From contig CAWKBX010000009.1 of the NCBI GenBank assembly GCA_963847945.1, positions 583,915 to 647,914 of the forward strand: DNA of 64,000 nucleotides. The letters are read 5' to 3'. The notes beneath the pieces were generated by a model. The model made no database searches. It saw only the letters and a program-made list of their open reading frames with translations, and was not told the DNA's origin. The stretch is from an uncultured Actinomycetes bacterium. Lineage in GTDB: Bacteria; Actinomycetota; Acidimicrobiia; Acidimicrobiales; Ilumatobacteraceae. This document shows, piece after piece, positions 1-64,000 of the stretch (positions are counted from its first letter, which is position 1; every line of letters begins with the position of its first letter). Position numbers and translations under genes: made by a program.

Positions 1-18
1 GAGCAGAAGGCGCACTAC

Positions 19-881
19 GTGCCCCGATTGCTGTCCGGCGAGTACGCGTTCTGCCAGCTGTTCAGCGAGCCCGGCGCCGGCAGCGACCTGGCCGGTCTGG
101 CCTGCCGAGCGGTCCGCGACGGTGACGAGTTCGTCGTCACCGGCCAGAAGGTGTGGAACTCGGCCGCCCAGTTCTGCAACTGGGGCATGATCCTCGTGCG
201 TACCGATCCCGACGTGCCCAAGCACCGCGGCATCACGTTCCTGCTGGTCGACATGACCTCAGCCCGGGAATCGAGGTGCGCCCGCTGGTGCAGCCGACGG
301 GCGCGTCGGAGTTCAACGAGGTGTTCCTCAGCGAGGTGCGCATCCCGGTGGCCAACGTCATCGGCGAGATCAACGGCGGTTGGGCGCGCGGCGCGCACGG
401 TGCTGTCGAACGAGTCGGCGTTCATCGGGAGCGGCGGCGGCCGGCGGGTCGCATGCGAAGCTCGTCACTGCTCGCCGGCCGCTACGGCGGACTCGACGAC
501 CCGACGGTGCGCCAGACCCTCGCCACCACCTACACGCGTGAGTGCCTGCTGCGGGTGATGGGCGACCGCATCCTCGCCGCCGTCCGTCGCCGCGAGGCCC
601 CGCCGATGGACCCGTCGATTCTCAAGCTGTTCATCGCCGAGAACCGGGTGCAGTCAGCGGCAACCTGGCGATGGCAACTCGCCGGGCCGACCGGTATCGC
701 CACCGACGACGAGATCTCCCAGTGGATTCAGGCGCGAGCTGCATCGGCCGCTTCGGCGATCTCGATCGGCGGCGGCACCAACGAGGTGCAGCGCAACAAC
801 CTCGCCGAGCGCGCCCTCGGCCTGCCCAAGGAGATGCGCAACGACCACGAACTTGCCTGGAAGGACATCCCGCGGAGCTGA
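19..881 (+). pseudogene. acyl-CoA dehydrogenase, C-terminal part (5' end cut by the window edge; at least 3 frameshifts)
   Basis: The translation switches between frame 1 and frame 3 near 265, 400 and 450 but keeps ACAD motifs throughout: GITFLLVDM / [18 protein letters not shown] / [13 protein letters not shown] / IGGGTNEVQRNNLAERALGLPKE. Confidence 0.75.
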
Positions 882-914
882 CCCATCTGAGATCGGCGTT
901 CGCCGCCCCAGAGC

Positions 915-1499
915 TCAGACGCGGTGGATGGCGCGCAGACCGGCCCAGGCGAGATCGGAGACCTGCTGGGCGATCACGTCGGGATCGAAACGCATGCCAT
1001 CGGTGACCAGTTGACGACTGACGCCTTCGGCCAGACCGGCGAGGCCGTGAGCGACCGTGCGGCGATGGTGTTCGTCGACGTCGACGGCGATCAGCGGGGC
1101 GATCGCCTCGGCGGTGTGATCGACCACGCGGCGGACCGCTTCGGCAAACTCGGGCTCGGGAGGTGCCCCACTGTTGAACAGCAGACTGAACGCATCGCGG
1201 TCTTCATGCACCCAATGAAAGTACGCCCGGAAACCCTGCTCGGTTTGGGCCTTGCCACTCGCCGCGTTACTCGTCGCCTTGGAGATCGAGTCGATCAGCT
1301 TGCCACCCACCGCATCGAGCAGCGCCAGGTACAGCTCCCGCTTGGAGTCGAAGTGCTGGTAGAGCACCGGCTTGGTCACCCCGGCGGCATCGGCGATCTC
1401 GTTCATCGACGCGCCGTGATATCCCAGTCGGGCAAAGACCTCGAGGGCGACATCGAGCAGTTGCTCACGTCGAGCGGGGGCGGTGAGTCGAACAGACAT
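915..1499 (-). CDS. TetR family transcriptional regulator
   Basis: N-terminal HTH signature LGYHGASMNEIADAAGVTKPVLYQHF; ~190 aa size. Confidence 0.85.
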   Translation of the reverse strand: MSVRLTAPARREQLLDVALEVFARLGYHGASMNEIADAAGVTKPVLYQHFDSKRELYLALLDAVGGKLIDSISKATSNAASGKAQTEQGFRAYFHWVHEDRDAFSLLFNSGAPPEPEFAEAVRRVVDHTAEAIAPLIAVDVDEHHRRTVAHGLAGLAEGVSRQLVTDGMRFDPDVIAQQVSDLAWAGLRAIHRV

Positions 1500-1562
1500 G
1501 AGTTACTACATGGTAACCGACTTTCCGAACGCCCACCCAAGGAGTTCGATGACCTCGGTCCG

Positions 1563-1880
1563 CTACAGACCCTTTTCGCGATCGTCACGCTCGGCCGCCT
1601 TGACCCCGTAGCCCAACACCAGTGCCGGGGCCAGCAGAATCGATCCGGCGATCATGCAGGTCGTGATGATCGCCACCATCGTGCCATTGAACGAGAATGC
1701 GAACGCCATCACGAACACCGCAATGGCCAGGGCAAACAGCAGATATCCAACCCGGTTGGCGATCAGCGTCCAATGCGCCACCTTGGCGCGCCGAGCCCTC
1801 ACCGGATCGCCCGAAGTGTCCCGGGGCGCACTCGGTCGGTTGGCAGTCGATTCGTGCCCGTCTTCGCTCATGGCCCCCAT
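1563..1880 (-). CDS. small membrane protein (2 predicted TM helices)
   Basis: Internal Met start (MGAMSEDGH...) followed by two hydrophobic stretches, LLFALAIAVFVMAFAF and VAIITTCMIAGSILLAPALVLGY; sits between the TetR and hydratase genes. Confidence 0.4.
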   Translation of the reverse strand: MGAMSEDGHESTANRPSAPRDTSGDPVRARRAKVAHWTLIANRVGYLLFALAIAVFVMAFAFSFNGTMVAIITTCMIAGSILLAPALVLGYGVKAAERDDREKGL

Positions 1881-1907
1881 CGTTATCGACAGGTAGGGTC
1901 GTTTGCC

Positions 1908-2675
1908 ATGTCCGCTGAAACTTCGGTCGTTCAGGCCGCACCGGTTCGGGTCGAGATTCATGGTGCAGTGCAGCTGATCACGATCGATCGGCCATCGCGC
2001 CGTAACGCGGTCGACCACGCGACGCTGCTGGGTCTGATCCACGCGCAGGCGCAAGCGGCAGACGCCACCGGCGAGATTCGCGCCGTGGTACTGACGGGAG
2101 CAGCGCCGGCCTTCAGCGCAGGAGCCGACCTCACGGGCGCCGAGAGCGGCGAGTTCACCCGGCTGCTGCGCACCGTGCTGCAGGGCTTCGGCCGCCTGGC
2201 GATCACTACCCTCGCGGCAATCGACGGCCCGGCGCTCGGGGCCGGGACCCAGTTGGCGATCGCCTGCGACCTACGCGTTGCGACACCCACCAGCCGATTC
2301 GGTATTCCCGCGGCCCAACTCGGCCTGGCCGTCGACGAGTGGACCATCGAGCGGCTCGCCGCCCAGGCCGGCGCCTCGATTGCTCGCAATATGCTGCTCG
2401 CAGCGTCCACGTACACGGCCGAACAGTTGGAGCCGAGCGGGTTCATCCATCGCCGCGGCAATCTCGATGTCGCCATGGAGTGGGCCACGAAGATCGCCGG
2501 TCTCGCCCCGTTGACGATCGCCGCCCACAAGCTGGCCCTCGAGGCTCTGTTGCCTCCTCACCCGCACCGCGACCTCTTCGAGCAGGCCCGGCAGCGGGCA
2601 TGGGACAGCGCGGATGCCACCGAGGGGCGTCAGGCATTCCTCGAAAAGCGCCCGGCCAACTTCACCGGGGCCTGA
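1908..2675 (+). CDS. enoyl-CoA hydratase/isomerase family protein
   Basis: Crotonase fold motifs LITIDRPSRRNAV, AFSAGADL, AAIDGPALGAGTQLAIACDLRVA; the ATG at 1908 is the real start inside the longer ORF 924..2675. Confidence 0.85.
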   Translation: MSAETSVVQAAPVRVEIHGAVQLITIDRPSRRNAVDHATLLGLIHAQAQAADATGEIRAVVLTGAAPAFSAGADLTGAESGEFTRLLRTVLQGFGRLAITTLAAIDGPALGAGTQLAIACDLRVATPTSRFGIPAAQLGLAVDEWTIERLAAQAGASIARNMLLAASTYTAEQLEPSGFIHRRGNLDVAMEWATKIAGLAPLTIAAHKLALEALLPPHPHRDLFEQARQRAWDSADATEGRQAFLEKRPANFTGA

Positions 2676-2680
2676 TCAGG

Positions 2681-4069
2681 TCAGATGACGCTGAACGACA
2701 CCTGGCGCTGTTCAGGGTCGGCCCGCTCAAGTCGCAGCGACAAGACATCGCCCGGCGTCTTCCCCCGCACTTCGACACGGGCGATGATTGCCGGATCGTC
2801 GATCTGTACCTTCACCCCGCCGCGCTGGTCGATGTCGATCACCACGGCGCTGAACTGCTGCCCGATGCGACCCACCATCGACACCGCCTCGACGAGATCG
2901 ACCACCTCTCGTTCGATTTTCGACGTCCTCGCCTCGGCGGCGTCCATCACCTCGGGCAGCCGCTCGAAGGCCTCTAGCACCTCGGCCGGAACCGCCCGTC
3001 CGGCACTGAGGGCGACGACCGTGGCCAATACATACCGATCGGCCAAGCGGCGTAACGGGGCCGTGGCGTGCGCATACGTCGAAGCGATCGCGGCATGCCA
3101 CGGGGCCACCCCCGGGGTGAACGGCGCGTAGCTCGCGCCACCAGAGGCCCGGCGAACCGACAACAGAAATGCCGCCGCCTTGGGATCTTCGGTCGACAGC
3201 GACCGGGCGAACCGGTCGAGCGGCGTGTCACGAGTCCACCGCAGGCCCAGGCAGTGGGCGGCGTGGCGCAGACCCTTCACCTCGCGGGCGTCGGGCTCTT
3301 CCATCACCCGAAACAGCCCGACTCCGGCCGACTGCATCGCCCTGGCGACGGCCAGGTTGGCCGCCAGCGACATCGTCGCGTTGTCATCCTCGCTGGCCAG
3401 TCGGGGCCGGATACGCAGCTCGAAGCCACCATCGGGCGCGTCGACGATCTCCTGCTCGGGGAACTCCACCCGGCTCGCCCCTCGGGCATCCTCGTCACCA
3501 CGGATCCGGCGAGCCAGTTCGGCCAACGCCGGGGGAAGGTCGCCTGGGCCGACGGCGTCGTAGGCGAGCTTGGCTCGGCTGCGGATCATCGCCCGTTCGG
3601 CCGACCGCAAGGTCGCCTTGCCCCGCGGATCGACGGCAACCGTCATCACCACCGCCGGTCGCGGGCCATCCGGAAGCAGGCTGGCGGCCGCCTCGGCCAA
3701 CGCCGGGGGGTACACCCCCGCCTTGCCGTCGGGCAGGTACACCGTGAGCGCCCGGTTCCAGGCTTCGAGATCGAGAGCCGAGCCAGGAGCGACGAACGCC
3801 TCGACGTCGGCGATCGCATAGTGCAACACCACGTCGTCACCATCGGTCGACACCGCAAACGCCTGGTCAAGATCGGTCGACGATGCCGGATCGAGCGTCG
3901 CAAACGGGATCTCGGTGCGGTCGGGGCGATCGCCCGGCCGAAAGTCGGCCGCAGCCTGCCGGGCTGCGTCGTTGAGCGCGTCGGAGAACCCGGTGGGGAC
4001 CTCGTGTTCACGCCGCAGGCGCCCGATCCCCGCGGAAAGAACCTGTTCATGGGTGATATCGCGCATCAT
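2681..4069 (-). CDS. RNB-domain exoribonuclease (RNase II/R family)
   Basis: Length and RNB-like core; the start is taken at the MMRDITHEQ methionines and overlaps the stop of the upstream hydratase. Confidence 0.7.
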   Translation of the reverse strand: MMRDITHEQVLSAGIGRLRREHEVPTGFSDALNDAARQAAADFRPGDRPDRTEIPFATLDPASSTDLDQAFAVSTDGDDVVLHYAIADVEAFVAPGSALDLEAWNRALTVYLPDGKAGVYPPALAEAAASLLPDGPRPAVVMTVAVDPRGKATLRSAERAMIRSRAKLAYDAVGPGDLPPALAELARRIRGDEDARGASRVEFPEQEIVDAPDGGFELRIRPRLASEDDNATMSLAANLAVARAMQSAGVGLFRVMEEPDAREVKGLRHAAHCLGLRWTRDTPLDRFARSLSTEDPKAAAFLLSVRRASGGASYAPFTPGVAPWHAAIASTYAHATAPLRRLADRYVLATVVALSAGRAVPAEVLEAFERLPEVMDAAEARTSKIEREVVDLVEAVSMVGRIGQQFSAVVIDIDQRGGVKVQIDDPAIIARVEVRGKTPGDVLSLRLERADPEQRQVSFSVI

Positions 4070-4860
4070 CGTCCTACATAGCGGGCTGGCCGCTTCTCGA
4101 GGAAGGCCCGGGCGCCCTCGCGGTGATCTTCGGTTTGGAACAGCTCGCCCAACGTCGACGACACCCACACACCCAGCGACTTCCACTCCGGGTCGACGGC
4201 TCGCCGCAGTCCGGCCTTCAGTCGTTGCACCGCCAGCGGGGGATTCGAGGCGATCCGCCCCGCCACGGCCATCGCCGTGTCGAGGAGATCGTCATGCAGC
4301 ACGACTCGCGACACCAGACCCATCGACAAGGCGGTCGCGGCGTCGATCACCTCACCGGTGAACAGCAGCTCGGCGGCGCGCTCGCGCCCGACTAGTTGAG
4401 CAAGTCGCCCCAGCCCGGCAACATCGGACACCAGCCCGCGGAGCACGAACAATTCTCCAAACCTCGCCCGTTCACTGGCGACGCGGATGTCGGCCATCAA
4501 GGCCAGTTCCATACCCCAACCCACCGCGGAGCCATTGACGGCGGCGATGATCGGCACATCAGTGTGCAACAGCGCGTCGGCCGCCGGAGTCAGCTGCGGG
4601 TGGCGACCGGCGGTCGACATCACCGGGGTGTGCCCCTCGGCCCCGCCACCCATCACTTGGCGGACGTCGTCCCCTGAACAGAACGCCGGATCAACACCGG
4701 TGATGATCAAGCATCGAGCCGTGGTGGTTCGCACCAATCGCTCAAGTTCCGCATACATCGCGTGAGTGAGCGCGTTGCGGGTGGCCGGACGGTTGAGAGT
4801 GATCAGCCCGACGTGCTCACGCTCGTCGTAGACCACGTCGTCGACGGCCGATTTGCTCAA
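4066..4860 (-). CDS. enoyl-CoA hydratase/crotonase family protein
   Basis: Crotonase motifs ITLNRPATRNAL, AFCSGDDV, AAVNGSAVGWGMELALMADIRVA; a TTG start overlaps the mreB stop (TTGA). Confidence 0.8.
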   Translation of the reverse strand: MSKSAVDDVVYDEREHVGLITLNRPATRNALTHAMYAELERLVRTTTARCLIITGVDPAFCSGDDVRQVMGGGAEGHTPVMSTAGRHPQLTPAADALLHTDVPIIAAVNGSAVGWGMELALMADIRVASERARFGELFVLRGLVSDVAGLGRLAQLVGRERAAELLFTGEVIDAATALSMGLVSRVVLHDDLLDTAMAVAGRIASNPPLAVQRLKAGLRRAVDPEWKSLGVWVSSTLGELFQTEDHREGARAFLEKRPARYVGR

Positions 4861-5861
4861 CGGCGGGCTCCCATGAACATCGTCTTGAGCGCCTCGTAGT
4901 GCTCGATGCAATGGCCGGCGCCGAGGACGACGGCTTCGAGCGGCATCGGCGACATATGTACCGGCACCTGGGTTTCCCGCTCGATTCGATGGGCCAAACC
5001 GCGCAGCATGCCGCCACCCCCGCACAGGAACATGCCGCGGATCAAGAAGTCCTGCGCCAATTCCGGCGGAGCTTTCGACAGACAGCGGATCACCGATTGG
5101 ACGATCGCCGCAACCACGTCTTCGATTGCCCCGCGAATCTCTTGGGGGTTGAGGGTCACCGTCTTGGGTAGGCCGCTCATCAGGTCGCGACCGCGAACCT
5201 CGGCATGGGACTCGTCGGGCGTGGGGTCGGCCGAGCCAATGGCGACCTTGATCTCCTCCGCCGTGCGCTCGCCAATGGCGATGCCGTGCTCCCGGCGCAC
5301 ATAGCTCTGGATCGCGTTGTCGATGTCGAACGACCCGACCCGCACCGCTTCCAACGCCACGATGCCGCCAAGGGAGATGACCGCAGTCTCAGATGTGCCG
5401 CCGCCGATATCGATGACCATGTTTCCGACCGGTTCGTCGATCGGCAGGTCGGCCCCGATGGCCGCGGCCATCGGCTGCTCGATCAACTGAGCATCGGCCG
5501 CGCCGGCCCGTCGGGCGGCATCGGTCACCGCGCGTCGCTCGACCTCGGTGATCGCCGAGGGCACGCAGATGACCACCTTCGGCCGGTTGAAACGGGTCAC
5601 ACCGACCCGCTGTAACAGCAGGCGGATCATTTTCTCGGTGATCTGGAAGTCGGTGATCGCGCCACCGCGCAGCGGCCGGACGGCGACGATGTAGCCGGGC
5701 GTACGACCGATCATCTGCCACGCTTCGCGACCGGTAGCAAGCACCTCGCCGGTCTGACGGTTGAGGGCGATGACCGAGGGCTCGTTGAGTACGATGCCCC
5801 GACCCTTCATGTAGACCAGGGTGTTGGCGGTGCCGAGATCGATGGCGAGGTCGCGCGCCAC
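4857..5861 (-). CDS. mreB: rod shape-determining protein MreB (actin-like ATPase)
   Basis: Canonical MreB sequence along the whole protein: DLGTANTLVY..., NEPSVIA, DIGGGTSE, LCGGGGMLRGL. Confidence 0.9.
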   Translation of the reverse strand: MARDLAIDLGTANTLVYMKGRGIVLNEPSVIALNRQTGEVLATGREAWQMIGRTPGYIVAVRPLRGGAITDFQITEKMIRLLLQRVGVTRFNRPKVVICVPSAITEVERRAVTDAARRAGAADAQLIEQPMAAAIGADLPIDEPVGNMVIDIGGGTSETAVISLGGIVALEAVRVGSFDIDNAIQSYVRREHGIAIGERTAEEIKVAIGSADPTPDESHAEVRGRDLMSGLPKTVTLNPQEIRGAIEDVVAAIVQSVIRCLSKAPPELAQDFLIRGMFLCGGGGMLRGLAHRIERETQVPVHMSPMPLEAVVLGAGHCIEHYEALKTMFMGARR

Positions 5862-5863
5862 GA

Positions 5864-6070
5864 CTACTCCTCACGCCAATCGTCATCGCGACGGGCGTCC
5901 TGCACCCGGTCGATGACCTCGCGGCGGGCGTCGGACGACAACGCGTCCATGTGCGCCCGGTGGCGCGACAACCCGTCGATCGGGCCACCACCCGATCGGC
6001 TGCGGAGCACCACCAGGGCAATGCCCGCGGCCACGATCAGCAGCCCCAGAATGATTGCTACGGTCTTCAT
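5864..6070 (-). CDS. small single-pass membrane protein
   Basis: MKTVAIILGLLIVAAGIALVVL transmembrane segment followed by a charged tail; 4-nt overlap with moaE upstream and adjacent to mreB downstream. Confidence 0.4.
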   Translation of the reverse strand: MKTVAIILGLLIVAAGIALVVLRSRSGGGPIDGLSRHRAHMDALSSDARREVIDRVQDARRDDDWREE

Positions 6071-6555
6071 CGGTTCCCGTCCACTGCCCCCGGCACGGTG
6101 ATGTGCTGGGCGCCCAGCGCCCAATCGGCACCAGCGTTCCACACCTCGTGCTTCCAGATCGGGACGCTCGCCTTCAGGGCATCGATACCGAACCGGGCCG
6201 CCTCGAATGCTTCGGGGCGATGCGGCGACGATACGACGACGATGACCGACGACTCCCCCAGCCCCAGCTGCCCTAAACGATGCAACAACACCACCCGACC
6301 CACCGTCGGCCACCGGGTGCGAATCTCGTCGTCGATCTGCATCAACCGCGGCAACGCCTGTTCTTCGTATGCCTCATAGGTGAGGTGGGAAACGTCGTCG
6401 CGACCATCAGCATGGTCACGCACCGTGCCCGAGAAGAGCACGACTGCTCCACACGACGGCTTCACTGCCCACTCATAGGCGGTGCCCACCGGAAGTTCAA
6501 GATCGGTCAGCGCGATCCACGTCTCGCCGTCGGGGGGTACCAGCACGCTGCGCAT
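6067..6555 (-). CDS. moaE: molybdopterin synthase catalytic subunit MoaE
   Basis: MoaE-like sequence (~160 aa, VLFSGTVRDH..., HRLGQLGLGESSVIVVVSSPHR). Confidence 0.7.
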   Translation of the reverse strand: MRSVLVPPDGETWIALTDLELPVGTAYEWAVKPSCGAVVLFSGTVRDHADGRDDVSHLTYEAYEEQALPRLMQIDDEIRTRWPTVGRVVLLHRLGQLGLGESSVIVVVSSPHRPEAFEAARFGIDALKASVPIWKHEVWNAGADWALGAQHITVPGAVDGNR

Positions 6556-6692
6556 CGTAGCCCGACAAGGGTCGATCGCACCTGGTGGCGATGCGGTGCC
6601 ACCGACCGACGGCCACGCCGGGGGTCGCTCGGATCGCCAGGCGTTCCGGGGGCGCGGCCACTTGCGCGCCCAAGGTCATTACCGTAGGGGTT

Positions 6693-7904
6693 GTGAATGA
6701 CGGCGCGTGGGAGGGGGACGACTCGATACCCCCTGCTCCCGTTCCCCGCCACGAACGGGAATGGCGCCATCCATCCGAGCTCGGACGCCCCGAGCTGGCG
6801 ACCTTCGAGACCCGCTCGGTCAGTCGAGCAGCCCTCGCCGTCGCCGGGCTGACCGGCGTCGCCCTGAGCCTCGTTCTCGGCCGAATGCTGATTCCGAGCG
6901 GCGGGGGGAACACGACCCCCATCGCCGAACCAGCCTCGTCGACCATCCGCCCGGTCCCGGTTACCCTCGTGATCCCGTCATCACGTGGCGTGCCAACCAC
7001 GATCAAGCCTCCCGAGCCGGAGCCGACAGTTCTCGACACCGTCGAACCGGCGACGACACCAACACCCCCACCGACCGGCGAGGCGGTCCCTCAGACGGTA
7101 ACCGAGCCGTCGCTGGCCACGTTAGCGAGCCCCGAACCGAGTATCGGGGCAGCGGTCGTGTCGATCGGTGGCACCGAGCACCTGGGGGTGCTGTGGAACG
7201 GTCGATACGCAATCGCCACGGCTGGTGCCGGCGATCTCGGGGCAACCGTGTCCCTACTCCTCGCCGACGGCTCGACGCTCGACTCGATCGTTGTCGCCCA
7301 AGACGCCGGATTGGTATTGCTCGAACTCGTCGAACCGACGCATGCCGATGAGGTCTCGGCGGCATGGCCTCCCGAAGGAGCCACCCGCTACATCGGCACC
7401 GACGGTTCGATCTCCCCAGTCGACGTCGTGCCGGGCGACGACGGCACTTACCTGCTCCGTGACAGCGCAACGACCGAGCAACACTCCACTCGCCAGGGAA
7501 CCCCGGTGATCGACAGTCAGGGCCGGTTGGTCGGCATGTGCGCTCCCATTTCCGACGGCTCGAGCACGTTGGTGTCGTGGATCCCCGTCGAGGCGCTGAT
7601 CGACCGAGCCGATCAGCTCGGCGCGTGGCTCGGCATTCGATCAGGACCGGAGCCCACCGGGCCGGCGACGATCGCCGAAGTCGCCCCCGGGGCACCGGCC
7701 GAAGCGGCGGGTCTCATGGTCGGCGACGTGGTGACAGCAATCGACGGACGCCCCGTCGGCTCGTTGAGCGAGCTCGGAGGTCGACTCCGGGTGATCAGCC
7801 CCGGTACCACCGTCACCTTGACCGTGCAACGATCTGACGCCGAGATCACGCTGGTCATCACCACCGCCGGTCGGCCGAAAGTGGCCGACTCCAACGACGA
7901 CTGA
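6693..7904 (+). CDS. membrane-anchored trypsin-like/PDZ domain protein (HtrA-like, catalytic Ser motif not evident)
   Basis: N-terminal TM (ALAVAGLTGVALSLVLG), Pro/Thr-rich linker and a C-terminal PDZ domain (GLMVGDVVTAIDGRPVGSLSELG). The protease-like core has GTPVIDSQGRLVGM where GNSGGPL is expected. The GTG start is uncertain. Confidence 0.6.
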   Translation: MNDGAWEGDDSIPPAPVPRHEREWRHPSELGRPELATFETRSVSRAALAVAGLTGVALSLVLGRMLIPSGGGNTTPIAEPASSTIRPVPVTLVIPSSRGVPTTIKPPEPEPTVLDTVEPATTPTPPPTGEAVPQTVTEPSLATLASPEPSIGAAVVSIGGTEHLGVLWNGRYAIATAGAGDLGATVSLLLADGSTLDSIVVAQDAGLVLLELVEPTHADEVSAAWPPEGATRYIGTDGSISPVDVVPGDDGTYLLRDSATTEQHSTRQGTPVIDSQGRLVGMCAPISDGSSTLVSWIPVEALIDRADQLGAWLGIRSGPEPTGPATIAEVAPGAPAEAAGLMVGDVVTAIDGRPVGSLSELGGRLRVISPGTTVTLTVQRSDAEITLVITTAGRPKVADSNDD

Positions 7905-7915
7905 CCGGTGTTCGA

Positions 7916-8905
7916 CTAGCGACGCGCTCGACGAGCGACCCTGACGACACCCAATGCGACGGCCACGACGCCGCCGACCATGGCGCCGAGGGCCAACTCC
8001 TGCTTGCGCTGCGGGGTCAACATCGTCCACCACCGGGCCTCGGTGCCCTCGACGTAGGCCTGCTCGTTGGTCACGGTCGGCCGCCATCCAGCCGCCTTCA
8101 AGCGGTCGTTGGCGACGAGCCACGGGTGTTGGGCGAACGGCCAGAGTCCGGGTGGAATCGGCCCGCGTTGAAACCGCCAGCGGACGTCGACCGCCGCTTC
8201 GATCAGCCACGCCGGCAGCCGGATCCGCGGGGGCGTTCCCGCCAGCGCTCGCACGGTCTCACCGGCCACCCAACCATCAGGAGCCACATTGAACACCCCG
8301 TCAAGGTGCTGGTCATGGCCCAGAACGACGGCGGAGGCCAGATCGTCGAAATGCAGGAACTGGGCCGGTGGATCCTCCTCGTCGAGCCTCGCTCCGATCC
8401 CGGCGGCCAGGGCGCGGACCACGCTGCTCGTGCCGTCGGCGGCCAACGTCAGCACGGGGCGTAGCACCGTCACGGTTCGTCCCGGAACCGCCAGGCGCCA
8501 GGCATCGACCATCTGCTCGACCTGGGCGAGTTGATGGGCGAACCCGAAGCTGACGTCGGCCCGCAGCGGAGCCTCCTCGGTCAACGGAACCGGATTGTTC
8601 GGCCAGGCGCCATAGACCATGGCCGACGACAGCAGCACCATGTGGGTAACCCGGGCGGCAGCCGGATCGGCCAGCACCTGTTCGGTGACTCGCAGGGCGT
8701 TCGCGCCACGTTCGGCCAGCGTGTCGTGGTCGCCGGCGGTCAAATGAAGCAGGCAATCCGCGTCGACGTAGCGATCGGACCGTCGCGATCGATGCAGCCG
8801 CCGATCAGACTCGATGGTGACCACGTCGAGGTCGGCTCGATCGGCCAACAACTTCAGCACCCGGGTACCCAGCGCCCCCGCGGCTCCGGTCACGAGCGTG
8901 GTCAC
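7916..8905 (-). CDS. NAD-dependent epimerase/dehydratase family protein
   Basis: Rossmann motif VTTLVTGAAGALG; the GTG start at 8905 lies 20-25 nt downstream of the intron 3' end. The longer ORF reaching 9142 runs through intron RNA. Confidence 0.75.
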   Translation of the reverse strand: MTTLVTGAAGALGTRVLKLLADRADLDVVTIESDRRLHRSRRSDRYVDADCLLHLTAGDHDTLAERGANALRVTEQVLADPAAARVTHMVLLSSAMVYGAWPNNPVPLTEEAPLRADVSFGFAHQLAQVEQMVDAWRLAVPGRTVTVLRPVLTLAADGTSSVVRALAAGIGARLDEEDPPAQFLHFDDLASAVVLGHDQHLDGVFNVAPDGWVAGETVRALAGTPPRIRLPAWLIEAAVDVRWRFQRGPIPPGLWPFAQHPWLVANDRLKAAGWRPTVTNEQAYVEGTEARWWTMLTPQRKQELALGAMVGGVVAVALGVVRVARRARR

Positions 8906-8977
8906 TGGTCCGCACTCCGGTTCATTGGTAGTCAGGGGCGCGGTGCTGTTGCCAGCCCGTTTCCCCATCCCCCTTTC

Positions 8978-9010
8978 AATCCGTGCGTGCGGTTTTCCCG
9001 CACACGGCTT
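8978..9010 (-). ncRNA. group II intron domain V (catalytic hairpin)
   Basis: The minus strand reads AAGCCGUGUGCGGGAAAACCGCACGCACGGAUU: an AGC triad, 2-nt bulge and GAAA-type loop, matching the DV consensus GAGCCGUAUGCG..CGCACGUACGGUUC. Confidence 0.7.
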
Positions 9011-9032
9011 ACCTTCGTGCTTCTGGACATTG

Positions 9033-10373
9033 TTACGCGGCCTTCGGGTAGCGGATGGTGCCCATGAGTTGATGCAGGCCCTGGTCATGGAACCAGGCGG
9101 GTGTCCAGCGGGCTGCTTGACCAGCACGTAGGTTGCGCCCACGCTTCTTGATCAACAACCGTTTCAGCCGCCACACGACATGGCGATCGAGCTGCACGAA
9201 CTTGTTGGCTGCGTTCCCAGTCCGAAAGTAGTTGCCCCATCCCCGAAGGAACAGGTTCAACTCGCCGATGACGACCGGCAGGTCAGCACCGACACGTTTC
9301 CGACCGGTCAGGTCCTTGATCCGTTGGCGTGCCCGTTTCATGCTCCGAGCCGATGGCCAGCGGTGCAGGTAGTAACGCACGATGCGTTGCTGCTCCCACA
9401 AGCGTCCCGACATCCGAGCCCGAAAATGGCAACCCAGGAAATCGAACCCTTCACACCCCTCCCGAAGATCGACCACACGGGTCTTGTCCGGGTGAAGTTC
9501 CAGACCGAGTTCACCCATCATCTCGACAGCGAGACGATGCGCGTGTTCGGCCTGATCCCGGGTCTCACAGAGCACCACGAAGTCATCCGCATAACGGACA
9601 AGCTTCCCGGTTCCATGCTCGGCCCAAGCGTGATCAAACGCATCCAAGAAGATGTTGGCCAACAACGGTGAGATCACCCCACCCTGGGGGGTGCCCGTGA
9701 CCGTCGTCTGGTGCACCCCATCGACCAACACCCCAGCCGTCAACCACTGACGGACCAGTTTGAGCACCCGACGATCCGACACCCGACGCTCAACAAGCGC
9801 CATCAGCCGAACATGATCGATCGACCCGAAGAAATCTCGGATATCGGCCTCGAAGACGAACTGGTCGCCTTTCGGGAACGCCACCCTGATCGCTTCCATC
9901 GCATCAGTGGCGGAACGTTTCGGGCGGAACCCGAAACTACACGCCAAGAAATCGGCCTCGAACAACGGCTCAAGAACGATCTTGACGGCCTGCTGCGCCA
10001 CCCGATCACGAACAGTCGGGATACCCAACGGCCGTTTACGGCCATCCGGCTTCGGTATCTCCACCCGCCGCACCGGCAACGGGTAATACCTCCCTGCACG
10101 AAGATCCCCAGCCAACTCATCCAACATTCGATGAACCCCGGAATCCTCAACCGCTGCCACCGTGACCTTGTCGATCCCGGCAGCACCACGATTCTCACGC
10201 ACACGTTCCCACGCCTCCCACAAGACGTCACTCCTGTGAACACGGTCAAACAGGGCATGGAAACGCCTACCCTCAGACTGCTTGGCAGCAGCCCATAGCC
10301 GATTCTGAAGTTGTCGCACTTTCACCGGAGCCTTACGACCCCGAGGGTGGTTGGACCGGGCGGTCCCGGTCAT
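9033..10373 (-). CDS. group II intron-encoded reverse transcriptase/maturase
   Basis: RT motifs 0-7 (RPLGIPTVRDRVAQQA, FGFRP, GTPQGGVISPLLANIFL, YADDFVV) plus a maturase X domain; the start is taken at MTGTARSN. Confidence 0.9.
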   Translation of the reverse strand: MTGTARSNHPRGRKAPVKVRQLQNRLWAAAKQSEGRRFHALFDRVHRSDVLWEAWERVRENRGAAGIDKVTVAAVEDSGVHRMLDELAGDLRAGRYYPLPVRRVEIPKPDGRKRPLGIPTVRDRVAQQAVKIVLEPLFEADFLACSFGFRPKRSATDAMEAIRVAFPKGDQFVFEADIRDFFGSIDHVRLMALVERRVSDRRVLKLVRQWLTAGVLVDGVHQTTVTGTPQGGVISPLLANIFLDAFDHAWAEHGTGKLVRYADDFVVLCETRDQAEHAHRLAVEMMGELGLELHPDKTRVVDLREGCEGFDFLGCHFRARMSGRLWEQQRIVRYYLHRWPSARSMKRARQRIKDLTGRKRVGADLPVVIGELNLFLRGWGNYFRTGNAANKFVQLDRHVVWRLKRLLIKKRGRNLRAGQAARWTPAWFHDQGLHQLMGTIRYPKAA

Positions 10374-10943
10374 GCCCTCACGCTTACCCCCATAACCAGC
10401 ACGCCCGAAGCCGGGGCCCTTCCCTCCCGCCACGTTGTGTTGCATGGCGATCTGCGGTACTACGACCCCGTCGGACTCCCGCTGCGCTCCGGATGATTTC
10501 ACCACTGGCTTATACATCCGGTCTTTGCTGACAAGGCTGCGCAGACGGGCCTCTCCTGTTCCGAACCAAACCTTGCGTACGTGCCACTTCCCATACCCCG
10601 GAAGAACCCGCCAAGTGCATCTCCGACACGCACCCAACGGACATGGCCTTCACCGTGAAATGAGCGGCTCGGCTTCTTCGTTGTGGATCTGACGAGGCTG
10701 CAGAATTCGCTTGATGCTGCGGCCCGCACGCTTGCTCCCTCCCTACAGAGGCTTTCGACACCCCGCTCAGCCCGCGACCTCTCGATCACGAACCGGGGCC
10801 TGCTACCGGGCGCGTCGGCGCTTACCCGGACGGGACTCACACCCGCTGGTCTGGTCCAGCTTTCAGGACGCAACATTGGCTGATCCTACGACCCCTTCGC
10901 CGCGAGTCATCGGGTCGCCACGACCGGCTTTAGGCTGGGCGAT

Positions 10944-12311
10944 GTGAGTGACAACCCGGGCAATGACGAATCGGAGTTCGACGAGTCAGCCTTCGATGAA
11001 TCAACGTTCGATGAGTCCGCGTTCGAGGGCATCAACTTCGACGAGTCTGCGCCCGATGCGACGATCGATGACGCCAATCCGGCGGCGGCCGGCAACCCGT
11101 TCGGGGGTCTGCTCGGAGCCGGGGCCGGAGGGCCGGGTGGTGCGGGCGGCGGGAATCCGTTCGCCGGGATTCCGATGTTCTCTGAGATCGCCAAGATGAT
11201 GCAGACCCAGGGGCCACTCAACTGGGACATCGCCCGTCAGATGGCGATGTCGTCGGCCACCGGTGGCCAAGCCGAGGTCAATGTCGATCCGCTCGTGCGC
11301 ATCAGCTTCAACGACCTTGCCCGTATCGCCGACATGCACGTCCAGAACCTCACCGGGCTCGACACGACGGTCGGCGGTCGCAACATCGAGATCGCCACCA
11401 CCACCTCGGGCGGTTGGGCCCAACGCACCCTCGATGCCTACAAGCCATTGATGACCGAGTTGGCCACCTCACTCGGTCAGCGCGGACCGACCGGCGACGA
11501 TCCCGAAACCGGCGATCCGTTCGCGGCGATGCTCGCCGGCATCGGCCAGATGATGGGTCCGTCGATGCTCGGGATGGCCGTCGGTGGCATGGTCGGGCAA
11601 CTCGGGGCCCGGGCGTTCGGTCAATATGACCTGCCGATTCCTCGACCGCCGAGCCACGAGTTGCTCGTGGTGCCGGCAACGATCGACGCCTTCGCCAAAG
11701 CGTGGAGCCTCTCCGTCGATGAGCTGCGGCTGTGGGCCTGCCTGCAGGAGATCGCTACCCATGCCGTCCTCAATGTCTCGCACGTTCGTGCCGAGTTGGA
11801 GCGTCTGCTCCGTTCGCACGTTGCCGGGTTCCGGCCCGATGCCTCGGCGTTGATGGACAAGCTCGAGGGCCTTGAGTTCGGCGACGCCGACCCGGCAACG
11901 GCGTTGCAACGCACGCTCGGCGACCCCGAGGTGCTGCTCGGAGCGGTGCAGACGCCCGAACAACTCGCCCAACTCCCCCGCCTCGACGCGATCGTTGCCA
12001 CGATTATCGGCTATGTCGACCACGTTGTCGACCGGGCCGCGGGCATGTTGCTCGGTTCGCATCGCCAGATCGGCGAGGCCGTACGACGCCGGCGGGTGGA
12101 AAGCTCACCCGAGGACATTTTCGTGGAACGACTCCTCGGGCTGCGACTTTCGCGCCAGCAGGTGGAGCGGGGCCGCACCTTCGTCGACGGTGTGCTCGAA
12201 CGAGCCGGTGAGGACGGGCTCGCCCGATTGTTCGCTACCGCCGGCAACCTGCCGACCCCGGCCGAGATCGACGCCCCCGGGCTCTGGCTCGCCCGCCTCG
12301 ATATCGGCTGA
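10944..12311 (+). CDS. DUF2342/zincin-like metallopeptidase family protein with an acidic repeat N-terminus; HExxH is replaced by QExxH
   Basis: Typical family architecture, length and GTG start. The expected zinc motif reads LQEIATHAV, with the first His encoded as Gln (CAG). Confidence 0.65.
   Translation: MSDNPGNDESEFDESAFDESTFDESAFEGINFDESAPDATIDDANPAAAGNPFGGLLGAGAGGPGGAGGGNPFAGIPMFSEIAKMMQTQGPLNWDIARQMAMSSATGGQAEVNVDPLVRISFNDLARIADMHVQNLTGLDTTVGGRNIEIATTTSGGWAQRTLDAYKPLMTELATSLGQRGPTGDDPETGDPFAAMLAGIGQMMGPSMLGMAVGGMVGQLGARAFGQYDLPIPRPPSHELLVVPATIDAFAKAWSLSVDELRLWACLQEIATHAVLNVSHVRAELERLLRSHVAGFRPDASALMDKLEGLEFGDADPATALQRTLGDPEVLLGAVQTPEQLAQLPRLDAIVATIIGYVDHVVDRAAGMLLGSHRQIGEAVRRRRVESSPEDIFVERLLGLRLSRQQVERGRTFVDGVLERAGEDGLARLFATAGNLPTPAEIDAPGLWLARLDIG
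10968..11052 (+). repeat. 15-nt imperfect tandem repeat (x5) encoding (E/D)ES(A/T/E)FDES inside the CDS
   Basis: gagtc(a/c)gc(c/g)ttcga(t/c) units encoding ESEFDESAFDESTFDESAFEGINFDESAPD. Confidence 0.6.
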
Positions 12312-12333
12312 ACCGCCCACAGCCCGACCAGCG

Positions 12334-13098
12334 CTAACCGCTGCGGCCCCGTAACGCAGCAAGTTCCGCTTCGAGCGCCGCAATCCGCTCGCCGTACTCG
12401 GCAGACAGCGCCGCAGTACGACGCTGCTCCTCGTCCGCGCGGGCCGATTCGACGTCGGCGCGTTCGGTCTCGACGTCGGCTCGATGGTCTGCTTGGTCGG
12501 CGCGATTCATCTCGTCGACCAGCCAACCGAACGGATCGTCACCCGGACGGACCATGCGACCTGCCAGACAGCACACGCCGAGATCTCGACCGACGAGCGC
12601 AAACGTGATGCCCAGGCCCGGGCTCGGAATCCCGATGGCCGAGCGCTCGATGAGCGCCTCGCCATCGAGTTCGGCCCGCACGATCGTCTCGCGGCGAGGA
12701 TCGAGTACATAAACCTCGGGAACCCCCAGCCGCAACAGCCGACGACAGCGCCGCTGGATGTCGGCGGCGGTGTTCGACGGCGACAGGATCTCGAGGCACA
12801 CCGACGGCACTGGATCGCCCTCGCCGGGCTCGTAGCGACCAAAGCTTCGCCCCGCCGCACCCGGTATGACCATGAGGTCTGGAGCGGTGTGCGGGTCGCC
12901 GTCGGACGGGGCGAAGGCGACGTTGCCGGTGACCAGATGGTCGGTGCCGGCCAAGGCGTGACGGACGGAGTTGAGGAGCACCAGGCCCCAATCAACGTGC
13001 GCGGTGGACTCCATGAGCGGGTTCTGCTCTTCCCCGGGCAGATGCGCGTAGTCCACCGGTGGGTAATCACTCACGGCTGGAACGGTATCGCGTTTCAT
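12334..13098 (-). CDS. Uma2 family (DUF820) endonuclease-like protein with a C-terminal coiled-coil
   Basis: Uma2 core including EILSPSN; the tail is rich in ERADVE/AALEAELAALR heptad-like repeats. Confidence 0.65.
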   Translation of the reverse strand: MKRDTVPAVSDYPPVDYAHLPGEEQNPLMESTAHVDWGLVLLNSVRHALAGTDHLVTGNVAFAPSDGDPHTAPDLMVIPGAAGRSFGRYEPGEGDPVPSVCLEILSPSNTAADIQRRCRRLLRLGVPEVYVLDPRRETIVRAELDGEALIERSAIGIPSPGLGITFALVGRDLGVCCLAGRMVRPGDDPFGWLVDEMNRADQADHRADVETERADVESARADEEQRRTAALSAEYGERIAALEAELAALRGRSG

Positions 13099-13293
13099 CT
13101 CTCTCCCGATCTGCGTAGTTGGTCAATGGGTTGCCGGGGAAGCAACCGTGACCATACGCAAGGGGTGCGCGACAGTTTCCGAGTCAGTCCGATGAGGGCG
13201 GGTTGACGCCTCGCCGGCGCAGAATCTGGTCAGCCCGATCAAGACTCGTCGGGCGCATCCGCTTGAGAAATCGCGAATCCGCCGAACGGCGAC

Positions 13294-14715
13294 CTAGCGG
13301 TCGGGGCGAGGAGGGCGGAGTGAGCCGCGGGTGGGGGTGCCTTCGCGGCGTTGTTCGATGCGTTTGTTGAGCTCTCGCTTGGCCCGACCGGTCAGGGTTT
13401 GCGGCACCGGCAGGCCTTTGCGGACGCGCTGCATGCTGATCATGTAGGTCGCCATGGCGAAGGCCGCGAGGGCGCCGACGATGGCGAATCCGAGCGAGCC
13501 GGGGATGGAGATCAACACCGGCACGATGCCGGCGGCCACCCACGCCAATTGGAACTTGGTTTCGAACTGGGCGAACGCCCGGCCCTGGTTGGCGCCGCGG
13601 GCGTCACGCTGAACCGTCGAGTCGAACGCCAACCGACCAATGGCGGCGGCCATGTTCACCGCGGCCATCAGCAGCAGGGCGGCGAGTACCCCACCGACGA
13701 GGGCCGCGCCGACTCCGGCGATCGCCGTGAATCCGAGAGCGCCGATCAACATCAGTTCCTCGCGCACCGATCGGCGGATGAAGGGGCCGAGCGTGTTGCC
13801 GATCATCGTGCCGATCGCCGCCAACCCCACTCCCAAACCGAACCACAGGGTCCCGGTGTTCTGATCGGCATGCCGCAGCCAAAAGGCCAGGTGAAAAAAC
13901 AAAAACCCAACGGACGCCCGCAACAGCCCCATCGCCGTCGCGGCCAACAGAATCACGGGAGAACGCAACTCCAACTGCTCGTCGCGGCCTACGCGATCGG
14001 CGGCGACCACCTCGCGTGGCAGCTGGGCGGCGGCCAGCAAGGCCGCGAGGAACACCAGGACATCGAAACCCAACGTCGCCCGGTCGCTGATCAGGTGCAG
14101 CAGGCCGGCGGGGATCGCGGCAAGAAACCCGACCACGCCCGAGATCACGCCGAGCTTCGAGTTTGCCTCGACCAACTCCTCCTCACCGCTGACCACCGTC
14201 GGCACGAGCGCAGACTTCGACACCACGTAGGTCTTCTGCAGCACCATGGCCGCGAACGCGAGGGGGAACAGCAGAACGTTGTCGAGGTTGGCCATCATCA
14301 AGATGCTCACCACGGCCCGACCCAGCGCCGTGATCTGCACGACCAGGCGACGACCACCGGCCATCCGGTCGATCACCGGACCGATCAGCGGAGCGACCAC
14401 GGCGAAGGGGGCCACGCTGACGGCCAGGAACAACAGCACCTTGCCACGCGCCGCGGTGGGGCTGATGTCGAGGAACAGCGACCCGGCGAGGGCCACGGCC
14501 ATGACCGCCTCACCGGCGGCCATCAGGGCGTGGGTGCGGGCCAAGAGTTGGAACGGCGTCAGCGGACGACCGGACCGCGTCGTCGATGCTCCGACGCCTC
14601 CGAGCGCCCGGCCCACCCGACCACCTCTGCTGGGAACACGACGGGTCACCACCCGGCGCGGCGGCACCCCGGCGCGACCGCTACCAGGTCGGGAAGTTCG
14701 GCCTGGCTCGGGCAT
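13294..14715 (-). CDS. MFS transporter
   Basis: About 12 hydrophobic helices after an Arg/Pro-rich N-terminus. Confidence 0.8.
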   Translation of the reverse strand: MPEPGRTSRPGSGRAGVPPRRVVTRRVPSRGGRVGRALGGVGASTTRSGRPLTPFQLLARTHALMAAGEAVMAVALAGSLFLDISPTAARGKVLLFLAVSVAPFAVVAPLIGPVIDRMAGGRRLVVQITALGRAVVSILMMANLDNVLLFPLAFAAMVLQKTYVVSKSALVPTVVSGEEELVEANSKLGVISGVVGFLAAIPAGLLHLISDRATLGFDVLVFLAALLAAAQLPREVVAADRVGRDEQLELRSPVILLAATAMGLLRASVGFLFFHLAFWLRHADQNTGTLWFGLGVGLAAIGTMIGNTLGPFIRRSVREELMLIGALGFTAIAGVGAALVGGVLAALLLMAAVNMAAAIGRLAFDSTVQRDARGANQGRAFAQFETKFQLAWVAAGIVPVLISIPGSLGFAIVGALAAFAMATYMISMQRVRKGLPVPQTLTGRAKRELNKRIEQRREGTPTRGSLRPPRPDR

Positions 14716-14862
14716 CGGCCCACTCTACGACGCAGCGATTGAGCCAACGAGTCTGCCGGTGGTGCGCTCGGTGTGCCCGCCGGGCGGACACGGGGGAAAC
14801 GCTGGTACGTGAGCAGACCGGCGACGCTGTTCTCCCCTTGTTCGACTGCCGATGATCCACGT

Positions 14863-14893
14863 GTTACCCAGCGGACACCACCGATTTACCCAA
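14863..14893 (+). promoter_or_regulatory. candidate Pho box: direct repeats GTTACCCA / TTTACCCA spaced 23 nt, 50-80 nt upstream of phoX
   Basis: Direct repeat of a (G/T)TTACC core, as for OmpR-family PhoP/RegX3 sites; a similar repeat lies upstream of pstS. Confidence 0.35.
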
Positions 14894-14940
14894 ATTTTCT
14901 AGTGTCGGTGACGTACGCAAACCGAAGGTGAGGACTCTTT

Positions 14941-16968
14941 ATGCCCAACGTCGACGACGACATCGAGACGAACACGAGCTCAAATCCGCAGCTCTCCGAC
15001 ATCGTTGCAACGCAACTCTCGCGCCGCCGGGCCCTCCAGGTCGGTGGCCTGGTGGCCGGCGCTGCGTTCTTCGCCGGTCGCGGCGCACGACCGGCCGCCG
15101 CAATCCCGGGCGATCCCGCGCCGGCCGATCCCGCCGCACCGGAGGTCGCCGAGGTCGCCATCACGGCGGCACCGCTGATCGGGTTCGCCAGCGTGCCGCT
15201 GAACAGCGACGATGCGATCACCGTGCCCCCCGGCTACACCGCCCGACTGCTGTTCGCCTGGGGCGATCCGGTGGGCAAGGGTCCGGCGTTCAAGTTCGAC
15301 GCCTCCCAGGATTGGAAGACCCAGGCGCTCCAGGGCGGCATGCATCACGATGGCATCTTCTACTTCCCCAAGGACGACGACGAGGAGTCCACCGAAGGCC
15401 TGTTGTGCATCAATCACGAGTACGTCGATCAGGGGCTGTTGTTCCCTGACGGCATGGCCACCTGGACGGCCGACAAGGTCCGCAAGGCTCTCGCCGCCCA
15501 CGGGGTGTCGGTCATCGAGGTCGAAGCCGACGGCGATGAGCCGTGGGCCGTCGTGCGGGGTTCGAAGCGCGCACGGCGCATCACCGGCGTCACCCCCACC
15601 AAGGTCGTCGGCCCGGCCGCCGGATCGGCCCTGCTGCAGACCACCGATGACCCGAAGGGCACCAAGGTGCTCGGGACGCTGAACAACTGCGGCAGCGGCC
15701 AGACCCCGTGGGGCACGTACGTCACCTGCGAAGAGAACTTCAACGGCTACTTCGGATGGGACGGCACCTACACCCCGACCGCCGAGCAGGCCCGCTACGG
15801 CCTCGCCAAGGACGGCTTCGGCTACCGCTGGCATGACTTCGACCCTCGCTTCAACGTGCGACTGAACCCCAATGAGCCCAACCGCTTCGGCTGGAACGTC
15901 GAGATCGACCCCTACGACCCGAAGAGCACCCCGCTCAAGCTCACCGCCCTCGGCCGGTTCAAGCACGAGAGCGTGGCGTTCCGCCTCACCGCCGATGGTC
16001 GACCCGTGTGCTATTCGGGCGACGACGAGCGCAACAACTACCTCTACAAGTTCGTCGGCAAGCACACCGTGCGTCAGGCCAAGAAGCGCAAGATCAGCCC
16101 GCTGGCCGAAGGCACGCTGTATGTCGCTCGCTTCAATGCGGGTCCGGTCGTCGGCGACGAGATGGGCGTCGGCGAGTGGCTGCCGCTGACCACCGACAAC
16201 CCGGCATTGGCCGGCATGTCAATCGACCAGATCCTCGTCCATGCCCGGGTGGCCGCCGACAAGGCGGGAGCGACCAAACTCGACCGCCCCGAATGGGTCA
16301 CCATCGCCCCCGACAATCTGGGCTACGTGGCCTTGACCAACAACAGCCGCCGCGGTCGCACGACGACCAATCCGAGCGAGAACCCGAACTCCGTCGCCGA
16401 CGAGGCCAACCCGCGAGCGGCGACCGGAGCTGGCAACCCCTACGGTCAGATCGTCCGCTGGTCAGAAGATGGCGATGCCGACGCGACGACGTTCACGTGG
16501 GACATCTTCATCCTCGCCGGCGATCCGGCCAACCCGGCGGCCCTCGATGGCTACAAGCCGGGCGGCAGCGTGGTCGGCGACATGTTCGGCTCTCCTGATG
16601 GCCTGTGGGCCGATGCCGATGGTCGCATCTGGATTCAGACCGACATCTCGACCAGCACGCTGGGGGCCGGGCCGTATGTGAACATCTCGAACAACATGAT
16701 GTTGGCTGCCGATCCGGTCACCAAGGAAGCCCGGCGTTTCCTCGTCGGCCCGAAGGGTTGCGAGGTGACCGGCGTCTGCACGACCCCCGACCAGCGCACG
16801 ATGTTCGTCGACATCCAGCACCCGGGCGAGCCGGCCAGTGAGACGAACGATCCGGCCAATCCTCAGGCGATCAGCAACTGGCCCGACTTCCGCCCGATCG
16901 GTCAGGGTCGCCCCCGCTCGGCGACCGTGGTCATCACCAAAGACGACGGCGGCATCATCGGAACGTGA
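14941..16968 (+). CDS. phoX: PhoX family alkaline phosphatase (Tat-secreted)
   Basis: Twin-arginine signal SRRRALQVGGLVAGAAFFAG; characteristic PhoX/DUF839 length and motifs; an RBS (aaggtgagg) precedes the ATG. Confidence 0.9.
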   Translation: MPNVDDDIETNTSSNPQLSDIVATQLSRRRALQVGGLVAGAAFFAGRGARPAAAIPGDPAPADPAAPEVAEVAITAAPLIGFASVPLNSDDAITVPPGYTARLLFAWGDPVGKGPAFKFDASQDWKTQALQGGMHHDGIFYFPKDDDEESTEGLLCINHEYVDQGLLFPDGMATWTADKVRKALAAHGVSVIEVEADGDEPWAVVRGSKRARRITGVTPTKVVGPAAGSALLQTTDDPKGTKVLGTLNNCGSGQTPWGTYVTCEENFNGYFGWDGTYTPTAEQARYGLAKDGFGYRWHDFDPRFNVRLNPNEPNRFGWNVEIDPYDPKSTPLKLTALGRFKHESVAFRLTADGRPVCYSGDDERNNYLYKFVGKHTVRQAKKRKISPLAEGTLYVARFNAGPVVGDEMGVGEWLPLTTDNPALAGMSIDQILVHARVAADKAGATKLDRPEWVTIAPDNLGYVALTNNSRRGRTTTNPSENPNSVADEANPRAATGAGNPYGQIVRWSEDGDADATTFTWDIFILAGDPANPAALDGYKPGGSVVGDMFGSPDGLWADADGRIWIQTDISTSTLGAGPYVNISNNMMLAADPVTKEARRFLVGPKGCEVTGVCTTPDQRTMFVDIQHPGEPASETNDPANPQAISNWPDFRPIGQGRPRSATVVITKDDGGIIGT

Positions 16969-17011
16969 CCGCCGCATAGTCCCCCTGCACTTCACCCGGC
17001 AGGGCAACGAC

Positions 17012-17050
17012 AAACGGGCACCATGTGGTCGATCCACATGGTGCCCGTTT
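17012..17050. terminator. perfect 17-bp stem hairpin between the convergent phoX and regX3-like genes (bidirectional terminator candidate)
   Basis: aaacgggcaccatgtgg-tcgat-ccacatggtgcccgttt; a second smaller hairpin (ccctgc..gcaggg) lies at 16983-17004. Confidence 0.6.
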
Positions 17051-17121
17051 CACGTTCCGGCAACGTTTTGGTGGGTCGGACCAGCCGACCGGTCGCCGCT
17101 TGCGGGCGACGACCGCGGACC

Positions 17122-17820
17122 TCAGCGAGGCTTCTCGTATTTGTAGCCGAGGCCTCGAATGGTCACCAGCAGTACTGGGTTGGTCGGATCAGGCTCGATC
17201 CGATTCCGCAGGCGCTTGACATGAACGTCGAGGGTTTTGGTGTCACCCACGTAGTCGGCGCCCCACACCCGATCGATCAGCACGTCGCGGGTCAGCACCC
17301 GGCCGGCGTTCGCCAACAGCAAGTGCAACAGATCGAATTCTTTCAACGGCAGCGTCACCGCCCGTCCGCGGACCGTGACCTCGTGTTGCTCGGGGTCCAA
17401 GGCGACGTCGCCGATGGTCAGCGCTCCTGCGGCAGCTGGTGCGTCGCGCTCCACCGGGACCCGACGGGAGACGGCTCGCATTCGGGCGACCAACTCTCGC
17501 ATCCGGTACGGCTTGGTGATGTAGTCGTCGGCTCCCACCTCCAGGCCGACGACGGTGTCGATCTCCGAACCCTTGGCGGTGACCATGATGATCGGCACCC
17601 GCGATCGTTTACGCAGCTCACGACACACATCGATGCCCGAGACACGCGGCAACATGACATCGAGCAGCACCAGATCGGGCTGCACCTCATCGAATCGGGC
17701 CAGAGCCTCGGCGCCGTCGCGGGCGACCTCGACCCGGAATCCTTCGCGGGCGAGACCGATCCGCAAAGCGTCGATGAACGACTCTTCATCCTCGACGACG
17801 AAAACGGTGATGACGCTCAC
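17122..17820 (-). CDS. OmpR/PhoB-family response regulator (RegX3-like)
   Basis: Receiver domain (VFVVEDEE, LLDVMLP, VTAKG) plus a winged-helix C-terminus (GYKYE); GTG start at 17820. Confidence 0.9.
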   Translation of the reverse strand: MSVITVFVVEDEESFIDALRIGLAREGFRVEVARDGAEALARFDEVQPDLVLLDVMLPRVSGIDVCRELRKRSRVPIIMVTAKGSEIDTVVGLEVGADDYITKPYRMRELVARMRAVSRRVPVERDAPAAAGALTIGDVALDPEQHEVTVRGRAVTLPLKEFDLLHLLLANAGRVLTRDVLIDRVWGADYVGDTKTLDVHVKRLRNRIEPDPTNPVLLVTIRGLGYKYEKPR

Positions 17821-17824
17821 AGGT

Positions 17825-18986
17825 TCAACGCTCCTCTGGTTCCAGATGGCTATCGGCCGGGACTCGCAGTGTGAATGTGCTGCCCTGGCCTTCCTCGGAA
17901 TGGACGAAAATCTCGCCGCCGTGGTTGACCGCGACGTGACGTACGATCGCCAAACCCAACCCGGTCCCACCCGTGTCGCGTGATCGCGCCCGGTCGACTC
18001 GGTAGAAGCGTTCGAAGATGCGCTCGAGGTGTTGCTGACCGATCCCCATGCCGCGATCGGCCACGATGACGTCGACCCATTGCCCATCGTTGGCCGCACC
18101 GATCGTCACCGGGTCGCCATCGGCGGAGTACTTGACCGCGTTGTCGAGCAGGTTGGCGACCGCCGAGACGAGTTGCCGGCGATCTCCGACCAGACGTGTG
18201 TCGGCGATACTGCGGTCGACGACGACCCGCACTCCTCGGAGTTCGGCCAGTTGATTGACCCGCTCCACGGCGTCTTCAACGACCGATCGGAGGGCGACGA
18301 CGTCGCGAACCGGCTCACCTCCGAGCTCGATGCGCGACAGCTCAAGCAGGTCGTCGATGGTCCGCGCCAGGCGCGTCGACTCGCGCACCACCTTGCCGGC
18401 GAGGCGTCGCGCGGTAGGGAAGTCGTCGACGTCGGCCAGCGTTTCGGCGAGGAGCGACATCGCCCCGACCGGCGTCTTCAGCTCGTGGCTGATGTTGGCG
18501 ACGAAGTCGGTACGCACGGCATCAAGGCGCGTGCGCTCGGTGACGTCTGAGACGGTCACCAGCCAACCACCTGGATCGTCGGCGAGTTGGACACCCTGGA
18601 GTTGCAGGGTGCGCGGCGGTGGACCCTGCAGCGCAACGATTCGCCGGGCAACCCGATTCGTCTGGTGATCGGCCAGCAGTTGTTCAACCGCTTCGCCGAC
18701 CAGCGCATCGCCATAACGGGACCCGACGACCCGTTCGACCGACGCATTACGCAGCAGCACCCGAGCCGAACCGTCGGTGAGCATGACCCCGACGTCGAGC
18801 GCATCGAGCGACACTCGCAAGCGATGGGCATCGGCTTCGGCGGCCAGAGCCCGCTCCTCGGCGCGTTCGCGACTCCTGGCGGTCCGATCGAGCCCGCGCC
18901 ACGGAGGCCTTGAGGCGGCGGTGGATGACCAGCCAGGTCACCAGCACCCCGATGAGCGCCCCGAGCGCGAGCAGAGCGACGGGCAT
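17825..18986 (-). CDS. sensor histidine kinase (SenX3-like), one frameshift near 18895
   Basis: HisKA H-box FVANISHELKTP and HATPase_c (GGTGLGLAIV). The N-terminal TM (MPVALLALGALIGVLVTWLVI) is in a different frame from the kinase core. Confidence 0.8.
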
Positions 18987-18994
18987 GGGCGAAC

Positions 18995-19735
18995 TCAGGT
19001 GTCGGTCTGGTCGGTGAGGGGGGTTCCCGCCGCGGGCGTTCCGTCAACGGTGCGCGCCAGATGACGAGCGGCACCCGAATGCTCGGGGAGCCACCCGGTC
19101 ACAAGGAACCGCACCCGCTCTCCGATGTTGACAGCGTGGTCGCCGATTCGCTCGTAGAACCGGCCGATCATCGCCAGTTGGATCGCCACCTGCAAATCGA
19201 TGGAGCCCGCCGCGTTGCTCTCGAAGATCACCTGGATGAACTGGCGATGCAGGTCGTCGAGAAACGAGTCCATGTCATCGATCGCCGCAGCCTTGGCGGC
19301 GTCGTTCTCGGCGTACGAATCCATCGCCGAAATGAACAACGACTGGGCCTGCTCGCTCATCTTGGTGATCAGGCCGCGCAGCTTCGGGTTGAGTTCGTGC
19401 CCATAGATGCGCCGTGCCCCCTTGCAGATGTTCACCGCGAGGTCGGCCGAGCGCTCTACTTCGCCGGCCATCTTGATCGCCGCGATCACGGCGCGCAAAT
19501 CGCTCGCCACCGGTGCCTGCAATGCCAGCAACTGGAAGCAGCGCTCCTCGACATCGATACAGATCGAATCGATCTCGTCGTCGGACTGGATCAACAGATC
19601 GGCACCCTCCAGGTCGGAGTCGAGCAAGATCCGCGTTGCCCGGGGAACCGCATCGATCACGAACGCGCCGGCCAGCATCAACTGATCGTGGACCTCACCG
19701 AGAGAATCGTGGAAGTGCTTGCGTAGCTCGGGCAT
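18995..19735 (-). CDS. phoU: phosphate transport system regulator PhoU
   Basis: Two PhoU repeats; the start ATG overlaps the pstB stop (TGATG). Confidence 0.9.
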   Translation of the reverse strand: MPELRKHFHDSLGEVHDQLMLAGAFVIDAVPRATRILLDSDLEGADLLIQSDDEIDSICIDVEERCFQLLALQAPVASDLRAVIAAIKMAGEVERSADLAVNICKGARRIYGHELNPKLRGLITKMSEQAQSLFISAMDSYAENDAAKAAAIDDMDSFLDDLHRQFIQVIFESNAAGSIDLQVAIQLAMIGRFYERIGDHAVNIGERVRFLVTGWLPEHSGAARHLARTVDGTPAAGTPLTDQTDT

Positions 19736-20649
19736 CAGCCAAACCGTCCCGTCACATATGCCTCGGTCCGTTCATCGGACGGTTGGGAGAACATCTTCTC
19801 GGTGCGATCGAACTCGACAAGACGGCCTGTACGACGATCGCTGTCGGGGTTGATCTCGGTGGTGAAAAACGCCGTGTAGTCGCTGACCCGGGCGGCCTGC
19901 TGCATGTTGTGGGTCACGATGATGATCGTGTACTCCTGCTTGATCTCCTGCATCAGATCCTCGATGCGCGCGGTGGCAATCGGGTCGAGGGCGGAACAGG
20001 GCTCGTCCATCAGCACGACCTCGGGGTCGATCGCCATGGCCCGGGCGATGCAGAGCCGCTGTTGCTGCCCGCCCGACAGACCAAGGGCCGAACTCTTCAG
20101 CCGATCCTTCACCTCGTCCCACAACGCCGCGCCCTTCAGCGACTTCTCGACGGCATCGTCGAGGTCAGCCTTCTTCGGGCGCCCATTGACGCGTAGCCCG
20201 AACGCGACGTTCTCGTAGATCGACTTCGGGAACGGGTTGGGCTTCTGAAACACCATGCCGATCCGCCGGCGGACTTCGCCGGCGTCTGCTTCGGGCCCGT
20301 ACATGTCGATGCCGTGATAGGTGACCTTGCCCTCGACGCGGGCGCCGGGGATCAGGTCGTTCATCCGGTTGAAGCACCGCAGCACCGTGGACTTCCCACA
20401 GCCCGATGGCCCAATGAAGGCGGTGATCCGGCCACGGTGGAGTGACAGATCGACTTCTCGTACCGCCCGGAACGCGCCGTAGTACACCGCGAGGTCGCGG
20501 GCCTCGAGCACGACATCATGGGTTTCGACGGGTTCTGCGGAGAGACCCGCCATCCCTGGCCGCAGAGGCCTGGCCGCGGCCACGCCCGATGTGGAAACAG
20601 CCGGTTCGTTCACGACCAACATCTCGTCGTTCCCTTCGTTGATAGACAT
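19735..20649 (-). CDS. pstB: phosphate ABC transporter ATP-binding protein PstB
   Basis: Walker [10 protein letters not shown], signature LSGGQQQRL, Walker B/D-loop; start at MSINEG. Confidence 0.95.
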
Positions 20650-20653
20650 CGAA

Positions 20654-21553
20654 TCACCACGACTTCCGGAAGCGATTTCGTACGTAGATCGCCACCGCAT
20701 TGAGGGACAAAAGGATCACCATCAGCACAATGATGGCAGCCGCCGCCAGTGGCTTGAACTCCTGCTTCGACTGGCTGACGTAGTTGAAGATCTGAATCGG
20801 CAGGGTGGTGAACTTCGAGTCGAACCCCTCGGGATTGAACGTCACGAAAGTGAGGGCACCGATCATCAGCAACGGGGCCGACTCGCCCAGGGCTCGCGAG
20901 ACCGACAGGATGCTGCCCGTGGCGATGCCGGGCACCGCGTTGGGAAGCACTTGGCGTCGCACCGCCTGCCAGCGAGTGGCACCGAGCGCCAGCGCCCCTT
21001 CCCGCAACGAGGGCGGGACCGCCCGCAGCGCCTCGCGCGAGGTGATCACCACGGTCGGCAAGACGAGCATCGCCAGGATCAGCGCCCCGGTCATCACCGT
21101 GAAGCCGAGTCCGAGCGGGCCACGTGCGACGAAGGCGAGTCCGAGGATGCCGTAGACCACCGACGGCACGGCGGCCAGGTTTTGGATGTTCAACTCGATG
21201 AGCCGGTTGTACCAGCGGTCCTTGCGGGCAAACTCTTCGAGGTACACCGCGGCGGCGACCCCGATCGGGAGAGAAATCGCGGCCGTGGTCAACACCACCC
21301 ACAACGAGCCCCAGATCGCCGATTCGATACCCGCCCGCTTGGGCCGGGCCGACGGCATCGAGGTGACCAGTTCGCGGTTCAGCCGAGGACGAGCCTCGAC
21401 AAACACGTCGATGAGCAACGTAGCGAGCACGCCGAGGGCGATGCCGATCGAGGCGACGATCGCCCATTTGAACAGTGAGTTCCGTAGTCGCCGATCGCTC
21501 GTCATCGTCGATCGCAGATCGGTGACGGTCGCGGTGTCCTGTACTGAGCTCAT
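20654..21553 (-). CDS. pstA: phosphate ABC transporter permease PstA
   Basis: ABC permease with an EAA-like loop; start at MSSVQDT overlapping pstC. Confidence 0.9.
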
Positions 21554-22449
21554 TCGTACGCCTCCCGGAATCGACGCACGATGCGCATGCTGATGATGTT
21601 GAGCACCATCGTGATCACGAACAGGAACGAGCCGACGGCGAAGATCGTCTTGTAGCCGACCGACCCGGTGGGCTGGTCCCCAATGCCGGCGAAGCCGATG
21701 AAGCCGGCCATCGTCTGCATGCCTTCGCCCGGATTCACCGTCAGGGCCGGCCTGCTGCCCGCCGCCAACAACGCAATCGTCGTCTCGCCCACGGCTCGGG
21801 ACCCGGCCAACACGACGGCAGCGACGATGCCCGAGAGGGCGGCGGGGAACACGACCTTGGTGCACACCTCGCGTCGGCTGCTCCCCAGTGCCAGTGCTCC
21901 GTCGCGCAGGGCCTGGGGCACCGACGACATCGCATCCTCGGCGAGCGAGGCGACCGTCGGCAAAATCATGATTCCGGTCACCAAGCCGGCGGTCAGCGCG
22001 CTATAGGTGCCGACCTCACCGACCGGCCAGATCTTCTGCACCAACTGTGGGGTGACGAAGTTGAGCGCGAAGAACCCGAAGACCACCGTCGGCACGCCGG
22101 CCAGCACCTCAAGCACCGGCTTGAGCACCTTGCGGACTCCGGGTCGGGCGTATTCGGCAAGATAGAACGCCGCACCCAGCCCGAGTGGGATGGCGATCAC
22201 CAGGGCGATCACCGCAACCCACAGGGTTCCGACGACGATCGGCCACACGCCATACCGCGCCGGCTTGAACAGGGGAGCCCAGTCGGTGCTCCCGAAGAAG
22301 TCCCCGAAACCGACATTGCTGAAGAAGTCGAATGCAGGTCGGGCAAGGGCAATAACGATCAACACGGTGATCCCGACGGTGACGATTGCCGCCGCCGCCA
22401 GGATCACCTTGATGATGCGTTCATACACATATCTGCCGGCGCGCTGCAC
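21550..22449 (-). CDS. pstC: phosphate ABC transporter permease PstC
   Basis: Six-helix ABC permease characteristic of PstC. Confidence 0.9.
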   Translation of the reverse strand: MQRAGRYVYERIIKVILAAAAIVTVGITVLIVIALARPAFDFFSNVGFGDFFGSTDWAPLFKPARYGVWPIVVGTLWVAVIALVIAIPLGLGAAFYLAEYARPGVRKVLKPVLEVLAGVPTVVFGFFALNFVTPQLVQKIWPVGEVGTYSALTAGLVTGIMILPTVASLAEDAMSSVPQALRDGALALGSSRREVCTKVVFPAALSGIVAAVVLAGSRAVGETTIALLAAGSRPALTVNPGEGMQTMAGFIGFAGIGDQPTGSVGYKTIFAVGSFLFVITMVLNIISMRIVRRFREAYE

Positions 22450-22538
22450 CGGTGGGCCGAAGGCTCACCGGTGCAGCGCCCGAGACGGGGGGAATGTTCA
22501 CGAGTTGGTTGTACTCGAAGTTGCTTCGGACCCGGGTA

Positions 22539-23609
22539 TCAGGCGCCGACGATTTCGGCGACTTCGGCCGCCTGCTTGGTCTTCTGGGCGTCGTCGAGCG
22601 GCACGAACAGCGCCTCTTCGATCAGCGCATCCTGGTCGGCGAGGAAGAACTCGGCGAACGCCTTGACCTCGGGGCGGGCGGCCGACTTCATGCTGACGTA
22701 CATGTACAGCGGCCGGGCGAGGGGGGTGTAGGTGCCGTCCTGCACGGTCTCGGTCGACGGGAGTACGCATCCGCCGCCACTGTCGATTGCCACGCCCTTG
22801 AGCTTGCCCTCGTTCTCGAGCAGGTACGACAGGCCGAGGTAGCCAAGGCCACCCTTGTCGCCGGAGATGCCGGTGATCGTGTTGTTGTCGTCTTCCGACG
22901 GGTTGTAGTCGGCGCGGCTGGCACCCTCTTCACCGTTGATCTCCTTGGTGAAGTAGTCGAACGTGCCCGAGTCGGTGCCGGGGCCGAACAGGGCGAGCGC
23001 CTGGTCGGGGAAGGCCGGGTCGATCTGGTTCCAGTTGGAGACGGTGCCCTCGGCCTCGGGTGCCCACATCGTGCCGAGCTGCTCGACGGTCAGGCACTCG
23101 GCCCAGTCGTTCTCGGGGTTGACGACGACCGAAAGGGCGTCATTGGCGACGACGACTTCGACGAACTCGATGCCTTTGGCGGCGCATGCCGCAGCCTCTT
23201 CATCCTTGATCGCCCGGGAAGCGTTGGAGATGTCGGTCTCACCGGCACAGAACTTCTCAAAGCCACCACCGGTACCGGACGTACCGACCGTCACCTGCAC
23301 ACCATCGTTGGCGGCCATGAAATCCTCGGCGGCCAGCGAGCTGAGCGGGGCCACCGTCGACGAACCGTCGATCGAGATGGCACCGCCGGCTGCGGGCTCC
23401 GCCGCCTCGGTATCTGCGGGCTCGGGCTCGGCCGCAGCCTCGGTAACCGTCGGCTCGGCTGCCGCCGCGGTGGTGACGACAGCTGCCGCGGCGGTCGTGG
23501 CCGCAGGGGCGGCGGGCTCGGAGGACTCGCTGCCTCCACACGCCGCTCCGAGCAGGCTGATCACTGCCACACCGGCGGCGAACGAAAGACGCTGACTCTT
23601 GATGTTCAC
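22539..23609 (-). CDS. pstS: phosphate-binding lipoprotein PstS
   Basis: GTG start at VNIKSQRL; lipobox LLGAACGG; Ala/Thr/Glu-rich linker followed by a PBP domain. Confidence 0.9.
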   Translation of the reverse strand: MNIKSQRLSFAAGVAVISLLGAACGGSESSEPAAPAATTAAAAVVTTAAAAEPTVTEAAAEPEPADTEAAEPAAGGAISIDGSSTVAPLSSLAAEDFMAANDGVQVTVGTSGTGGGFEKFCAGETDISNASRAIKDEEAAACAAKGIEFVEVVVANDALSVVVNPENDWAECLTVEQLGTMWAPEAEGTVSNWNQIDPAFPDQALALFGPGTDSGTFDYFTKEINGEEGASRADYNPSEDDNNTITGISGDKGGLGYLGLSYLLENEGKLKGVAIDSGGGCVLPSTETVQDGTYTPLARPLYMYVSMKSAARPEVKAFAEFFLADQDALIEEALFVPLDDAQKTKQAAEVAEIVGA

Positions 23610-23702
23610 GCTTGAACTCCTCTTGTGATCGCATTCACTTGGTTGATGAAACGAACCGTAGAAGTCCAAGTTGTCGGCAAGGGATGACGGAGATGAACAG
23701 GA

Positions 23703-23733
23703 GGTAAACGGATACCGAATGGTCGGTAAACGG
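23703..23733 (-). promoter_or_regulatory. candidate Pho box upstream of pstS: direct repeat GGTAAACGG x2 (CCGTTTACC on the coding strand), 22-nt spacing
   Basis: Direct repeats 95-125 nt upstream of the pstS start; same TTTACC core as upstream of phoX. Confidence 0.35.
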
Positions 23734-23834
23734 GATTCCGGCAAGCGGTGTGACCAGGCCGAATAGCCCATCCACGACCGGCACTGCGACTTATCCGCCC
23801 CGGCGACGGGTCGCCTCGGGGTGGTGTTGGCCCG

Positions 23835-25941
23835 CTATTTCGGGCGCTGGCGCTCCTCGACCCAGCGTTGCATCTGCAACTGGACATCGACCTCGCCCGG
23901 CTGACGGTGCCACTCGCCATCAGATTGCAGCTCCCAGCAGCGCACCTCAGCACCGAGTTGGAAATCGAACACCGAATCAAGCCAGAACTGATGGCGAGGG
24001 TGACGCACCGGTACCAGCGTTTCGACGCGGGAGTCCAGGTTGCGCGGCATCATGTCGGCCGAGCCGATGAGATGCAGCGGACCGCCGTCGATGTCTCCGT
24101 GACCGAACCGGTAGATACGGGAATGCTCCAAGTACCGCCCGAGAATCGAGCGGACCCGAATCGTTTCCGACACCCCCGGCACGCCGGGTCGCAGACAGCA
24201 CAGGCCGCGCACGATCAGATCGATCTGCACCCCCGCCTGGCTTGCCTCGTAGAGCGCCCGCACCATCCGCGGGTCGCCCAACGAGTTCATCTTCGCGGTG
24301 ATCCGACCGTCGGTGCCGAACGAGGCCTCGCGATCGATCAGCTCCAACAGCTGCGTGCGCAAATGCTCGGGGGCGACGAGCAGCGATCGGTAGCGCTGCA
24401 TGCGGGCAAAGCCGGTGAGATGGTTGAACAACTGCGTCGCGTCGGCGCCGATATCGGGGTCACAGGTGAAGTAGCCGATGTCCTCGTACAAGCGCGCGGT
24501 GCGCGAGTTGTAGTTTCCGGTTCCCAGATGAACGTATCGGCGCAGACCGTCGTCGTCGGCCCGCACGACCAGAACGCACTTCGTGTGGGTCTTGAGCCCG
24601 CTGAGGCCATAGACCACATGCACGCCGGCCTGTTCCAGCGTCTTGGCCCACTCCACATTGGTGGCCTCGTCGAAACGCGCCTTGATCTCGACCATCGCGG
24701 CCACCTGCACGCCTCGTTCGGCGGCGCGGATCAGGCTGCGGGCAATCGCCGAGTCGCCCGATGTGCGATACAGCGTGATCTTGATCGTCTGCACCGCCGG
24801 GTCTTCGGCAGCTTGCTCGATGAACTCCTCGACCGATGACGCGAACGACTCGTATGGATGGTGCACCAGCAGGTCACGCTCACGAATCACCGAAAAAGGC
24901 TGCGGCCGGCGGCGTCGGCGGTGGCGACGCGGCCGGCGGTGATGTTCGGCCACGGCTTGAACTTGATCTTGGGCAGATCGAGGGCGTGGAGTTCGTTGAG
25001 GAACGTCAGGTCGATCGGAGCGCGATGCCGCGTGACGTCGTCGAACGCCAAGTCGAGCTGGTCGATGAGGAGTTGCTCCACCTCACCGGGCATCTCTCGA
25101 TTGACCTCGAGGCGGACCGACCGGCCGAACCGGCGACGTTTCAACTCGGTTTCCACGGCGACGAGCAGGTCGTCGGTGTCTCCCTCTTCGAGGGGAAGGT
25201 CGGCGTTGCGCGTGACCCGGAAGGTCCACCAGCCCTCGATCTCCATGCCCGAGAACAGCGTCGGCAGTTGGGCAGCGATGACCTGCTCGATGAGCACGAA
25301 CCGATATGAGCCCGGCAGCCGGGCCAGCCGGGGAAACAGCGGCGGCACCTTGACTCGGGCGAATCGACGTTCTCCTGTCTCGGGGTTCCGCACCGAGACC
25401 GCCAGGTTGAGCGACAGGTTCGAGATGTATGGAAACGGGTGCGAGGGGTCGACGGCTAGCGGTGTCAGAATCGGAAAACCCGCTGTTCATACAGCTCTAT
25501 CAGGTGTTTTCGCTCGTCACCGGTCAGGTCACTCCACGACGCGATCGTGACACCTTGGTCTGCAAGCAACGGAAGTAGGACGTCGAGGACCAGCGTTTCT
25601 TGTCGCTCGACCAGCGGTTCGACGGCCGCCCGAATTGCCGCGAGCTGTTCGGCGGCCGACAGGCCATCGGGCGAAAGCGCCCTCGACCCGGCGTCTTGCT
25701 GACCCTTGAGCATCGCCACGCGGACCTGGAAGAACTCATCAAGGTTCGACGAGACGATGGAACCGAACTTGACGCGTTCCAGGAGCGGCACCGAGACGTC
25801 ATCGACCAGCTCAAGGACTCGGGCGTCGAAATCGAGCCAGCTCAGTTCGCGATTGATGTACAGGTCGGTGATCTCACCGATCGTAGAACGACGGTCGGCC
25901 ACGTCGCCGCGGTCTTCGGAGGGATGTAATGCGCCGTTCAT
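23835..25941 (-). CDS. ppk: polyphosphate kinase 1 (PPK1), split into 3 frames by at least 2 frameshifts
   Basis: Contiguous N-terminal, middle and C-terminal PPK1 pieces (ORFs 25465..25941, 24887..25393, 23835..24953); frame changes near 24920 and 25430. Confidence 0.85.
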
Positions 25942-25970
25942 CAGGCCATCACCTCCCTGTCAACTTCGAT

Positions 25971-26240
25971 TCAGATCTCGACGCCCTCGGGCAGGCCGAG
26001 GTCCCACTCGATGGAGATGCGTTCGCGCTCGGCATCACGCAGAATGCGTTCGCGATTGCGGCGAAACTGGGGATCGTCACGGGGAAGTAGCACGAGACGA
26101 GCCAACACCCGGGCCCGGAACTCGTCGACGACCGTGCGATCGCCGTAGTCGCCGTAGACCTCCCAATGGGGGGACACCGGGCCTAGGTACACGATGCGAG
26201 CGTGGGCTCGGGGCGGCTCGGTCGTCATCGTGTCGGACAT
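25971..26240 (-). CDS. hypothetical protein (co-transcribed upstream of ppk)
   Basis: Internal Met start MSDTMTTEPP; no family recognised. Confidence 0.35.
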   Translation of the reverse strand: MSDTMTTEPPRAHARIVYLGPVSPHWEVYGDYGDRTVVDEFRARVLARLVLLPRDDPQFRRNRERILRDAERERISIEWDLGLPEGVEI

Positions 26241-26554
26241 TTGTAAACGTCTCCTGGTCGGTGAAGTCGCAATTCTAACGTCGCAAACCAACCGATTCCG
26301 CGTGCTCAAACGTGTCTACACGCGTGCGCTCAGCTACCAACGAGGTATCCGCTGGGTCCGCTGAATGTTGACTTGAGCACTCTAAGTGCTTAGACCGACG
26401 CAATGGGTCGAGTGACCCAGTGACCTCAGAGGGCATTCCTGCTTGACTCTCGGTCAACGGGAACCACTGCGGCCCCCCGAACGTCTAGTAACCGAACGTG
26501 TATTTCCGGAAGTCGGGCGGACACCGGCGTGGAAAGAAAACGAGGAAACCCCCC

Positions 26555-26806
26555 ATGTATGACGACACCGAAACCAGCTGGATGGCCGACGGCAACTGCC
26601 GCAGCTACCCGCCCGCAACGTTCTTCCCCAGCGATGGTGTAGGCGTCGATCGGGCCCGGCGGATCTGCGCCACCTGCACGGTGACCACCAGTTGCCTGGA
26701 GTACGCCCTGGAGCAGCGCATCGATCATGGAGTCTGGGGTGGAGCCTCCGAGCGCGAGCGTCGTCGCATTCTCAAGCGTCGCCGTCTCGCCCTGTACATC
26801 GGCTGA
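26555..26806 (+). CDS. WhiB-family transcriptional regulator (Fe-S)
   Basis: Four-Cys pattern C..C-X2-C-X5-C, a GVWGG turn and a basic tail (RRRILKRRR). Confidence 0.85.
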   Translation: MYDDTETSWMADGNCRSYPPATFFPSDGVGVDRARRICATCTVTTSCLEYALEQRIDHGVWGGASERERRRILKRRRLALYIG

Positions 26807-26957
26807 GACTGCCCACCCGGTCCACTCTCCCCCGGGGGTGGTACCGGGAAGTAGCGGGTCGGGGAGTCGAAGATGGGTGTTCGACTCCTCGATCCGGTCA
26901 TCTCCCTGAGGCGGATCAGGAAGAGCGTCCGATGGGCGGCTCGGATACTGAAACAGA

Positions 26958-26994
26958 ATGAGCCGGCACCCGAAGGTGCCGGCTCATGAGTTTT
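26958..26994 (+). terminator. rho-independent terminator downstream of whiB (13-bp stem plus T-tract)
   Basis: atgagccggcacc-cgaa-ggtgccggctcat followed by gagttttcg. Confidence 0.6.
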
Positions 26995-27047
26995 CGTCGA
27001 GAACCGTCGGACGACGATTGCTCGGCGGGCGACTCGGGGGCGACGAC

Positions 27048-27227
27048 CTACTTGGTCTCGGTCGACTCCTCGGCGGTCTTCTTGCCGTCGTCGAGGCCCT
27101 TCTTGAATTCCTTCTGAGCCTGACCCAGGTTCTTGGCCAACTTCGGCAGCTGCGAGCCACCGAACAGGACGAGCACCAGGACCAGAACGATGATCATCTC
27201 CTGGGGCCCAAAATCGAAAGCGAACAT
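27048..27227 (-). CDS. tatA: twin-arginine translocase subunit TatA/E (59 aa; below the ORF-track size cut-off)
   Basis: Translates to MFAFDFGPQEMIIVLVLVLVLFGGSQLPKLAKNLGQAQKEFKKGLDDGKKTAEESTETK: an N-terminal TM with the FGxxKLP hinge, an amphipathic helix and an acidic tail. Coordinates may be off by 1. Confidence 0.8.
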   Translation of the reverse strand: MFAFDFGPQEMIIVLVLVLVLFGGSQLPKLAKNLGQAQKEFKKGLDDGKKTAEESTETK

Positions 27228-27290
27228 GGCGATTACGCTAGCACTCGTCGACGGATTTGGGTAGGGCGAAGGCCGATGTCACGCGAACGC

Positions 27291-27569
27291 TTAGGCCGTG
27301 ACGGCCGGGCGACGGGTGGTGAGGGCCCGCTGGCGACGGATGCGCCGGCGCTCCCGCTCGGACAAGCCGCCCCAGATACCGAACTTCTCGCCGTTGATCA
27401 AGGCGAACTCCAGGCAGTCGGAGCGCACAACGCAACCCCGGCAGACCTCTTTTGCTTCTCGTGTTGATGCGCCGCGTTCTGGGAAGAACAGGTCGGGATC
27501 AACCCCCAGGCAGTTGGCCTGGTCTTGCCACGACTTGTCTTCTCCATTGGCACCGCCGTAATGACTCAT
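27291..27569 (-). CDS. WhiB-family transcriptional regulator (second paralog)
   Basis: CLGVDPDLFFP...CRGCVVRSDCLEFAL, GIWGG, basic tail RRRIRRQR. Confidence 0.85.
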   Translation of the reverse strand: MSHYGGANGEDKSWQDQANCLGVDPDLFFPERGASTREAKEVCRGCVVRSDCLEFALINGEKFGIWGGLSERERRRIRRQRALTTRRPAVTA

Positions 27570-27648
27570 TGCCCTCGGCCTCCCTAGCTGTCGGCCAGAT
27601 ATCGAGGGTGGCTCGCCGTGCCCGAGGGGGCCCGGCTACCGCCACCGC

Positions 27649-27658
27649 TGTAATTACA
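27649..27658. promoter_or_regulatory. perfect 10-bp AT-rich palindrome TGTAATTACA in the whiB (27291..27569) upstream region
   Basis: An AT-rich island in a ~70% GC genome, 80-90 nt upstream of the whiB start; followed by ggtgcaatctttgcatacc. Confidence 0.3.
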
Positions 27659-27779
27659 ACGGTGCAATCTTTGCATACCACATGGGTGTTGCGCAATGGG
27701 GGATTACAAGAAGCGTTTCCCAACGCGCGATGCGTCGGAAAGATTGACCTGAGCGCAGCGAAATCTCGACGCTGCGCGT

Positions 27780-29795
27780 TCAGCTCGCGCGGCGAGTCTG
27801 TGACAGGTTGCGGCGATGCTCGATGAAGTCGACGAGCACATAGTCGCCGAGGTTCTCGGGGGTGGTAAAAAACGCCCGACCGCGGTTCATCGAGGTCAGC
27901 CTCTCGATGAACGATTTCAGGTAGCTGTTGGCGTCGAGCATGAAGGTGTTGATCCGGATGCCCTCGCGAGTCGCCTTCATCACCTCGCGCAACGTCTCGG
28001 TGATCGTCTCGGGGATCGGCGGGTAGTTGAAGAACACTTCGCCGTTCGGCTCGATGTGGGCGGTCGGCTCGCCATCGGTGATCATGATGATCTGCTTGGT
28101 ACCGGTCTGCTTGGCGAGCAACTGGCGAGACAGCAGAAAGCCGTGCTGCATGTTCGTGCCGTAGTCGAAGTCCCACGACACCTCGGGCAGCTGATGCGGC
28201 TCGATCACCCGGGCGACCTTCGAGAACCCGACGATGCCGAGATAGTCACGAGGAAACTGTGATGAAATCAGCGAATGCAGGGCCATCGCCACCTTCTTGG
28301 CCGGCAGAAAGTTCTCCCGCATCGGCATCGACAGTGACAGGTCGAGCATCAACACCGTCGACGAACGGGTCATCACCTCGGTGCGCTCGATCTCGAAGTC
28401 GTCGGGGGTCAACCGCACCGGAGTGCCTTGGCCCTGCCTGCGCAGTGCGTTACGGATGGTGCGCTGCAGATCGAGATTGAACGGGTCGCCGTATTCGTAG
28501 ACCTTCGACTCGTAGGCGCGCTCGTGTCCAATGCCCTGGCGGTCGATCTGATGTTGCCCGGCGTGGTCTTTCGAAAGCTTCGAGAACAGCTCGCGCAGCG
28601 CGTTCGAGCCGATCTTGCGCAGGCCTTTGGGGGTGAGTTCCAGCTTGCCCTCACGGGAGTCGATCAGCCCGGCATCTTGCAGTTGCTTGGTCAGTTGCGC
28701 CAACCGCTGCAACGAGTCGGCGGTGTGATCGCCGAGCAGATCGCGGACGCGGTCGATATCGGCCTCGGCGAGGGCGCCCGGGTTGGTGGCCCCCCGCAGC
28801 AGATTCTCGAGCTGGTCGAGGTCGCCAAGGTCTTGCATGGCCTGCAGCGACTCGTTGAACCCCATCGGGTTCGAGCCCCGCATGTTCTGCGACTTCTGCC
28901 AGCCCATCTGCGGATACATCGACTGCAAGTGCCGGCCGAGCTGGGAAGCCTGGAAGCTGAGATCCATGTCTTGCATGAGTTGCTCGTTGAGCTGCTGCAG
29001 CTGGGAGCGCTGCTCGGGCGTCATCGAGTTCATCATCTGTTCCATCGCCGCCATCTGCCGGGCGATCGATTCGAGCAGCTCATCGAGGGTTTGGGGATTG
29101 TCGGGGAAGAAGTCACCGAAGTTCTCCATGAACTCCTCGAACTTCGGATCCTGCCCTGCTTCGCGCTTTTCGATCATCTGATTGAGCGCGGCCATCATGT
29201 CCTTCATTCGGGCCATTTGCTCGGGCGAGGTGTTCTGCACCCCCTCGGTGACCTGGTCGACGAACTGCTGCATCAACTGCTCGCGCAGCTTGTCCATCAG
29301 CTCGTCGAAGCGGCGCTGCGATTCGTCGGAGGCAAAGTCGTAGCTCTGCAGCTCCCGCACCTGGCCGGCGAGATCGTTGGGCAGCATGTCGAGGCGGAAG
29401 TTGCGTTCCATCGCCGCCTCGTTGGACAACTCGGCGCGGCGCTCATCGCCAGACGCCTCGGCCGCCGCGGTCTGATTCTCGATCTCATGGCGTTCCTCGT
29501 CGATGAGGTCTTTCAGAGCCTCGGCGATCTCGGCATACACCCCGCCGAGGTCGCCCTGCTCCTGGAGTTCCTGGCGCTTCTGGCGCAGCCGCTCCATCAT
29601 CTCGCGCAGTCCCTGCACCTGGTTTCCGTCGCGATCACGCATGCCTTGCTGCAACAGCCGACGCAACGCCGAGTTGAGGTCGCCGTGATAGAGCAGATCA
29701 TCGGTGATCTCGTCGAAGATCCCCTCGGCATCGAGCTCAAAGCCCTGCTGGGAACCATCCCAACGCGAGTACCTAAACCGGGAGACCATGAGCAT
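27780..29795 (-). CDS. vWA domain protein with a long Glu/Gln-rich coiled N-terminal region (M. tuberculosis Rv0959-like)
   Basis: C-terminal vWA with MIDAS motifs (VLMLDLSLSM, IIMITDGEPT); size (671 aa) and composition match the vWA partners of ChlI/MoxR-like ATPases. Confidence 0.8.
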   Translation of the reverse strand: MLMVSRFRYSRWDGSQQGFELDAEGIFDEITDDLLYHGDLNSALRRLLQQGMRDRDGNQVQGLREMMERLRQKRQELQEQGDLGGVYAEIAEALKDLIDEERHEIENQTAAAEASGDERRAELSNEAAMERNFRLDMLPNDLAGQVRELQSYDFASDESQRRFDELMDKLREQLMQQFVDQVTEGVQNTSPEQMARMKDMMAALNQMIEKREAGQDPKFEEFMENFGDFFPDNPQTLDELLESIARQMAAMEQMMNSMTPEQRSQLQQLNEQLMQDMDLSFQASQLGRHLQSMYPQMGWQKSQNMRGSNPMGFNESLQAMQDLGDLDQLENLLRGATNPGALAEADIDRVRDLLGDHTADSLQRLAQLTKQLQDAGLIDSREGKLELTPKGLRKIGSNALRELFSKLSKDHAGQHQIDRQGIGHERAYESKVYEYGDPFNLDLQRTIRNALRRQGQGTPVRLTPDDFEIERTEVMTRSSTVLMLDLSLSMPMRENFLPAKKVAMALHSLISSQFPRDYLGIVGFSKVARVIEPHQLPEVSWDFDYGTNMQHGFLLSRQLLAKQTGTKQIIMITDGEPTAHIEPNGEVFFNYPPIPETITETLREVMKATREGIRINTFMLDANSYLKSFIERLTSMNRGRAFFTTPENLGDYVLVDFIEHRRNLSQTRRAS

Positions 29796-29827
29796 CGACC
29801 GTAGCGCAGTACTAACCTGCAGTCGCC

Positions 29828-30379
29828 GTGCGAGTACCCAGAACCTTTGCCTTTGTGGACCTTTCGGGGTTTACCAACTACACCGCGGCCTTCGGCGACG
29901 ACGCCGCAGGCCGTTTGTTGGGCGCGTTCCGAGGCTTGGTCCGCGAGATCTCGTCCGAACGCGGCGTGCGCATCGCCAAATGGCTGGGCGATGGGTGCAT
30001 GGTCGTGGCCGTCGAGCAGATCGATGCCCTCGCCTTCGTCCTCGAACTCGACCATCGTTCCACCGACCTGTGCGCCCCGCTCGCCGTGCGTACAGGCATT
30101 GCCAGTGGGTACGCCCTGCTGTTCGACGGCGACGACTACATCGGCTCGGCCGTCAACATGGCGTCGCGGCTCTGCGACGCCGCCCAGCCTCACGAAACGC
30201 TGATGCCGACCATGCAGATCGAGAAGCTTCCCGAAGGGGTCGAGGCGATCACCCACGCTCCGGTCGAGCTGCGCGGCTTCCCCGGCCCGATCGAGGTCAT
30301 GGCCTTGTCGGGCATTCCCGGGCCGACGTACCGCAACGACACCGGCGAACTGTGGACGCGACTGCGGTTCGGCCAGTAG
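29828..30379 (+). CDS. stand-alone class III adenylate/guanylate cyclase catalytic domain protein (183 aa)
   Basis: FAFVDLSGFT (metal-binding Asp), WLGDGCMV, GIASGY, GSAVNMASRL; no sensor or TM domains. Confidence 0.7.
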   Translation: MRVPRTFAFVDLSGFTNYTAAFGDDAAGRLLGAFRGLVREISSERGVRIAKWLGDGCMVVAVEQIDALAFVLELDHRSTDLCAPLAVRTGIASGYALLFDGDDYIGSAVNMASRLCDAAQPHETLMPTMQIEKLPEGVEAITHAPVELRGFPGPIEVMALSGIPGPTYRNDTGELWTRLRFGQ

Positions 30380-30391
30380 CTCCACCCACGA

Positions 30392-31472
30392 ATGACCTCT
30401 CACCCCACCGCCACCGATCAATCACCCATCCCCCCGTTCATCAAGGGCGCGACGATCTCGCTGCGCGCCCCCAACGACGGCCTGGCGAGATTCGAAGAAG
30501 ATGCTGCCCTCCTCGCCTCGGTCGGCATCAGCCGGCTGCGCGTCGGGTTCGACTGGGCGACGTTTCAGCCTCGCCCCGGGGGACTCGACGACGACTGGTG
30601 CGAGTCCCTCGGCACCCTCATCGACGCCGCCTCGGCGGTCGGCATCGGCATCGTCGCCGGACTCAACGACGGACCACTGCCCGGCTGGTTCGTCGACGAC
30701 GGTGGCTTCGGCGATGCCAAGCACGCTGGACGCTGGTGGCCCCGGTGGGTCGAAGCGGTCGCCGAAACCTTCGGTGATCGCCTCGCCGGTTGGGTCCCGA
30801 TGAACCGACCACTGCTACTGGCCAAGCCGTGGGCCGACGACCCCAAGCGCTACGTCGAGGCCTTGACGATCACCGCCGCGGCCTGGCGCGACGCGTGGCG
30901 CATTCTGCCGCGGTGGTCCGCCGGTGGCGACCGACCTCAGCCTGCGCATCGTCCGGGCGGTCGATCAGACCATCCCGGCCGCCGATGACGCCCGGCGCGA
31001 GGACCATCTACGTTGGCGCATGTGGCTGCGAGCCCTGCGCGATGGCGTCGTCGCCTTCCCCGACGGCCCCGAGCGGCGCATCGAGGAGCTCGGCAGCTCG
31101 CTCGATGTGCTGGGCTTCTCGACCACATGCGACATTCCGGTCAACGCTCCGCTCACCACCGAGGGGCTCGAACGTTGGGAACATCGGTTGGGCACGATGT
31201 TGCGACGCCTCGCGGAGGAGGGGCCGGATCGTCCACTCGCTCTGACGTTGAAGGTCGTCCACCCCGACGACGATGATCGGCGCATCATCTTCGAATGGTC
31301 GGCGCGAGCCATCGTCGAAGCTCGCCGTGACGGGATTGCCCTCGATGAGGCCTATCTCGACCCGGCGATCGACCATCGGCCCGGGAGCCGCGAGGGCGGG
31401 GTGCTCGATCGGGATCGCGACCTGAAGGCAAGTTCCTCAGTGTGGTTGGCCAACACGCCCAGCGGTGGCTAA
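30392..31472 (+). CDS. glycoside hydrolase family 1-like TIM-barrel protein; one frameshift near 30935 and a possibly altered acid/base motif (NRP for NEP)
   Basis: RVGFDWATFQPRPG resembles the GH1 RFSISWSRILP signature; WVPMNRP stands where W-x-x-NEP is expected; the gene continues in ORF 30924..31472. Confidence 0.45.
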
Positions 31473-31562
31473 CCCCGACCCGATCATCTAGGCTTGCGAT
31501 CGGCTTAATGCGATAACGTCGGTCAGTGACTGCACGTCGTCAACAGGCAAGGAGGACTGATC

Positions 31563-32438
31563 TTGAAGTGGATCGTACTGATCCTGCTCGTTGCTGCGAT
31601 TGGGGTCGCGGTGTCGGCATGGTTGAAGAGCAGCCGCCAAACGATCGCGGTCACGTCCCCGGTTGAGCGCATCTTCGTGTACCAGAAACGACTTCGGCAG
31701 ACCGCTCCACTCGGGTTTTTCCACGGCCTGGTCGACGATCCGCTGACCGGTCGGGGGCGCACCGACCCCGGCAAGCAGCACCTCAAGATGGGGATCCACT
31801 CGTTCATCCGCCCGGTCATCGCCGTCAAGTGCTCGTCGGGTCAATACGCGATCACATTCTGGTCCGACGATGAGGTGAGTTGGAAGGCCGCCAAGGGGTC
31901 ACACACGCAGGGTCCGATCCCGGTGAAAACGGCCGACCTCATTCCGGCCAAGGTCGCCCTGCGGGCGTCGTATGCGATTATCGACAGCCCTGATCAGCTG
32001 TTGAAGATTCAGATGCCCGAGGCGTTCGCAGAGCGAGCGATCGCCGACGTCCTGGTCGCCACCCGCGAGGCGATCGGGCGGCGCGACAGCCTCGACTACG
32101 CCACGATCGGCCGCGAAGACTTGTCGGGCGAGCTGTTCGCCGACATCGACGCCCGGTTGAAGAAGCGCGGCCTGGTGTTGCGTGACCTGTGGCTCGGCAA
32201 CATCGAGTTCGATCCGGAAGTGCAGCAGGCGATCAAAAATCGCTTCAATGCCATGACCCTGGCCGACATCCCGCGGATCGCCGCTGGCGGTCAAGCTGTT
32301 GCCAACCGAGTGATCGCCGAGAGCGTGTCACCGCAGCTCATCGAGCTGATCCGCGCCGAGCGATCGGGCAACCCGTGGAACTACTGGGTGGCCCACATGG
32401 CCGAACTCGAAGGCAGCCCCAAGTCGCTCCAACGCTGA
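31563..32438 (+). CDS. SPFH/band-7 (stomatin/prohibitin-like) domain membrane protein
   Basis: N-terminal TM (MKWIVLILLVAAIGVAVSAWL) followed by an SPFH-like core. Confidence 0.65.
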   Translation: MKWIVLILLVAAIGVAVSAWLKSSRQTIAVTSPVERIFVYQKRLRQTAPLGFFHGLVDDPLTGRGRTDPGKQHLKMGIHSFIRPVIAVKCSSGQYAITFWSDDEVSWKAAKGSHTQGPIPVKTADLIPAKVALRASYAIIDSPDQLLKIQMPEAFAERAIADVLVATREAIGRRDSLDYATIGREDLSGELFADIDARLKKRGLVLRDLWLGNIEFDPEVQQAIKNRFNAMTLADIPRIAAGGQAVANRVIAESVSPQLIELIRAERSGNPWNYWVAHMAELEGSPKSLQR

Positions 32439-32545
32439 CAAATCGCTGGCAAATCGGGTCTCTTCCCCGATTTGCCAGCTGTCGTTGTCGTCGATCGTTG
32501 TCGGGAGTCCACGGGCGGAGCCCCCCGTGTCAGGGCCCCGTGTGA

Positions 32546-33986
32546 CTACGCCTTGGCGTGGTAGCCGAGGATCGCCTTGGCCTCGAGGAACTCCATGAGC
32601 CCGTGCTTGCCGAACTCGCGGCCGTTGCCCGACTGCTTGTAGCCGCCGAACAGTGGCGTTCGAGTCGGTGCCGGCACCGTTGAGGTGCACGTTGCCCGAC
32701 CGCATGCGGCGAGCCACCGCGCGGGCCCGGTCGGCGTCGGTCGACGAGACGTAGCCGGCCAGGCCGTAGACGGTGTCGTTGGCGATGCGCACGGCGTCGT
32801 CCTCATCGTCGTAGCCGATGATCGACAGCACCGGGCCGAAGATCTCTTCGCGGGCGATCGTCATGTCGTTGGTGACGTTGGCGAACACCGTCGGCTTGAC
32901 GTAGAAGCCGGCTGTCGAGCCCGTCGGGACGGCCGGGGCCACCGGCGACGAGCGTGGCGCCCTCGTCGATGCCGGTCTGGATGAGCCGCTGGATCTTGTC
33001 GAACTGCAGCCTCGGACGCGACCGGGCCGATGACGGTGCCCTCGGCGTTCGGGGTCGCCGACGGCGATCTTGTCGGCGGCGGCCCCGGCGATCGCGGCGG
33101 CCTCGTCCATCCGGTCGTGGCGGCACCAGCATGCGGGTTCCGGCGTTGCACGACTGGCCCGAGTTGACGCACATCGGCCGACGTCACGGGCGACCACCGC
33201 TGCGAAGTCGACGTCGTCGAGGATGATGTTGGCCGACTTGCCACCGAGTTCCTGCGCGACACGCTTGACGGTCGGGGCGGCGTTGCGGGCAACTTCGATC
33301 CCGGCGCGGGTCGAGCCGGTGAACGAGACCATGTCGACGTCGGGATGCGACGACAGCGCCGCACCGACGGTCGGGCCGTCGCCGTTGACCAGGTTGAACA
33401 CGCCGGCCGGCACGCCGGCCTCGTGCATCACTTCGGCGAAAACGATGGCGTTGAGCGGCGCGACTCTCCGACGGCTTGAGCACCATCGTGCAGCCGGCCG
33501 CGAGCGCCGGGGCGACCTTGGCGGCGATCTGGTTGAGCGGCCAGTTCCACGGCGTGATGAACGCGCAGACCCCGATCGGCTCGTACTCGATGCGGCTGGT
33601 GCCGACGTCTTCGGCGAACTCGAACGCCTCGAGCGCCTTGGCCGTCGCCATGAAGTGGCCGATGCCCGACGGGGCCTGGGCCCGGTTGGCCAGCGAACGT
33701 CGGCGCGCCCATCTCGCAGCTGACCGCGGCGGCGATGTCGCCCATGCGCGCCTTGTAGACCTCGATGATCCGGCCGAGCAGGGCGAGGCGATCTTCACGC
33801 GTCGTCTGCGAGAAGGTGTCGAACGCAGCCTTCGCGGCGGCGACGGCGGCGTCGACATCGGCCTGGTTACCCAGGGCGATGGTGCCGACGACCTGCTCGG
33901 TTGCCGGGTTGACGACGTCGAGCGTGGCGCCGGACGACGGGCTCGACCCACTGGCCGTTGATGTAGAACTTCTGGGCGTTGTCCAT
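32546..33986 (-). pseudogene. NAD(P)-dependent aldehyde dehydrogenase, at least 7 frameshifts
   Basis: A full-length ALDH can be read only by hopping frames (ORFs 33428..34030, 32861..33364, 32803..33174, 32546..32806 and others). Motifs are conserved across the shifts: [52 protein letters not shown]. Confidence 0.85.
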
Positions 33987-34040
33987 GCCCGCAGACTACG
34001 CGCCGGTTCCGGCCGATCCGCACGTGGCACAGGCCCGAGG

Positions 34041-35459
34041 TCAGCTCCGGCTGCGGTATGCCGCCCGGGCGCCGGAGGAATCCTTGTTCAGCCGCTTCGA
34101 CAGGTGCAGCCCCTCGAGGATGAACTCGACGGCGGCAGCAACGGCGGCCGGGGACTCGTCACCGGCGGTCAAGCCGACGACTGCGGGACGCAGGGCCGGG
34201 ATCTGCTCGATGAGCCGGGCGGCGTCGACCGACGAGACGTCTTCGCCGGTGTGGGCGACGATGCCTTCCTCGAACGAGGTGACCACGTCACGAATACCCT
34301 CGGTCGCTACAACATCGCGATAGACGGTGAGGACCGCGCCGCGCAGCATGTTCTCGATGATCGAACCCTCACGGCCGTCTTCCAGCGACTCGATCTCGAC
34401 CTTGCCCGAGGTCGATGCGGGTAGGGCATTGAGATCGGAGATCCGCGGGACGACCTCGCTCTCGCCCGCCCGCAGACCGCGGCGAACGGCGTTGGCGCAG
34501 AGCACCTCGATATTGCTGACCGACAACCGCACCGACACGCCGCTGCGCTGATTGACCTGGCTGCTGGCGCGGGCCATGTGCGAGAAGGTGGCGACGATGC
34601 GCTCCATGTACTCGGGAACGTGGACCTGCACGTTGCCGATGCTCGCCGGACGAGCCTCCTGGCGCATGATCGCGATCTCGGTCGACACGTCGAGCGGATA
34701 GTGGGTGCGGATCTGACTGCCGAAACGATCCTTCAACGGAGTGATGATCCGACCGCGGTTGGTGTAGTCCTCGGGGTTGGCCGAAGCCATCAGCAGCACA
34801 TCGAGCGGCAGCCGGATCTTGTAGCCGCGGATCTGCACGTCGCGCTCCTCGAGCACGTTGAGCAGACCAACCTGGATGCGTTCGGCCAGGTCAGGGATCT
34901 CGTTGATAGCGAAGATGCCGCGGTTGGTGCGGGGTACCAGGCCGTAGTGCAACGTCAGTTCGTCGCTCAGGTAGCGACCCTCGGCGACCTTGATCGGGTC
35001 GACCTCGCCGATCAGGTCGGCGATCGAGGTGTCGGGGGTGGCCAGCTTCTCGCCGAAGCGCTCGTCGCGATGCACCCAGGAGATCGGGGTGTCGTCACCG
35101 TTGTCGGCGACCAGCGCCTTGGCATGGCTCGAAACCGGATTGTATGGGTCGTCGTTGATCTCGCTACCGGCGACGATGGGCATCCATTCGTCGAGCAGGC
35201 CAGTGAGGGAGCGGATCATGCGGGTCTTGGCCTGGCCGCGTTCGCCGAGGAAGATCACGTCGTGACCGGCGAGGATCGCGTTCTCGAGTTGTGGCATGAC
35301 GGTGTCTTCGTAGCCGAGCACGCCCTCGAACAGCGGGTGCCCGGCGGCGATGCGAACGACCGCGTTGCGACGGAGTTCTTCCTTGACGGGCACCGATTGC
35401 CAACCAGATGCACGTAGCGCACCGAGGGTGTTCGGACGGGACTGGTCAGCTTCGGCCAT
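34041..35459 (-). CDS. ChlI/BchI-MoxR-like AAA+ ATPase (Rv0958-like, putative Mg-chelatase-type)
   Basis: Walker [11 protein letters not shown], Walker B/sensor [11 protein letters not shown], arginine finger region [10 protein letters not shown]; 472 aa. Confidence 0.85.
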
Positions 35460-36350
35460 GTGCCGACCATATCCCGAGCGGGTACTGTTCTGCCTACCGA
35501 CACCCCTCTAGATCCGGAGTCCTTCGTGCCGATCGCCCAGCGACCCGTTCTGCCGACCTCTGTCGTCGACGACTTCCAGCAAGACGGAGCGGTGCTCTTG
35601 CGCGGCGTACTCGCCGACGAGTGGCTGGAGAAGCTGTCCACTGGAGTGGAGTACAACCGAACGAACCCGAGCCAGTACGGCTACGGCTACACCAAGCCCG
35701 GATCGTCGGTTGGGTTCTGGGCGGACTATGTGACCTGGCAGAACGTGCCGGAGTACCGAGACATCGCCTTCAACAGTGGCCTCGCCGCCCACGCCCGGCA
35801 GTTGATGGGTTCGACGACCAGCCGGTTCTTCCACGAGCACGTACTAGTCAAGGAAGCCGCGACCGCGGAGCGGACGCCGTGGCATCACGATCAGCCGTAC
35901 TACTGCGTGAACGGCGACCAGAACGTCAGCATGTGGGCTCCGCTCGACACCGTTCCGGCTCACTCAGGGATGCGGTTGATCGCCGGTTCGCACCGCTGGA
36001 ACCGGTGGTTCATCCCCCGCAAGTTCATCGATCACACGCCGTACGCCCAGCCGAGCGAGCACTACGAACTGATCCCCGACATCGATGCGATGATCGCGGA
36101 CGACCCATCGCTGCGGGTGCTCTCGTTCGATGTCGAACCGGGTGACGTGGTCGCCTTCCACTACCGCACCCTCCACGATGCTGCGGGGACGACCGAGTTG
36201 GACGGCGGTCGGCGGGTCGTCAGCCTGCGGTGGATCGGCGACGACGCCACCTTCGGTCTACGGCCGTGGCTGCACTCCCCGCCCTTCGAGCAGGCCGACC
36301 TCGAACTCGGCGGCCCCCTCGACGACGACCGCTTCCCCCTGGTCGACTAA
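35460..36350 (+). CDS. phytanoyl-CoA dioxygenase (PhyH) family Fe(II)/2OG oxygenase
   Basis: HHDQPYY (H-x-D), a distal His (FHYRTLHDA) and a double-stranded beta-helix core. The start codon is uncertain: no ATG, so a GTG or TTG within the first ~30 nt. Confidence 0.7.
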   Translation: MPTISRAGTVLPTDTPLDPESFVPIAQRPVLPTSVVDDFQQDGAVLLRGVLADEWLEKLSTGVEYNRTNPSQYGYGYTKPGSSVGFWADYVTWQNVPEYRDIAFNSGLAAHARQLMGSTTSRFFHEHVLVKEAATAERTPWHHDQPYYCVNGDQNVSMWAPLDTVPAHSGMRLIAGSHRWNRWFIPRKFIDHTPYAQPSEHYELIPDIDAMIADDPSLRVLSFDVEPGDVVAFHYRTLHDAAGTTELDGGRRVVSLRWIGDDATFGLRPWLHSPPFEQADLELGGPLDDDRFPLVD

Positions 36351-36359
36351 CCCAACCTG

Positions 36360-36957
36360 CACCACTCCGACTCGACCGACCCCCCGGACTTCAGCCCGGC
36401 AACTCGTCTCGCGCCACCACCGGACGCCACTTTGGAGCACAATCACGCTCCCAGCGTGACCGCACTCCCCGAAACCCGAAACCCGAGCCCCCGCGGCTGG
36501 GCGGGGCGGCGACTTGGCACTGGGCGATCTCGGATATGGTCCCAGGCGTGCAGCGGCGTGACCTCGAGAATGGACTGCCAGCCCCCACCGGGGGTTGGCG
36601 AGCCTGCCCCGGGGCTCCCCCGGGGTGTCAAGTGTTGCTTGAGCATTCCATCGCCGGCGCGAGACGGTGCTGGCGCACCGCACCACGCCCGCACGGCCAG
36701 TACAGTCGAGGCGCGTCGCTGCACCCATGAATCGGCGGGATCAGATCATCACCCAGGCGGTCGCCGGAGCGTTTCTCGCCGGCGAGTGGGAGCCACGGCT
36801 GATGGTTCGCCGTGCCGGCCGAGCGCTGGGCGATCGCCGGACCACCTGGTTGACGCCGCTCGCCACGTTGGTCGTCCACGCCTTTCCCATTGCCCCTCAC
36901 GACGCTCCTCGCGAGTTGGGTGCCGTCATCTGGGCGAGTGGAATCATCCAGGAACAA
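36360..36957 (+). ncRNA. candidate retron msr/msd-type non-coding RNA region upstream of the RT (boundaries not determined)
   Basis: About 600 nt without a convincing CDS, carrying several G-rich hairpins (ccccc-acc-ggggg at 36581-36593, ccccggggctcccccgggg, tcaag-tgttg-cttga at 36629-36645, ctggc..gccag at 36669-36700) and a short tandem gaaacccgaaacccga. Position and orientation match a retron ncRNA; a1/a2 repeats could not be assigned by eye. Confidence 0.25.
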
Positions 36958-38082
36958 ATGCGCGCCGACACGATGGCGCTCCGACCGCAGTGGCGAATCC
37001 ACCCCGCTACGGCACCGATTCGAATGAGAGCGACGCCCTGGCCCGTTGCCGAGATCGACTCGCTCGGTGACTTGGCCGAGCATCTCGGGCTCTCCACCGG
37101 GCGCCTCCGGTGGTTCGCTGACGTCCGATCGTGGGAGCGGGCTGTCGGTGTCGAGCCTCTGCGGCAGTACCGCTACCGGTGGCTGCCGTCGTCGAGCGGC
37201 TTTCGGCTGATCGAGGCGCCCAAGGGCACGTTGCGACACATCCAACGAGTGTTGCTCCGCACCATCCTCAACCATGTACCCATCCACGATGCCGCCCACG
37301 GGTTCCATGTCGGCCGATCGATCCACGGCTTCGTCGCCCCACACGTGGGCGCACCGGTGCTGATCAAGGCCGACCTGCGGGCGTTCTTCACCTCGATCAC
37401 GGCCGGACGCGTCTTCGGCCTGTGGCGGCGGATGGGCTACGCGGAGCCGGTCGCCCACGTCTTGACCGGGCTGACCACGAACGCAGTCCCCTCGTCGGTT
37501 CTGCGTCGATCGCCCGCCGCCGATCACCACCTCGCCGCGCTCCTTCGTGGCCCGCACCTCCCGCAGGGAGCCCCGACGTCACCCGCCTTGGCCAATCTGC
37601 TGGCATTTCACCTCGACGTGAGACTCGATGCGATGGCGCGGTCGTTCGGGGCGAACTACACGCGCTATGCCGACGACCTCGCCTTCTCGGGGGCCGCGAC
37701 GCTGGAAAAACGACAGCTCGCCCTGCTGCGGCTGGCCGAGGAGATCGTGCGCGACGAGGGTTTCCGGCTCAACCCGCTCAAGACCGCGGTCGCCGGCCCC
37801 GCACAGCGACATCGACTTGCCGGCATCGTCGTCAACGCTCGACCGAACATCGATCGACGAGAATACGACCAGCTCAAGGCCGAGTTACACGATGCCGTCA
37901 CCAACGGACCGGTCGTCGCCAACCGGCGCGACAACCCGCATTTTCGCGACCACCTGCTCGGCCGCATCGGCTGGGTTGCCGAGCTCAATCCGCCACGGGC
38001 CGAACGACTGGAGGCGATGTTCGACCGCATCACATGGGATACGACGGGAAAACGACGACGGCGTGAGTGTGTGACGCCGTGA
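36958..38082 (+). CDS. retron-type reverse transcriptase
   Basis: Collinear with Ec86-type retron RT: WPVAEIDSLGDLAEHLGLSTGRLRWF; SGFRLIEAPKGTLRHIQRVLLRTIL; VAPHVGA (NAxxH-like); DLRAFFTSI; LPQGAPTSPALANL; YTRYADDLAFS; GFRLNPLKT; HRLAGIVVN (VTG-like). No maturase or endonuclease domains. The start is taken at ATG 36958 (aGGAAcaaATG); the ORF is open back to 36667. Confidence 0.85.
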   Translation: MRADTMALRPQWRIHPATAPIRMRATPWPVAEIDSLGDLAEHLGLSTGRLRWFADVRSWERAVGVEPLRQYRYRWLPSSSGFRLIEAPKGTLRHIQRVLLRTILNHVPIHDAAHGFHVGRSIHGFVAPHVGAPVLIKADLRAFFTSITAGRVFGLWRRMGYAEPVAHVLTGLTTNAVPSSVLRRSPAADHHLAALLRGPHLPQGAPTSPALANLLAFHLDVRLDAMARSFGANYTRYADDLAFSGAATLEKRQLALLRLAEEIVRDEGFRLNPLKTAVAGPAQRHRLAGIVVNARPNIDRREYDQLKAELHDAVTNGPVVANRRDNPHFRDHLLGRIGWVAELNPPRAERLEAMFDRITWDTTGKRRRRECVTP

Positions 38083-38100
38083 GGCAATCGCACACTCACG
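38078..38100. terminator. hairpin between the convergent RT and rpsJ genes (gtgag..ctcac stem)
   Basis: cgtgag-gcaatcgcaca-ctcacg lies in the 44-nt gap between the two stop codons. Confidence 0.35.
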
Positions 38101-38126
38101 CCGACGCGTGAATCAGTGAACCGAAA

Positions 38127-38441
38127 TCAGGCGGACTGAATCTTGATTTCGATGTCGACGCCGGCCGGCAGCTCGATGCGCTGCAGGCTGTCGATGGTCT
38201 TCGGGTTCGGATCGACAATGTCGATCAGGCGCTTGTGAATGCGCATCTCGAAGTGCTCACGGCTGTCCTTGTCCTTGTGCGGCGACCGGATGACCGTATA
38301 ACGGTGCTTGTCGGTCGGCAGCGGGATGGGACCGCGCACCTTGGCGTTGGTACGGGTGACCGTCTCGACGATTTTCTTCGTCGACTGGTCGATGATTTCG
38401 TGATCAAACGCCTTGAGGCGAATACGGATGCTCTGGGCCAT
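38127..38441 (-). CDS. rpsJ: 30S ribosomal protein S10
   Basis: [14 protein letters not shown]...RGPIPLPT...[16 protein letters not shown] is canonical S10. Confidence 0.95.
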
Positions 38442-38458
38442 GTTGTTGTATCAGCCGA

Positions 38459-39643
38459 TCACTTGAGAATCTTGGTGACGCGGCCGGCGCCAACGGTACG
38501 GCCACCCTCACGAATAGCAAACCGCAACTGCTCATCCATCGCGATCGGCTTACCAAGCTCCACGATCATCGTCACGTTGTCACCAGGCATGACCATCTCG
38601 GTCCCCTCCGGCAACTGCACCATCCCCGTCACATCCGTCGTACGGAAGAAGAACTGCGGCCGGTAATTGTTGAAGAACGGCTTATGACGACCACCCTCCT
38701 CCTTGTTCAACACATACACCTGACCCTCAAAATTCGTATGCGGAGTAATACTGCCCGGCTTACACAACACCTGCCCACGCTCAACATCCTCCTTCTTCGT
38801 CCCCCGAAGAAGCGCACCGATGTTGTCGCCCGCCATACCCTCATCAAGCAACTTACGGAACATCTCCACACCCGTACACGTCGTCTTCTGCGTCTTACGC
38901 AACCCAACGATCTCAATCTCATCGCCCGTGTGGACCTTGCCCTGCTCAATCTTGCCCGTGACCACCGTGCCACGACCCGTGATCGTGAACACATCCTCAA
39001 TCGGCATCAAAAACGGCTTATCCAACTCACGCAACGGCTCCGGCACCGACGCATCACACGCCGCCATCAACTCCATGATCTTTTCCTGCCACGCCTCATC
39101 ACCCTCCAACGCCTTCAACGCGCTGACCCGCACCACAGGGCAATCATCACCCGGAAACTCATACTCCGACAGCAACTCGCGAACCTCAAGCTCCACCAGC
39201 TCCAGCAGTTCCTCATCATCGACCATGTCAGCCTTGTTCAACGCCACCACGATGTACGGCACCCCAACCTGACGAGCCAACAACACATGCTCACGCGTCT
39301 GGGGCATCGGACCATCAGTCGCCGCCACCACCAAGATCGCCCCATCAACCTGAGCCGCACCCGTGATCATGTTCTTGATGTAGTCCGCGTGACCCGGCAT
39401 GTCCACATGGGCATAATGGCGATTCACCGTCTCGTACTCGATATGCGCGATCGAGATCGTGATACCACGAGCCTTCTCCTCCGGCGCCTTATCGATCTGA
39501 TCAAACGGCGTGTAATTCGCCAGACCCTTACCCGCCAACGTCTTAGAAATCGCCGCCGTCAACGTCGTCTTACCATGGTCAATATGACCCATAGTGCCGA
39601 TATTCACGTGCGGCTTATTCCGCTCGAACTTTGCCTTGGACAT
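38459..39643 (-). CDS. tuf: elongation factor Tu
   Basis: [26 protein letters not shown], full-length canonical EF-Tu. Confidence 0.97.
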
Positions 39644-40067
39644 TGGACTACTGCTCCGTTTGCGTGATGAGGGGTGTCAAGGATCGGACGCGCTCGGGGG
39701 CTCCCGGGCACAAGGTCGACCATCCTCAGCGCGCCTGCGGGCCGCGCCAAACTCCACGCTCAGGTTCCCGCAACGGGAGGCCTGAGCAGGACTTCGTGGG
39801 TGATCGTGGCCCCATCGTACCCTCACAACGCGGCATCGATCACATGTCGAACGGTCATCTCGGTCGAGTCATGCGGGTGCCGATGAGACGGGTTTCCGGT
39901 CCGCTCATTCCACCCGGCCCGACGGCGCCGGTGACGTCTGCTGCGTCGATGGGTTGGGCACACGGCGATCTGATCGAAACGCCTCAACCCGAGATTCACG
40001 TCGCGGATGATCAGCGCCTTCCACGGATCGCCCATCACACCGAAGGAACCTCGGCAACTACCAGGCG

Positions 40068-40448
40068 ATGATTGACGGGTTGGCTTCGCCGTTCGAATAC
40101 CGATTCCTCGGCGATCATCCGTTGAGCGGCCGACGAACCAGCACCGTCACGATCGATCTATGGTGGCAGCGAATCTTCCGGCTCCTGCCGAACGGGAAGT
40201 TCACGATCCATCAGATCGTCGTGCAGGGCAACCCGTTCAAGACGCGCATCGCCGTGCGGTCGACCATCAGCGCAGCCTTGGCGTCGGGTGACGGGTACTC
40301 CAACGACGTGATGCAGTTCAGGCGGCTCCGGCTCGGCAAGCTCACCCGCATCGAAACGATGGAGGACACCGCCAAGTTCGAGCGCTACCTCACGACGCTC
40401 GACCCTGCCACCCACCCGGACGCCATCGCCCCGCCGATCAACGACTGA
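40068..40448 (+). CDS. hypothetical protein (NTF2/SnoaL-like fold suspected)
   Basis: 126-aa ORF; the pattern and size suggest an NTF2-like protein; weak. Confidence 0.35.
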   Translation: MIDGLASPFEYRFLGDHPLSGRRTSTVTIDLWWQRIFRLLPNGKFTIHQIVVQGNPFKTRIAVRSTISAALASGDGYSNDVMQFRRLRLGKLTRIETMEDTAKFERYLTTLDPATHPDAIAPPIND

Positions 40449-40528
40449 CCCATACTGGTCGGTCGCGCAGCAGTCGGGCCCGTACCCATCTCCCCAGTTG
40501 GTTCCGCTCGGAACCTACGGCCGAGCGA

Positions 40529-42520
40529 TCAAACGAGCAGGGGGTTGGTGACGACGTCGACGAGCGCCGGACCGGGGTGAGCCAGGGCGGTCGCGATGGC
40601 CGAGTCGAGGTCGGTTGGGTCGGTGACGCGGATGCCGCGGGCACCGCAGAGCTCGGCGAAAGCGGCGAAGTCGGGGTTGTGGAGCGAGGTCTGCCACACG
40701 TCCCAGTGGGCGGCCCGTTGCTCTTTGGAGATCTTGCCCAACTCGCTGTTGTCGAGCACCACGTGGGTGATGTTCATGCCGTACTTCACCGCGGTGGTCA
40801 TCTCCATGGCGTATTGACCGAGCCCGCCGTCGCCACTGATCGACACAATCTGGCGGGTGTCACCGACTGCCGCCCAGGCCCCCATCGCCGCCGGGAGAGC
40901 GAAGCCGATCGAGCCGAGGTAGCCCGACATCACCAGATCCTGGCGGCCTGAGGCCTCGAAGTAGCGACCAAATGAGTAGGTGTTGTTGCCCACGTCGACG
41001 GCGATGACGGCGTTGGGGTCGATCAGCCGGGTGAGGCTCGCCATCACCGCGGCGGCCCCGATGCCATGCGCTGCATCGTCGGCGGCGCGCTTCGACTTCT
41101 CGGCTCGCCACAGGGACCACCGTTGGGCGACCTCGGCCCGCTGATCGACCTCGGCCCGCGGGTCGCTGTCGACTCGGACTTCGAGCGCGGCGATCATCGC
41201 CCGAGCGGTGACAGCCACATCGCCAAGCAGACCGACCTCGACGCCGTGGAACCGGCCGATCGACATCGGGTCGTCGTCGATCTGGATCGTCGGTTTGTAC
41301 GACGCAATCCCGGTGTGATTCGAGAAGCTGGCACCGAACACCACCAACAGATCGCTCTCGTTCATGAACCAACTGGCCACGGGCGTACCCGACCGCCCGA
41401 GCACACCACACCCGAGCGGATGGCTGTCGCTGACGAGCCCCTTGGCCTTGAACGTCGTCCCAACCGGTGCACCGAGCCGTTCGGCGAGATCCATGATCGC
41501 GGTCATCTGCCCGCGGCAGCCCGCTCCCACAACGATCATCGGGCGTCGCGCCGTGCGCATCATCTCGAGCGCGCGGTCGAGTTCGGCGGCCGGTGGCGCA
41601 GTGGCTCGTGAGGCGAGACGACCCGCCGGCGTGCCGGCCGCCGCATCGGCCGCTACCGGGTGGTGCTGCACCTCGTCGGGCAGAATCAAGTGAGCCACGC
41701 CGCGCCCGACAATCGCGTGCTTCATCGCCAGACCGGCGAGTTCGGCATGGTCGGAGCCGAGCGCGACGGTCTCGCTGTAGAGCGTCACATCGGCGAACGC
41801 CGCTTCGAGGTCGGTGTCCTGGAATGCTCCACGGCCCCGTACCTTCGACGGCACCTGACCCGAGATGGCGAGCACCGGTGAGCGGTCCTCGCGGGCGTCA
41901 TACAAGCCGGTAAGCAGGTTGGTCGAGCCCGGCCCCGCGATCCCGAAGCACACCGCCGGGCGACCGGTGAGCTTCCCGTAGGCCGACGCAGCGAACGATG
42001 CTGCGCCCTCATGGCGGATGCCGACGAAGGTGAGTTCGCCGCGTTCGGCGGCCTTGCGCATCGCGTCGGCGAACCCGAGGTTGGAATGGCCGACCATGCC
42101 AAACGCGTGGGTGAGTCCCCAGTTGACCAGCGTCTCGACGAGTACATCGGCGACCGTTCGCGGCTGCACCGGTTCAGGCGGGAGGGCAACGTAGACACCG
42201 TCGGCGCGGGTTTCCACGGCGAAGCAGGCCGGCGCGTCGGAGAACCCCGTAGGAGGCTTGCCGGTCACGGGTGAGTAGTCGTAGCCGTGCCACGGGCACC
42301 GCAGCCAGCCGTTCTCGATCGATCCTTCGCCGAGCGGTCCACCCTGGTGCGGACAGGCATTGTCGAGGCAGCCGTACTGGCCGTCGTGATGCGTCATCGC
42401 CAGCGAGCGCCGCCCGACCGAGACGGTGGTGACCCGACCCTCGGGCAGCTCGTCGGGGCCGAGCACTCGGTGCCAGGAGGTACCGCCGGAGTCGCCTGCG
42501 GTGGTGACGTTGTCGTTCAC
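40529..42520 (-). CDS. Rieske [2Fe-2S] domain fused to a thiamine-diphosphate enzyme (acetolactate synthase/pyruvate oxidase family)
   Basis: N-terminal Rieske CPHQGGPL-x16-CPWHGYDY; then TPP enzyme N-terminal (GIAGPGSTNLLTGLYDA...GQV), central and TPP-binding (ISGDGGLGQY...NN) domains. Confidence 0.85.
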   Translation of the reverse strand: MNDNVTTAGDSGGTSWHRVLGPDELPEGRVTTVSVGRRSLAMTHHDGQYGCLDNACPHQGGPLGEGSIENGWLRCPWHGYDYSPVTGKPPTGFSDAPACFAVETRADGVYVALPPEPVQPRTVADVLVETLVNWGLTHAFGMVGHSNLGFADAMRKAAERGELTFVGIRHEGAASFAASAYGKLTGRPAVCFGIAGPGSTNLLTGLYDAREDRSPVLAISGQVPSKVRGRGAFQDTDLEAAFADVTLYSETVALGSDHAELAGLAMKHAIVGRGVAHLILPDEVQHHPVAADAAAGTPAGRLASRATAPPAAELDRALEMMRTARRPMIVVGAGCRGQMTAIMDLAERLGAPVGTTFKAKGLVSDSHPLGCGVLGRSGTPVASWFMNESDLLVVFGASFSNHTGIASYKPTIQIDDDPMSIGRFHGVEVGLLGDVAVTARAMIAALEVRVDSDPRAEVDQRAEVAQRWSLWRAEKSKRAADDAAHGIGAAAVMASLTRLIDPNAVIAVDVGNNTYSFGRYFEASGRQDLVMSGYLGSIGFALPAAMGAWAAVGDTRQIVSISGDGGLGQYAMEMTTAVKYGMNITHVVLDNSELGKISKEQRAAHWDVWQTSLHNPDFAAFAELCGARGIRVTDPTDLDSAIATALAHPGPALVDVVTNPLLV

Positions 42521-44156
42521 GGATGCAGTCCTCCATAGGGAACACCGGCCAGATGGTGCATCTCACGGTCGAACGTCGTGAGATCGTCGATGCACAGCTC
42601 CGACAGATGGTGATGGCCGCAGGCTCGGGCGAGCACGGTCATCAGCTCGACCGTCGCCTCAAGGAAACGGGTGAGCCGACGAGCCGACTCGTCGACCACC
42701 AGCCGCTGGCGAAGACCGGGTTTCTGCGTGGCGATGCCGACCGGGCAGTTGTCGCTGTTGCACGCCCGCATGCCAATGCAACCGATCGCCTGCAACGCGG
42801 CATTGGAGATCGCCACCGCGTCGGCACCGAGCGCGAGCGCCTTCACGAAATCGGTATGGGTACGCAGACCGCCGGTGATCACGAGCGTCACCGCGGATCC
42901 CGATCGGTCGAGATGCCGACGGGCCCTCGCCAACGCCGGAATGGTCGGCACCGAAATGTGGTCGCGGAACAACACCGGCGCAGCTCCCGTCCCCCACCCC
43001 GACCATCGAGGATCACGTAGTCGACCCCGATCTCAAGCGCGGCATCGAGATCGGCCTCGATGTGCTGCGCCGACAGCTTCGCTCCGATCGGAATACCGCC
43101 GGCTGTCTCGCGCACCATCGCCGCGACCTCGCGGTAGTCGCCGGTCGTGCGCAGATCGGGGAAGGTGGCCGGCGAGACCGCCGGTTGGCCCTCGGGCAGA
43201 CCGCGCACCTCGGCGATGCGCCCGACCACTTTGTTGCCCGGGAGATGCCCGCCGGTGCCGGTCTTGGCGCCCTGGCCGAACTTGAAATGGAAGGCCTGAA
43301 CGTCGCGCACCTTGTCGAGCGACCAACCAAATCGGGCCGAGGCGAGCTCATAGAAGTAACGGCTGTTCTCGGCGTGCTCCTCGGGCAACATCCCACCCTC
43401 ACCCGAACAGATGCCGGTGCCCGCGCCCTCGGCACCGCGGGCCAGCGCGACCTTCGCTTCGAGCGACAGTGAACCGAAGCTCATATCGCTGACGAACAAC
43501 GGGATCTTCAGGTGCAGCGGTTTGGCCGCCGTACCGCCGATGGTGATGTCGGTGGCGACCGTCTCGTCATCGAGGAGCGGTCGCTTCGCCAGCTGGGCGG
43601 TGACGATCTGGATCGAGTCCCACAGCGGGAGCCGATCACGGGGCACGCCCATCGCCGCCACCGGGCCATGGTGCCCGACCTTCGACAACCCGTCGATCGA
43701 GAGCTGACGGATCTGGCCGACGAAGGGTTCCTCGGGCGCGCCGTGGGGATCTTGGAACGCCCCTTGGTAGGCATCGCGGTCGTACGGCTGGGGATGCTCA
43801 CGCTCCCAGGCGGCGATCTCGTCGGCGTCGACCATGAGCTGATCGCTGACCTCGTCGACCCACGACGTGAAGAGGTGGAGCTGCTGGTCGTTGTCGTACG
43901 CGCTGATCCCGGTGCGCAACGAGTAGTCCCAACCGTGCAGCCCGCAGACCAGGTCGTCGCCGCGGACCGTGCCGTCTGCCATCAGTGCGCCGCGGTGCAG
44001 GCATCGGCCGTAGAGGACTGAATGCTCGTCACCGAAACGGACGATCACCAGATCGACATTGGCCACGATCGCACCCGTCGGCGTGCGATCACTCAACTCG
44101 CTCCACCGGGCGACGGACACTGGTGTCATTGAGGTCGTTGGCGTCGTTGTTGTCAT
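42517..44156 (-). CDS. Rieske [2Fe-2S] domain fused to a glutamate synthase domain-2-like FMN/Fe-S oxidoreductase; one frameshift near 42990
   Basis: Rieske CLHRGALMADGTV-x-CGLHGWDY followed by GltS-type motifs (GSLSLEAKVALARGA, SGEGG, FKFGQGAKTGTGGHLPG). The C-terminal part (GGLRTHTDFVKALALGADAV..CPVGIATQ) continues in ORF 42517..42975. 4-nt overlap with the downstream Rieske-TPP gene. Confidence 0.8.
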
Positions 44157-44174
44157 GGCGGGAATCGCTCCTGG

Positions 44175-44888
44175 TCAGACAAGCCGACGATAGCCGACGA
44201 GCAGGAATGCGGTGCCCGCACCGATGACATCGGCCGACTCTCCGGCGAGTTCGCTGCGGGCGCGGAACGCGCCGAACGGGGCGTTCCAGAACCCGGCGTC
44301 GCCGGGGCGGTCGGCGGTCCACGGCCCGACATAGAGATACGGCTCATTGCAGAATCCGTCGCCGGGCGAGCCGCCGAGATTCACCCGTCGATCGGCATGA
44401 GCTTGGGCCTCGATCGCCACATCGAAGTGTTCGGGCCACAGTCGGGGCAGCGTGGGTCGGGCGGCGGCGGGCAGGTCGACCAGCACCCGGTCGAGGATCG
44501 CCGCAATCGTTGCGAACCATCCGGTGACGTCGGCTGCGCCGACGCCGTCGAGAACGATCGGAGCATCAGCGTCGCCGACCGGCGGCGTGTCGCGACCGAC
44601 ATCGAGCGGTTCGGCAAGGTCGACGCCGGCGAACGCGGCGAGCTGCGCGAGCGAGGACCCATTGATCTCGATCGACCCGATGGAAGCCTCGCCGGGTGCG
44701 TCGGACTCGACGATCAGATGGGCTCCCGACACCCTCACCCGCCGTCCTACCGGAGGGAGATCGGGCGTGCCGAAACCCCCGGGAGCGACGCGCAATGAGA
44801 ACCGGGTGGAAGCCGCTACCCGGGCCCGAGCAACCACATGCACGGCGACGCTGTGCAACGATTCGCGGGCGGCTGAGAAGGTGTCCAT
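44175..44888 (-). CDS. hypothetical protein (first gene of the Rieske-fusion operon)
   Basis: 237-aa ORF, co-oriented and 19 nt upstream of the Rieske-GltS gene; no family recognised. Confidence 0.4.
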   Translation of the reverse strand: MDTFSAARESLHSVAVHVVARARVAASTRFSLRVAPGGFGTPDLPPVGRRVRVSGAHLIVESDAPGEASIGSIEINGSSLAQLAAFAGVDLAEPLDVGRDTPPVGDADAPIVLDGVGAADVTGWFATIAAILDRVLVDLPAAARPTLPRLWPEHFDVAIEAQAHADRRVNLGGSPGDGFCNEPYLYVGPWTADRPGDAGFWNAPFGAFRARSELAGESADVIGAGTAFLLVGYRRLV

Positions 44889-44994
44889 GTAACAAAGTCT
44901 CCCAGGTAAAACGAGGCCGGCCGACGGGCCCTTGGATCTCCCACACCGTCATCCAGAGCGCCACCGCGTTACGAAATGGGGTACTGACCGACCC

Positions 44995-45924
44995 CTACCC
45001 GACGCCGGGGACGGCGCTGATGAGCTGGTGGTAGAGATCGTCGGCGGTGGCGTCGGGGACGCCGTGACGGGCGAACCAGTTGGCGATGTTGACGCAGTCG
45101 CGGTGAAGAAATTCAAAACCCTGCGGATTGCCGACCAGGTCGACGGCTTGGGGTAGGTCGATGAGCACCAACCGGTCGCCGTCGACCAACACGTTGTACG
45201 GCGACAGGTCACCATGGGCCAATCCCGCGTCCGCCAAGGCACCCAACACACGGACCATCTCGTCGTACAGGTGGGCGGCGAAGTCGGGCGAAGGCCGGAG
45301 TTGGGCAAGGCGGGGCGCGGCCTGACCATCGGCCGAGCCGACGAACTCCATCATCAACTCGGTACCGATCAACTGCACCGGATAGGGCACCGCCGCCCCA
45401 ACCGACCACAGGCGCGACAACACACTGAACTCCGCCGCGGCCCACTGCCCGGCGATCAGGTCGCGTCCGAAGGTGGTGCGGGTGGCCATCGCCCGGGTTT
45501 CACGACTGCGCCGCATTCGGCGACCTTCGAGATAGCCGGCGTCGCGGTGGAACATGCGGTGCTCGGCGCTGCGATATCGCTTGGCGGCAAGCAGGCATCG
45601 ACGGCCGTCGGGTGCGATGCGTTCGATCAACGAGACGTCGGCCTCCTTGCCGGTCTTGAGCACACCGTGGTCGGTGTCGAGCGCCCGGGCGTCGGTGACC
45701 ACCCAGCCGGGTACCGGGCCTGGACCATGGGCGGAATCGGTGTACGTCGACCACGCGGGTTCGAGATGCTCGTCGGCGTCGAAGCGGTTCGAAACATCGA
45801 CCAGTTCGACACGTTCGGTGTCATCGTCGGCGTCGTGGTCGTGGTCGTGGTCGTGAGCGGGGTTTGACGGTTCCCAACCGTCGTCGTCGAACTTGGTTCG
45901 ACGGGTGCTGCGGGGTGCAGCCAT
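44995..45924 (-). CDS. RIO-type atypical serine protein kinase
   Basis: Catalytic loop LAHGDLSPYNVLV and metal-binding LIDLPQ match the RIO1 LVHGDLSEYN / IDxPQ motifs; His/Asp-rich N-terminus. Confidence 0.65.
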   Translation of the reverse strand: MAAPRSTRRTKFDDDGWEPSNPAHDHDHDHDADDDTERVELVDVSNRFDADEHLEPAWSTYTDSAHGPGPVPGWVVTDARALDTDHGVLKTGKEADVSLIERIAPDGRRCLLAAKRYRSAEHRMFHRDAGYLEGRRMRRSRETRAMATRTTFGRDLIAGQWAAAEFSVLSRLWSVGAAVPYPVQLIGTELMMEFVGSADGQAAPRLAQLRPSPDFAAHLYDEMVRVLGALADAGLAHGDLSPYNVLVDGDRLVLIDLPQAVDLVGNPQGFEFLHRDCVNIANWFARHGVPDATADDLYHQLISAVPGVG

Positions 45925-46125
45925 CAGTGGATGTCTCCTCGGTGCGGATGGCACCGAGCAAGGTCAGCCGGTGCCGGATCAGTGGCGTTCAGGGGCGCGG
46001 GAGTAGAGGTCGACAGTCATTGCTGGACCTCCTTTCCGCACCGAAGCGCACTCGCAGACGTAGAGCACAAAGTAGCCCGGCCGTGCGACACCCGCAACCG
46101 ATTTACGCGCGCTGCCCGACGCGTT

Positions 46126-46863
46126 CTATTGCAGCGCCGTCATCATTCCGCCGTCGATGGGAAGGCCGACGCCGGTGACGTAGCAGGCAGGTTGCGAGCA
46201 GAGGAAGGCGGCGACGCGGCCGAAGTCTTCAGCGCGGCCGTACATGCCGGCGGGTACTCCGGCCGGGGGCGGCAGGCTTGACGCATCGCCACCCATGCGG
46301 GCGGTTGCATGGAGGCCGGGTTGGACTGAGTTGACGGTCACGCCGTCGGCGGCGACGGCTAGGGCCAGGGTCTTGAGGTAGCCGGTGACGGCGGGGCGGG
46401 TGATGTTCGACAGGGCGATTGCAGGGATCGGCTGGCGAGCGGTGATCGAGGTGATCGCCACGATCCGCCCCCACCGCTGTTGACGCATGGGACCCAACGC
46501 CGCCGCGCACATGCCGATCGTCGAGTGCAGGTTCAACTCCAACGCCGCGGTCACCGACTCGGCGTCGACGATCTCGATGCCGCCCATCGGCGGTCCGCCG
46601 GCGTTGGGGACAAGGATGTCGATCGGCCCACCGAGGGCGGCGGCGGCCTGCTCGACGAACGACCGGCCACCTTCGTGGCTGCCGATGTCGAGCACGATCG
46701 CCACCGCGCCGATGCGCTCCGCGGCAGCTTGCACCTTGGCGGCATCGCGCCCACAGATCGCCACCGCAACCCCGGCGTCGCGCAACGCGGCCGCGGTGGC
46801 GAACCCGAGTCCTTCCGATGCTGCGGCCACGGCAGCCCGACGGCCGGCGATTCCAAGATCCAT
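46126..46863 (-). CDS. SDR family oxidoreductase
   Basis: Rossmann AAASEGLGFA, NAG, YxxxK-type core. Confidence 0.8.
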   Translation of the reverse strand: MDLGIAGRRAAVAAASEGLGFATAAALRDAGVAVAICGRDAAKVQAAAERIGAVAIVLDIGSHEGGRSFVEQAAAALGGPIDILVPNAGGPPMGGIEIVDAESVTAALELNLHSTIGMCAAALGPMRQQRWGRIVAITSITARQPIPAIALSNITRPAVTGYLKTLALAVAADGVTVNSVQPGLHATARMGGDASSLPPPAGVPAGMYGRAEDFGRVAAFLCSQPACYVTGVGLPIDGGMMTALQ

Positions 46864-46969
46864 GGGACACCTCGTCAAAAGTTCGTTCGGGACACAACCG
46901 AACCCCATTCGGTCGGTCGCCACCTCAACGGTAGTCCGGGTGACGTCGCGACCTCGACGGTCAAGCAGA

Positions 46970-47107
46970 TCAGGCGGCGGCGACGGTCACGAACACCGAC
47001 AGGGCGGGCACGACGAGTGCGGCGAAGGCGAGGACCGCCAGACCCGCTTTGGTCGGCACGCCGCGGTGCTTCGAACGAGCGGATCGGGATGCTTGACGAC
47101 GGTTCAT
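46970..47107 (-). CDS. possible small membrane protein (46 aa)
   Basis: MNRRQASRSARSKHRGVPTKAGLAVLAFAALVVPALSVFVTVAAA: a basic N-terminus plus one TM helix; could be spurious. Confidence 0.25.
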   Translation of the reverse strand: MNRRQASRSARSKHRGVPTKAGLAVLAFAALVVPALSVFVTVAAA

Positions 47108-47271
47108 CGTGATGACTCCTTGGATCGCGACCACCGACGGCTTCGATGGCCGCCCGGCAATCGGCTCCAGCGCCCGCAGGCACCGTCCGACCACTCAAAG
47201 CACGATGCAGCCCGCCAGCAGGTTTGGGTGCAGGTGATTATTCGGCTGAAATCCTGCTGAACGTGTTCACG

Positions 47272-48597
47272 TCAGCTCGAATGGGCCCGTTCGTAGGTCA
47301 GAATCTCGGCTGCCCAGTTGCCGACCTTCTCACCCGCGATCCGCTGGCGGTTTGGCCACGGGGCGGTCAGGTCAACGGCACGTCCACGGGAGATGACGGC
47401 ACGCAGGCGAGCACGGTCCTGCAAGATCCGCACGTCGGCGGCAGGATCACCGTCGACCACGAGCACATCGGCGAGATAGCCCGGGGCTACCACACCGAGC
47501 CGACCATCGAGACGCATGGCAAACGCGTTATTCCTGGTCGCGCAGGTGATCGCCTCGAGCGGGGTGAGGCCGAGTTCGGCGACGAACACCTCCATCTCGC
47601 GGGCGTGCCAGTGACCGTAGGGGGTGAGGGCGAAGCCACTCTCCGAACCGCACAACAGTCGGACTCCGGCGTCATACGCCCGGCGCATCATCGCCGCGGT
47701 CGCCCGAATCTCGCCCCGGAAGATGTCGGTCATCCCCGCGCCAGCGCCGACCCGGTCGCCGAAGTCGGCCAAGTTGGCCAGGAACGTGAATGTCGGGCAG
47801 ATCGCAGCGCCAGCTGCGACTACCGCGTCGAGCCCCTCGTCGTCCATGAACGAGGCGTGGAGGATGAGATCGACCCCGGCGCGGGCCGCGTCGCGCACCG
47901 ACGATGCGTTGCGGCAGTGGGCGGTGACCGGGGTGCCGAGTTCGTGGGCGGTGTCGACCACGGCGCGCATCTCGTCGAGCTTCCAGACCTGCAACTCGCC
48001 GCGGTGTCGGGGGATCGAGCCGGTGGCGTGGATCTTGATCCAATCGGCGCCCTGCTTGATGTGGCGGCGGGTCATCGTGACCATCTCGTCGACGGTGTTG
48101 ACGACCGCCGCGTAGCCGACGCGACCCTCGTCGGGAATCAGCCTCCCGGCGGTACCGCCGACCGAGGTGAGCAGGGCCTGCACCCCGGTCGCCATCCGCG
48201 GGCCCGGGAACGCTCCAGCGTCGAGGGCGTCGCGCACCTGCGGTCCGATACCGTCGATCGTGTCGGGATCGAAGAATGACGTGACCCCGGCGAGCAGCAG
48301 CTTGGGCAGGTTGAAGGCGGTGAGCAACGCCGCCGTCGGGGCCGGCCGATGGAAGAACAGCTCGTCGTTCGACTGCACATCGTCGAACGTCGAGTGGCAG
48401 TGGGCGTCGATCAAGCCCGGCATCACGGTCATCCCCGTGGCGTCGATCAACAACACGTCGGCCGGGGCCGCGACAGCAGCCGTCGGGCCGACGGCGACGA
48501 TTTCGTCACCGATCAACAGCACATCGGTTGACTGTCGCGGCGCGACCCCGGTGCCGTCGATCAACGAGCCGCCCGAGATGAGGATCGACGATGCCAT
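47272..48597 (-). CDS. amidohydrolase family metal-dependent hydrolase
   Basis: GLIDAHCH metal-binding motif and a TIM-barrel amidohydrolase core; start at MASSILISGG. Confidence 0.8.
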   Translation of the reverse strand: MASSILISGGSLIDGTGVAPRQSTDVLLIGDEIVAVGPTAAVAAPADVLLIDATGMTVMPGLIDAHCHSTFDDVQSNDELFFHRPAPTAALLTAFNLPKLLLAGVTSFFDPDTIDGIGPQVRDALDAGAFPGPRMATGVQALLTSVGGTAGRLIPDEGRVGYAAVVNTVDEMVTMTRRHIKQGADWIKIHATGSIPRHRGELQVWKLDEMRAVVDTAHELGTPVTAHCRNASSVRDAARAGVDLILHASFMDDEGLDAVVAAGAAICPTFTFLANLADFGDRVGAGAGMTDIFRGEIRATAAMMRRAYDAGVRLLCGSESGFALTPYGHWHAREMEVFVAELGLTPLEAITCATRNNAFAMRLDGRLGVVAPGYLADVLVVDGDPAADVRILQDRARLRAVISRGRAVDLTAPWPNRQRIAGEKVGNWAAEILTYERAHSS

Positions 48598-49576
48598 GGT
48601 GATGAAGTTACGCCGAGCCGCAGGAGTCGACGGGCGTTGTCGTCGTACTCGGCGCGGTAGGGGATCTCGGCCGGGTCGTGGGGGGCGTCCCAGCCGGCGA
48701 GGTTCGTGCCAACGACCAGCCGGTCGACCCCGACCTTGCCCTCCACCAGGTCGAACGCGTCGACGTCGTGGACGTGCTGATCGAACCACAGGCGCCGGAG
48801 GCCGGCACCGAAGTCGACCGGGTTCGACCGGGCCCACGGCCGCGACCGGCCCTGGTGCTCCAGGCGACCGACCATGAACGCGGCCGCCCCGCCGCCGTGG
48901 GAGAAGCACACGTCGAGGCCTGGATGACGGTCGAGCACCCCGCCGTAGATCGATGCAGGCGACAGCCAGGGTCTCCTCGTACAGAAACCCCAGCGACAGA
49001 TCGAGGTCGAACTTGCGGATGCGCTCGTCGCGCAACGGGCCGTCGATTCCGGCCGGCGCAGGGTGGATGAAGATCGGCACGTTTCAGTTCGACGGCCGCG
49101 GCCCACAGCGGGTCGAGCCGTTCGCTGTCGAAGGTCATCCCGAAGTCGGTGCCGATGTACGCACCGAGCAGACCGAGGTCGTCGACTGCTCGTCGTAGCT
49201 CGATACACGCCGCATCGACGTCTTGCATCGGGAGCTGGGCGAAACCCCGTAGACGATCGGGATAGGCATCGACAACCAGCGCCAGTTCGTTGTTGTGCCA
49301 CCGGCAGAACTCGGCCGCGGTGGCCGGCTCGATGTGGTGGAAATAGGTGATCGGGTTGGGCGAGAGCACCTGAAGCTCGATGCCGAGATGGTCGTTCAGC
49401 GCCAGACGACGGTCGACATCCATGAACGGGGAGTCGCGGTACTTGACCCCTTCGAGCACGTAGTCGCCGGCTCGGAACCGGGCGATGCCGTCGGCACCCT
49501 CGGTCAGAGTCGGGCCGTAGACCCCGGCGCAGCCGAGTACCCCTTCGAGCACCACATGGGCATGGACGTCGATCAT
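48561..49576 (-). CDS. amidohydrolase-2 (ACMSD-like) family protein, frameshifted near 49300
   Basis: MIDVHAHVV start motif; the C-terminal half continues in ORF 48561..49301. Confidence 0.6.
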
Positions 49577-50783
49577 GCCGTGGGTCGCGGCAGCGCCGAA
49601 CACGATCGGGTAGCGACCGAAGTATGGGCGGGTCGTCGACTCGTCGAGTTCCGGCGGGTCGCTCGGGTCGGGACGTGCGCCGTGGTCGAAGATCGCCTGC
49701 ACGGCCTGAGGGACCAGGCCGAAGAGGTGGGCGTCCATCGAACCGCTCTCATCTCCGTCAAAGGCGACACCCGAGGCGAGGTCTTGGCCGATACAGGCGT
49801 GCATCCCCGACCCGTACGACAGCCCCCAGGGTGCCACGCCGTGGGGCATCAGTCGATGCGGGTTGAACTCGGTCTGCATCGTCGCCGAACACTCGTGGTA
49901 TCGCGGTTGACCGACAACAGGTCGATGACCAGCTTGTCGCCCTTCGGGAATCGCGCGACCCGACTGCAGCTGCACATCGCTCAACGCCCAGCGCATCGCC
50001 GTCGGGCTCGACGGTTGCAGGCGGATCGTCTCGTGGGTGCAGCGCTGCACGAACAGCCGATCGGCGGCGCACCCGCTCGGCGTCTTCGGGGTGGACTTCG
50101 AGCCACTTGAAGATGTTGTGCGATCACCCGGGTGAAGGCGGTCGCCGAAGTGTGCGCCCCGGCCAGTAGGTAGAAGCGCGATCTCGCGGACGATCACCTC
50201 GGCCGAGAGGTCGAGGTTGTCGTTGTTGGCCAACAGCACGCTGAGCACGTCGTGCGGGGCATCGCCGCGGCCAAGGCTCGGCGGCGGGCGATCGACGGCT
50301 GGACGAACTCGTCGTCGAAGGCGGCGAGCTTCTCGGCGACCTCGGCCCGCTTGGCGTCGCGGTCGCCGGTGTAGTGGGCCAGCGTGGCCCCTCGATGAAC
50401 CGCATCAGGTAGTCGTAGAGCCGGAACGTCTCGGCGGGCGTACCGAGGGGACGATCGACTCCGGCGGTTTGGGCGGCCAGGTTCATCATCATCTGGTGGC
50501 CGAGTTTGACCAGTTCAGCCCGGCCATTGGCGACGTGCGGTGCGATCGTCTCGGCGATCACCGGCGGGAAGAGGTCGCGTTCGTAGACGTTGACGACCGA
50601 GCGGCTGAACAGGCGGTTCTCGAGCCGCCGCCGGGCCCGGTGATCGTCACCGTGGAGGTTGACAAGCACATCGGCCATGATCACCTCGCCGGCGTCATAC
50701 AGCGCCTGGCGCAGGTCTTTCTGGCGGTACGCGTCGCGGGCCTCGTCGTAGCCCGTGATGGTGTGGATGGTCGGCTGGCTCAT
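49577..50783 (-). pseudogene. cytochrome P450 (paralog of 53963..55153), at least 4 frameshifts; no stop before the downstream amidohydrolase-2 start
   Basis: N-terminus (50124..50783) and C-terminus with ExxR (HETIRLQP) and the heme loop FGSGMHACIGQ (within 48608..50248) lie in different frames. The middle region aligns to the intact paralog only piecewise. Confidence 0.7.
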
Positions 50784-50813
50784 GATCCCTGACTCCTTCC
50801 CCGACTGGCGAGC

Positions 50814-51578
50814 CTATGCATTCGTCACGCCAAGGGCGAGGCCACCGTCGACGGTGACGATGCCACCGGTGGTCCACTCGGCACATGCAACGTATTCGAC
50901 GGCTTCGGCGATCTCGACGACCGTGCCGATCCGTCCGAGGGCATGAGCACCGGCCAAACCCTGCAACCGGGCGAGCGCGGTCTCGTCGTCAAAGAGACCG
51001 GCGCGTTGGTTGATCTCGCTGAACACCGCACCGGGCCGGATGCACGACACACGCACCCCCTGCGGCCCCAACTCGGCGGCGAGCACCCCGGTCAGCGTCT
51101 CGATCGCCCCCTTCGTCGCCGCATACGGCGAGGCCCCGGGGAACGCCCGCTGCGAATGGACCGACCCCATGAACACGACCGCCCCGGCCGCCTCGACGAG
51201 ATGGGGCAGCGCGGCCTGGGTCAGCATCATTGCGCCAATCACGTTGGAGTCGAAGACCCTGCGCAACTCGGCCTCGTCGAGTTCGGCGAGCGGGCCGCGG
51301 TACATGTTCCCGGCATTGTTGACGAGCACATCGAGACGACCGCCCCCGTGTTCGACGGCGGCGGCGACCATCGCCCGACGATCGGCGTTGACCGTCACGT
51401 CGCCGGTGACCGCGCAGCACGCGTCGCCGATCTCCGTGGCGACCGCGGCCAACTTGTGCGCTCGTCGTCCCGAGATGGTCACCCGTGCACCGCGAGCGGC
51501 GAAGTGTTCAGCGATCCCCGCGCCAAGACCCGATCCCCCACCGGTCACCAGGACCGACATGCCCCCGATCGGCCTCAT
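50814..51578 (-). CDS. SDR family oxidoreductase
   Basis: VTGGGSGLG, NNAG, SxxxxxxxxxxxxYxxxK. Confidence 0.85.
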   Translation of the reverse strand: MRPIGGMSVLVTGGGSGLGAGIAEHFAARGARVTISGRRAHKLAAVATEIGDACCAVTGDVTVNADRRAMVAAAVEHGGGRLDVLVNNAGNMYRGPLAELDEAELRRVFDSNVIGAMMLTQAALPHLVEAAGAVVFMGSVHSQRAFPGASPYAATKGAIETLTGVLAAELGPQGVRVSCIRPGAVFSEINQRAGLFDDETALARLQGLAGAHALGRIGTVVEIAEAVEYVACAEWTTGGIVTVDGGLALGVTNA

Positions 51579-52318
51579 CGCGCTGCCGACCCATCCACCG
51601 ACGCCGGCCGCGGCAGGTGGGCGATCACCGAGCCAGTCACGCCGCCGTCGACGAGGATGTTCTGCCCGGTGATGTACGCAGCATCATCGGAGGCGAGGAA
51701 CAGCACGGTTCGGGCGATGTCGTCACCCGTGCCCAGCCGCCCGAGGGGGACCTTCGATTCGCGGGCCGCGCGGATGGCCTCGTCGGCGTAGATCGGGGCC
51801 GACATCCCGGCGTCGATCAGCCCGGGAGCGACCGCGTTGACCCGGATGCCGTGCGGCCCCCACTCCAACGCCATCTGGGCGGTGAGCAACGCGACCGCAG
51901 CCTTCGTCGCCCCGTACGCGCCGGCGCGGGGCCCCGCGACGACGCCATTGATCGAGGTCACGTTGACAATCACGCCCGGTGTTCCGGCCGCGATCCACCG
52001 TTGAGCGACTGCTTGGGCCATCAGAAACGTGCCGGTGAGATTGACGTCGACGACGGCCTGCCAGTCGGCCAGCGACAACTCGGCCAATGCCCCGAACCGC
52101 ACGATGCCGGCGTTGTTGACGATGACGTCGGGGGTGCCGAAGTCATCGAGCGCGGCCTCAATGGCCCCCCGGTCGGTGACGGAACCAACATACGACTCGC
52201 AATCGACCGCGGGCTGCACGTCGAACACGCCGACTCGGTAGCCGGCTTGCCGCGCGGCCTTGGCGATTGCCGCACCGAGCCCGTTCGCGGCCCCGGTGAC
52301 CAGTATCGATCGACTCAT
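51575..52318 (-). CDS. SDR family oxidoreductase
   Basis: VTGAANGLG, NNAG, YGATK; 4-nt overlap with the downstream SDR. Confidence 0.85.
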   Translation of the reverse strand: MSRSILVTGAANGLGAAIAKAARQAGYRVGVFDVQPAVDCESYVGSVTDRGAIEAALDDFGTPDVIVNNAGIVRFGALAELSLADWQAVVDVNLTGTFLMAQAVAQRWIAAGTPGVIVNVTSINGVVAGPRAGAYGATKAAVALLTAQMALEWGPHGIRVNAVAPGLIDAGMSAPIYADEAIRAARESKVPLGRLGTGDDIARTVLFLASDDAAYITGQNILVDGGVTGSVIAHLPRPASVDGSAAR

Positions 52319-52327
52319 CAGGGCGGC

Positions 52328-53473
52328 TCAGACAAGCGAGGCGTAGACGGCCGATTCGAACGCTTCGAGTTCGGCGGTCACCGTGGGGTCTTGGAACGGG
52401 AACAACTGGGTGGCCCACACGCCGACGACCCGCTTGGTCGGGTCGATCCAGTAGTAGCTGTTGGCCAACCCGGCCCAGGCGAGGCTGCCCGCCGGGCGAC
52501 CCTGCGGGGTATCGGCCATGTTGAGCAGGAACGACAGGCCCCAGCCCTTGGGGGTCCCCGGCAGCACGTCGAGGTCGTGCGCCAGCGGGGTGGCGGTCGC
52601 CAAGGTCGGAATCTGGACGTCACCCAACTGGTTGCGACCCATCTCGGCCACGGTCTCGGGTCGCAGAATCTGCTGACCGCCAGCCGTCCCACCGTCCATG
52701 ATCATCTGGGCGAACTTGGCGTAGTCGCCGACCGTCGAGAGCAGGCCACCGCCGCCCATCTCGAACTCGGGGCTCGGCGCGGCGGGCAACTCCATCGGAA
52801 CTATGCCGTCGGGCAACCGGAGGTGCAGGCTGGCGGCGCGGGCCGCCATGTCGGCAGTCGGGGCGAACCCGGTCGATGTCATGCCGAGCGGCCCGAAGAG
52901 GTGTTCGGCGCAGTACGCGCCGAGGGTCTGACCGGTAACCGTCTCGACCAGCAGACCAGCCCAGTCGATGCCGATGCCGTACTCCCAGGCTGTCCCCGGG
53001 TCGAACATCAGCGGCAACTTCAAGCCCGCCTTCTCGAGGGAGAAGATCGACGGAATCCCGAGCGCCTCAATCGCCGCCCCAAGCTCTGCGTCCCACAGGT
53101 CATAACCGAACCCGGAGGTGTGGGTGAGCAGATGACGCAGCGTGACCGGGCTCTTCGGGGCCCGGAGCTTCGGCTTCCCGTCGTTGTCGACACCGTCGAG
53201 TACCTGCACCTCGTTCAACCAATCGATGTAGATGCCGGCGGGAGCATCAAGGTCGAGCGCGCCGCGCTCCACCTGTTGCATTGCCGCCGCGCCGGTCACG
53301 GCCTTGGTCATCGAGAAAATGCCCAACACGGTGTCGGCCGTCATCGGGACATCGCCACCGACCTGGCGCACACCGGCCGCCCCTTCGTAGACGACTTCGC
53401 CATCGACGAGGACCGTGGCGGCGACGCCGGGGAGCTCGGTGGCCCGCAACAGCGCATCAAGAGAGGAATTCAT
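52328..53473 (-). CDS. serine hydrolase (class C beta-lactamase/esterase family)
   Basis: S-x-x-K nucleophile motif FSMTKAV and a YxN-like region. Confidence 0.8.
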   Translation of the reverse strand: MNSSLDALLRATELPGVAATVLVDGEVVYEGAAGVRQVGGDVPMTADTVLGIFSMTKAVTGAAAMQQVERGALDLDAPAGIYIDWLNEVQVLDGVDNDGKPKLRAPKSPVTLRHLLTHTSGFGYDLWDAELGAAIEALGIPSIFSLEKAGLKLPLMFDPGTAWEYGIGIDWAGLLVETVTGQTLGAYCAEHLFGPLGMTSTGFAPTADMAARAASLHLRLPDGIVPMELPAAPSPEFEMGGGGLLSTVGDYAKFAQMIMDGGTAGGQQILRPETVAEMGRNQLGDVQIPTLATATPLAHDLDVLPGTPKGWGLSFLLNMADTPQGRPAGSLAWAGLANSYYWIDPTKRVVGVWATQLFPFQDPTVTAELEAFESAVYASLV

Positions 53474-53535
53474 TCCCGGACACTACTCACGGTTGACCGA
53501 GGCGCATTTCAGCGGACCACGAACAATTACCCTGC

Positions 53536-53940
53536 TTGTTTGTGGCAACGAGCCGAGAAGTTTCCAACCCGGTCGAGCGGCTTCGGACGATCTGTCTGGC
53601 GTTCCCCGAGGTCACCGAACGGATCAGCCACGGCGAACCTGCGTGGTTCGTCGGGGGCAAGAAAACCCTGGCCACCCTGGACGATCATCATCACGGAGCC
53701 GACCACCTCTCGTTCTGGACCCCGGCCCCACCCGGTGTGCAGGCCGAGATGATCGAGGAAGATCCCGAACAGTTCTTCCGCCCGCCCTACGTCGGCGGCC
53801 GCGGCTGGATCGGCGTCAGAATCGATCGGGATCCCGACTGGGACGAGATCGCCGCCATCCTCCTCGACGCCTACCGTCTGGTCGCCCCGAAGAAACTGCT
53901 TGCCGTGCTGCCCCCGAACTCGGCGTCGCTTCTCGATTGA
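53536..53940 (+). CDS. MmcQ/YjbR family DNA-binding protein
   Basis: Size and a conserved N-terminal pattern (ICLAFPEVTERISHGEPAWFVGGKK). Confidence 0.55.
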   Translation: MFVATSREVSNPVERLRTICLAFPEVTERISHGEPAWFVGGKKTLATLDDHHHGADHLSFWTPAPPGVQAEMIEEDPEQFFRPPYVGGRGWIGVRIDRDPDWDEIAAILLDAYRLVAPKKLLAVLPPNSASLLD

Positions 53941-53962
53941 GCCGCGAGTCGCCGCGACCAGA

Positions 53963-55153
53963 TCAACCGAGGGCGACCCAGTAGGAGCTGAAGTTCGGCC
54001 GGGTGGTGTGGATGTCCCGCTCGGGCAGACGGTCAGGGTGGGGGCGGGCGCCGTGGGCGAACAGGCGGGCGGCCATCGCCACGATGGCGCCGAAGACATG
54101 CACGTCGTCATCGACGGTCTCGCTGGTCGGCATGCCTCCGGCGAGGGCTTGCCCGAGGCAGGCGTGGGTGCCGCTCCCGAAGCTGAGGCCCCATGGGGCC
54201 ACCCGCGGCGGCAACCGACGGCCGGGGATGAAGTCGGCGGCATCCGCTCCGAACACCGCCGGATCACGGTTGGCGTCCGACATCGCCAGGGTCAGCTCAT
54301 CGCCGACCTCCAGCGTCCGGCCCGACGACAATGTGAGCCGCGAGACGGCTCGACGGCGGGCTTCGGGGCTCGCCGGGTGCAGGCGCAGCGATTCGTGGAC
54401 ACACGCCGCCAGCCACTGCGGGTCGGTCGTCAGCCCGATATCAGATGGATGGCGAGCGAGCCAACCGAAGATCTCGTCCATCGCGAAGACGAACTCGATG
54501 GAGGTGGAATGGGCCCCCACCCAGGGATAGTACGCCGCTTCACGCAACACATCGTCATACGGCAGGTCGAGACGGTCCTGGTTGCGGAGCAACACCGTCA
54601 GCACGTCGCGGGGCGTTTCGGCTTCCGTCACCGCACCCGTTTCGAGGGCGGCCAGCGCGGCCAGTCGGCGGTCGCGCGATGGACCAAAGAACCGGCTCTC
54701 GAACTCGGCGAGCGCCGCGTTCCCATCGGCAACCACGGCGTCGGCCGGCAACATCGAGTGGACGACGATCGATGCCACCGCCATCCGGTTCATCAGCGCG
54801 GCGAACTCGGCGAGGGTCGCCGGTGAGTCATCGGGCAGGTCGATGCCGGCGACGCGCCGTGAGACCGTCATCATCGCCGAGCGGGCCATAGGCAGCAGGT
54901 CGACCTCGCCGGCGACCAGCGACGGCTGCAACACCGCGTCGATCGTCGGGGCAACCAATGATCGCTCCCAAGCGGCAAACACGTCGCGCCGGAAGAGCCG
55001 GTTCTCCAACCGCCGTCGATCGCGATGCTCGTCGCCATGGAGGTTGACGATCACCGGGCCCATCAGCGCCGCTCCGGCGTCGTACAGCGCCTGGCGCAGC
55101 TCTCGCGCTCGCAGCGCCTCGGCGACTTCGGCATACGACTCCAGCAGAATCAC
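53963..55153 (-). CDS. cytochrome P450 (intact copy)
   Basis: ExxR (HESLRLHP) and heme loop FGSGTHACLGQ; GTG start overlapping the stop of the ThuA-like gene; 397 aa. Confidence 0.85.
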   Translation of the reverse strand: MILLESYAEVAEALRARELRQALYDAGAALMGPVIVNLHGDEHRDRRRLENRLFRRDVFAAWERSLVAPTIDAVLQPSLVAGEVDLLPMARSAMMTVSRRVAGIDLPDDSPATLAEFAALMNRMAVASIVVHSMLPADAVVADGNAALAEFESRFFGPSRDRRLAALAALETGAVTEAETPRDVLTVLLRNQDRLDLPYDDVLREAAYYPWVGAHSTSIEFVFAMDEIFGWLARHPSDIGLTTDPQWLAACVHESLRLHPASPEARRRAVSRLTLSSGRTLEVGDELTLAMSDANRDPAVFGADAADFIPGRRLPPRVAPWGLSFGSGTHACLGQALAGGMPTSETVDDDVHVFGAIVAMAARLFAHGARPHPDRLPERDIHTTRPNFSSYWVALG

Positions 55154-55824
55154 AATGCGATCAACCAGTCGACGATTCGCCCGAGCAGCGCCCGGTGACC
55201 GGGATGTTCCAACGACCGTTGGTCGTGACCGAGTGAGCTGTACGCCACTCGGGCCGCAGTGGAATGATTCCGCCAAGCGACCGGGTGCGCGACGGAGGCA
55301 TCGTCGGTCGCTGTCGCCAGGACCGCGGCCCCAAGAGACGGGGTGACATAGCGGTACAACTCGTCGACCACGTCGATTGGGGAGAGTCCGTCGACCACTG
55401 AGTCGTCGGTGAAGATCACCGTGAACTGGCCGGGGGGCGGGTGGTTCGATCGCTCCCAACTCCAGGCCGCGCCCAACACCGAGACCCACTCGGGCCAGTC
55501 GTCGAAACACAACGCTGCGGTGTGCATTCCCAACAATGGACGTCCGTCCGCGAGATGGCGCTGCACCGCGACCCGAAAGGCCAAGGGCGTCGTCAATGCG
55601 AACTTCGCCCGCTGGTCGGGCGTGTACCGGGCATCGAGCATTTGGAACATGCAGGCGTGAACGACGAGTAGATCGAACGACCGGCCGGCCAACGCAGTCG
55701 TCGCGTCGTCCAACGAGGTGACCGTATCCACCGTGAACCCGAGCGAGGCCAATGCGGCTGCTGTGGGAGGGCCGGTTTGTTCGGCTGGATGGGCCCATCC
55801 TCCAACCAGCAGCAACGCTCGCAT
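55150..55824 (-). CDS. ThuA-like / class I glutamine amidotransferase-like domain protein
   Basis: Start taken at MRALLLVGGWAHP; a ThuA-type fold is suspected. Confidence 0.45.
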   Translation of the reverse strand: MRALLLVGGWAHPAEQTGPPTAAALASLGFTVDTVTSLDDATTALAGRSFDLLVVHACMFQMLDARYTPDQRAKFALTTPLAFRVAVQRHLADGRPLLGMHTAALCFDDWPEWVSVLGAAWSWERSNHPPPGQFTVIFTDDSVVDGLSPIDVVDELYRYVTPSLGAAVLATATDDASVAHPVAWRNHSTAARVAYSSLGHDQRSLEHPGHRALLGRIVDWLIAL

Positions 55825-55921
55825 CTGCGGAATCGTAGACAGCAACTCGCCGTCCAGCCGTCGAGGAGCGGCGCGGGTCGCGATACTCTCCGCCCGGGGA
55901 AGACACGTGAAGGGGTACGCA

Positions 55922-58242
55922 ATGGCATCGATGGTTGGCTCAGTGGTCGTTCGCAAAGAAGACCCGAACCTGCTCACCGGACGCGGCAAATACACCGATG
56001 ACCTGGTGCTCAGCGGCATGGCTCACGCCGCCTTCCACCGCTCGTCGGAAGCTCACGCCGACATCGTCAGGGTCGACACCACCGAGGCCCGAGCCATGCC
56101 GGGCGTGATCGGAGTGTGGACGGCGGCCGACCTTGCCGACATGCCCAACCTGCCGTCGGTGCCGATCCCCGGGCTGGAGCGGCCCTGTCTGGCCATCGAC
56201 CGGGTGCGGTTCGTTGGTGAGATGATCGCCGTCGTCGTGGCCAACACCCGCTATCAGGCCGCCGATGCCGCCGCGGCGATCGAGGTCGAATACGCCACGC
56301 TGCCGGTCGTCGCCACGCTCGAACAGGCGATGGCCGGGGCCGAGGCGATCTGGCCGGCGATGGGCGGCAACGCCGTGCCGCTCGTGCCGATGGACGACGA
56401 GGGTGCCGAGGCCGCGCTCGCCGGGTGCGCCAACCGGTTCACCCTGCAACTGCGCAACACCCGCTGCGCCCCCGTCCCGATGGAAACCGGTGCCTACCTG
56501 GCCGATTGGGGCCCGGCCGGGCTGACCATGTGGCTCAGCACCCAGGGCGCCCATGCGGTACGCAACACCGTTGCCGCCACCTTCGGCCTCGGTCATCACG
56601 AATGCCGGATCGTCACCCCCGAGGTCGGCGGCGGGTTCGGGGCGAAGGTGCCGTGGTACCCCGAGCATTTCCTCATCCCGTTGATGTCGAAGCTCACCGG
56701 ACGACCGGTGAAGTACTCCGAGACCCGCACCGAGAACATGCTGGCGATGGTGCATGGCCGCGATCAGATCGAGCAGATCGAGGTCGGCTGCGACGATGAC
56801 GGCAAGGTCCACGTGCTCAAGGTGCAGATCAACTCGAACGTTGGTTCCTACGCCGACCCGACCGGGTTCGGCCTGGCGATGCTCACCTCGTGGATGTCGG
56901 GCGGCATTTACGACATCGGTCAGATCTACGCCGGGATCACCGACTGGTTCACCAACCAGATGTCGCTCGCCGCGTACCGCGGCGCGGGCGGCCCGAATCG
57001 TCGTTCCTCATCGAACGGACGATGGATCTGATCGCCGACGAACTGGGTCTCGACCCGCTCGCCGTGCGCCGCCGCAACATGCTGCAACCCGACCAGTTCC
57101 CGTTCACCGTCGCCCACACCGGCGGGTTCGTCAACTACGACAGCGGCGACTATCCCCAGCAACTCGACAAGCTGATGACCCTCATCGACATCTCTGCTTT
57201 GCAGGCCGACCAGGCCGCTCGATTGGCCGATCCGAGCGCCAAACTGCTCGGCATCGGGTTCTCGACGTGGTTGGAGATCGCCGGATTCGGGCCGCGTGGT
57301 TCGCTGGAAGGCTTCGGCCATCTCGGCTCATGGGAGTCGGCTCGTCTGCGAGTACTCCCCGACGGTTCGTGTCACATCACCACCGGCATCTCCCCCCACG
57401 GCCAGGGCACCTACACGATGCTCTCGCAGATCGCCTCCGAGGTGACGGGTATCGATTTCGACAAGATCACTGTGTTCCACGGCGACACCGACGTCGTCCC
57501 GCAGGGCATCGGCACGATGGGGTCACGGGCCACCCCCGTCGCCGGGTCGGCCGTGTGGACGTCGGCCCAGGTGATCGTCGACCGCGCCCGCAAGATCGCC
57601 GCCCACATGCTCGAGGCCGCCGAGGAAGACATCGTGATCGTGGATGGTGCGTTCCAGGTGGCCGGCTCGCCCGACCGCACCAAGTCGTGGGCCGAGATCG
57701 GCACCGCCGGGTTCCAGGGCGCATCGTTGCCCGAAGGCATGAAGATCGGGGCCCTCGAAGAGCTGACCCACTTCGAACCGTCGAACTTCACGTTCCCCAG
57801 CGGGGCGTACTGCGCGATCGTCGAGATCGACCGCGAGACCGGCGAGGTCGTCGTGCAGCGGTTCGTCGCCGTCGACGATTGCGGCGTGATCATCAACCCG
57901 GCCAACGCGGCCGGCCAGGTGATGGGCGGCGTCGCCCAGGGGATCGCCCAGGCGCTGTACGAATCGGTGGAATACGACCCGTCGTCGGGACAGCCGCGCA
58001 CCGCCACGCTGATGGACTACCTGGTGCCGTCGGCCGCCGAGTTCCCGATGTTCGAACTTGACCACACCGTCACCCCCACGCCATCGAACCCGCTGGGGGC
58101 CAAGGGCCTCGGCGAGTCGGGTGCGGTGGGCGCCACCCCGGCCGTAGTCAACGCCGTGGTCGACGCGCTCAGCCACCTGGGCGTCCGCGATGTCTCGATG
58201 CCGATCACCCCCGAGAAGGTCTGGCGTCTCCTCAACGCCTGA
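55922..58242 (+). CDS. xanthine dehydrogenase / CoxL-family molybdopterin-binding large subunit; one frameshift near 56990
   Basis: Aldehyde oxidase/xanthine dehydrogenase a/b-hammerhead and MoCo-binding domains (GGGFGAK, VDDCGVIINP). The reading frame switches between ORFs 55718..57031 and 56890..58242. No FAD or Fe-S subunit genes adjacent. Confidence 0.8.
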
Positions 58243-58244
58243 TC

Positions 58245-58913
58245 ATGCGCGTCACCCTGAGTTTCGACAACGGCCCGACGCCGGGCGTGACCGATGCCGT
58301 GCTCGACATGCTGGGCGAACGTGGGTTGCACGCCTGGCTTTTCGTGGTTGGGGCGCGCCTCGCCGACCATCGCCATCTCGCCGAGCGGGCTCATCGCGAG
58401 GGACACCTGATCGGCAATCACACCTTCAGCCACACCGTCCCGCTGGGCGAACGACCGGGCGACGAGGCGATCGCCGAAGTCGTGCAGACCGAGGCATTGA
58501 TCGGCGACCTGGCCACCAGTCCGCCGACGTTCCGACCATTCGGCCGGGGCGGGGCGATCGGTCCCCACCTCGTCGGGCAACCGGCCGCTGATCACCTGGT
58601 GGAGCACGGGTACACCATGGCGCTGTGGAACAACGTCCCCGGCGACTGGCACGACGCCGGCTGGGTGGAAACATGTCTGACCACTCTGGCCACGCAGGAC
58701 TGGTCGGTCGTCGTTCTCCATGACATCGCCGACGCGTGTCTCACCCGGTTGCCGGAGTTCCTCGACTACCTCGCCGAGCTACATGCCGACATCACTCTTG
58801 AACTCCCGATCGCTTGCTGCCCGATCAACGCCGGCGACCCAATGGCGCGACAACCCATCGTGACGGCGGTGAGACGTCCCAAATCAAGACCCGACCAGGT
58901 GTCGAGCAAATAG
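58245..58913 (+). CDS. polysaccharide deacetylase (NodB homology domain)
   Basis: TLSFDNGP (TFDDGP-like) and a His-containing motif 2 (GNHTFSH). Confidence 0.75.
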   Translation: MRVTLSFDNGPTPGVTDAVLDMLGERGLHAWLFVVGARLADHRHLAERAHREGHLIGNHTFSHTVPLGERPGDEAIAEVVQTEALIGDLATSPPTFRPFGRGGAIGPHLVGQPAADHLVEHGYTMALWNNVPGDWHDAGWVETCLTTLATQDWSVVVLHDIADACLTRLPEFLDYLAELHADITLELPIACCPINAGDPMARQPIVTAVRRPKSRPDQVSSK

Positions 58914-59046
58914 CCGAGCAGCCCGCCCTGATTCGTCAAGCCCATTCGCCCGGAAACCCCTACCCTTTCGCCGCATAGACGCTTAACGTGTTTCTGCAAC
59001 ACCACGGGTGAAGTTAGCCTCGCAGTAGAGGGGAAAGCAGGACATC

Positions 59047-59646
59047 GTGTCAACAACGGCTCAAGACGACGCGACCAGTGTTCCTTCGTGGGTGCTGGTA
59101 CCCCCGCACTCACCTCGACGTACCAACCATCCGCCTTCGCTGCCTGCGCCGCTACCCCCACCGCCGCCTCTGGCCCCACCGGTGGTCATCGCCAACCTGG
59201 TGACTCCGCCGCTGACCGCCAACTCTTCGGCCTCGGCTCTACGGCCACCGAAGGCCGCTCGCCCCGACCTGGACAATGAGATCCGCGTGCTCTTGGCGAA
59301 GTCGCACGAGAAGGCCCAACGCGAGCAGGCCGAGCGGCGGGAAGTCGACACCTGGGTGGTCGCCGTGGTCTCGCGTCTCGACGACTTCGAACGCGATCGC
59401 CAACTTCTTGCCGAACGCACCGAAGCCCTGGAAAACCGCTTGGGCCACGTTGAACACGTCGCCTCGGAACAAACGCGGGCCGCCGAGGCGTTGGCATTCG
59501 AATTCGACGACCGAATGACCGCCGTCGAACGTCGACAGGCACGTCGGCGGGCGTTCAGTTGGTGGACGGGCGCCGCCGAACCGTCGGCCAGCCGGACAAC
59601 TTCGATCAGCCCGACAACACCGATCAGTCCGGCGATTCCGGACTGA
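59047..59646 (+). CDS. hypothetical Pro-rich / coiled-coil protein
   Basis: ORF with a proline-rich N-terminus and a charged heptad-like middle; overlaps the livM 3' end by 22 nt; low support. Confidence 0.3.
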   Translation: MSTTAQDDATSVPSWVLVPPHSPRRTNHPPSLPAPLPPPPPLAPPVVIANLVTPPLTANSSASALRPPKAARPDLDNEIRVLLAKSHEKAQREQAERREVDTWVVAVVSRLDDFERDRQLLAERTEALENRLGHVEHVASEQTRAAEALAFEFDDRMTAVERRQARRRAFSWWTGAAEPSASRTTSISPTTPISPAIPD

Positions 59647-60655
59647 CGAGACGCCGGCGCACGGGGAACAAGTCGATCCCGGTCTTGTTGCGCAACCATC
59701 CCCACAGCCCCGACTGGAGGAGGAGGGCAACGGCGATGGCGACGACACCCGTGGCGATCAGGTACACCGTCGAATAGTCCTTGAACGCATCGCGCAGGAA
59801 GTAGAAGAGCACCGCGCCGAGGATTGGCCCCTCGATGGTCCCCAGCCCCCCGATCACCACAATGAAAATGATCGGTGCCGTCCACAGAATCACGCTGAAT
59901 GCCCCGCCGGTGCCGGTTGGCTGCACCCGCAACTGCCAGGTGTAGTACGTCGCCGCCGTCAGCCCCGTCCAGAACGCGGCGACCACCCAGATGACGAAGC
60001 GTATGCGATAGACGTTGGCCCCCAGCCCGCGCGCGCCCTCCTCGTTGTCGCGGATCGCTTGCATCTGCAGACCCTGGCGGCTGCGCAGCACGAGATAGGC
60101 GATCAGCACCGAGCCGATGCCGACGACCAGCGCCCACCAGTAGGCCATGTCGAGGCGGACTTCCTTGGAATAGCCCTTCACCTTCAGCGAGGCACCGTCA
60201 CCGGCGCCCAGCTTCTTCTGGGTGACCATCACCTTCGAACAAACCTCGGCGAGCACCCAGGTGCCGATGGCGAAATAGCTCCCGCGCAGCCGGAAGGCGA
60301 CCAGCCCGATCGGAACCGAGATCGCGGCGGCAACCAGTGCAGCCAGCGGGATCGACCAGTACAGGTTTTGGCCGTGCACGTTGACGAAGAAGATCATCGA
60401 GTACGCCCCGAGCCCGACGAACGCCTGCTGACCGACCGACACCACCCCGCCGAAGCCGGCGAGCAGGTTCCACATCTGGGCCATCGCCAGCAAGATCATC
60501 AACTCGAAAATCTTGCGCTGCAGCGAATCGCTGCCCCATGACGGGAGGGTGAGCAGCAACGCCAGGATGCCGAGCGCCACGACCGAGAACACCCGACTGG
60601 CCGTCGTCCCGCGCCGGACGCGGAAGGCCTCGGTCGAAACCGTTGTGGCGCTCAT
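59624..60655 (-). CDS. branched-chain amino acid ABC transporter permease (LivM type)
   Basis: Start at MSATTVST; multi-TM permease homologous to LivM. Confidence 0.85.
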   Translation of the reverse strand: MSATTVSTEAFRVRRGTTASRVFSVVALGILALLLTLPSWGSDSLQRKIFELMILLAMAQMWNLLAGFGGVVSVGQQAFVGLGAYSMIFFVNVHGQNLYWSIPLAALVAAAISVPIGLVAFRLRGSYFAIGTWVLAEVCSKVMVTQKKLGAGDGASLKVKGYSKEVRLDMAYWWALVVGIGSVLIAYLVLRSRQGLQMQAIRDNEEGARGLGANVYRIRFVIWVVAAFWTGLTAATYYTWQLRVQPTGTGGAFSVILWTAPIIFIVVIGGLGTIEGPILGAVLFYFLRDAFKDYSTVYLIATGVVAIAVALLLQSGLWGWLRNKTGIDLFPVRRRLVSPESPD

Positions 60656-61521
60656 CGGGCTTCCACCTTTCCGAACATGCCGGTAGGTCTGGAGGCGAGA
60701 ACGGCGAGGAACACGATGTGACCGGCGAGCTGACCGTATTGCGGATCGATCTGGTTGCCGACAAGTTGGGCGATCCCCAACGTGATCCCACCGGCGAGGG
60801 TGCCCCACAACGAGCCGAGCCCGCCGATGATCACGGTCTCGAAGGCGAAGATCAGGTTCTGCGGGCCGGTGAATGGGCTGAAGGTCTGCTTGGTACCGAG
60901 CAATACCCCGGCGAGGGCAACCGTGGCGATCGCCAACGCCATCGCCACCGCGTACACCCGGCGCACGTCGATACCCATCAACCGCGCCGCGTCGAGGTCG
61001 TCAGAGGTGGCCCGGAAGGCCCGGCCGAGCTTGGTCCGCGACAGAAACAGGGCCAGCCCGCCGAGCACGGCCACCGCACACAGCAGGGTGATCAGCGGCA
61101 GCCAACCGATCGAGATCTTGTCGTTGACCTTGATGCTGGCGGTCTCGATGCCGCCGGCGGTGAGGCCTCGCTCGTCGGCGGTGTACTTCTCGAGCAACAG
61201 GTTCTGCACCACGATGCCGAGACCGAAGGTGGCCACGATCTGGAACGCCGGGTTGACCCCGACGACCCGGTCGAAGATCAGCCGCTGCAACAGCAATCCG
61301 ACGATGAACGCGCCGGGCAGCACGATGACCAGGGCGAGCAGCGGGTTGATCTTCGCCGTGGTCGACAACGACAGGGTGACGAAGGCGGCGAGAATCGCCA
61401 GGTCACCGTGGGCGAGATTGACGAATCGCATGACTCCGAAAGCCAGCGACAGGCCCGTCGCGAAGAGCGCATAGAGCCCTCCGAGCAGGATCCCTTGGAT
61501 GATTGCATCGACCCAGACCAT
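60652..61521 (-). CDS. branched-chain amino acid ABC transporter permease (LivH type)
   Basis: MVWVDAIIQGILLGGLYALFATGLSLAFGV is a typical LivH N-terminus. Confidence 0.85.
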   Translation of the reverse strand: MVWVDAIIQGILLGGLYALFATGLSLAFGVMRFVNLAHGDLAILAAFVTLSLSTTAKINPLLALVIVLPGAFIVGLLLQRLIFDRVVGVNPAFQIVATFGLGIVVQNLLLEKYTADERGLTAGGIETASIKVNDKISIGWLPLITLLCAVAVLGGLALFLSRTKLGRAFRATSDDLDAARLMGIDVRRVYAVAMALAIATVALAGVLLGTKQTFSPFTGPQNLIFAFETVIIGGLGSLWGTLAGGITLGIAQLVGNQIDPQYGQLAGHIVFLAVLASRPTGMFGKVEAR

Positions 61522-62291
61522 CAGTGGGACCCTTCAGTCGAGGCAGAGCCGGTGGAAGCGATGCCCGTCGCGGTGAGCCCGAAGTAGGCGTCGGTGATCT
61601 GCTGGCGATCGGCGCTGGCCGGGGAGCCGGTCAGCGAAATGCGGCCTTCGAGCAGGCAGTAGAAGCGATCGGCGACCGACAGCGCCTGGTTGACGTCTTG
61701 TTCCACGATCAAGATCGTCGTGCCTTGCGCCTTGATGATCGGGACCGCCTCGTACACCTGCCGCACAACAATCGGGGCTAGGCCGAGCGACACCTCATCC
61801 ATCAACAGCAGTGTCGGGTTCGACATCAACGCGCGGCCGATCGCCAGGATCTGGCGTTCACCACCCGAGAGACCATTCGAACCGCGGCCCTTCAGCTTGT
61901 CGAGCAGCGGAAACGCGTCGAGCACGGTCTCGAAGTTCCACGGACCGGGCCGCCCGGTGTGGGCGCCGATCATCAGGTTCTCGGCGACCGACAACGACGG
62001 AAAGATCCGTCGGCCTTCGGGCACGAGGGCGATGCCATCGGCCACCCGCTTATGCGCCGGACGATCGGTAACGGGCGTCCCCGCCAGCGAGATCACCCCG
62101 CGGCGTGGCGCGACCAGCCCGGCGATCGACTTCAGCAATGTCGACTTACCGGCTCCGTTCGCCCCGATGATCGCCACCGTCTCCGCCTCGGCGACGTGCA
62201 GCGAGATGCCGAACAGCGCCTGGAAGTCGCCATAGCCGACATCGATCGATTCGACGTTGAGCATCTCTCGTTTCTCGTCGGACGTACTCAT
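61521..62291 (-). CDS. ABC transporter ATP-binding protein (LivF type)
   Basis: Walker A GANGAGKST, signature LSGGERQ, Walker B LLLMDE. Confidence 0.9.
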   Translation of the reverse strand: MSTSDEKREMLNVESIDVGYGDFQALFGISLHVAEAETVAIIGANGAGKSTLLKSIAGLVAPRRGVISLAGTPVTDRPAHKRVADGIALVPEGRRIFPSLSVAENLMIGAHTGRPGPWNFETVLDAFPLLDKLKGRGSNGLSGGERQILAIGRALMSNPTLLLMDEVSLGLAPIVVRQVYEAVPIIKAQGTTILIVEQDVNQALSVADRFYCLLEGRISLTGSPASADRQQITDAYFGLTATGIASTGSASTEGSH

Positions 62292-63037
62292 GATGCTGCC
62301 AGATCGTCGCCGAGATAGACGGAGCGGACCTCGTCGGAGGCCATCACCGTCTGCGGATCACCTTCGATGAGCTTGCGACCGGCATCGACGGCCATCATCC
62401 GGTCGACCACCCGCAGCAGAGCGTGGACGATGTGTTCGATCCACACGATCGAGACCCCCGAAGCGTGGATCTCTTTGATGGTGTCGACCAGCGCCAACAC
62501 CTCGGCCTCGGTCAGCCCACCGGCAATCTCGTCGAGCAGGAGCAACTTGGGTTGCGTCGCCAACGCCCGGGCCAACTCGAGTCGCTTGCGGTCGAGCAGG
62601 GTCAACGAACCGGCCAACGTGTTGACCTTGGCAAGCATCCCGGCGCGCTCAACCGCTTCGATCGCCGCCTCTTCCGGAGAACCTTTGAGCCGACCACCGG
62701 CGCCAACGGTGGCGCCGACCAGGACATTCTCGAAGACCGTCAGCCCTTCGAACGGGCGAGGAATCTGGGCAGTCCGCCCGATCCCGCGCTGACACCTTTT
62801 GTGCGCAGGAAGCCGACTGATGTCGACTCCGTCGAGCGAGACGGTGCCCGTCTCGGGCCGGAGATCACCGGCGATCAGGTTGAGGAGCGTGGTCTTACCC
62901 GCCCCATTGGGCCCGACGATGCCGAGGGCCTCGCCCTCGGCAACGTCGAACGTGAAGTCATCGACCACGACGAGAGCGCCGAAGCGCTTCGTCAGGCCGG
63001 CAACCCGTAGCAGGTCCCCCACAGCCCGATATGTCAA
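62288..63037 (-). CDS. ABC transporter ATP-binding protein (LivG type)
   Basis: Walker A GPNGAGKTT, Walker B LLLLDE. Confidence 0.9.
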   Translation of the reverse strand: MTYRAVGDLLRVAGLTKRFGALVVVDDFTFDVAEGEALGIVGPNGAGKTTLLNLIAGDLRPETGTVSLDGVDISRLPAHKRCQRGIGRTAQIPRPFEGLTVFENVLVGATVGAGGRLKGSPEEAAIEAVERAGMLAKVNTLAGSLTLLDRKRLELARALATQPKLLLLDEIAGGLTEAEVLALVDTIKEIHASGVSIVWIEHIVHALLRVVDRMMAVDAGRKLIEGDPQTVMASDEVRSVYLGDDLAAS

Positions 63038-64000
63038 TCAGCCGAGTGGGATGAGCTCGCCCGTCACCGGGATCTCAGGCGACAGCGGGTTGTTGGTGAC
63101 GTACAGCTCGAAGGGGTGCGCCCCATCTGACTTCTGCCACTGGCCACCGACGAGCGAGGTCGGGCTGACATTCTTCGGGACGCCACCCGCGCCGTAGGCC
63201 ACCGGGCCGACGATCGTGTCGAGCTTGGTCGCCGCCGCGGCATCGGCGATGGCCTGCTTGTCGGTCGAACCGGCGCGCGAGACGACATCGAGGGCAACTT
63301 CGAACAGGGCGTGAACGAAGCCGACGAACTGGGTCCACTGCTTGCCACCCTTCTCGTACTCGGCCGAGAGGTCCTTGGCCGACATGCCGGTCAGCGAGCT
63401 GGAGAACGGATGATCAGGGGTCCACCAAATCTCGGTGCAGATGCCGTTGCCGATGTCGCCGAGCGCCTCGACGGCGGCCGGGAACAACAGGGCCTTGGCG
63501 ACGGTGACCATCTTCGGGTTGAAGCCCTTTTGCTTGGCGGCCGTCCAGAAGTTGGCGAAGTCGGGCGGAATCGGAATGCCGACGACGATCTCGACCTCTT
63601 CGTCGATGAACTTCGAGATGATCGAGTCGAAGCTGTTCGACAAGGTCTCGTAGCGACCCGGGTCGACCATCGTGTAGCCACCGGCGGCCGCACCAGCCGG
63701 GAAGCCGGTCTTGGCGTCCGACAGGGCATTGCCGTCGGGATCATTCGGGGCGAACAGGCCGACCTTCTTGTTGCTCTCGATCGAGTCCCACAGGTTGACG
63801 AAGTTGCCGATGAGCTGCTCAGCACCCCAGAAGAAGTGGTACGTCCAGTCGAAACCGACGGCCGGATCGCCGCCGCGGCCGAAGAAGTACGGCTGCCACG
63901 GAGCAAGGGTCGACAGACACGGGACGCCGTTGGCCTCGCACTGATCGGCAACCGGGTTGATCATCTCGGGGGTGGCGATGGCGAGCATCATGTCGACCTC
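63038..64000 (-). CDS. ABC transporter substrate-binding protein (Leu/Ile/Val-binding family), N-terminus beyond the window
   Basis: Type I periplasmic-binding fold; the ORF runs off the window edge. Confidence 0.8.
   Translation of the reverse strand, partial: EVDMMLAIATPEMINPVADQCEANGVPCLSTLAPWQPYFFGRGGDPAVGFDWTYHFFWGAEQLIGNFVNLWDSIESNKKVGLFAPNDPDGNALSDAKTGFPAGAAAGGYTMVDPGRYETLSNSFDSIISKFIDEEVEIVVGIPIPPDFANFWTAAKQKGFNPKMVTVAKALLFPAAVEALGDIGNGICTEIWWTPDHPFSSSLTGMSAKDLSAEYEKGGKQWTQFVGFVHALFEVALDVVSRAGSTDKQAIADAAAATKLDTIVGPVAYGAGGVPKNVSPTSLVGGQWQKSDGAHPFELYVTNNPLSPEIPVTGELIPLG

What the first reader, a model, noticed from the sequence alone, without database searches (positions are those of the whole stretch)
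36351..38082. Retron-type reverse transcriptase with a structured ~600-nt upstream leader, flanked by a PhyH-family dioxygenase and an AAA+ ATPase, with no known retron effector
The RT at 36958..38082 is collinear with Ec86-class retron RTs along its whole length:
- N-terminal region WPV...LSTGRLRWF;
- NAxxH-like VAPH;
- DLRAFF, LPQGAPTSP, YTRYADDLAFS;
- VTG-like AGIVVN.
It has no maturase or endonuclease domain, so it is not a group II or DGR RT. Upstream and co-oriented there is about 600 nt with no convincing CDS. That stretch is full of G-rich hairpins (ccccc-acc-ggggg, ccccgggg..cccgggg, tcaag..cttga, ctggc..gccag) and short tandem motifs (gaaacccgaaacccga; three copies of GCGAGT(T)GGG). 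This is the position and orientation expected for an msr/msd ncRNA. No canonical retron effector is adjacent (ribosyltransferase, TOPRIM, ATPase+HNH, 2TM, cold-shock and so on). The co-oriented upstream gene is a PhyH-type Fe(II)/2OG oxygenase, and a ChlI/MoxR-like AAA+ ATPase is transcribed divergently. An RT-PhyH pairing is not among the retron types I know. This could be an undescribed retron or abortive-infection variant. The locus also converges on tuf-rpsJ.
Basis: partly seen in the sequence, partly recalled or inferred. Interest (0 to 1): 0.8.

Follow-up and report, generated by a model that had tools for sequence, protein, structure and literature searches.

The report
Effector-less clade-11 retron: ncRNA plus RT
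This is a real retron, a reverse transcriptase with its own structured template RNA, but it belongs to an already catalogued, mostly actinobacterial lineage that carries no partner gene, and the neighbouring PhyH oxygenase and AAA+ ATPase are unrelated bystanders.

Summary
The retron call holds; the coordinates and the "new RT-PhyH type" idea do not.

- **RT gene:** it starts at ATG 36727, not 36958, and encodes 451 aa. The first ~110 residues are a conserved N-terminal extension, of which residues 3-83 form a helical domain.
- **Leader:** the "600-nt leader" is a 376-nt intergenic gap. Only 36548-36724 (177 nt) is a conserved structured RNA, preceded by a -10-like TATGGT.
- **RNA anatomy:** it looks like a canonical msr-msd. 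It has a ~19-bp a1/a2 duplex, a near-invariant AG (G36568) directly after a1 that faces G36705, two msr hairpins and an msd stem.
- **Conservation:** a covariance model built from four close relatives finds this RNA directly upstream of the RT in 79 of 84 sources across four phyla. 90% of pair cells are standard pairs, and 51 of 59 pairs show changes on both sides.
- **Partners:** none of 80 related loci has PhyH, the AAA+ ATPase, tuf or rpsJ nearby. No other gene family travels with the RT.
- **Classification:** a profile of the RNA matches the published ncRNAs of Mestre clade-11 retrons (Micromonospora coriariae, E=3e-21; Myxococcus xanthus DZ2). [quoted passage not shown]

It is a new member of a known kind. 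What an effector-less retron does remains unknown.

The parts
36525..36530 (+). -10-like promoter hexamer TATGGT (TANNNT type), 18 nt upstream of a1
   Evidence: Conserved in the 4 close relatives, including L081, which has different flanks. A TANNNT hexamer starts 8-14 nt upstream of the ncRNA model start in 67 of 77 loci, while the rest of the upstream DNA is unrelated. The promoter function is inferred. An E. coli sigma-70 consensus scan finds nothing here.
36548..36724 (+). Retron msr-msd-type non-coding RNA (177 nt), closed by the a1/a2 duplex
   Evidence: 90% mean column identity among 4 relatives, against 72-82% across the blastn alignments that are mostly CDS. z = -5.9 against shuffles. 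The covariance model hits directly upstream of the RT on the same strand in 79 of 84 sources. 90.2% of pair cells are standard pairs against 68.8% shuffled and 35-47% slid, and 51 of 59 pairs change on both sides. An nhmmer profile matches published clade-11 retron ncRNAs.
36548..36567 (+). a1 arm (GTGCAGCGGCGTGACCTCGA), pairs with a2, with one bulged A at 36561
   Evidence: Inverted repeat I1. MFE and consensus folds. Helices 1-2: all 17 modelled pairs show changes on both sides, 88-93% of cells paired. The last two pairs (36566-36567 with 36706-36707) come from the MFE fold only.
36568..36568 (+). Candidate branching (priming) guanosine, the first unpaired base after a1
   Evidence: The 'AG' at this position is at least 97% conserved in 77 sequences (consensus AGC), and it faces G36705 across the end of the duplex. 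The priming role is inferred. It is consistent with clade-11 RT-DNA 5' ends in PMC10849725, supplement 3.
36572..36604 (+). msr hairpin 1 (variable sequence, conserved pairing)
   Evidence: Helices 3-5: 13 of 13 pairs have changes on both sides, 91-94% paired. Compensatory changes are already visible among the 4 close relatives.
36606..36626 (+). msr hairpin 2, GCCCCGGGG-CUC-CCCCGGGGU, nearly invariant in sequence across phyla
   Evidence: Helix 6 is 97.4% paired, and its four loop-proximal G-C pairs never vary in 77 sequences. The same CCGGGG-NNN-CCCCGG hairpin is present in census clade-11 ncRNAs T1823-T1884. Its role as the RT-recognition element is inferred.
36653..36692 (+). msd-type stem-loop (predicted main template of the msDNA)
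   Evidence: Inverted repeat I2. Helices 8-9: 11 of 13 pairs have changes on both sides, 90-95% paired.
36705..36724 (+). Opposing G36705 (predicted first templated base) followed by the a2 arm 36706-36724
   Evidence: 'GU' at 36705-36706 is at least 90% conserved. In the three sequenced clade-11 retrons T1894, T1913 and T1928, the RT-DNA starts opposite a G at or within one base of the start of a2.
36727..38082 (+). Retron reverse transcriptase CDS, 451 aa
   Evidence: P0001 is 100% identical over 451 aa. PADLOC RT_other scores 2.9e-159 and RT_outgroup (retron) 3.1e-150, both covering nearly the whole protein. AF2 model: pLDDT 93.9, pTM 0.89. The best folds are retron RTs.
36727..36975 (+). 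N-terminal five-helix domain (residues 1-83; helices between 3 and 83) specific to this RT lineage; an extended linker follows to about residue 112 (37062)
37195..37794 (+). RVT_1 polymerase core, including the YADD catalytic motif at 37666-37677
   Evidence: Pfam PF00078, E=3e-16, residues 177-376 of the 471-aa ORF. Y314, A315, D316 and D317 are invariant in 78 sequences.
38056..38106 (.). 19-nt inverted repeat spanning the RT stop codon, between the convergent RT and rpsJ genes (terminator-like hairpin)
   Evidence: Arms 38056-38074 and 38088-38106, 89% complementary. The function is inferred, and there is no T-run.

Best explanation
The feature is a self-contained, effector-less retron of the lineage that Mestre et al. 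2020 call RT clade 11.

**Shown here**
- The conserved unit is about 1.56 kb and holds a 177-nt RNA followed, 2 nt later, by a 451-aa RT.
- A TANNNT -10-like hexamer precedes it.
- The RNA has retron msr-msd anatomy, supported by covariation across four phyla.
- The RT is retron-like by sequence and by predicted fold. It has an intact active site and a lineage-specific N-terminal helical domain.
- No neighbouring gene is conserved with it.

**Inferred**
- The hexamer drives transcription that starts at or just before a1.
- The RT binds its own RNA, probably through the near-invariant hairpin 36606-36626.
- It primes from the 2'-OH of G36568.
- It copies the RNA leftwards from G36705 through the msd stem and stops near or in hairpin 2. 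The product would be a branched msDNA of roughly 65-90 nt.

**Open**
What the RT-msDNA complex then does is unknown. With no cis effector, either the complex or the N-terminal domain acts itself, a partner acts in trans, or the element has a non-defence role. PhyH, the AAA+ ATPase, tuf and rpsJ are chromosomal neighbours only.
For: - **RT identity:**
- **True start and conserved N-terminus:**
- **ncRNA:**
  - It is more conserved than the CDS, including in L081, which has different flanks. L081 also has a 26-nt, frame-breaking insertion between a2 and the ATG.
  - Fold z = -5.9.
  - Covariance-model hits in 79 of 84 sources, always just upstream and on the same strand.
  - Covariation statistics.
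  - Conserved AG and opposing GU.
- **Promoter-like hexamer:** 67 of 77 loci.
- **No partner gene:**
  - 0 of 80 loci have homologues of the window's neighbours.
  - No ORF cluster other than the RT occurs in more than 14 of 81 loci.
  - Neighbour orientation is random.
  - 147 immediate neighbours hit 137 different Pfam families, with at most 5 members sharing one.
- **Clade-11 membership:**
  - The ncRNA profile hits census retrons annotated rt/clade 11 with no subtype: T1873 Micromonospora coriariae 3.3e-21, T1823 Arthrobacter 4.4e-15, T1875 Myxococcus xanthus DZ2 2.3e-13, T1840 Nakamurella multipartita 3.5e-13.
  - It does not hit two clade-10-region controls (T1765, T1795), nor T1807, which is itself clade 11 but has a different ncRNA.
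- **Literature:**
  - Some clade-11 retrons yield RT-DNA in E. coli. T1928 gives 2.5x Eco1. RT-DNA was sequenced for T1840, T1894, T1913, T1914, T1925 and T1928 (PMC10849725, supplement 3).
Against: - No msDNA has been shown for this locus or its host.
- In the census, members of the same ncRNA sub-family gave little or no RT-DNA by PAGE in E. coli: T1840 0, T1856 0, T1875 0.02x Eco1.
- Rfam has no match in 34000-40500, even at E<=1.
- The region-X motif is VAPH rather than NAxxH, and region Y is LAG rather than VTG. Only the most conserved residue of each motif is kept.
- The msd stem is short compared with classical retrons.
- I could not run Mestre's own clade-11 HMMs or covariance models. 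That the PADLOC RT_other/RT_outgroup models correspond to clade 11 is my inference.
- The -10 element is a consensus-level inference.
Confidence: 0.85

Rival explanations
1. A new tripartite retron or abortive-infection type in which the co-oriented PhyH Fe(II)/2OG oxygenase, and/or the divergent AAA+ ATPase, is the effector of this RT-ncRNA pair.
For: PhyH is adjacent and co-oriented, and the ALDH-AAA-PhyH-RT-rpsJ order is kept in two relatives with 76-77% identical RTs, L082 and L083.
Against: - No PhyH, AAA+, ALDH, rpsJ or tuf homologue lies within +/-8 kb of the RT in any of 80 related loci.
- L081, with a 68% identical RT, is flanked by NfeD and a methyltransferase.
- Nucleotide conservation with L081 begins at about 36530, by the -10 hexamer. 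The 165 nt after the PhyH stop are hypervariable even between syntenic relatives.
- PhyH and the AAA+ protein have no meaningful PADLOC hit: none for PhyH, and E=0.0026 for AAA+.
- In L083 the AAA+ gene lies about 4 kb from a gene annotated with Rv0959/Mb0984-type domains. This suggests, but was not tested as, a housekeeping actinobacterial pair.
Confidence: 0.03
2. An RT-ncRNA system that does not work as a retron. The RNA would be a scaffold or template for an unbranched or repetitive cDNA, as in the single-gene DRT2 or DRT9 defence systems, so that the cDNA product itself is the effector and no partner protein is needed.
For: - Single RT gene plus ncRNA with no effector, as in those systems.
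- Members of the same ncRNA sub-family gave little or no PAGE-visible RT-DNA in E. coli.
- DRT2 and DRT9 RTs appear among the fold hits, ranks 24, 28 and 45.
Against: - Retron RTs are far better matches by sequence and fold: the top 18 fold hits are all retron RTs, and NCBIfam Drt2 scores 30.9 bits against a 390-bit cut-off.
- The RNA has the retron hallmarks: an a1/a2 duplex closing the RNA, a conserved G at its inner end facing a conserved G, msr hairpins and an msd stem.
- Sequenced RT-DNAs of the sister clade-11 ncRNA family are single msd copies of about 68-100 nt, three of which start next to a2.
Confidence: 0.07
3. The conserved upstream block is not an RNA gene. It would be an N-terminal coding extension of the RT (from GTG 36667 or further upstream), or simply a translational leader.
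For: An ORF is open from GTG 36667. A tblastn search with the 471-aa version aligns from residue 1 in L082 and L083.
Against: - L081 has a 26-nt insertion between the block and the ATG, which breaks the frame.
- The block is more conserved than the CDS, and the substitutions fall as compensatory pairs in stems.
- Alignments across 77 loci contain many indels but keep base pairing through compensatory changes.
- Homologues start at the equivalent ATG.
Confidence: 0.02

Closest known systems
Mestre et al. 2020 RT clade 11 retrons (untyped, stand-alone msr-msd-RT), for example census terminals 1873 (Micromonospora coriariae), 1823 (Arthrobacter sp.), 1840/1841 (Nakamurella) and 1875 (Myxococcus xanthus DZ2)
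   Same: - The ncRNA family is the same: nhmmer E from 3e-21 to 1e-9, with a shared CCGGGG-NNN-CCCCGG hairpin.
- No accessory gene.
- Distribution centred on Actinomycetota, with Myxococcota members. Related loci include Nakamurella, Micromonospora, Arthrobacter, Curtobacterium and Myxococcus.
- The best protein model is an untyped retron RT model.
   Different: - Nothing qualitative.
- This copy comes from an uncultured lineage whose closest labelled relatives are Acidimicrobiales MAGs, only 50-55% identical in the RT.
- I could not place the RT in the original tree or run the original clade11-A/B models.
Clade-11 retrons of the second ncRNA family (census terminals 1894-1928, mostly Rhodococcus and Nocardia)
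   Same: - Same RT clade and same overall RNA plan: a1, GAG, hairpin, an invariant (C/U)(A/G)GGGG-NAA-CCCC(U/G)G hairpin, msd stem, GGUC, a2.
- Experimentally sequenced RT-DNAs of about 68-100 nt; those of T1894, T1913 and T1928 start opposite a G next to a2.
   Different: Only weak or partial sequence matches to the profile built here (E 7e-7 to 1e-3, or none). The hairpin-2 sequence and the msd differ.
Type XIII retrons (clade 10: Mx162, Mx65, Sa163, Ne144)
   Same: The next-best typed RT model (PADLOC RT_XIII, 1.3e-84). These RTs also have N-terminal extensions, and the literature reports partly vertical inheritance.
   Different: - The score is 283 bits against 529 for the best model, and the RT_XIII match starts only at residue 128, so the N-terminal domains do not align.
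- No SWIM/winged-helix or HEAT-repeat partner recurs in the neighbourhoods.
- Census ncRNAs from the neighbouring (clade-10) region of the tree are not matched.
Retron-Eco5 (Ec107) branch of clade 2
   Same: [quoted passage not shown]
   Different: It is a distant RT: PADLOC RT_Ec107-like scores 6e-46. It has no N-terminal domain match, and its hosts differ (Bacillota and Enterobacteria).
Retron-Eco1 (Ec86) RT, the best solved structure
   Same: Fingers-palm-thumb core: sequence E=2.4e-31, and fold E=1.2e-22 with TM 0.79-0.80 over the target.
   Different: Ec86 works with a nucleoside deoxyribosyltransferase-like effector and has no equivalent of residues 1-110. Identity is only 26%.

Membership tests
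Retron (RT + msr-msd ncRNA) | RT groups with retron RTs rather than with group II, G2L, DGR, Abi or UG/DRT RTs | tested here: met
   56 PADLOC hits, and all 25 listed are retron RT models, best 2.9e-159. NCBIfam retron_St85_RT scores 3.4e-45, against group_II_RT_mat 34.8 bits (cut-off 300) and Drt2 30.9 bits (cut-off 390). PDB sequence and fold hits are led by retron RTs. No formal phylogeny was built.
Retron (RT + msr-msd ncRNA) | Region X (NAxxH, H most conserved) between RT2 and RT3, and region Y (VTG, G most conserved) in RT7 | tested here: met
   VAPH with H206 invariant; LAGIVVN with G366 at least 90% and N370 invariant in 78 homologues. The N, V and T positions are not kept, so only the core residues match. 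Motif definitions are from PMC7736814.
Retron (RT + msr-msd ncRNA) | Adjacent co-oriented ncRNA closed by a1/a2 inverted repeats, with msr hairpins and an msd stem-loop | tested here: met
Retron (RT + msr-msd ncRNA) | Conserved priming G at the inner end of a1, facing a G at the inner end of a2 | tested here: met
   G36568 (the AG is at least 97% conserved) faces G36705 (at least 90%) in the 77-sequence alignment and the MFE fold. The chemistry was not tested.
Retron (RT + msr-msd ncRNA) | Production of 2'-5' branched msDNA | not testable with these tools
   Only indirect evidence: sequenced RT-DNA from other clade-11 retrons expressed in E. coli (PMC10849725, supplement 3).
Retron (RT + msr-msd ncRNA) | Third component: an associated effector gene or an effector domain fused to the RT (the tripartite definition) | tested here: not met
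   No conserved neighbour. The only extra domain is an N-terminal helical bundle with no recognisable fold. The literature accepts stand-alone cassettes in clades 2 and 11.
Mestre clade 11 stand-alone retron | ncRNA belongs to one of the clade-11 msr-msd families | tested here: met
   A profile of the 77 ncRNAs hits 11 of the 14 census ncRNAs tested that are annotated rt/clade 11 (6 at E<=1e-9). It does not hit T1765 or T1795 from the neighbouring clade, or T1807 (clade 11, different ncRNA). The original clade11-A/B covariance models were not available.
Mestre clade 11 stand-alone retron | RT placed in clade 11 of the reference phylogeny | not tested
   The reference sequences and tree (supplement of PMC7736814) are not held. 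Indirect support comes from the full-length match to untyped PADLOC retron RT models and the overlap of host genera.
Mestre clade 11 stand-alone retron | No specifically associated protein; mainly actinobacterial hosts | tested here: met
   At least 585 species genomes encode relatives, mostly Actinomycetota, with some Myxococcota, Planctomycetota and Acidobacteriota.
Type XIII retron | Linked SWIM/winged-helix protein, usually with a HEAT/ARM-repeat protein | tested here: not met
   No recurrent neighbour family in 80 loci. The RT_XIII model is only second-tier and does not cover the N-terminus.
Hypothetical RT-PhyH (or RT-AAA+) retron type | The partner gene co-travels with the RT clade | tested here: not met
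   0 of 80 loci. The partner is lost already at 68% RT identity.
Rfam RNA families (including any retron msr model) | Covariance-model match at or near the gathering score | tested here: not met
   No Rfam 15 match in 34000-40500, even at E<=1.

The most novel reading that the evidence does not exclude
The clade lacks any cis effector, yet it is kept in hundreds of species among housekeeping genes, together with a lineage-specific N-terminal domain of no recognisable fold. One reading is that the RT-msDNA complex, or the N-terminal domain, is itself the functional output. That would make it a one-protein retron acting without a toxin partner, or a domesticated retron with a cellular, non-defence role. 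Mestre et al. already raised this possibility as speculation. Nothing here tests it.
Probability: 0.3. Interest if true: 0.6.

Novelty: new member of a known kind. Interest (0 to 1): 0.3.

Why it matters
For this locus, the result removes a false lead. There is no PhyH- or AAA+-linked retron type, and the element fits a catalogued lineage.

The lineage itself remains an open problem. Current retron models need an effector that the RT-msDNA complex holds in check, and clade 11 has none.

This work adds several usable facts:
- The true gene start and the precise RNA boundaries.
- A candidate priming G and a candidate first templated base.
- A promoter-like element conserved in position.
- The N-terminal extension (residues 1-110), whose helical part (3-83) has no recognisable fold, is a signature of the lineage.
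- The unit sits in unrelated housekeeping contexts, with no integrase, no flanking repeats and no defence-island signal.

These make the clade a tractable test case for what an effector-less retron does.

Tried and rejected
1. **Rfam scan** of 34000-40500 at E<=1: no hit.
2. **E. coli-type sigma-70 scan** of 36300-38200: no site. It was replaced by a positional TANNNT count.
4. **N-terminal domain in other architectures:** of 689 representatives, the best 150 are all collinear with the RT. Most are truncated metagenome ORFs. Unaligned tails in a few (for example P0211 and P0168) were not resolved.
5. **Target-site duplications** between the 90 nt upstream of the RNA and the 125 nt after the stop: the longest shared words are no longer than in shuffled controls.
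6. **Repeated element in the spacer:** the CAYWTTGGAGCRC motif occurs once in the window, as expected by chance.
7. **Organism identification:** The host is therefore only inferred to be an uncultured actinomycetote, probably Acidimicrobiia-like.
8. **Supplement of Mestre 2020:** not held, so the clade-11 reference RTs and covariance models could not be used.
9. **Neighbour gene calling:** this used a home-made GC3-based ORF picker. It is rough, and it mishandled three loci (L008, L017, L043) and the ALDH region of the window. The conclusion also rests on the tblastn search and on the public gene calls.
Full report
**1. What is at the coordinates**

The only long high-GC3 ORF on the plus strand runs from 36667 to 38082. 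Its product matches Pfam RVT_1 (E=3e-16) only over residues 177-376. Two PADLOC family models cover almost the whole protein, N-terminus included:
- RT_other, 2.9e-159, residues 14-463.
- RT_outgroup ("retron"), 3.1e-150, residues 29-457.

A public protein, P0001, is 100% identical and 451 aa long, which corresponds to the ATG at 36727. In alignments of 33 and 78 homologues, the first ~110 residues are conserved: W21 is invariant, and A15, F16, G19, R29 and W41 are each at least 90% conserved.

The non-coding gap after the PhyH stop is 376 nt, not about 600. The three "GCGAGT(T)GGG" copies lie inside the coding sequence.

**2. The RT is a retron RT**

- All 25 listed PADLOC hits are retron RT models.
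- NCBIfam gives retron_St85_RT 3.4e-45. Group II RT/maturase (34.8 bits, cut-off 300) and Drt2 (30.9 bits, cut-off 390) fail.
- The best solved relatives by sequence are Ec86 (2.4e-31), then Ec78, Ec67 and Ec83.
- An AlphaFold model built from 78 homologues has pLDDT 93.9 and pTM 0.89. Its 18 best Foldseek hits in the PDB are all retron RTs (7v9x_A, E=1.2e-22, TM 0.79). They rank ahead of group II, G2L4, DRT2, DGR and DRT9 RTs.
- YADD, the DLxxFF aspartate, the H of region X (VAPH, H206) and N370 of region Y are invariant; the G of region Y (LAG, G366) is at least 90% conserved.

**3. The upstream RNA**

Three relatives with 68-77% identical RTs were fetched. L082 and L083 are syntenic with the window. 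L081 has entirely different flanks, with NfeD upstream and a methyltransferase downstream.

In all three, nucleotide similarity to the window begins at about 36516-36530 and runs into the RT gene. The roughly 200 nt before the ATG are better conserved than the coding sequence: 90% mean column identity against 72-82%. L081 also carries a 26-nt insertion between this block and the ATG, so the block is not coding.

The first 165 nt after PhyH are unrelated even between syntenic relatives. L082 has a (GACACC)n array there.

The block folds as follows:
- **a1/a2 duplex:** 36548-36567 pairs with 36706-36724, with one bulge.
- **Hairpin 1:** 36572-36604.
- **Hairpin 2:** 36606-36626, GCCCCGGGG-CUC-CCCCGGGGU.
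- **msd-type stem:** 36653-36692.

The MFE is -110.9 kcal/mol against -86.3 +/- 4.2 for shuffles, z = -5.9.

**4. Breadth and covariation**

A scan of one genome per species found at least 585 species with relatives. The 80 best loci were kept. They are mostly Actinomycetota, with some Myxococcota, Planctomycetota and Acidobacteriota.

A covariance model built from only the four close sequences gave these results:

| Outcome | Sources |
|---|---|
| Full-length match, same strand, directly upstream of the RT | 77 of 81 sources searched |
| Same, found only with filters off | 2 more (L044, L069) |
| Cut by a contig end | L023, L043 |
| Copy on the opposite strand | L033 |
| No convincing hit | L039, L054 |

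On the 77-sequence alignment:
- 90.2% of pair cells are standard pairs, against 68.8% in column shuffles and 35-47% with the partner slid by 1-3 columns.
- 51 of 59 pairs show changes on both sides.
- 821 cells have a change on both sides, against 226 +/- 12 in shuffles.
- Helices 7 and 10 are weak (53% and 76% paired). The window's tcaag..cttga hairpin belongs to helix 7.

This alignment was fitted to the model, which flatters the numbers. The slid controls and the compensatory changes in the independent MAFFT/RNAalifold run point the same way.

The consensus keeps an "AG" immediately after a1 in at least 97% of sequences (window G36568; consensus AGC). It keeps a "GU" at the inner end of a2 in at least 90% (G36705). 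The two Gs face each other across the end of the duplex, as in canonical retrons (feature described in PMC7736814).

A TANNNT hexamer starts 8-14 nt upstream of the model start in 67 of 77 loci, while the remaining upstream DNA is unrelated. In the window it is TATGGT, 36525-36530. I read this as the element's own promoter. That is an inference.

**5. No partner gene**

- A tblastn search with the window's PhyH, AAA+, ALDH, rpsJ, tuf and three other neighbours found nothing in any of the 80 loci.
- All-against-all clustering of ORFs in the loci gave no family other than the RT in more than 14 of 81 loci, and those families sit at variable positions.
- Upstream neighbours are 40 co-oriented and 35 opposed. 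Downstream neighbours are 37 and 40.
- The 147 immediate neighbours hit 137 different Pfam families. The most frequent, Pyr_redox_2, occurs in 5. They are ordinary metabolic, transport and regulatory genes, with no enrichment of defence or mobile-element families.
- Synteny persists only within narrow groups: window/L082/L083; three Nocardioides loci; the Dactylosporangium loci (L049 with L041 upstream and with L058 downstream).
- No flanking direct repeats exceed the shuffled expectation.

**6. The N-terminal domain**

Residues 3-83 form five helices, followed by an extended linker to about residue 112. The domain-only model has pLDDT 90.9.

The PADLOC RT_XIII model aligns only from residue 128 onwards. 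The domain is therefore a signature of this lineage. Its role is unknown.

**7. Comparison with what is known**

Mestre et al. 2020 (PMC7736814) divide retron RTs into 11 clades. [quoted passage not shown] The authors suggest that such retrons may be vertically inherited and "domesticated".

A 2026 preprint (10.64898/2026.05.14.725207) uses the two clade-11 ncRNA models A and B. It gives the lineage low novelty priority.

The retron census (PMC10849725) lists terminals 1807-1928 as rt/clade 11 with a blank subtype and prints their ncRNAs. An nhmmer profile of my 77 ncRNAs gave these hits:

| Census terminal | Host | E-value |
|---|---|---|
| T1873 | Micromonospora coriariae | 3.3e-21, near full length |
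| T1823 | Arthrobacter sp. | 4.4e-15 |
| T1875 | Myxococcus xanthus DZ2 | 2.3e-13 |
| T1840 | Nakamurella multipartita | 3.5e-13 |
| T1841 | Nakamurella panacisegetis | 2.6e-11 |
| T1856 | Blastococcus sp. | 1.1e-9 |
| T1894-1928 group (Rhodococcus-type family) | | weak or partial, or none |
| T1807, T1795, T1765 | | none |

This is a direct, though sequence-only, test of membership, and it is met.

In the census, clade-11 retrons expressed in E. coli gave RT-DNA ranging from none to 2.5x Eco1. Members of this window's ncRNA sub-family were poor producers: T1840 and T1856 gave 0 by PAGE, and T1875 gave 0.02x.

In T1894, T1913 and T1928, the sequenced RT-DNA starts opposite a G at or within one base of the start of a2. 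These products are about 68-80 nt long, and the other sequenced clade-11 RT-DNAs range up to about 140 nt. By analogy, I predict that the window's msDNA starts opposite G36705 and spans roughly 65-90 nt.

The printed T1840 RT-DNA begins with a stretch identical to its a1 end. This may reflect the RNA-DNA junction at the GAG. I treat that reading as suggestive only.

**8. Verdict**

- **Observation:** partly confirmed. The RT and a structured RNA are real, but the coordinates and several of the listed motifs are wrong.
- **Interpretation:** partly supported. It is a retron with an msr-msd RNA and no canonical effector. It is not a new RT-PhyH or RT-AAA+ type.
- **Classification:** a new member of Mestre clade 11.
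- **Mechanism:**
  - Shown: the anatomy, the conservation and the lack of partners.
  - Inferred: the promoter, priming at G36568, the template extent and msDNA production in the host.
  - Unknown: the biological function.
- **Interest:** low to moderate. The locus is ordinary for its lineage, but the lineage is an unsolved case of a retron without an effector.

Noticed in passing
L033:7754-7928 (RT at 8001-9317, plus strand): In this Solirubrobacterales MAG, the ncRNA matches the model strongly (57.4 bits) but on the strand opposite to the RT, directly upstream of it. It is the only such case among 84 sources. It could be a real inversion or an assembly artefact.
   Followed up: partly
window 32328-34030 (minus strand): The aldehyde dehydrogenase gene appears split over several reading frames (ORFs 33428-34030, 32328-33431 and 32546-32806). 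The syntenic relatives L082 and L083 carry an intact 477-aa Aldedh gene. This could be a frameshift, a pseudogene or a sequencing error.
   Followed up: no
window 38127-39643 (minus strand): tuf and rpsJ form an isolated pair. rpsJ is followed by the convergent RT rather than by rplC and the rest of the S10 operon, and no fusA lies upstream of tuf. L082 also has the RT converging on rpsJ.
   Followed up: no
L082:~4640-4745, aligned with window ~36470-36490: The spacer between PhyH and the retron promoter is hypervariable. L082 has about 12 tandem GACACC units where the window has gaaacccgaaacccga.
   Followed up: no
window 36434-36468: A 16-nt imperfect inverted repeat (GGAGCACAATCACGCT / AGCGTGACCGCACTCC) lies about 85 nt after the PhyH stop, and L082 partly shares it. 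It may be the PhyH terminator. Its TTGGAGC motif occurs only once in the window.
   Followed up: partly
window 27780-29795 and 34041-35459; L083:1-773: In L083, a gene about 4 kb from the syntenic AAA+ gene is annotated with Rv0959/Mb0984-type domains. The window has a 671-aa ORF at the corresponding position. This may be a housekeeping Rv0958/Rv0959-type MoxR-vWA pair unrelated to the RT. I did not test it.
   Followed up: no
L040, L060, L064; census terminal 1875: Myxococcus, Corallococcus and Pyxidicoccus genomes carry members of this effector-less lineage. By my own knowledge, these hosts also carry the classical type XIII retrons Mx162 and Mx65. M. xanthus would therefore be a genetically tractable host for testing the clade's function.
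   Followed up: no
proteins P0211 (576 aa) and P0168 (539 aa): A few proteins with the N-terminal domain have 150-220 residues at the C-terminus that do not align to this RT. These could be frameshifts, or alternative C-terminal regions or fusions within the lineage.
   Followed up: no

Follow-up and report, generated by a model that had tools for sequence, protein, structure and literature searches.

The tuf-rpsJ pair at positions 38127-39643 of the window, by which we mean the whole 64 kb stretch of DNA that was analysed, is most probably an ordinary, vertically inherited gene pair, left over from an rpoBC-str-S10 cluster that was broken up in place. This reading builds on the identity of the genes, the synteny of relatives, the duplication and homogenisation of tuf in those relatives, and the conservation of the terminator and the leader. 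The pair and its neighbours are arranged as follows:

39644-39758, minus strand: leader and putative promoter region of tuf, 115 nt (alignment of the window, L088, L092 and L095)
38459-39643, minus strand: tuf, encoding EF-Tu, 394 aa, intact (Pfam and NCBIfam matches)
38442-38458, minus strand: tuf-rpsJ spacer, 17 nt, terminator-free (direct reading of the sequence)
38127-38441, minus strand: rpsJ, encoding ribosomal protein S10/NusE (uS10), 104 aa, intact (Pfam and NCBIfam matches)
38046-38102, minus strand: terminator-like hairpin (38060-38102) followed by GTCGTCGTTTTCCC (folding and covariation)
36667-38082, plus strand: retron-type reverse transcriptase (RT) gene, convergent with rpsJ (PADLOC)
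36351-38047, plus strand: RT indel block of 1.7 kb between the rpsJ terminator and the PhyH gene, outside the operon (contig comparison)
35460-36350, plus strand: PhyH-family dioxygenase gene (Pfam PhyH)
34041-35459, minus strand: AAA ATPase gene (Pfam)
40068-40448, plus strand: SnoaL_2 (NTF2-like) gene, divergent from tuf (Pfam)
40529-42520, minus strand: Rieske+TPP enzyme gene (Pfam)
39759-45015: indel block 5' of the tuf leader, with the SnoaL_2, Rieske+TPP and Rieske+Glu_synthase genes and a 237-aa ORF (blastn, Pfam)
44995-45954: RIO1 kinase gene, which adjoins the leader directly in L095 and L092
59652-64000, minus strand: ABC-transporter genes, homologous to those abutting tuf in the closest long genome (blastn)

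The window EF-Tu belongs to the EF-Tu equivalog family TIGR00485 of NCBIfam (727 bits, cut-off 522) and has the three-domain architecture defined by Pfam GTP_EFTU, GTP_EFTU_D2 and GTP_EFTU_D3. It carries the motif GHIDHGKT, and NKAD stands where NKxD/NKCD is usual; the Met that replaces the usual Cys in its DMPGH motif is found class-wide (58 of 60 loci). Likewise, the S10 protein is a member of TIGR01049 (rpsJ_bact; 156 bits, cut-off 72.75) and matches Pfam Ribosomal_S10 at 6e-38. The EF-Tu proteins of relatives are 96-98% identical to that of the window, and an identical S10 protein is encoded on seven other contigs. Exact-sequence look-ups of the window EF-Tu, of the SnoaL protein and of P0242 matched no record. 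Compared with the 3.57 Mb contig of the closest long genome (ERZ25039524:contig_7133, L088; EF-Tu 96% identical), the tuf gene differs at 105 codons, 91 of them synonymously, and rpsJ differs at 24 nt, all 24 synonymously. The window tuf is, by this measure, under purifying selection. The exclusively synonymous change in rpsJ is consistent with an essential gene present once, and so is the single occurrence of the exact S10 sequence on the 3.57 Mb contig. The GC content of the pair is 56-59%, against some 66% for the whole window, which can be explained by a low GC content at the second codon position (0.36-0.38), typical of translation genes.

With the E. coli S12, EF-G and L3 proteins as tblastn queries, no match to rpsL, fusA or rplC was found anywhere in the 64 kb window; the same queries did detect these genes in most of the related loci. 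The distances from tuf to fusA and from rpsJ to rplC accordingly exceed 24 kb and 38 kb, respectively. Over the 24 kb covered upstream, the window lacks the canonical str arrangement, with rpsL-rpsG-fusA directly 5' of tuf on the same strand, and over the 38 kb covered downstream of rpsJ it lacks the canonical S10 operon, where rpsJ is followed by rplC-rplD-rplW-rplB. A tufB-type locus, with tRNA genes 5' and rpmG, secE and nusG 3' of tuf, is not present either: it is rpsJ that follows the window tuf, and no tRNA genes were found in the window. A preliminary description, made from the sequence alone, had proposed that tuf and rpsJ stand here without fusA upstream or rplC downstream, as the tblastn searches bear out, and that rpsJ is followed by a hairpin and the 3' end of a convergent retron-like RT gene, on which folding and PADLOC agree (best PADLOC matches: RT_other, 529 bits, and RT_outgroup (retron), 499 bits). 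It was also correct in naming an NTF2-like and a Rieske-TPP gene as the upstream neighbours, with the one correction that the former, the SnoaL_2 gene, is encoded on the plus strand. Several ORFs in the window are frameshifted.

A scan with the S10 protein, taking one genome per species, yielded 80 loci, all from Acidimicrobiia, onto which EF-Tu, S10, S12, EF-G and L3 were mapped; the loci closest to the window S10 were labelled Ilumatobacteraceae or Ilumatobacter. In the more distant Acidimicrobiia (S10 78-85% identical) the order is rpsL-rpsG-fusA-tuf-rpsJ-rplC, usually with rpoC directly before it, and the adjacency of rpoC and rpsL is the norm within the class. The spacer between tuf and rpsJ is short throughout (median 22 nt; at most 60 nt in 61 of 71 loci). 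The gap between rpsJ and rplC is at most 100 nt in just 2 of 56 loci and typically measures about 200-440 nt in compact genomes. The tight spacing on the one side and the wide spacing on the other indicate that rpsJ behaves like the final member of the tuf unit.

The gap widens to 1.55-9.5 kb in 13 Ilumatobacteraceae loci, selected as those in which S10 is at least 87.5% identical to that of the window and rplC is visible. In several of these 13, an insertion of 1-6 kb also separates rpsG from fusA. The contents of the rpsJ-rplC gap differ, and include a Mutator-family transposase (L011), HtrA-like proteases, a META-domain protein and a hydrolase. PhyH homologues were found between rpsJ and rplC in seven loci (L009, L035, L058, L062, L097, L100 and L102), and the L100 homologue shares 44% identity with the PhyH of the window and points the same way relative to rpsJ. 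Judged from this distribution, PhyH is an old resident of the gap in the Ilumatobacteraceae. The AAA ATPase was considered as another old resident, and was discarded, since L100 encodes an unrelated protein of 399 aa after PhyH. The varied gene content suggests that the spacer between rpsJ and rplC is a permissive insertion site.

The arrangement seen in the window is common to its close relatives (L001/L088, L002, L003, L005 and L095), the closest of which lack both a fusA upstream of tuf and an rplC within 10 kb. On the 3.57 Mb contig ABC-transporter genes lie before tuf-rpsJ, and genes for Usp, a P-type ATPase, PhyH, an AAA ATPase and Band_7 come after it; in L005 PhyH comes immediately after rpsJ. 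The RT block sits between the terminator of rpsJ and the stop codon of PhyH; L002, L003, L093 and L095 carry it, L005 and L001 do not, and the rpsJ-RT junction itself is common to L002, L003, L007, L093 and L095. On the other side of the pair, a stretch of some 20 kb (39756-59651) separates the tuf leader of the window from the ABC-transporter genes, which in the long contig abut tuf; by blastn, L001 4287-8612 corresponds to window positions 64000-59652 at 83% identity, and window positions 39759-45015 are absent in L095 and L092. As these junctions are shared across independent contigs, the arrangement must predate the divergence of these organisms. No member of the clade yielded a location for rplC, and a metagenome scan with the leftmost large gene of the window, i.e. 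in the direction of rplC, returned just relatives at about 30% identity.

The fate of fusA could be read from the 3.57 Mb contig, by an upstream walk via the exact maleylacetate reductase protein P0241. Downstream of rpoBC, the contig has rpsG-fusA, followed by an island of 17,399 nt with 17 genes, and then tuf-rpsJ, all on a single strand. The full order on that strand is tRNA-Tyr ... tRNA-Thr-tRNA-Met-tuf-rpmG-tRNA-Trp-secE-nusG-rplKAJL-rpoB-rpoC-(rpsL)-rpsG-fusA-island-tuf-rpsJ, in which rpsL is assumed to lie in a stretch of 1.7 kb between the parts covered. The island encodes two ORFs of 107 and 164 aa (both lacking a Pfam match), VWA_CoxE, an IclR regulator, a PnpCD-like dioxygenase subunit, an aldehyde dehydrogenase, two CoA-transferase subunits, the maleylacetate reductase, a TetR regulator, an acyl-CoA dehydrogenase, a glyoxalase-fold protein, an FAA hydrolase and five ABC-transporter genes; its gene order was read in L096. 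The common strand and the retained order of fusA and tuf-rpsJ show that the str operon was split where it stood, and that the pair was neither moved nor copied. The ABC-transporter genes at 59652-64000 of the window, by their homology, appear to mark the distal part of the same fusA/tuf island.

The 3.57 Mb contig encodes the same EF-Tu protein twice, in direct repeats 35.2 kb apart. The second tuf is preceded by tRNA-Thr and tRNA-Met and followed by rpmG-tRNA-Trp-secE-nusG, and a tufB-type locus of this kind is separately present in relatives (L089, L092, L094 and L098). The two copies on the contig differ at one of 1185 nt, and the window tuf differs from either of them at 125-126 of 1185 nt, mostly synonymously. 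The near-identity extends from about 4 nt before the ATG to about 20 nt past the stop codon. This pattern indicates that the tuf copies of the relatives have been homogenised by gene conversion (concerted evolution). The protein P0002, 98% identical to the window EF-Tu, was found before rpsJ and also before rpmG-secE, and for this reason the genome of the window very probably carries a second tuf as well. How many copies of tuf and rpsJ that genome has, and where its fusA and rplC lie, is deduced here from a relative with a 96% identical EF-Tu.

The duplication has left its mark on the assemblies. In 34 of the 80 species representatives the contig is broken at tuf, and most of the ends lie within the last ~270 nt of the gene, as expected for the boundary of a two-copy repeat. 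For the abundant EF-Tu protein P0037 all four combinations of upstream and downstream neighbours were seen in metagenome contigs, one of which (ACS-YajQ-...-tuf-rpsJ) would, if real, delete rpoBC and fusA. Hybrid contigs were also found in the clade of the window, with the order tRNA-Met-tuf-rpsJ in L004 and L093, and leader-tuf-rpmG in L092. Such contigs are best read as mis-traversals of the tuf repeat. Real tuf-mediated inversions, as in Salmonella, were considered for them and set aside as the principal explanation, since the copies in the long contig are direct repeats and the order tRNA-tuf-rpsJ would delete rpoBC.

Upstream of tuf, two conserved boxes, GAGTTTGG and GCGCTAGGAT/TACGAT, separated by a 17-nt spacer of variable sequence, stand out when the window is aligned with L088, L092 and L095. 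They are followed by some 75 nt that are nearly invariant up to the ATG and hold GATCCTTGACA and the Shine-Dalgarno sequence GGAG. The two boxes with their variable 17-nt spacer have a promoter-like layout, from which we infer a promoter. The fusA-tuf spacers of L014, L016 and L030 contain a CCTTGACAACCCAC-like motif as well, which is found 5' of tuf in L090 too. The motif CCTTGACA(A/C)CCC, which lies inside the invariant stretch, recurs in the fusA-tuf spacers of relatives. Its presence there suggests that the old fusA-proximal control region of tuf was kept when the island was inserted. A perfect TTGACA in the leader was tried as the -35 box and dropped, as no -10-like hexamer follows 16-19 nt further on in the window, L016 or L014. 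A consensus scan for promoters and terminators gave no relevant site at the tuf leader or at the end of rpsJ, a permissive Rfam search of 37900-40200 gave no match, and the fold of the leader was not significant (z -0.36).

The hairpin that follows rpsJ folds with -39.6 kcal/mol (z -5.67). It is kept in seven contigs, including the RT-less L005, with five compensatory base pairs, and its tail GTCGTTTTC is near-conserved, the run GTTTTC within it being invariant. The interruption of the T-run explains why this terminator fails the simple consensus pattern. Since the last codons of the RT ORF overlap the hairpin, termination may occur in both directions. The 17-nt spacer between the genes contains no terminator, which implies that tuf and rpsJ are co-transcribed; no obvious Shine-Dalgarno sequence was seen in the spacer before rpsJ. 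Taken together, tuf-rpsJ probably forms a bicistronic operon of its own, with a conserved leader and terminator, in which co-transcription and termination are predicted from sequence features.

The preliminary description had left open whether the pair is a paralogous copy or part of a rearranged or interrupted locus. An additional tuf-rpsJ copy, duplicated or horizontally acquired, with the canonical fusA-tuf-rpsJ-rplC elsewhere in the genome, would agree with the duplicated tuf of close relatives and with a GC content below that of the window. We consider it improbable, because the low GC content stems from the second codon position, the window S10 and EF-Tu are closest to Ilumatobacteraceae sequences, and rpsJ has changed purely synonymously relative to the long genome, as expected of a sole essential copy. 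Moreover, the search for further copies that the earlier text had called for gave a divided result on the 3.57 Mb contig, where tuf is doubled and the tuf-rpsJ pair is single: the second tuf of this closest long genome adjoins rpmG-secE-nusG with no second rpsJ, and the exact S10 occurs once. There fusA, which was likewise to be sought elsewhere, lies 17.4 kb upstream of tuf; the island comes next, and after it the same tuf-rpsJ. The interrupted locus is therefore the option that stands in substance, given the colinearity of fusA and tuf-rpsJ around the 17.4 kb island and the family-wide occurrence of a growing rpsJ-rplC gap.

The preliminary description had also placed the block of RT, PhyH and ATPase genes where rplC would be expected, and had asked whether the RT-containing block is an insertion at the rpsJ-rplC junction. 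That a mobile retron-type RT block split the S10 operon at this point seems very improbable. The block is a real indel of 1.7 kb right after the rpsJ terminator, and a Mutator-family transposase occupies the same gap in L011; but the RT-less L001 and L005 are equally devoid of rplC after rpsJ, which contradicts the RT as primary cause. In addition, the gap is family-wide and holds PhyH in distant relatives where rplC is still within 2-4 kb, and the 38 kb downstream of the window rpsJ are free of rplC, far beyond the size of the RT block. Exceedingly improbable, in our view, is an assembly artefact, i.e. a chimeric join at or beside the repeated tuf. The gene is a near-exact repeat of 1.2 kb that short-read assemblies mis-traverse, 34 of the 80 genome-bin contigs break inside it or at its end, and both the hybrid contigs (L004, L093 and L092) and the frameshifted ORFs of the window would agree with such an error. 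Against it, the window has the "parental" combination of clade-specific leader, tuf and rpsJ, as in L095 and in L088, the 3.57 Mb contig that presumably derives from long reads. A chimeric join at 38083-38126 is excluded by the five independent contigs that cross this junction. The tuf-rpsJ context is, as the earlier text had allowed, shared by close relatives (L001/L088, L002, L003, L005 and L095), and is thus ancestral for the clade and not the product of a recent event.

The preferred reading, that of a cluster broken up in place, can be pictured as follows. In the Acidimicrobiia rpsJ in effect closes the tuf transcription unit, with a spacer of at least ~200 nt to rplC. In the Ilumatobacteraceae this spacer has become a landing site for PhyH, an HtrA-type protease, a transposase and other genes. 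In the genus-level clade of the window, a block of catabolic and transporter genes was further inserted between fusA and tuf; this block measures 17.4 kb in the closest genome, and probably more than 37 kb in the window, if the same order is assumed. The outcome would be a self-contained bicistronic operon consisting of the leader/promoter region, tuf, the 17-nt spacer, rpsJ and an intrinsic terminator, and the second tuf, at tRNA-Thr-tRNA-Met-tuf-rpmG-secE-nusG, would be held nearly identical by gene conversion.

A further idea, which we put forward tentatively and regard as rather doubtful, is that tuf-rpsJ is indivisible in the Acidimicrobiia, while rpsG|fusA, fusA|tuf and rpsJ|rplC repeatedly accept foreign genes, because coupled expression of EF-Tu and S10/NusE is selected for, and that the leader of ~75 nt with the family-wide CCTTGACAaCCCAC is an undescribed regulatory element. 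If true, such selection would parallel, in bacteria, what is seen in archaea and cyanobacteria.

The analysis gives a clean negative in that the apparent orphan pair most probably represents the essential tuf-rpsJ unit and not a novel system, a horizontal paralogue or an assembly error. It also shows insertions taking apart the most conserved gene cluster of bacteria in this lineage, and documents a recent split within an operon, of fusA from tuf, by a 17 kb island for aromatic catabolism and transport. The operon borders of E. coli, where str ends at tuf and S10 starts at rpsJ, are not applicable to the Acidimicrobiia, in which rpsJ belongs with tuf. Finally, the homogenised duplicate tuf breaks or mis-joins short-read assemblies, and synteny at tuf in genome bins should be established with long reads.

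Much of this was already known in general terms: the genes, the tufB-secE-rpoBC-str-S10 supercluster and its breakage by multigene insertions, as well as the ancient duplication, gene conversion and concerted evolution of tuf (PMC6735719; PMC8046335, Brandis 2021). The organisation of the cluster was treated by Coenye and Vandamme 2005 (as cited in PMC8046335), and the concerted evolution of tuf in E. coli and Salmonella by Abdulkarim and Hughes 1996 and by Lathe and Bork 2001 (as cited in PMC6735719 and PMC8046335). In E. coli, tufA is also driven by promoters inside fus (PMC10931766). The closest long genome resembles the supercluster in genes, relative order and strand, and multigene insertions occur in it as in many lineages; unlike there, the breaks in the clade of the window lie inside the operons as defined in E. 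coli (fusA|tuf and rpsJ|rplC). The positions of these breaks inside both operons, with the recent split of fusA|tuf by a catabolic island, are what is specific here. In the enterics, the inter-operon junction tuf|rpsJ is split by bfd-bfr, whereas it is the sole junction that is kept tight here.

As regards the duplication, the relatives resemble the tufA/tufB pair of E. coli and Salmonella in having one str-derived copy and one tRNA-tuf-(rpmG)-secE-nusG copy, which encode identical proteins and in which the identity ends at the gene borders. They differ in that the copies are direct repeats some 35 kb apart that flank rpoBC and fusA, so that a crossover between the two would remove or duplicate essential genes and not invert a segment; also, the second copy is known from contigs of relatives, whereas the window shows one. 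A chimeric tuf/fus arrangement with a single tuf, resulting from recombination between tufA and tufB, has reportedly been found in Rickettsia prowazekii. There, as here, tuf adjoins rpsJ without fusA upstream; there, rpsJ is followed by rplC and tuf is single, whereas here fusA and tuf are colinear with an island between them and both tuf copies persist.

The str operon of cyanobacteria and plastids ends in rps10 (rps12-rps7-fus-tufA-rps10), and in archaea the genes for EF-1alpha and S10 are adjacent. The Acidimicrobiia are similar in that rpsJ is, class-wide, attached to tuf and detached from rplC, and the window agrees with the cyanobacterial type in its tight tuf-rpsJ pair (spacer of 17 nt) with rplC in a separate unit. 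Unlike the cyanobacterial type, the window does not have rpsL-rpsG-fusA contiguous with tuf: in its clade, which belongs to another phylum, fusA has become detached as well, and a two-gene unit remains. The likeness in the linkage of tuf and S10 may reflect either a retained old state or convergence.

The gene tuf occurs twice on ERZ25039524 contig_7133 (3.57 Mb), the closest long genome. The two genes (L088 10001-11185 and L089 10001-11185, two loci of this contig) are in direct orientation and 35.2 kb apart, with rpoBC, rpsG and fusA lying in between. They differ at a single one of the 1185 nucleotides, and this identity stops within ~4 nt on the 5' side of the coding sequence and ~20 nt on its 3' side. 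The pair clearly exemplifies gene conversion within an actinobacterial class.

In several short-read metagenome contigs (L004, L092, L093, L097, L103 and L104) tuf is joined to the 'wrong' flank. The mis-joined forms include tRNA-Met-tuf-rpsJ, leader-tuf-rpmG, fusA-tuf-rpmG and ACS..-tuf-rpsJ; at least those that skip rpoBC cannot represent viable genomes. Contigs break at tuf in 34 of the 80 species-representative contigs, and tuf-adjacent synteny in bins of the Acidimicrobiia is unreliable.

Several loci of the window carry overlapping ORF pairs, in different frames, in place of single genes:

23835-25941, ppk, split in two ORFs
30392-31472, GH1-like gene, split in two ORFs
32328-33794, aldehyde dehydrogenase gene, split in two ORFs
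55718-58242, gene of a xanthine-dehydrogenase-type MoCo subunit, split in two ORFs

The homologues in relatives are intact; L088, for example, encodes a GH1-like protein of 356 aa, and the related locus L002 a 477-aa aldehyde dehydrogenase. The split genes of the window are either pseudogenes or the product of indel errors in a long-read assembly. No such frame splits affect its tuf and rpsJ.

On contig_7133 fusA and tuf are separated by an island of 17.4 kb (L096 2787-19926), which looks like a catabolic cluster for aromatic compounds (hydroquinone/maleylacetate, beta-ketoadipate-type) and carries regulators (IclR and TetR) as well as an ABC transporter of the branched-chain type. Such a cluster is an unusual cargo within a str operon. 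Further breaks of the rpoBC-str-S10 gene cluster were observed elsewhere in the class. In a member of the Ca. Hopanoidivoransaceae (L059 7875-10300) rpsJ directly follows fusA, without tuf between them. In a member of the Microthrixaceae (L040 4363-10309) rpsJ lies 4.4 kb downstream of tuf, and fusA is absent from the 4.3 kb before tuf.

The segment adjoining rpsJ in the window is a 1.7 kb presence/absence segment with a reverse transcriptase (RT) gene. This RT, a second RT and a group of neighbouring genes are located as follows:

36351-38082, plus strand, block with a retron-type RT of 471 aa (PADLOC matches)
9033-10848, minus strand, group II intron (Rfam group-II-D1D4-4 at 10712-10848, 91.6 bits)
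27780-29795 (minus), 34041-35459 (minus) and 31563-32438 (plus), block of three genes

In PADLOC the RT beside rpsJ best matched RT_other (2.9e-159), followed by RT_outgroup 'retron' (3.1e-150); with every named NCBIfam retron family it scored under the cut-off. The 316 nt of non-coding DNA 5' of its gene (36351-36666) could be the site of an msr/msd RNA; the RT has no obvious effector partner. The intron-encoded protein (9033-10649), with RVT_1 and GIIM domains, is the second RT of the window and is unrelated to the retron-type RT.

The three-gene block downstream of rpsJ, which is conserved with L002 and a further related locus, L001, encodes an AAA ATPase of MoxR/Mg-chelatase-like type (34041-35459), a 671-aa protein and a Band_7/SPFH protein. 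The 671-aa protein matches VWA_2 weakly and below threshold (22.9 bits, where the cut-off is 27), and its L001 homologue contains Mb0984/Rv0959-type domains. The block may be a MoxR-VWA chaperone-type module; it had no significant match among known defence-system models, and its PADLOC matches were marginal only (E-values 0.001-0.004).

Upstream of tuf the window contains a conserved motif:

39676-39690, minus strand, (T/A)TCCTTGACA(A/C)CCCAC

The motif recurs in the fusA-tuf spacers of three related loci (L014, L016 and L030) and upstream of tuf in L090; across the Ilumatobacteraceae it sits 30-45 nt 5' of the tuf start codon. It includes a perfect TTGACA, for which no -10 box was matched at the right distance.

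Finally, the G3 motif of the EF-Tu encoded in the window (residue 82, window 39400 region) is DMPGH, where DCPGH is usual, with Met replacing Cys81 in E. coli numbering. DMPGH was found in 58 of 60 Acidimicrobiia loci; it is class-wide and not peculiar to the EF-Tu copy of the window.

Follow-up and report, generated by a model that had tools for sequence, protein, structure and literature searches.

Two Rieske fusion enzymes, one built on a glutamate synthase (GltS)-type core and the other on a thiamine diphosphate (TPP) enzyme of the PoxB type, are encoded next to a 237-aa orphan protein (hyp237) in an Ilumatobacteraceae-like acidimicrobial bacterium. Further Acidimicrobiia have both enzymes as a pair, as do haloarchaeal megaplasmids, and the pair is therefore probably a real 2-oxo-acid/amino-acid redox module. 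In the reading that we prefer, with a probability of about 40%, the two enzymes would take an amino acid to a 2-oxo acid and then to an acid, with electrons leaving through the Rieske domains. A full-text literature search returned no published description of either Rieske fusion, in keeping with an earlier sequence-only reading that had called the module uncharacterised.

Three genes in varying combinations

The window, by which we mean the whole 64,000-nucleotide stretch analysed, carries the genes in the minus-strand order hyp237, Rieske-GltS, Rieske-TPP. The ORF list bears out the positions given for them in the sequence-only reading and places all three on the minus strand, and Pfam annotation agrees with its domain calls (Rieske, Glu_synthase, TPP_enzyme_N/M/C).

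44175..44888, minus strand: hyp237, 237-aa orphan protein (ORF list)
42517..44156, minus strand: gene for the Rieske + GltS-type FMN/[3Fe-4S] oxidoreductase, 546 aa after repair
42517..42520, minus strand: stop/start overlap of Rieske-GltS and Rieske-TPP, GTGA, 4 nt
40529..42520, minus strand: gene for the Rieske + PoxB/POX-type FAD/TPP 2-oxo-acid dehydrogenase, 663 aa, intact

The 4-nt overlap was correctly noted before, and the two enzyme genes are translationally coupled through it. An identical overlap is found in loci L002, L009, L038, L049, L066, L071, L072, L086 and L087. Among the 68 acidimicrobial loci that could be tested, 20 have Rieske-GltS immediately before Rieske-TPP; an adjacent Rieske-GltS is absent at about 70% of the testable Rieske-TPP loci, and at about half of the Rieske-TPP loci neither Rieske-GltS nor hyp237 lies within 10 kb. 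Loci with the GltS-TPP order belong to several clades, all in one half of the TPP tree and interleaved with clades in which hyp237 lies downstream of Rieske-TPP, and the other half of the tree has almost no partner genes. Rieske-GltS is also found in acidimicrobial loci without Rieske-TPP nearby, where hyp237 may precede or follow it.

Across the Acidimicrobiia the three genes adjoin in varying pairwise combinations, and the Rieske-GltS/Rieske-TPP pairing is real, not obligatory, with no fixed operon. The functional pairing proposed earlier holds to the extent that the overlapping gene order recurs in many clades and the pair on plasmids; it does not hold as an operon. Although the genes frequently occur separately, in no case do they belong to a well-known pathway. 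For hyp237, searches of Pfam, NCBIfam and PDB sequences gave no match, as expected of a protein described as unknown. To call it a leading hypothetical protein was nevertheless too little, as either enzyme gene can be flanked by it in other loci, and it recurs as a third partner to both.

Among the 72,556 plasmids of PLSDB, full-length Rieske-GltS is present on three, all haloarchaeal megaplasmids, and full-length Rieske-TPP on only five. All three Rieske-GltS plasmids (3/3) also carry Rieske-TPP, at distances of 1.4, 4 and 16.7 kb.

A single-base break in the Rieske-GltS frame

The sequence-only reading took Rieske-GltS for one intact gene and overlooked a break in its frame, which is split in the window into a 422-aa ORF (42888-44156) and a 152-aa ORF (42517-42975).

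42991..42995, no strand assigned: 1-nt deletion in a run that is C5 on the plus strand and G5 on the minus strand, inside the GGGTGA FMN-binding motif

With one G inserted, the protein is 546 aa long and contains the canonical motif GGGTGAAP, and 14 of 14 aligned relatives have one more base at this position. Several unrelated genes of the 64 kb are likewise split or truncated. Given the intact relatives and the further broken genes, the frameshift is probably an assembly error without biological meaning. Alternatively, the frameshift could be real, Rieske-GltS a pseudogene and the module in decay in this genome. The frame is indeed broken in the sequence as given, and the protein collection lacks a 100% match to the repaired protein, whereas both neighbours have one (P0001 for Rieske-TPP, on a 1.69-Mb contig). 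We nevertheless consider decay very unlikely: a single base is lost in a homopolymer with no further lesion, all conserved residues are present across the two pieces, after repair the product shares 91% identity with intact relatives (the best being P0121, 537 aa), and unrelated damaged genes elsewhere in the window are expected of an indel-prone assembly. The true start may be Met10 (44129); the protein would then have 537 aa, just as its closest relatives do.

The Rieske-GltS enzyme

43908..44120, minus strand: Rieske [2Fe-2S] domain (Pfam PF00355, 42.4 bits)
43935-44003, minus strand: Rieske ligands C52, H54, C71, H74 (motif)
42520..43544, minus strand: Glu_synthase FMN domain (PF01645; 152 bits for one piece, 103 bits for the other)
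42745-42780, minus strand: [3Fe-4S] ligand motif C-x5-C-x4-C, within the Glu_synthase domain

The Rieske motif C-x-H-x16-C-x2-H claimed earlier for both large proteins is exact in each, and its ligands are conserved in homologues. In the GltS-type enzyme it reads CLH..CGLH (residues 52-74). C71 and H74 are kept in 120/120 homologues and C52 and H54 in 119/120, the remaining record being N-terminally truncated; all four ligands are also kept in three haloarchaeal homologues.

The enzyme core resembles the glutamate synthase alpha-subunit (Synechocystis Fd-GltS, 1LLW/1OFD; A. brasilense, 1EA0; B. subtilis, 7MFM), with which it shares PF01645, the C-x5-C-x4-C ligands, the GGTGA motif and the 2-oxoglutarate-site residues E903, Q969, K972 and R992 (Synechocystis Fd-GltS numbering), each retained in 120/120 homologues. 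Unlike glutamate synthase, it lacks a beta-subunit as well as the amidotransferase, central and GXGXG domains, and a Rieske domain stands in place of electron delivery by ferredoxin or beta-subunit. In addition, the PPHHDIYSIEDL stretch is altered, and Gln978 is replaced by a His that is invariant in 120/120 homologues. As this replacement runs through the whole subfamily, its members may not share the chemistry of glutamate synthase. Some homologues bear the JGI name MgsC (N-methylglutamate synthase subunit C), which is likewise a stand-alone GltS-type FMN domain. The name is similarity-derived only; unlike MgsC, the window enzyme has no mgsA/mgsB (GATase_2, GXGXG) genes nearby, and MgsC is not known to have a Rieske domain.

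The Rieske-TPP enzyme

42257..42478, minus strand: Rieske [2Fe-2S] domain (Pfam PF00355, 59.7 bits, cut-off 20.3)
42287-42355, minus strand: Rieske ligands C56, H58, C75, H78 (motif)
40553..42157, minus strand: TPP domain region (Pfam)
41810-42157, minus strand: TPP_enzyme_N (Pfam, 120 bits)
41198-41581, minus strand: TPP_enzyme_M (Pfam, 113 bits)
40553-40996, minus strand: TPP_enzyme_C (Pfam, 121 bits)

The Rieske motif of this enzyme reads CPH..CPWH (residues 56-78), with ligands kept in 120/120 homologues. In an AF2 model, linker residues 106-120 have pLDDT values of 81-94 and the whole chain a pTM of 0.83, so that the Rieske domain looks docked rather than tethered.

Closest in sequence and fold are PoxB of E. 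coli (3EY9/3EYA), PQO of C. glutamicum (9EV3-6) and L. plantarum pyruvate oxidase (1POX), with PoxB-type matches at a phmmer E of 4e-73 and a Foldseek TM of at most 0.90 on the target. The enzyme shares with PoxB the three-domain TPP core, the catalytic Glu (Glu171, PoxB E50), the G563-D-G ... N591 cofactor motif, Glu600 (PoxB E469) and an FQ pair (PoxB F112/Q113), and FAD binding is predicted. As in the GltS-type enzyme, the catalytic residues do not vary among the 120 homologues. It differs in its added N-terminal Rieske domain, which no solved structure covers, and in its end: the chain stops near PoxB residue 530, and the PoxB C-terminal lipid-binding peptide is thus absent. It differs further in Lys596, invariant in 120/120 homologues, which replaces PoxB Phe465 (Phe479 in L. 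plantarum pyruvate oxidase) and would fit a substrate with an anionic distal group.

Could the database names simply be correct, making these an ordinary pyruvate oxidase/acetolactate synthase and an ordinary glutamate synthase/N-methylglutamate synthase subunit C? JGI labels on homologues say so, and the best NCBIfam matches are to pyruvate oxidase/PoxB and GltB models. However, the equivalog scores lie far under their cut-offs (391 vs 742, 335 vs 792, 120 vs 1047), and GATase_2/GXGXG genes (mgsA/mgsB, gltB), ilvN and ilvC were not seen among the neighbours examined. With the Rieske fusions, Lys596 and the missing PoxB tail as distinguishing features, we regard this reading as extremely unlikely.

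N-terminal domains as putative exchangeable electron ports

The two Rieske domains are 30% identical to each other and are matched by Pfam Rieske, Rieske_2 and Rieske_4. They share CxH...CxxH ligands with Rieske-type ferredoxins and NirD-like COG2146 proteins (e.g. BphF, the biphenyl dioxygenase ferredoxin) and, like Rieske-type ferredoxins, lack the extra disulfide cysteines of bc1/b6f Rieske proteins. That of the TPP enzyme is of the low-potential type, with cluster potentials predicted from sequence. Whereas Rieske-type ferredoxins shuttle freely between reductase and oxygenase, the window domains are N-terminal fusions to flavoenzymes.

Relatives carry other modules. Rubredoxin-TPP proteins are 39-49% identical and occur in anaerobe contigs, a 2xCDGSH-Rieske-TPP form exists, and the window GltS-type protein shares 63-65% identity with the core of a 2xCDGSH-GltS form. 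The combination of tandem CDGSH with a glutamate synthase FMN domain has been published as "type 5 CISD" (Lin et al. 2011, PMC3174974). Type 5 CISD shares the FMN/[3Fe-4S] core and the subfamily-specific His with Rieske-GltS and also has an N-terminal [2Fe-2S] module, but this is CDGSH, not Rieske; in a Vibrio example, the TPP enzyme and hyp237 are absent nearby. Because rubredoxin and CDGSH modules take the same position in sister families, we infer that each Rieske domain is an integral port for single electrons, and the N-terminal domain looks exchangeable. Each enzyme family occurs alone, also with other ports; neither, therefore, needs the other as electron partner.

Proposed function

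In the route that we favour, the FMN of the GltS-type enzyme would oxidise a glutamate-like amino acid, giving a 2-oxo acid and ammonia, with electrons leaving via [3Fe-4S] and then Rieske. The TPP enzyme would oxidatively decarboxylate the resulting 2-oxo acid and pass electrons through FAD to its Rieske domain; the simplest substrate would be 2-oxoglutarate, yielding succinate and CO2, with pyruvate as an alternative. Both ports would discharge to one common acceptor, and hyp237 would be an accessory or enzymatic third component. The linkage is supported by adjacency in 20/68 loci, the conserved 4-nt overlaps and the haloarchaeal plasmid co-occurrence; the many Rieske-TPP loci lacking a nearby partner argue against a shared module. 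The 2-oxoglutarate-site residues and Lys596 may be hints to direction and substrate, rather than an identification of a substrate.

The sequence-only reading had proposed an electron-transfer-coupled module, which as stated is one reading of several and not the one we prefer. Under such coupling, electrons from the oxidation of pyruvate or another 2-oxo acid by the TPP enzyme would pass from its Rieske domain to either the Rieske domain or the [3Fe-4S] cluster of the GltS-type enzyme, which would use them, together with free ammonia, for the reductive amination of 2-oxoglutarate. The pair would then amount to a glutamate synthase that works without NAD(P)H or ferredoxin and is powered by 2-oxo-acid oxidation. 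In favour of this, the GltS [3Fe-4S]/FMN domain normally takes electrons from ferredoxin or a beta-subunit, the iminoglutarate-site residues are conserved, both enzymes are together on haloarchaeal plasmids, and the overlap and fixed gene order in many clades are typical of stoichiometric complexes. A physical complex fits the tight translational coupling as well as our preferred route does. Yet mutual docking would need one port only, and each enzyme has its own; the two ports share little identity, both families are autonomous, and the genes are apart in most loci. Low-potential Rieske centres, typically at about -150 mV, also offer little driving force for reductive amination. Electron coupling is thus possible, if doubtful.

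Gene neighbourhoods

In haloarchaea, the islands contain merA, ArsR, an arsenic-resistance gene, DsrE, TusA, rhodanese and YeeE, together with TlpA, thioredoxin, a GST-N protein and a quinol monooxygenase. In two genera, the immediate upstream neighbour of Rieske-TPP is a PAS histidine kinase. Acidimicrobial neighbours include TusA/DsrE/OsmC, Fur-KatG, a Dyp peroxidase with a nitroreductase, and a protein read as a putative 1-Cys peroxiredoxin. Such neighbours, in haloarchaea and part of the Acidimicrobiia, point to thiol, metal or oxidative stress and count against amino-acid catabolism. They favour two independent Rieske-ported dehydrogenases in a stress or bypass island, with common regulation or a common redox partner only and no common metabolite; one example would be lipoate- and [4Fe-4S]-independent 2-oxo-acid oxidation under thiol, metal or oxidative stress. 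The rubredoxin-TPP relatives in anaerobe contigs agree with this, since rubredoxin commonly feeds oxygen and ROS detoxification. However, neighbourhoods vary by lineage, with no stress-type gene consistently adjacent, and translational coupling and the presence of hyp237 beside either enzyme argue for a closer functional tie. We therefore hold independence to be unlikely. For the preferred amino-acid-to-acid route, the M20 and AstE/aspartoacylase-type deacylases that adjoin the haloarchaeal genes give a further hint of direction and substrate.

Results

Gene layout and a break in the Rieske-GltS reading frame

The locus comprises three minus-strand genes in a window of about 66% G+C, whose proteins have their nearest relatives in metagenome-assembled genomes labelled Acidimicrobiales, Acidimicrobiaceae or Ilumatobacteraceae:

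44175-44888, minus strand: hyp237, an open reading frame of 237 aa
44156-42517, minus strand: Rieske-GltS, a Rieske + Glu_synthase gene (546 aa once repaired)
42520-40529, minus strand: Rieske-TPP, a Rieske + TPP_N/M/C gene (663 aa)

An earlier, sequence-only reading had proposed these domain compositions, and Pfam confirms all of them. The exact C-x-H-x16-C-x2-H motif that it described is present in both large proteins, and the stop/start overlap between their genes (GTGA, 42517-42520) is borne out. What it overlooked is that the Rieske-GltS frame is split into a 422-aa and a 152-aa ORF. One base is lost from a minus-strand run of five G (plus-strand C5, 42991-42995), at a point exactly inside GGGTGA, the motif that binds FMN. 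With one G put back, the gene encodes a 546-aa protein with 91% identity to intact 537-aa relatives, and the extra base is present in 14 of 14 aligned homologous loci. The window also has an amidohydrolase_2 gene spread over three frames, together with fragments of aldehyde dehydrogenase, GH1 and P450 genes. The split or truncated unrelated genes lie at:

30392-30988
32328-33431
48560-49700
53963-55906

Such damage suggests an indel-prone (long-read) assembly, and for this reason the Rieske-GltS frameshift is very probably an assembly indel and not the mark of a pseudogene.

An Rfam scan of positions 35000-46000 returned no match, and promoter and terminator matches were no commoner than in shuffled sequence. 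The neighbouring RIO kinase, SnoaL and SDR genes were rejected as parts of the module because their adjacency to it is not conserved.

Rieske-GltS retains the FMN core of glutamate synthase

Pfam finds only a Rieske domain and PF01645 in Rieske-GltS. The PF01645 FMN domain carries the [3Fe-4S] Cys triad and GGTGA, the latter in frame only after the 1-nt repair. The C-x5-C-x4-C ligands are invariant, as are E903, Q969, K972 and R992 (Synechocystis Fd-GltS numbering). Gln978 is replaced by His throughout, in 120/120 homologues, three haloarchaeal proteins and the Vibrio CDGSH form. Compared with glutamate synthase (GltB/Fd-GltS), the class II amidotransferase, the central and C-terminal GXGXG domains and the beta-subunit are missing. 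Since amidotransferase, GXGXG domain and beta-subunit are all absent, Rieske-GltS does not qualify as a true member of the glutamate synthase family. The name GltB is ruled out by the NCBIfam equivalog score (120 against a cut-off of 1047) and by missing partner genes. MgsC is likewise ruled out, as neither mgsA (GATase_2-like) nor mgsB (GXGXG) is among the window neighbours (hyp237, RIO kinase, SDR, SnoaL protein and TPP enzyme).

A gene pair on a plasmid of Streptomyces sp. NBC_00539 (7430-10830 of its locus, L094) has the gene order of the window: a membrane-anchored FMN-binding GltS-family protein is followed immediately by a Rieske-less TPP enzyme. The GltS-family protein has no Rieske domain and carries Val at the subfamily His position. 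We do not count this pair as support: at 33-35% identity, it represents another subfamily.

Rieske-TPP is a PoxB-like enzyme outside the named families

Among solved structures, Rieske-TPP most resembles PoxB of E. coli, PQO of C. glutamicum and the L. plantarum pyruvate oxidase, in sequence (E-value 4e-73) as in fold (Foldseek TM-score on target up to 0.90). None of the solved chains in the comparison extends over the Rieske domain. Rieske-TPP shares with PoxB the TPP_N, TPP_M and TPP_C domains, the GDG...N motif, the FQ pair and the cofactor-activating Glu (E171, equivalent to PoxB E50); Glu600 corresponds to PoxB E469. Its middle domain aligns well with the PoxB FAD domain; FAD is a predicted cofactor, and pyruvate a candidate substrate. 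Unlike PoxB and PQO, Rieske-TPP lacks the C-terminal amphipathic lipid/membrane-binding peptide, as the chain stops at about position 530 of the 572 in PoxB. Moreover, where PoxB and LpPOX place a Phe (F465 and F479, respectively) between thiazolium and flavin, Rieske-TPP has Lys596, and 120/120 homologues have Lys.

Rieske-TPP undershoots the NCBIfam cut-offs for pyruvate oxidase, PoxB and acetolactate synthase about twofold (pyruvate oxidase, 391 against 742; PoxB, 335 against 792), and SpxB scores 299 against 638. These cut-offs, together with missing partner genes, rule out pyruvate oxidase and AHAS as names. In the AF2 model (pTM 0.83) the Rieske domain looks docked and not loosely tethered, because linker residues 106-120 have pLDDT values of 81-94.

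The N-terminal redox domains are exchanged in both families

Both Rieske domains exceed the PF00355 gathering cut-off of 20.3 bits, at 59.7 bits in Rieske-TPP and 42.4 bits in Rieske-GltS. The ligands stand in the expected CxH-x(15-17)-CxxH pattern (C56/H58/C75/H78 and C52/H54/C71/H74, respectively) and are invariant among 120 homologues of each enzyme, apart from one truncated GltS record that lacks C52/H54. The bc1-type disulfide cysteines are missing, which suggests that the predicted [2Fe-2S] centres are of the low-potential type. Identity between the two domains is only 30%, which excludes recent duplication as their origin.

Other redox modules occupy the same position in relatives of both enzymes. 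For the GltS-type core, the closest relatives without a Rieske domain carry tandem CDGSH, with core identities of 63-65%; the Vibrio fortis homologue (zf-CDGSH x2) is of this kind. This CDGSH + GltS architecture is catalogued as "type 5 CISD", without an assigned function (PMC3174974; PMC5859297); the window protein has a Rieske domain where type 5 CISD has tandem CDGSH before the FMN domain. On the TPP side, the full Rieske-TPP architecture was confined to only three or four clusters at 50% identity when 1.84 billion representative proteins were searched. The nearest non-Rieske relatives (39-49% identity) open with a rubredoxin domain, and one 873-aa relative reads 2xCDGSH + Rieske + TPP; both architectures (proteins P0246, P0249, P0256, P0262 and P0242, loci L097-L099) appear to be undescribed. 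The exchange of modules at one and the same position, seen in both enzyme families, is our best reason to think that the N-terminal domain may act as a one-electron entry or exit port.

A metagenome scan for rubredoxin-TPP contexts gave three loci only, none with a GltS-type neighbour. One (L097) is from a human gut metagenome; in another (L098) the gene lies among housekeeping genes on a contig of about 45-50% G+C.

The pairing is real, recurrent and not obligatory

We scanned one genome per species for Rieske-TPP and compared the best 80 of 556 stretches encoding a relative. These 80 loci show 65-89% identity and come from Acidimicrobiia, save a few bins with other labels. This conservation and the 556 stretches make it likely that Rieske-TPP is important in Acidimicrobiia, an abundant class of soil, freshwater, marine and sponge-associated bacteria. 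Among the best 80, 68 loci have enough upstream sequence. Rieske-GltS lies directly upstream in 20 of them, a hyp237 homologue lies directly downstream of the TPP gene in about 15 others, and roughly half have neither. When the TPP proteins were joined into a neighbour-joining tree, loci with adjacent GltS and loci with hyp237 downstream were intermingled over one half, and the other half has almost none of either. The GltS-to-TPP junction shows the 4-nt overlap in ten loci or more. Of the seven distinct contexts of Rieske-GltS, two place TPP downstream, two lack TPP but have a hyp237 homologue on one side or the other, and two are solitary. The operon of both Rieske fusions led by a hypothetical protein, as first proposed, thus stands as a real pairing with a recurrent overlap, but not as an obligatory unit, given that Rieske-GltS adjoins Rieske-TPP in only 20 of 68 loci.

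The pair is also carried by plasmids. Among 72,556 plasmids (PLSDB), full-length Rieske-GltS (60-61% identity) is found only on three haloarchaeal megaplasmids (Salinirubellus, Halorarius and Halorubrum). Full-length Rieske-TPP (56-60% identity) is found only on five: these three, one of Haloferax larsenii and one of Mycobacteroides abscessus. Distances of 1.4, 4 and 16.7 kb separate the two genes on the three shared plasmids. Taken together, locus, tree, overlap and plasmid data establish that the pairing is real and has moved between domains of life without being obligatory.

The mycobacterial gene (M. abscessus subsp. bolletii 50594 plasmid 1, 8001-9950 of locus L095; 60% identity to that of the window) belongs to a plasmid that is mobilizable and whose host is a clinical mycobacterium. 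A DUF4331 gene precedes it, TetR and flavodoxin-family genes are near, and its annotated start appears to cut off part of the Rieske domain.

In Halorarius and Halorubrum, a PAS sensor kinase gene lies directly upstream of Rieske-TPP. In Acidimicrobiia, M. abscessus and Halorarius, Rieske-TPP has a Na+/H+ antiporter gene beside it. Because identity among these antiporters is only about 27%, or they do not match at all, we treat the adjacency as coincidence.

In one acidimicrobial clade (L043, L050, L062 and L064; also L041), a glyoxylate-shunt cluster with genes for isocitrate lyase, malate synthase and a RamB-like regulator directly precedes Rieske-TPP, and a type-II GAPDH-like gene, rimO and cinA come after it. 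These identities were read from the sequences, without a family-library scan, and the gene order may be synteny only.

The hyp237 family has about 4300 members and no clear structural relative. In the contigs below, its long form upstream of Rieske-GltS appears as two annotated genes (91 aa + 247 aa), either through a further frameshift or through a genuine split of the N-terminal extension:

about 7047-8004 and 4047-5004 (L083-L085, L089): split hyp237 long form

Discussion

PoxB-type enzymes have quinone or O2 as electron partners, and GltS-type enzymes have ferredoxin or an NADPH-binding beta-subunit; for these textbook flavoenzymes the matter is regarded as settled. Our data show how both enzymes are built, that their ligands and catalytic residues do not vary, that their genes are linked and that their modules swap. 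On this basis we prefer a sequential route, to which we assign a probability of roughly 0.4. A glutamate-like amino acid would be oxidised to its own 2-oxo acid, which would then be decarboxylated to a shorter acid and CO2; the electrons of both enzymes would leave by the Rieske ports to one common putative acceptor. We prefer this route because the TPP enzyme can presumably run only oxidatively, so that its Rieske domain would be an electron exit, and because each family also occurs autonomously. In addition, the retained residues of the GltS 2-oxoglutarate site, like the active-site Lys of the TPP enzyme, would fit a dicarboxylic substrate, and deacylase genes flank the Rieske pair in haloarchaea.

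Alternatively, electrons could pass directly between the enzymes and drive reductive amination, as in the electron-transfer-coupled 2-oxo-acid/amino-acid conversion module of the sequence-only reading; we consider this unlikely. In a more elaborate form, the three proteins would be one soluble complex in which two Rieske clusters link a 2-oxo-acid dehydrogenase to a glutamate synthase reduced to its core, with hyp237 as third subunit. The TPP-type dehydrogenase would need no lipoate, ferredoxin or NAD(P)H, and 2-oxoglutarate would be reductively aminated with ammonia directly at the expense of the oxidative decarboxylation of a 2-oxo acid (for example, 2 x 2-oxoglutarate + NH3 → glutamate + succinate + CO2). 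If true, this would be a new nitrogen-assimilation route, transferable among Acidimicrobiia, mycobacterial plasmids and haloarchaea. Autonomous occurrence of both families disfavours obligatory mutual docking, and we regard such a complex as quite improbable.

The two enzymes could also be independent and co-regulated within a stress or bypass island. The genes nearby (merA, ArsR, DsrE, TusA, rhodanese, thioredoxin, OsmC, KatG and peroxiredoxin) speak for this reading, which we nevertheless hold to be doubtful. Several of them lie in the islands that house both Rieske enzymes on haloarchaeal megaplasmids (L090, L092, L093, L096 and L100); these islands also encode an arsenic-resistance protein, YeeE, TauE/SafE, TlpA, a GST-N protein, quinol monooxygenase, DUF3179, NAD(P)HX epimerase and an M20 hydrolase.

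Both architectures are already in public databases under generic names. Our full-text literature search found no paper on either Rieske fusion; only the CDGSH-GltS architecture is catalogued. New here are the two-enzyme linkage, the orphan third partner, redox-module swapping between sister families, and carriage by haloarchaeal megaplasmids and a mycobacterial plasmid. Rieske fusions on both cores, with rubredoxin and CDGSH swaps, imply an unstudied family of plug-in electron ports on these enzymes, and the hyp237 family gains a first functional context. Cultured haloarchaeal carriers of the pair (Halorubrum salinarum RHB-C with pHAR01, Salinirubellus sp. SYNS196 and Halorarius halobius ZY10) and the M. 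abscessus plasmid, which has the TPP enzyme alone, open the system to experiment.

A separate feature of the window is a retron-type reverse transcriptase gene (36667-38082, plus strand; PADLOC RT_other, 529 bits; retron RT_outgroup model, 499 bits). Rfam gave no match near 36667-39643. The gene adjoins a lone rpsJ (38127-38441) and tuf (38459-39643) pair, without fusA upstream or rplC downstream, and the G+C of the stretch 36667-39643 is 0.58, against about 0.66 around it.
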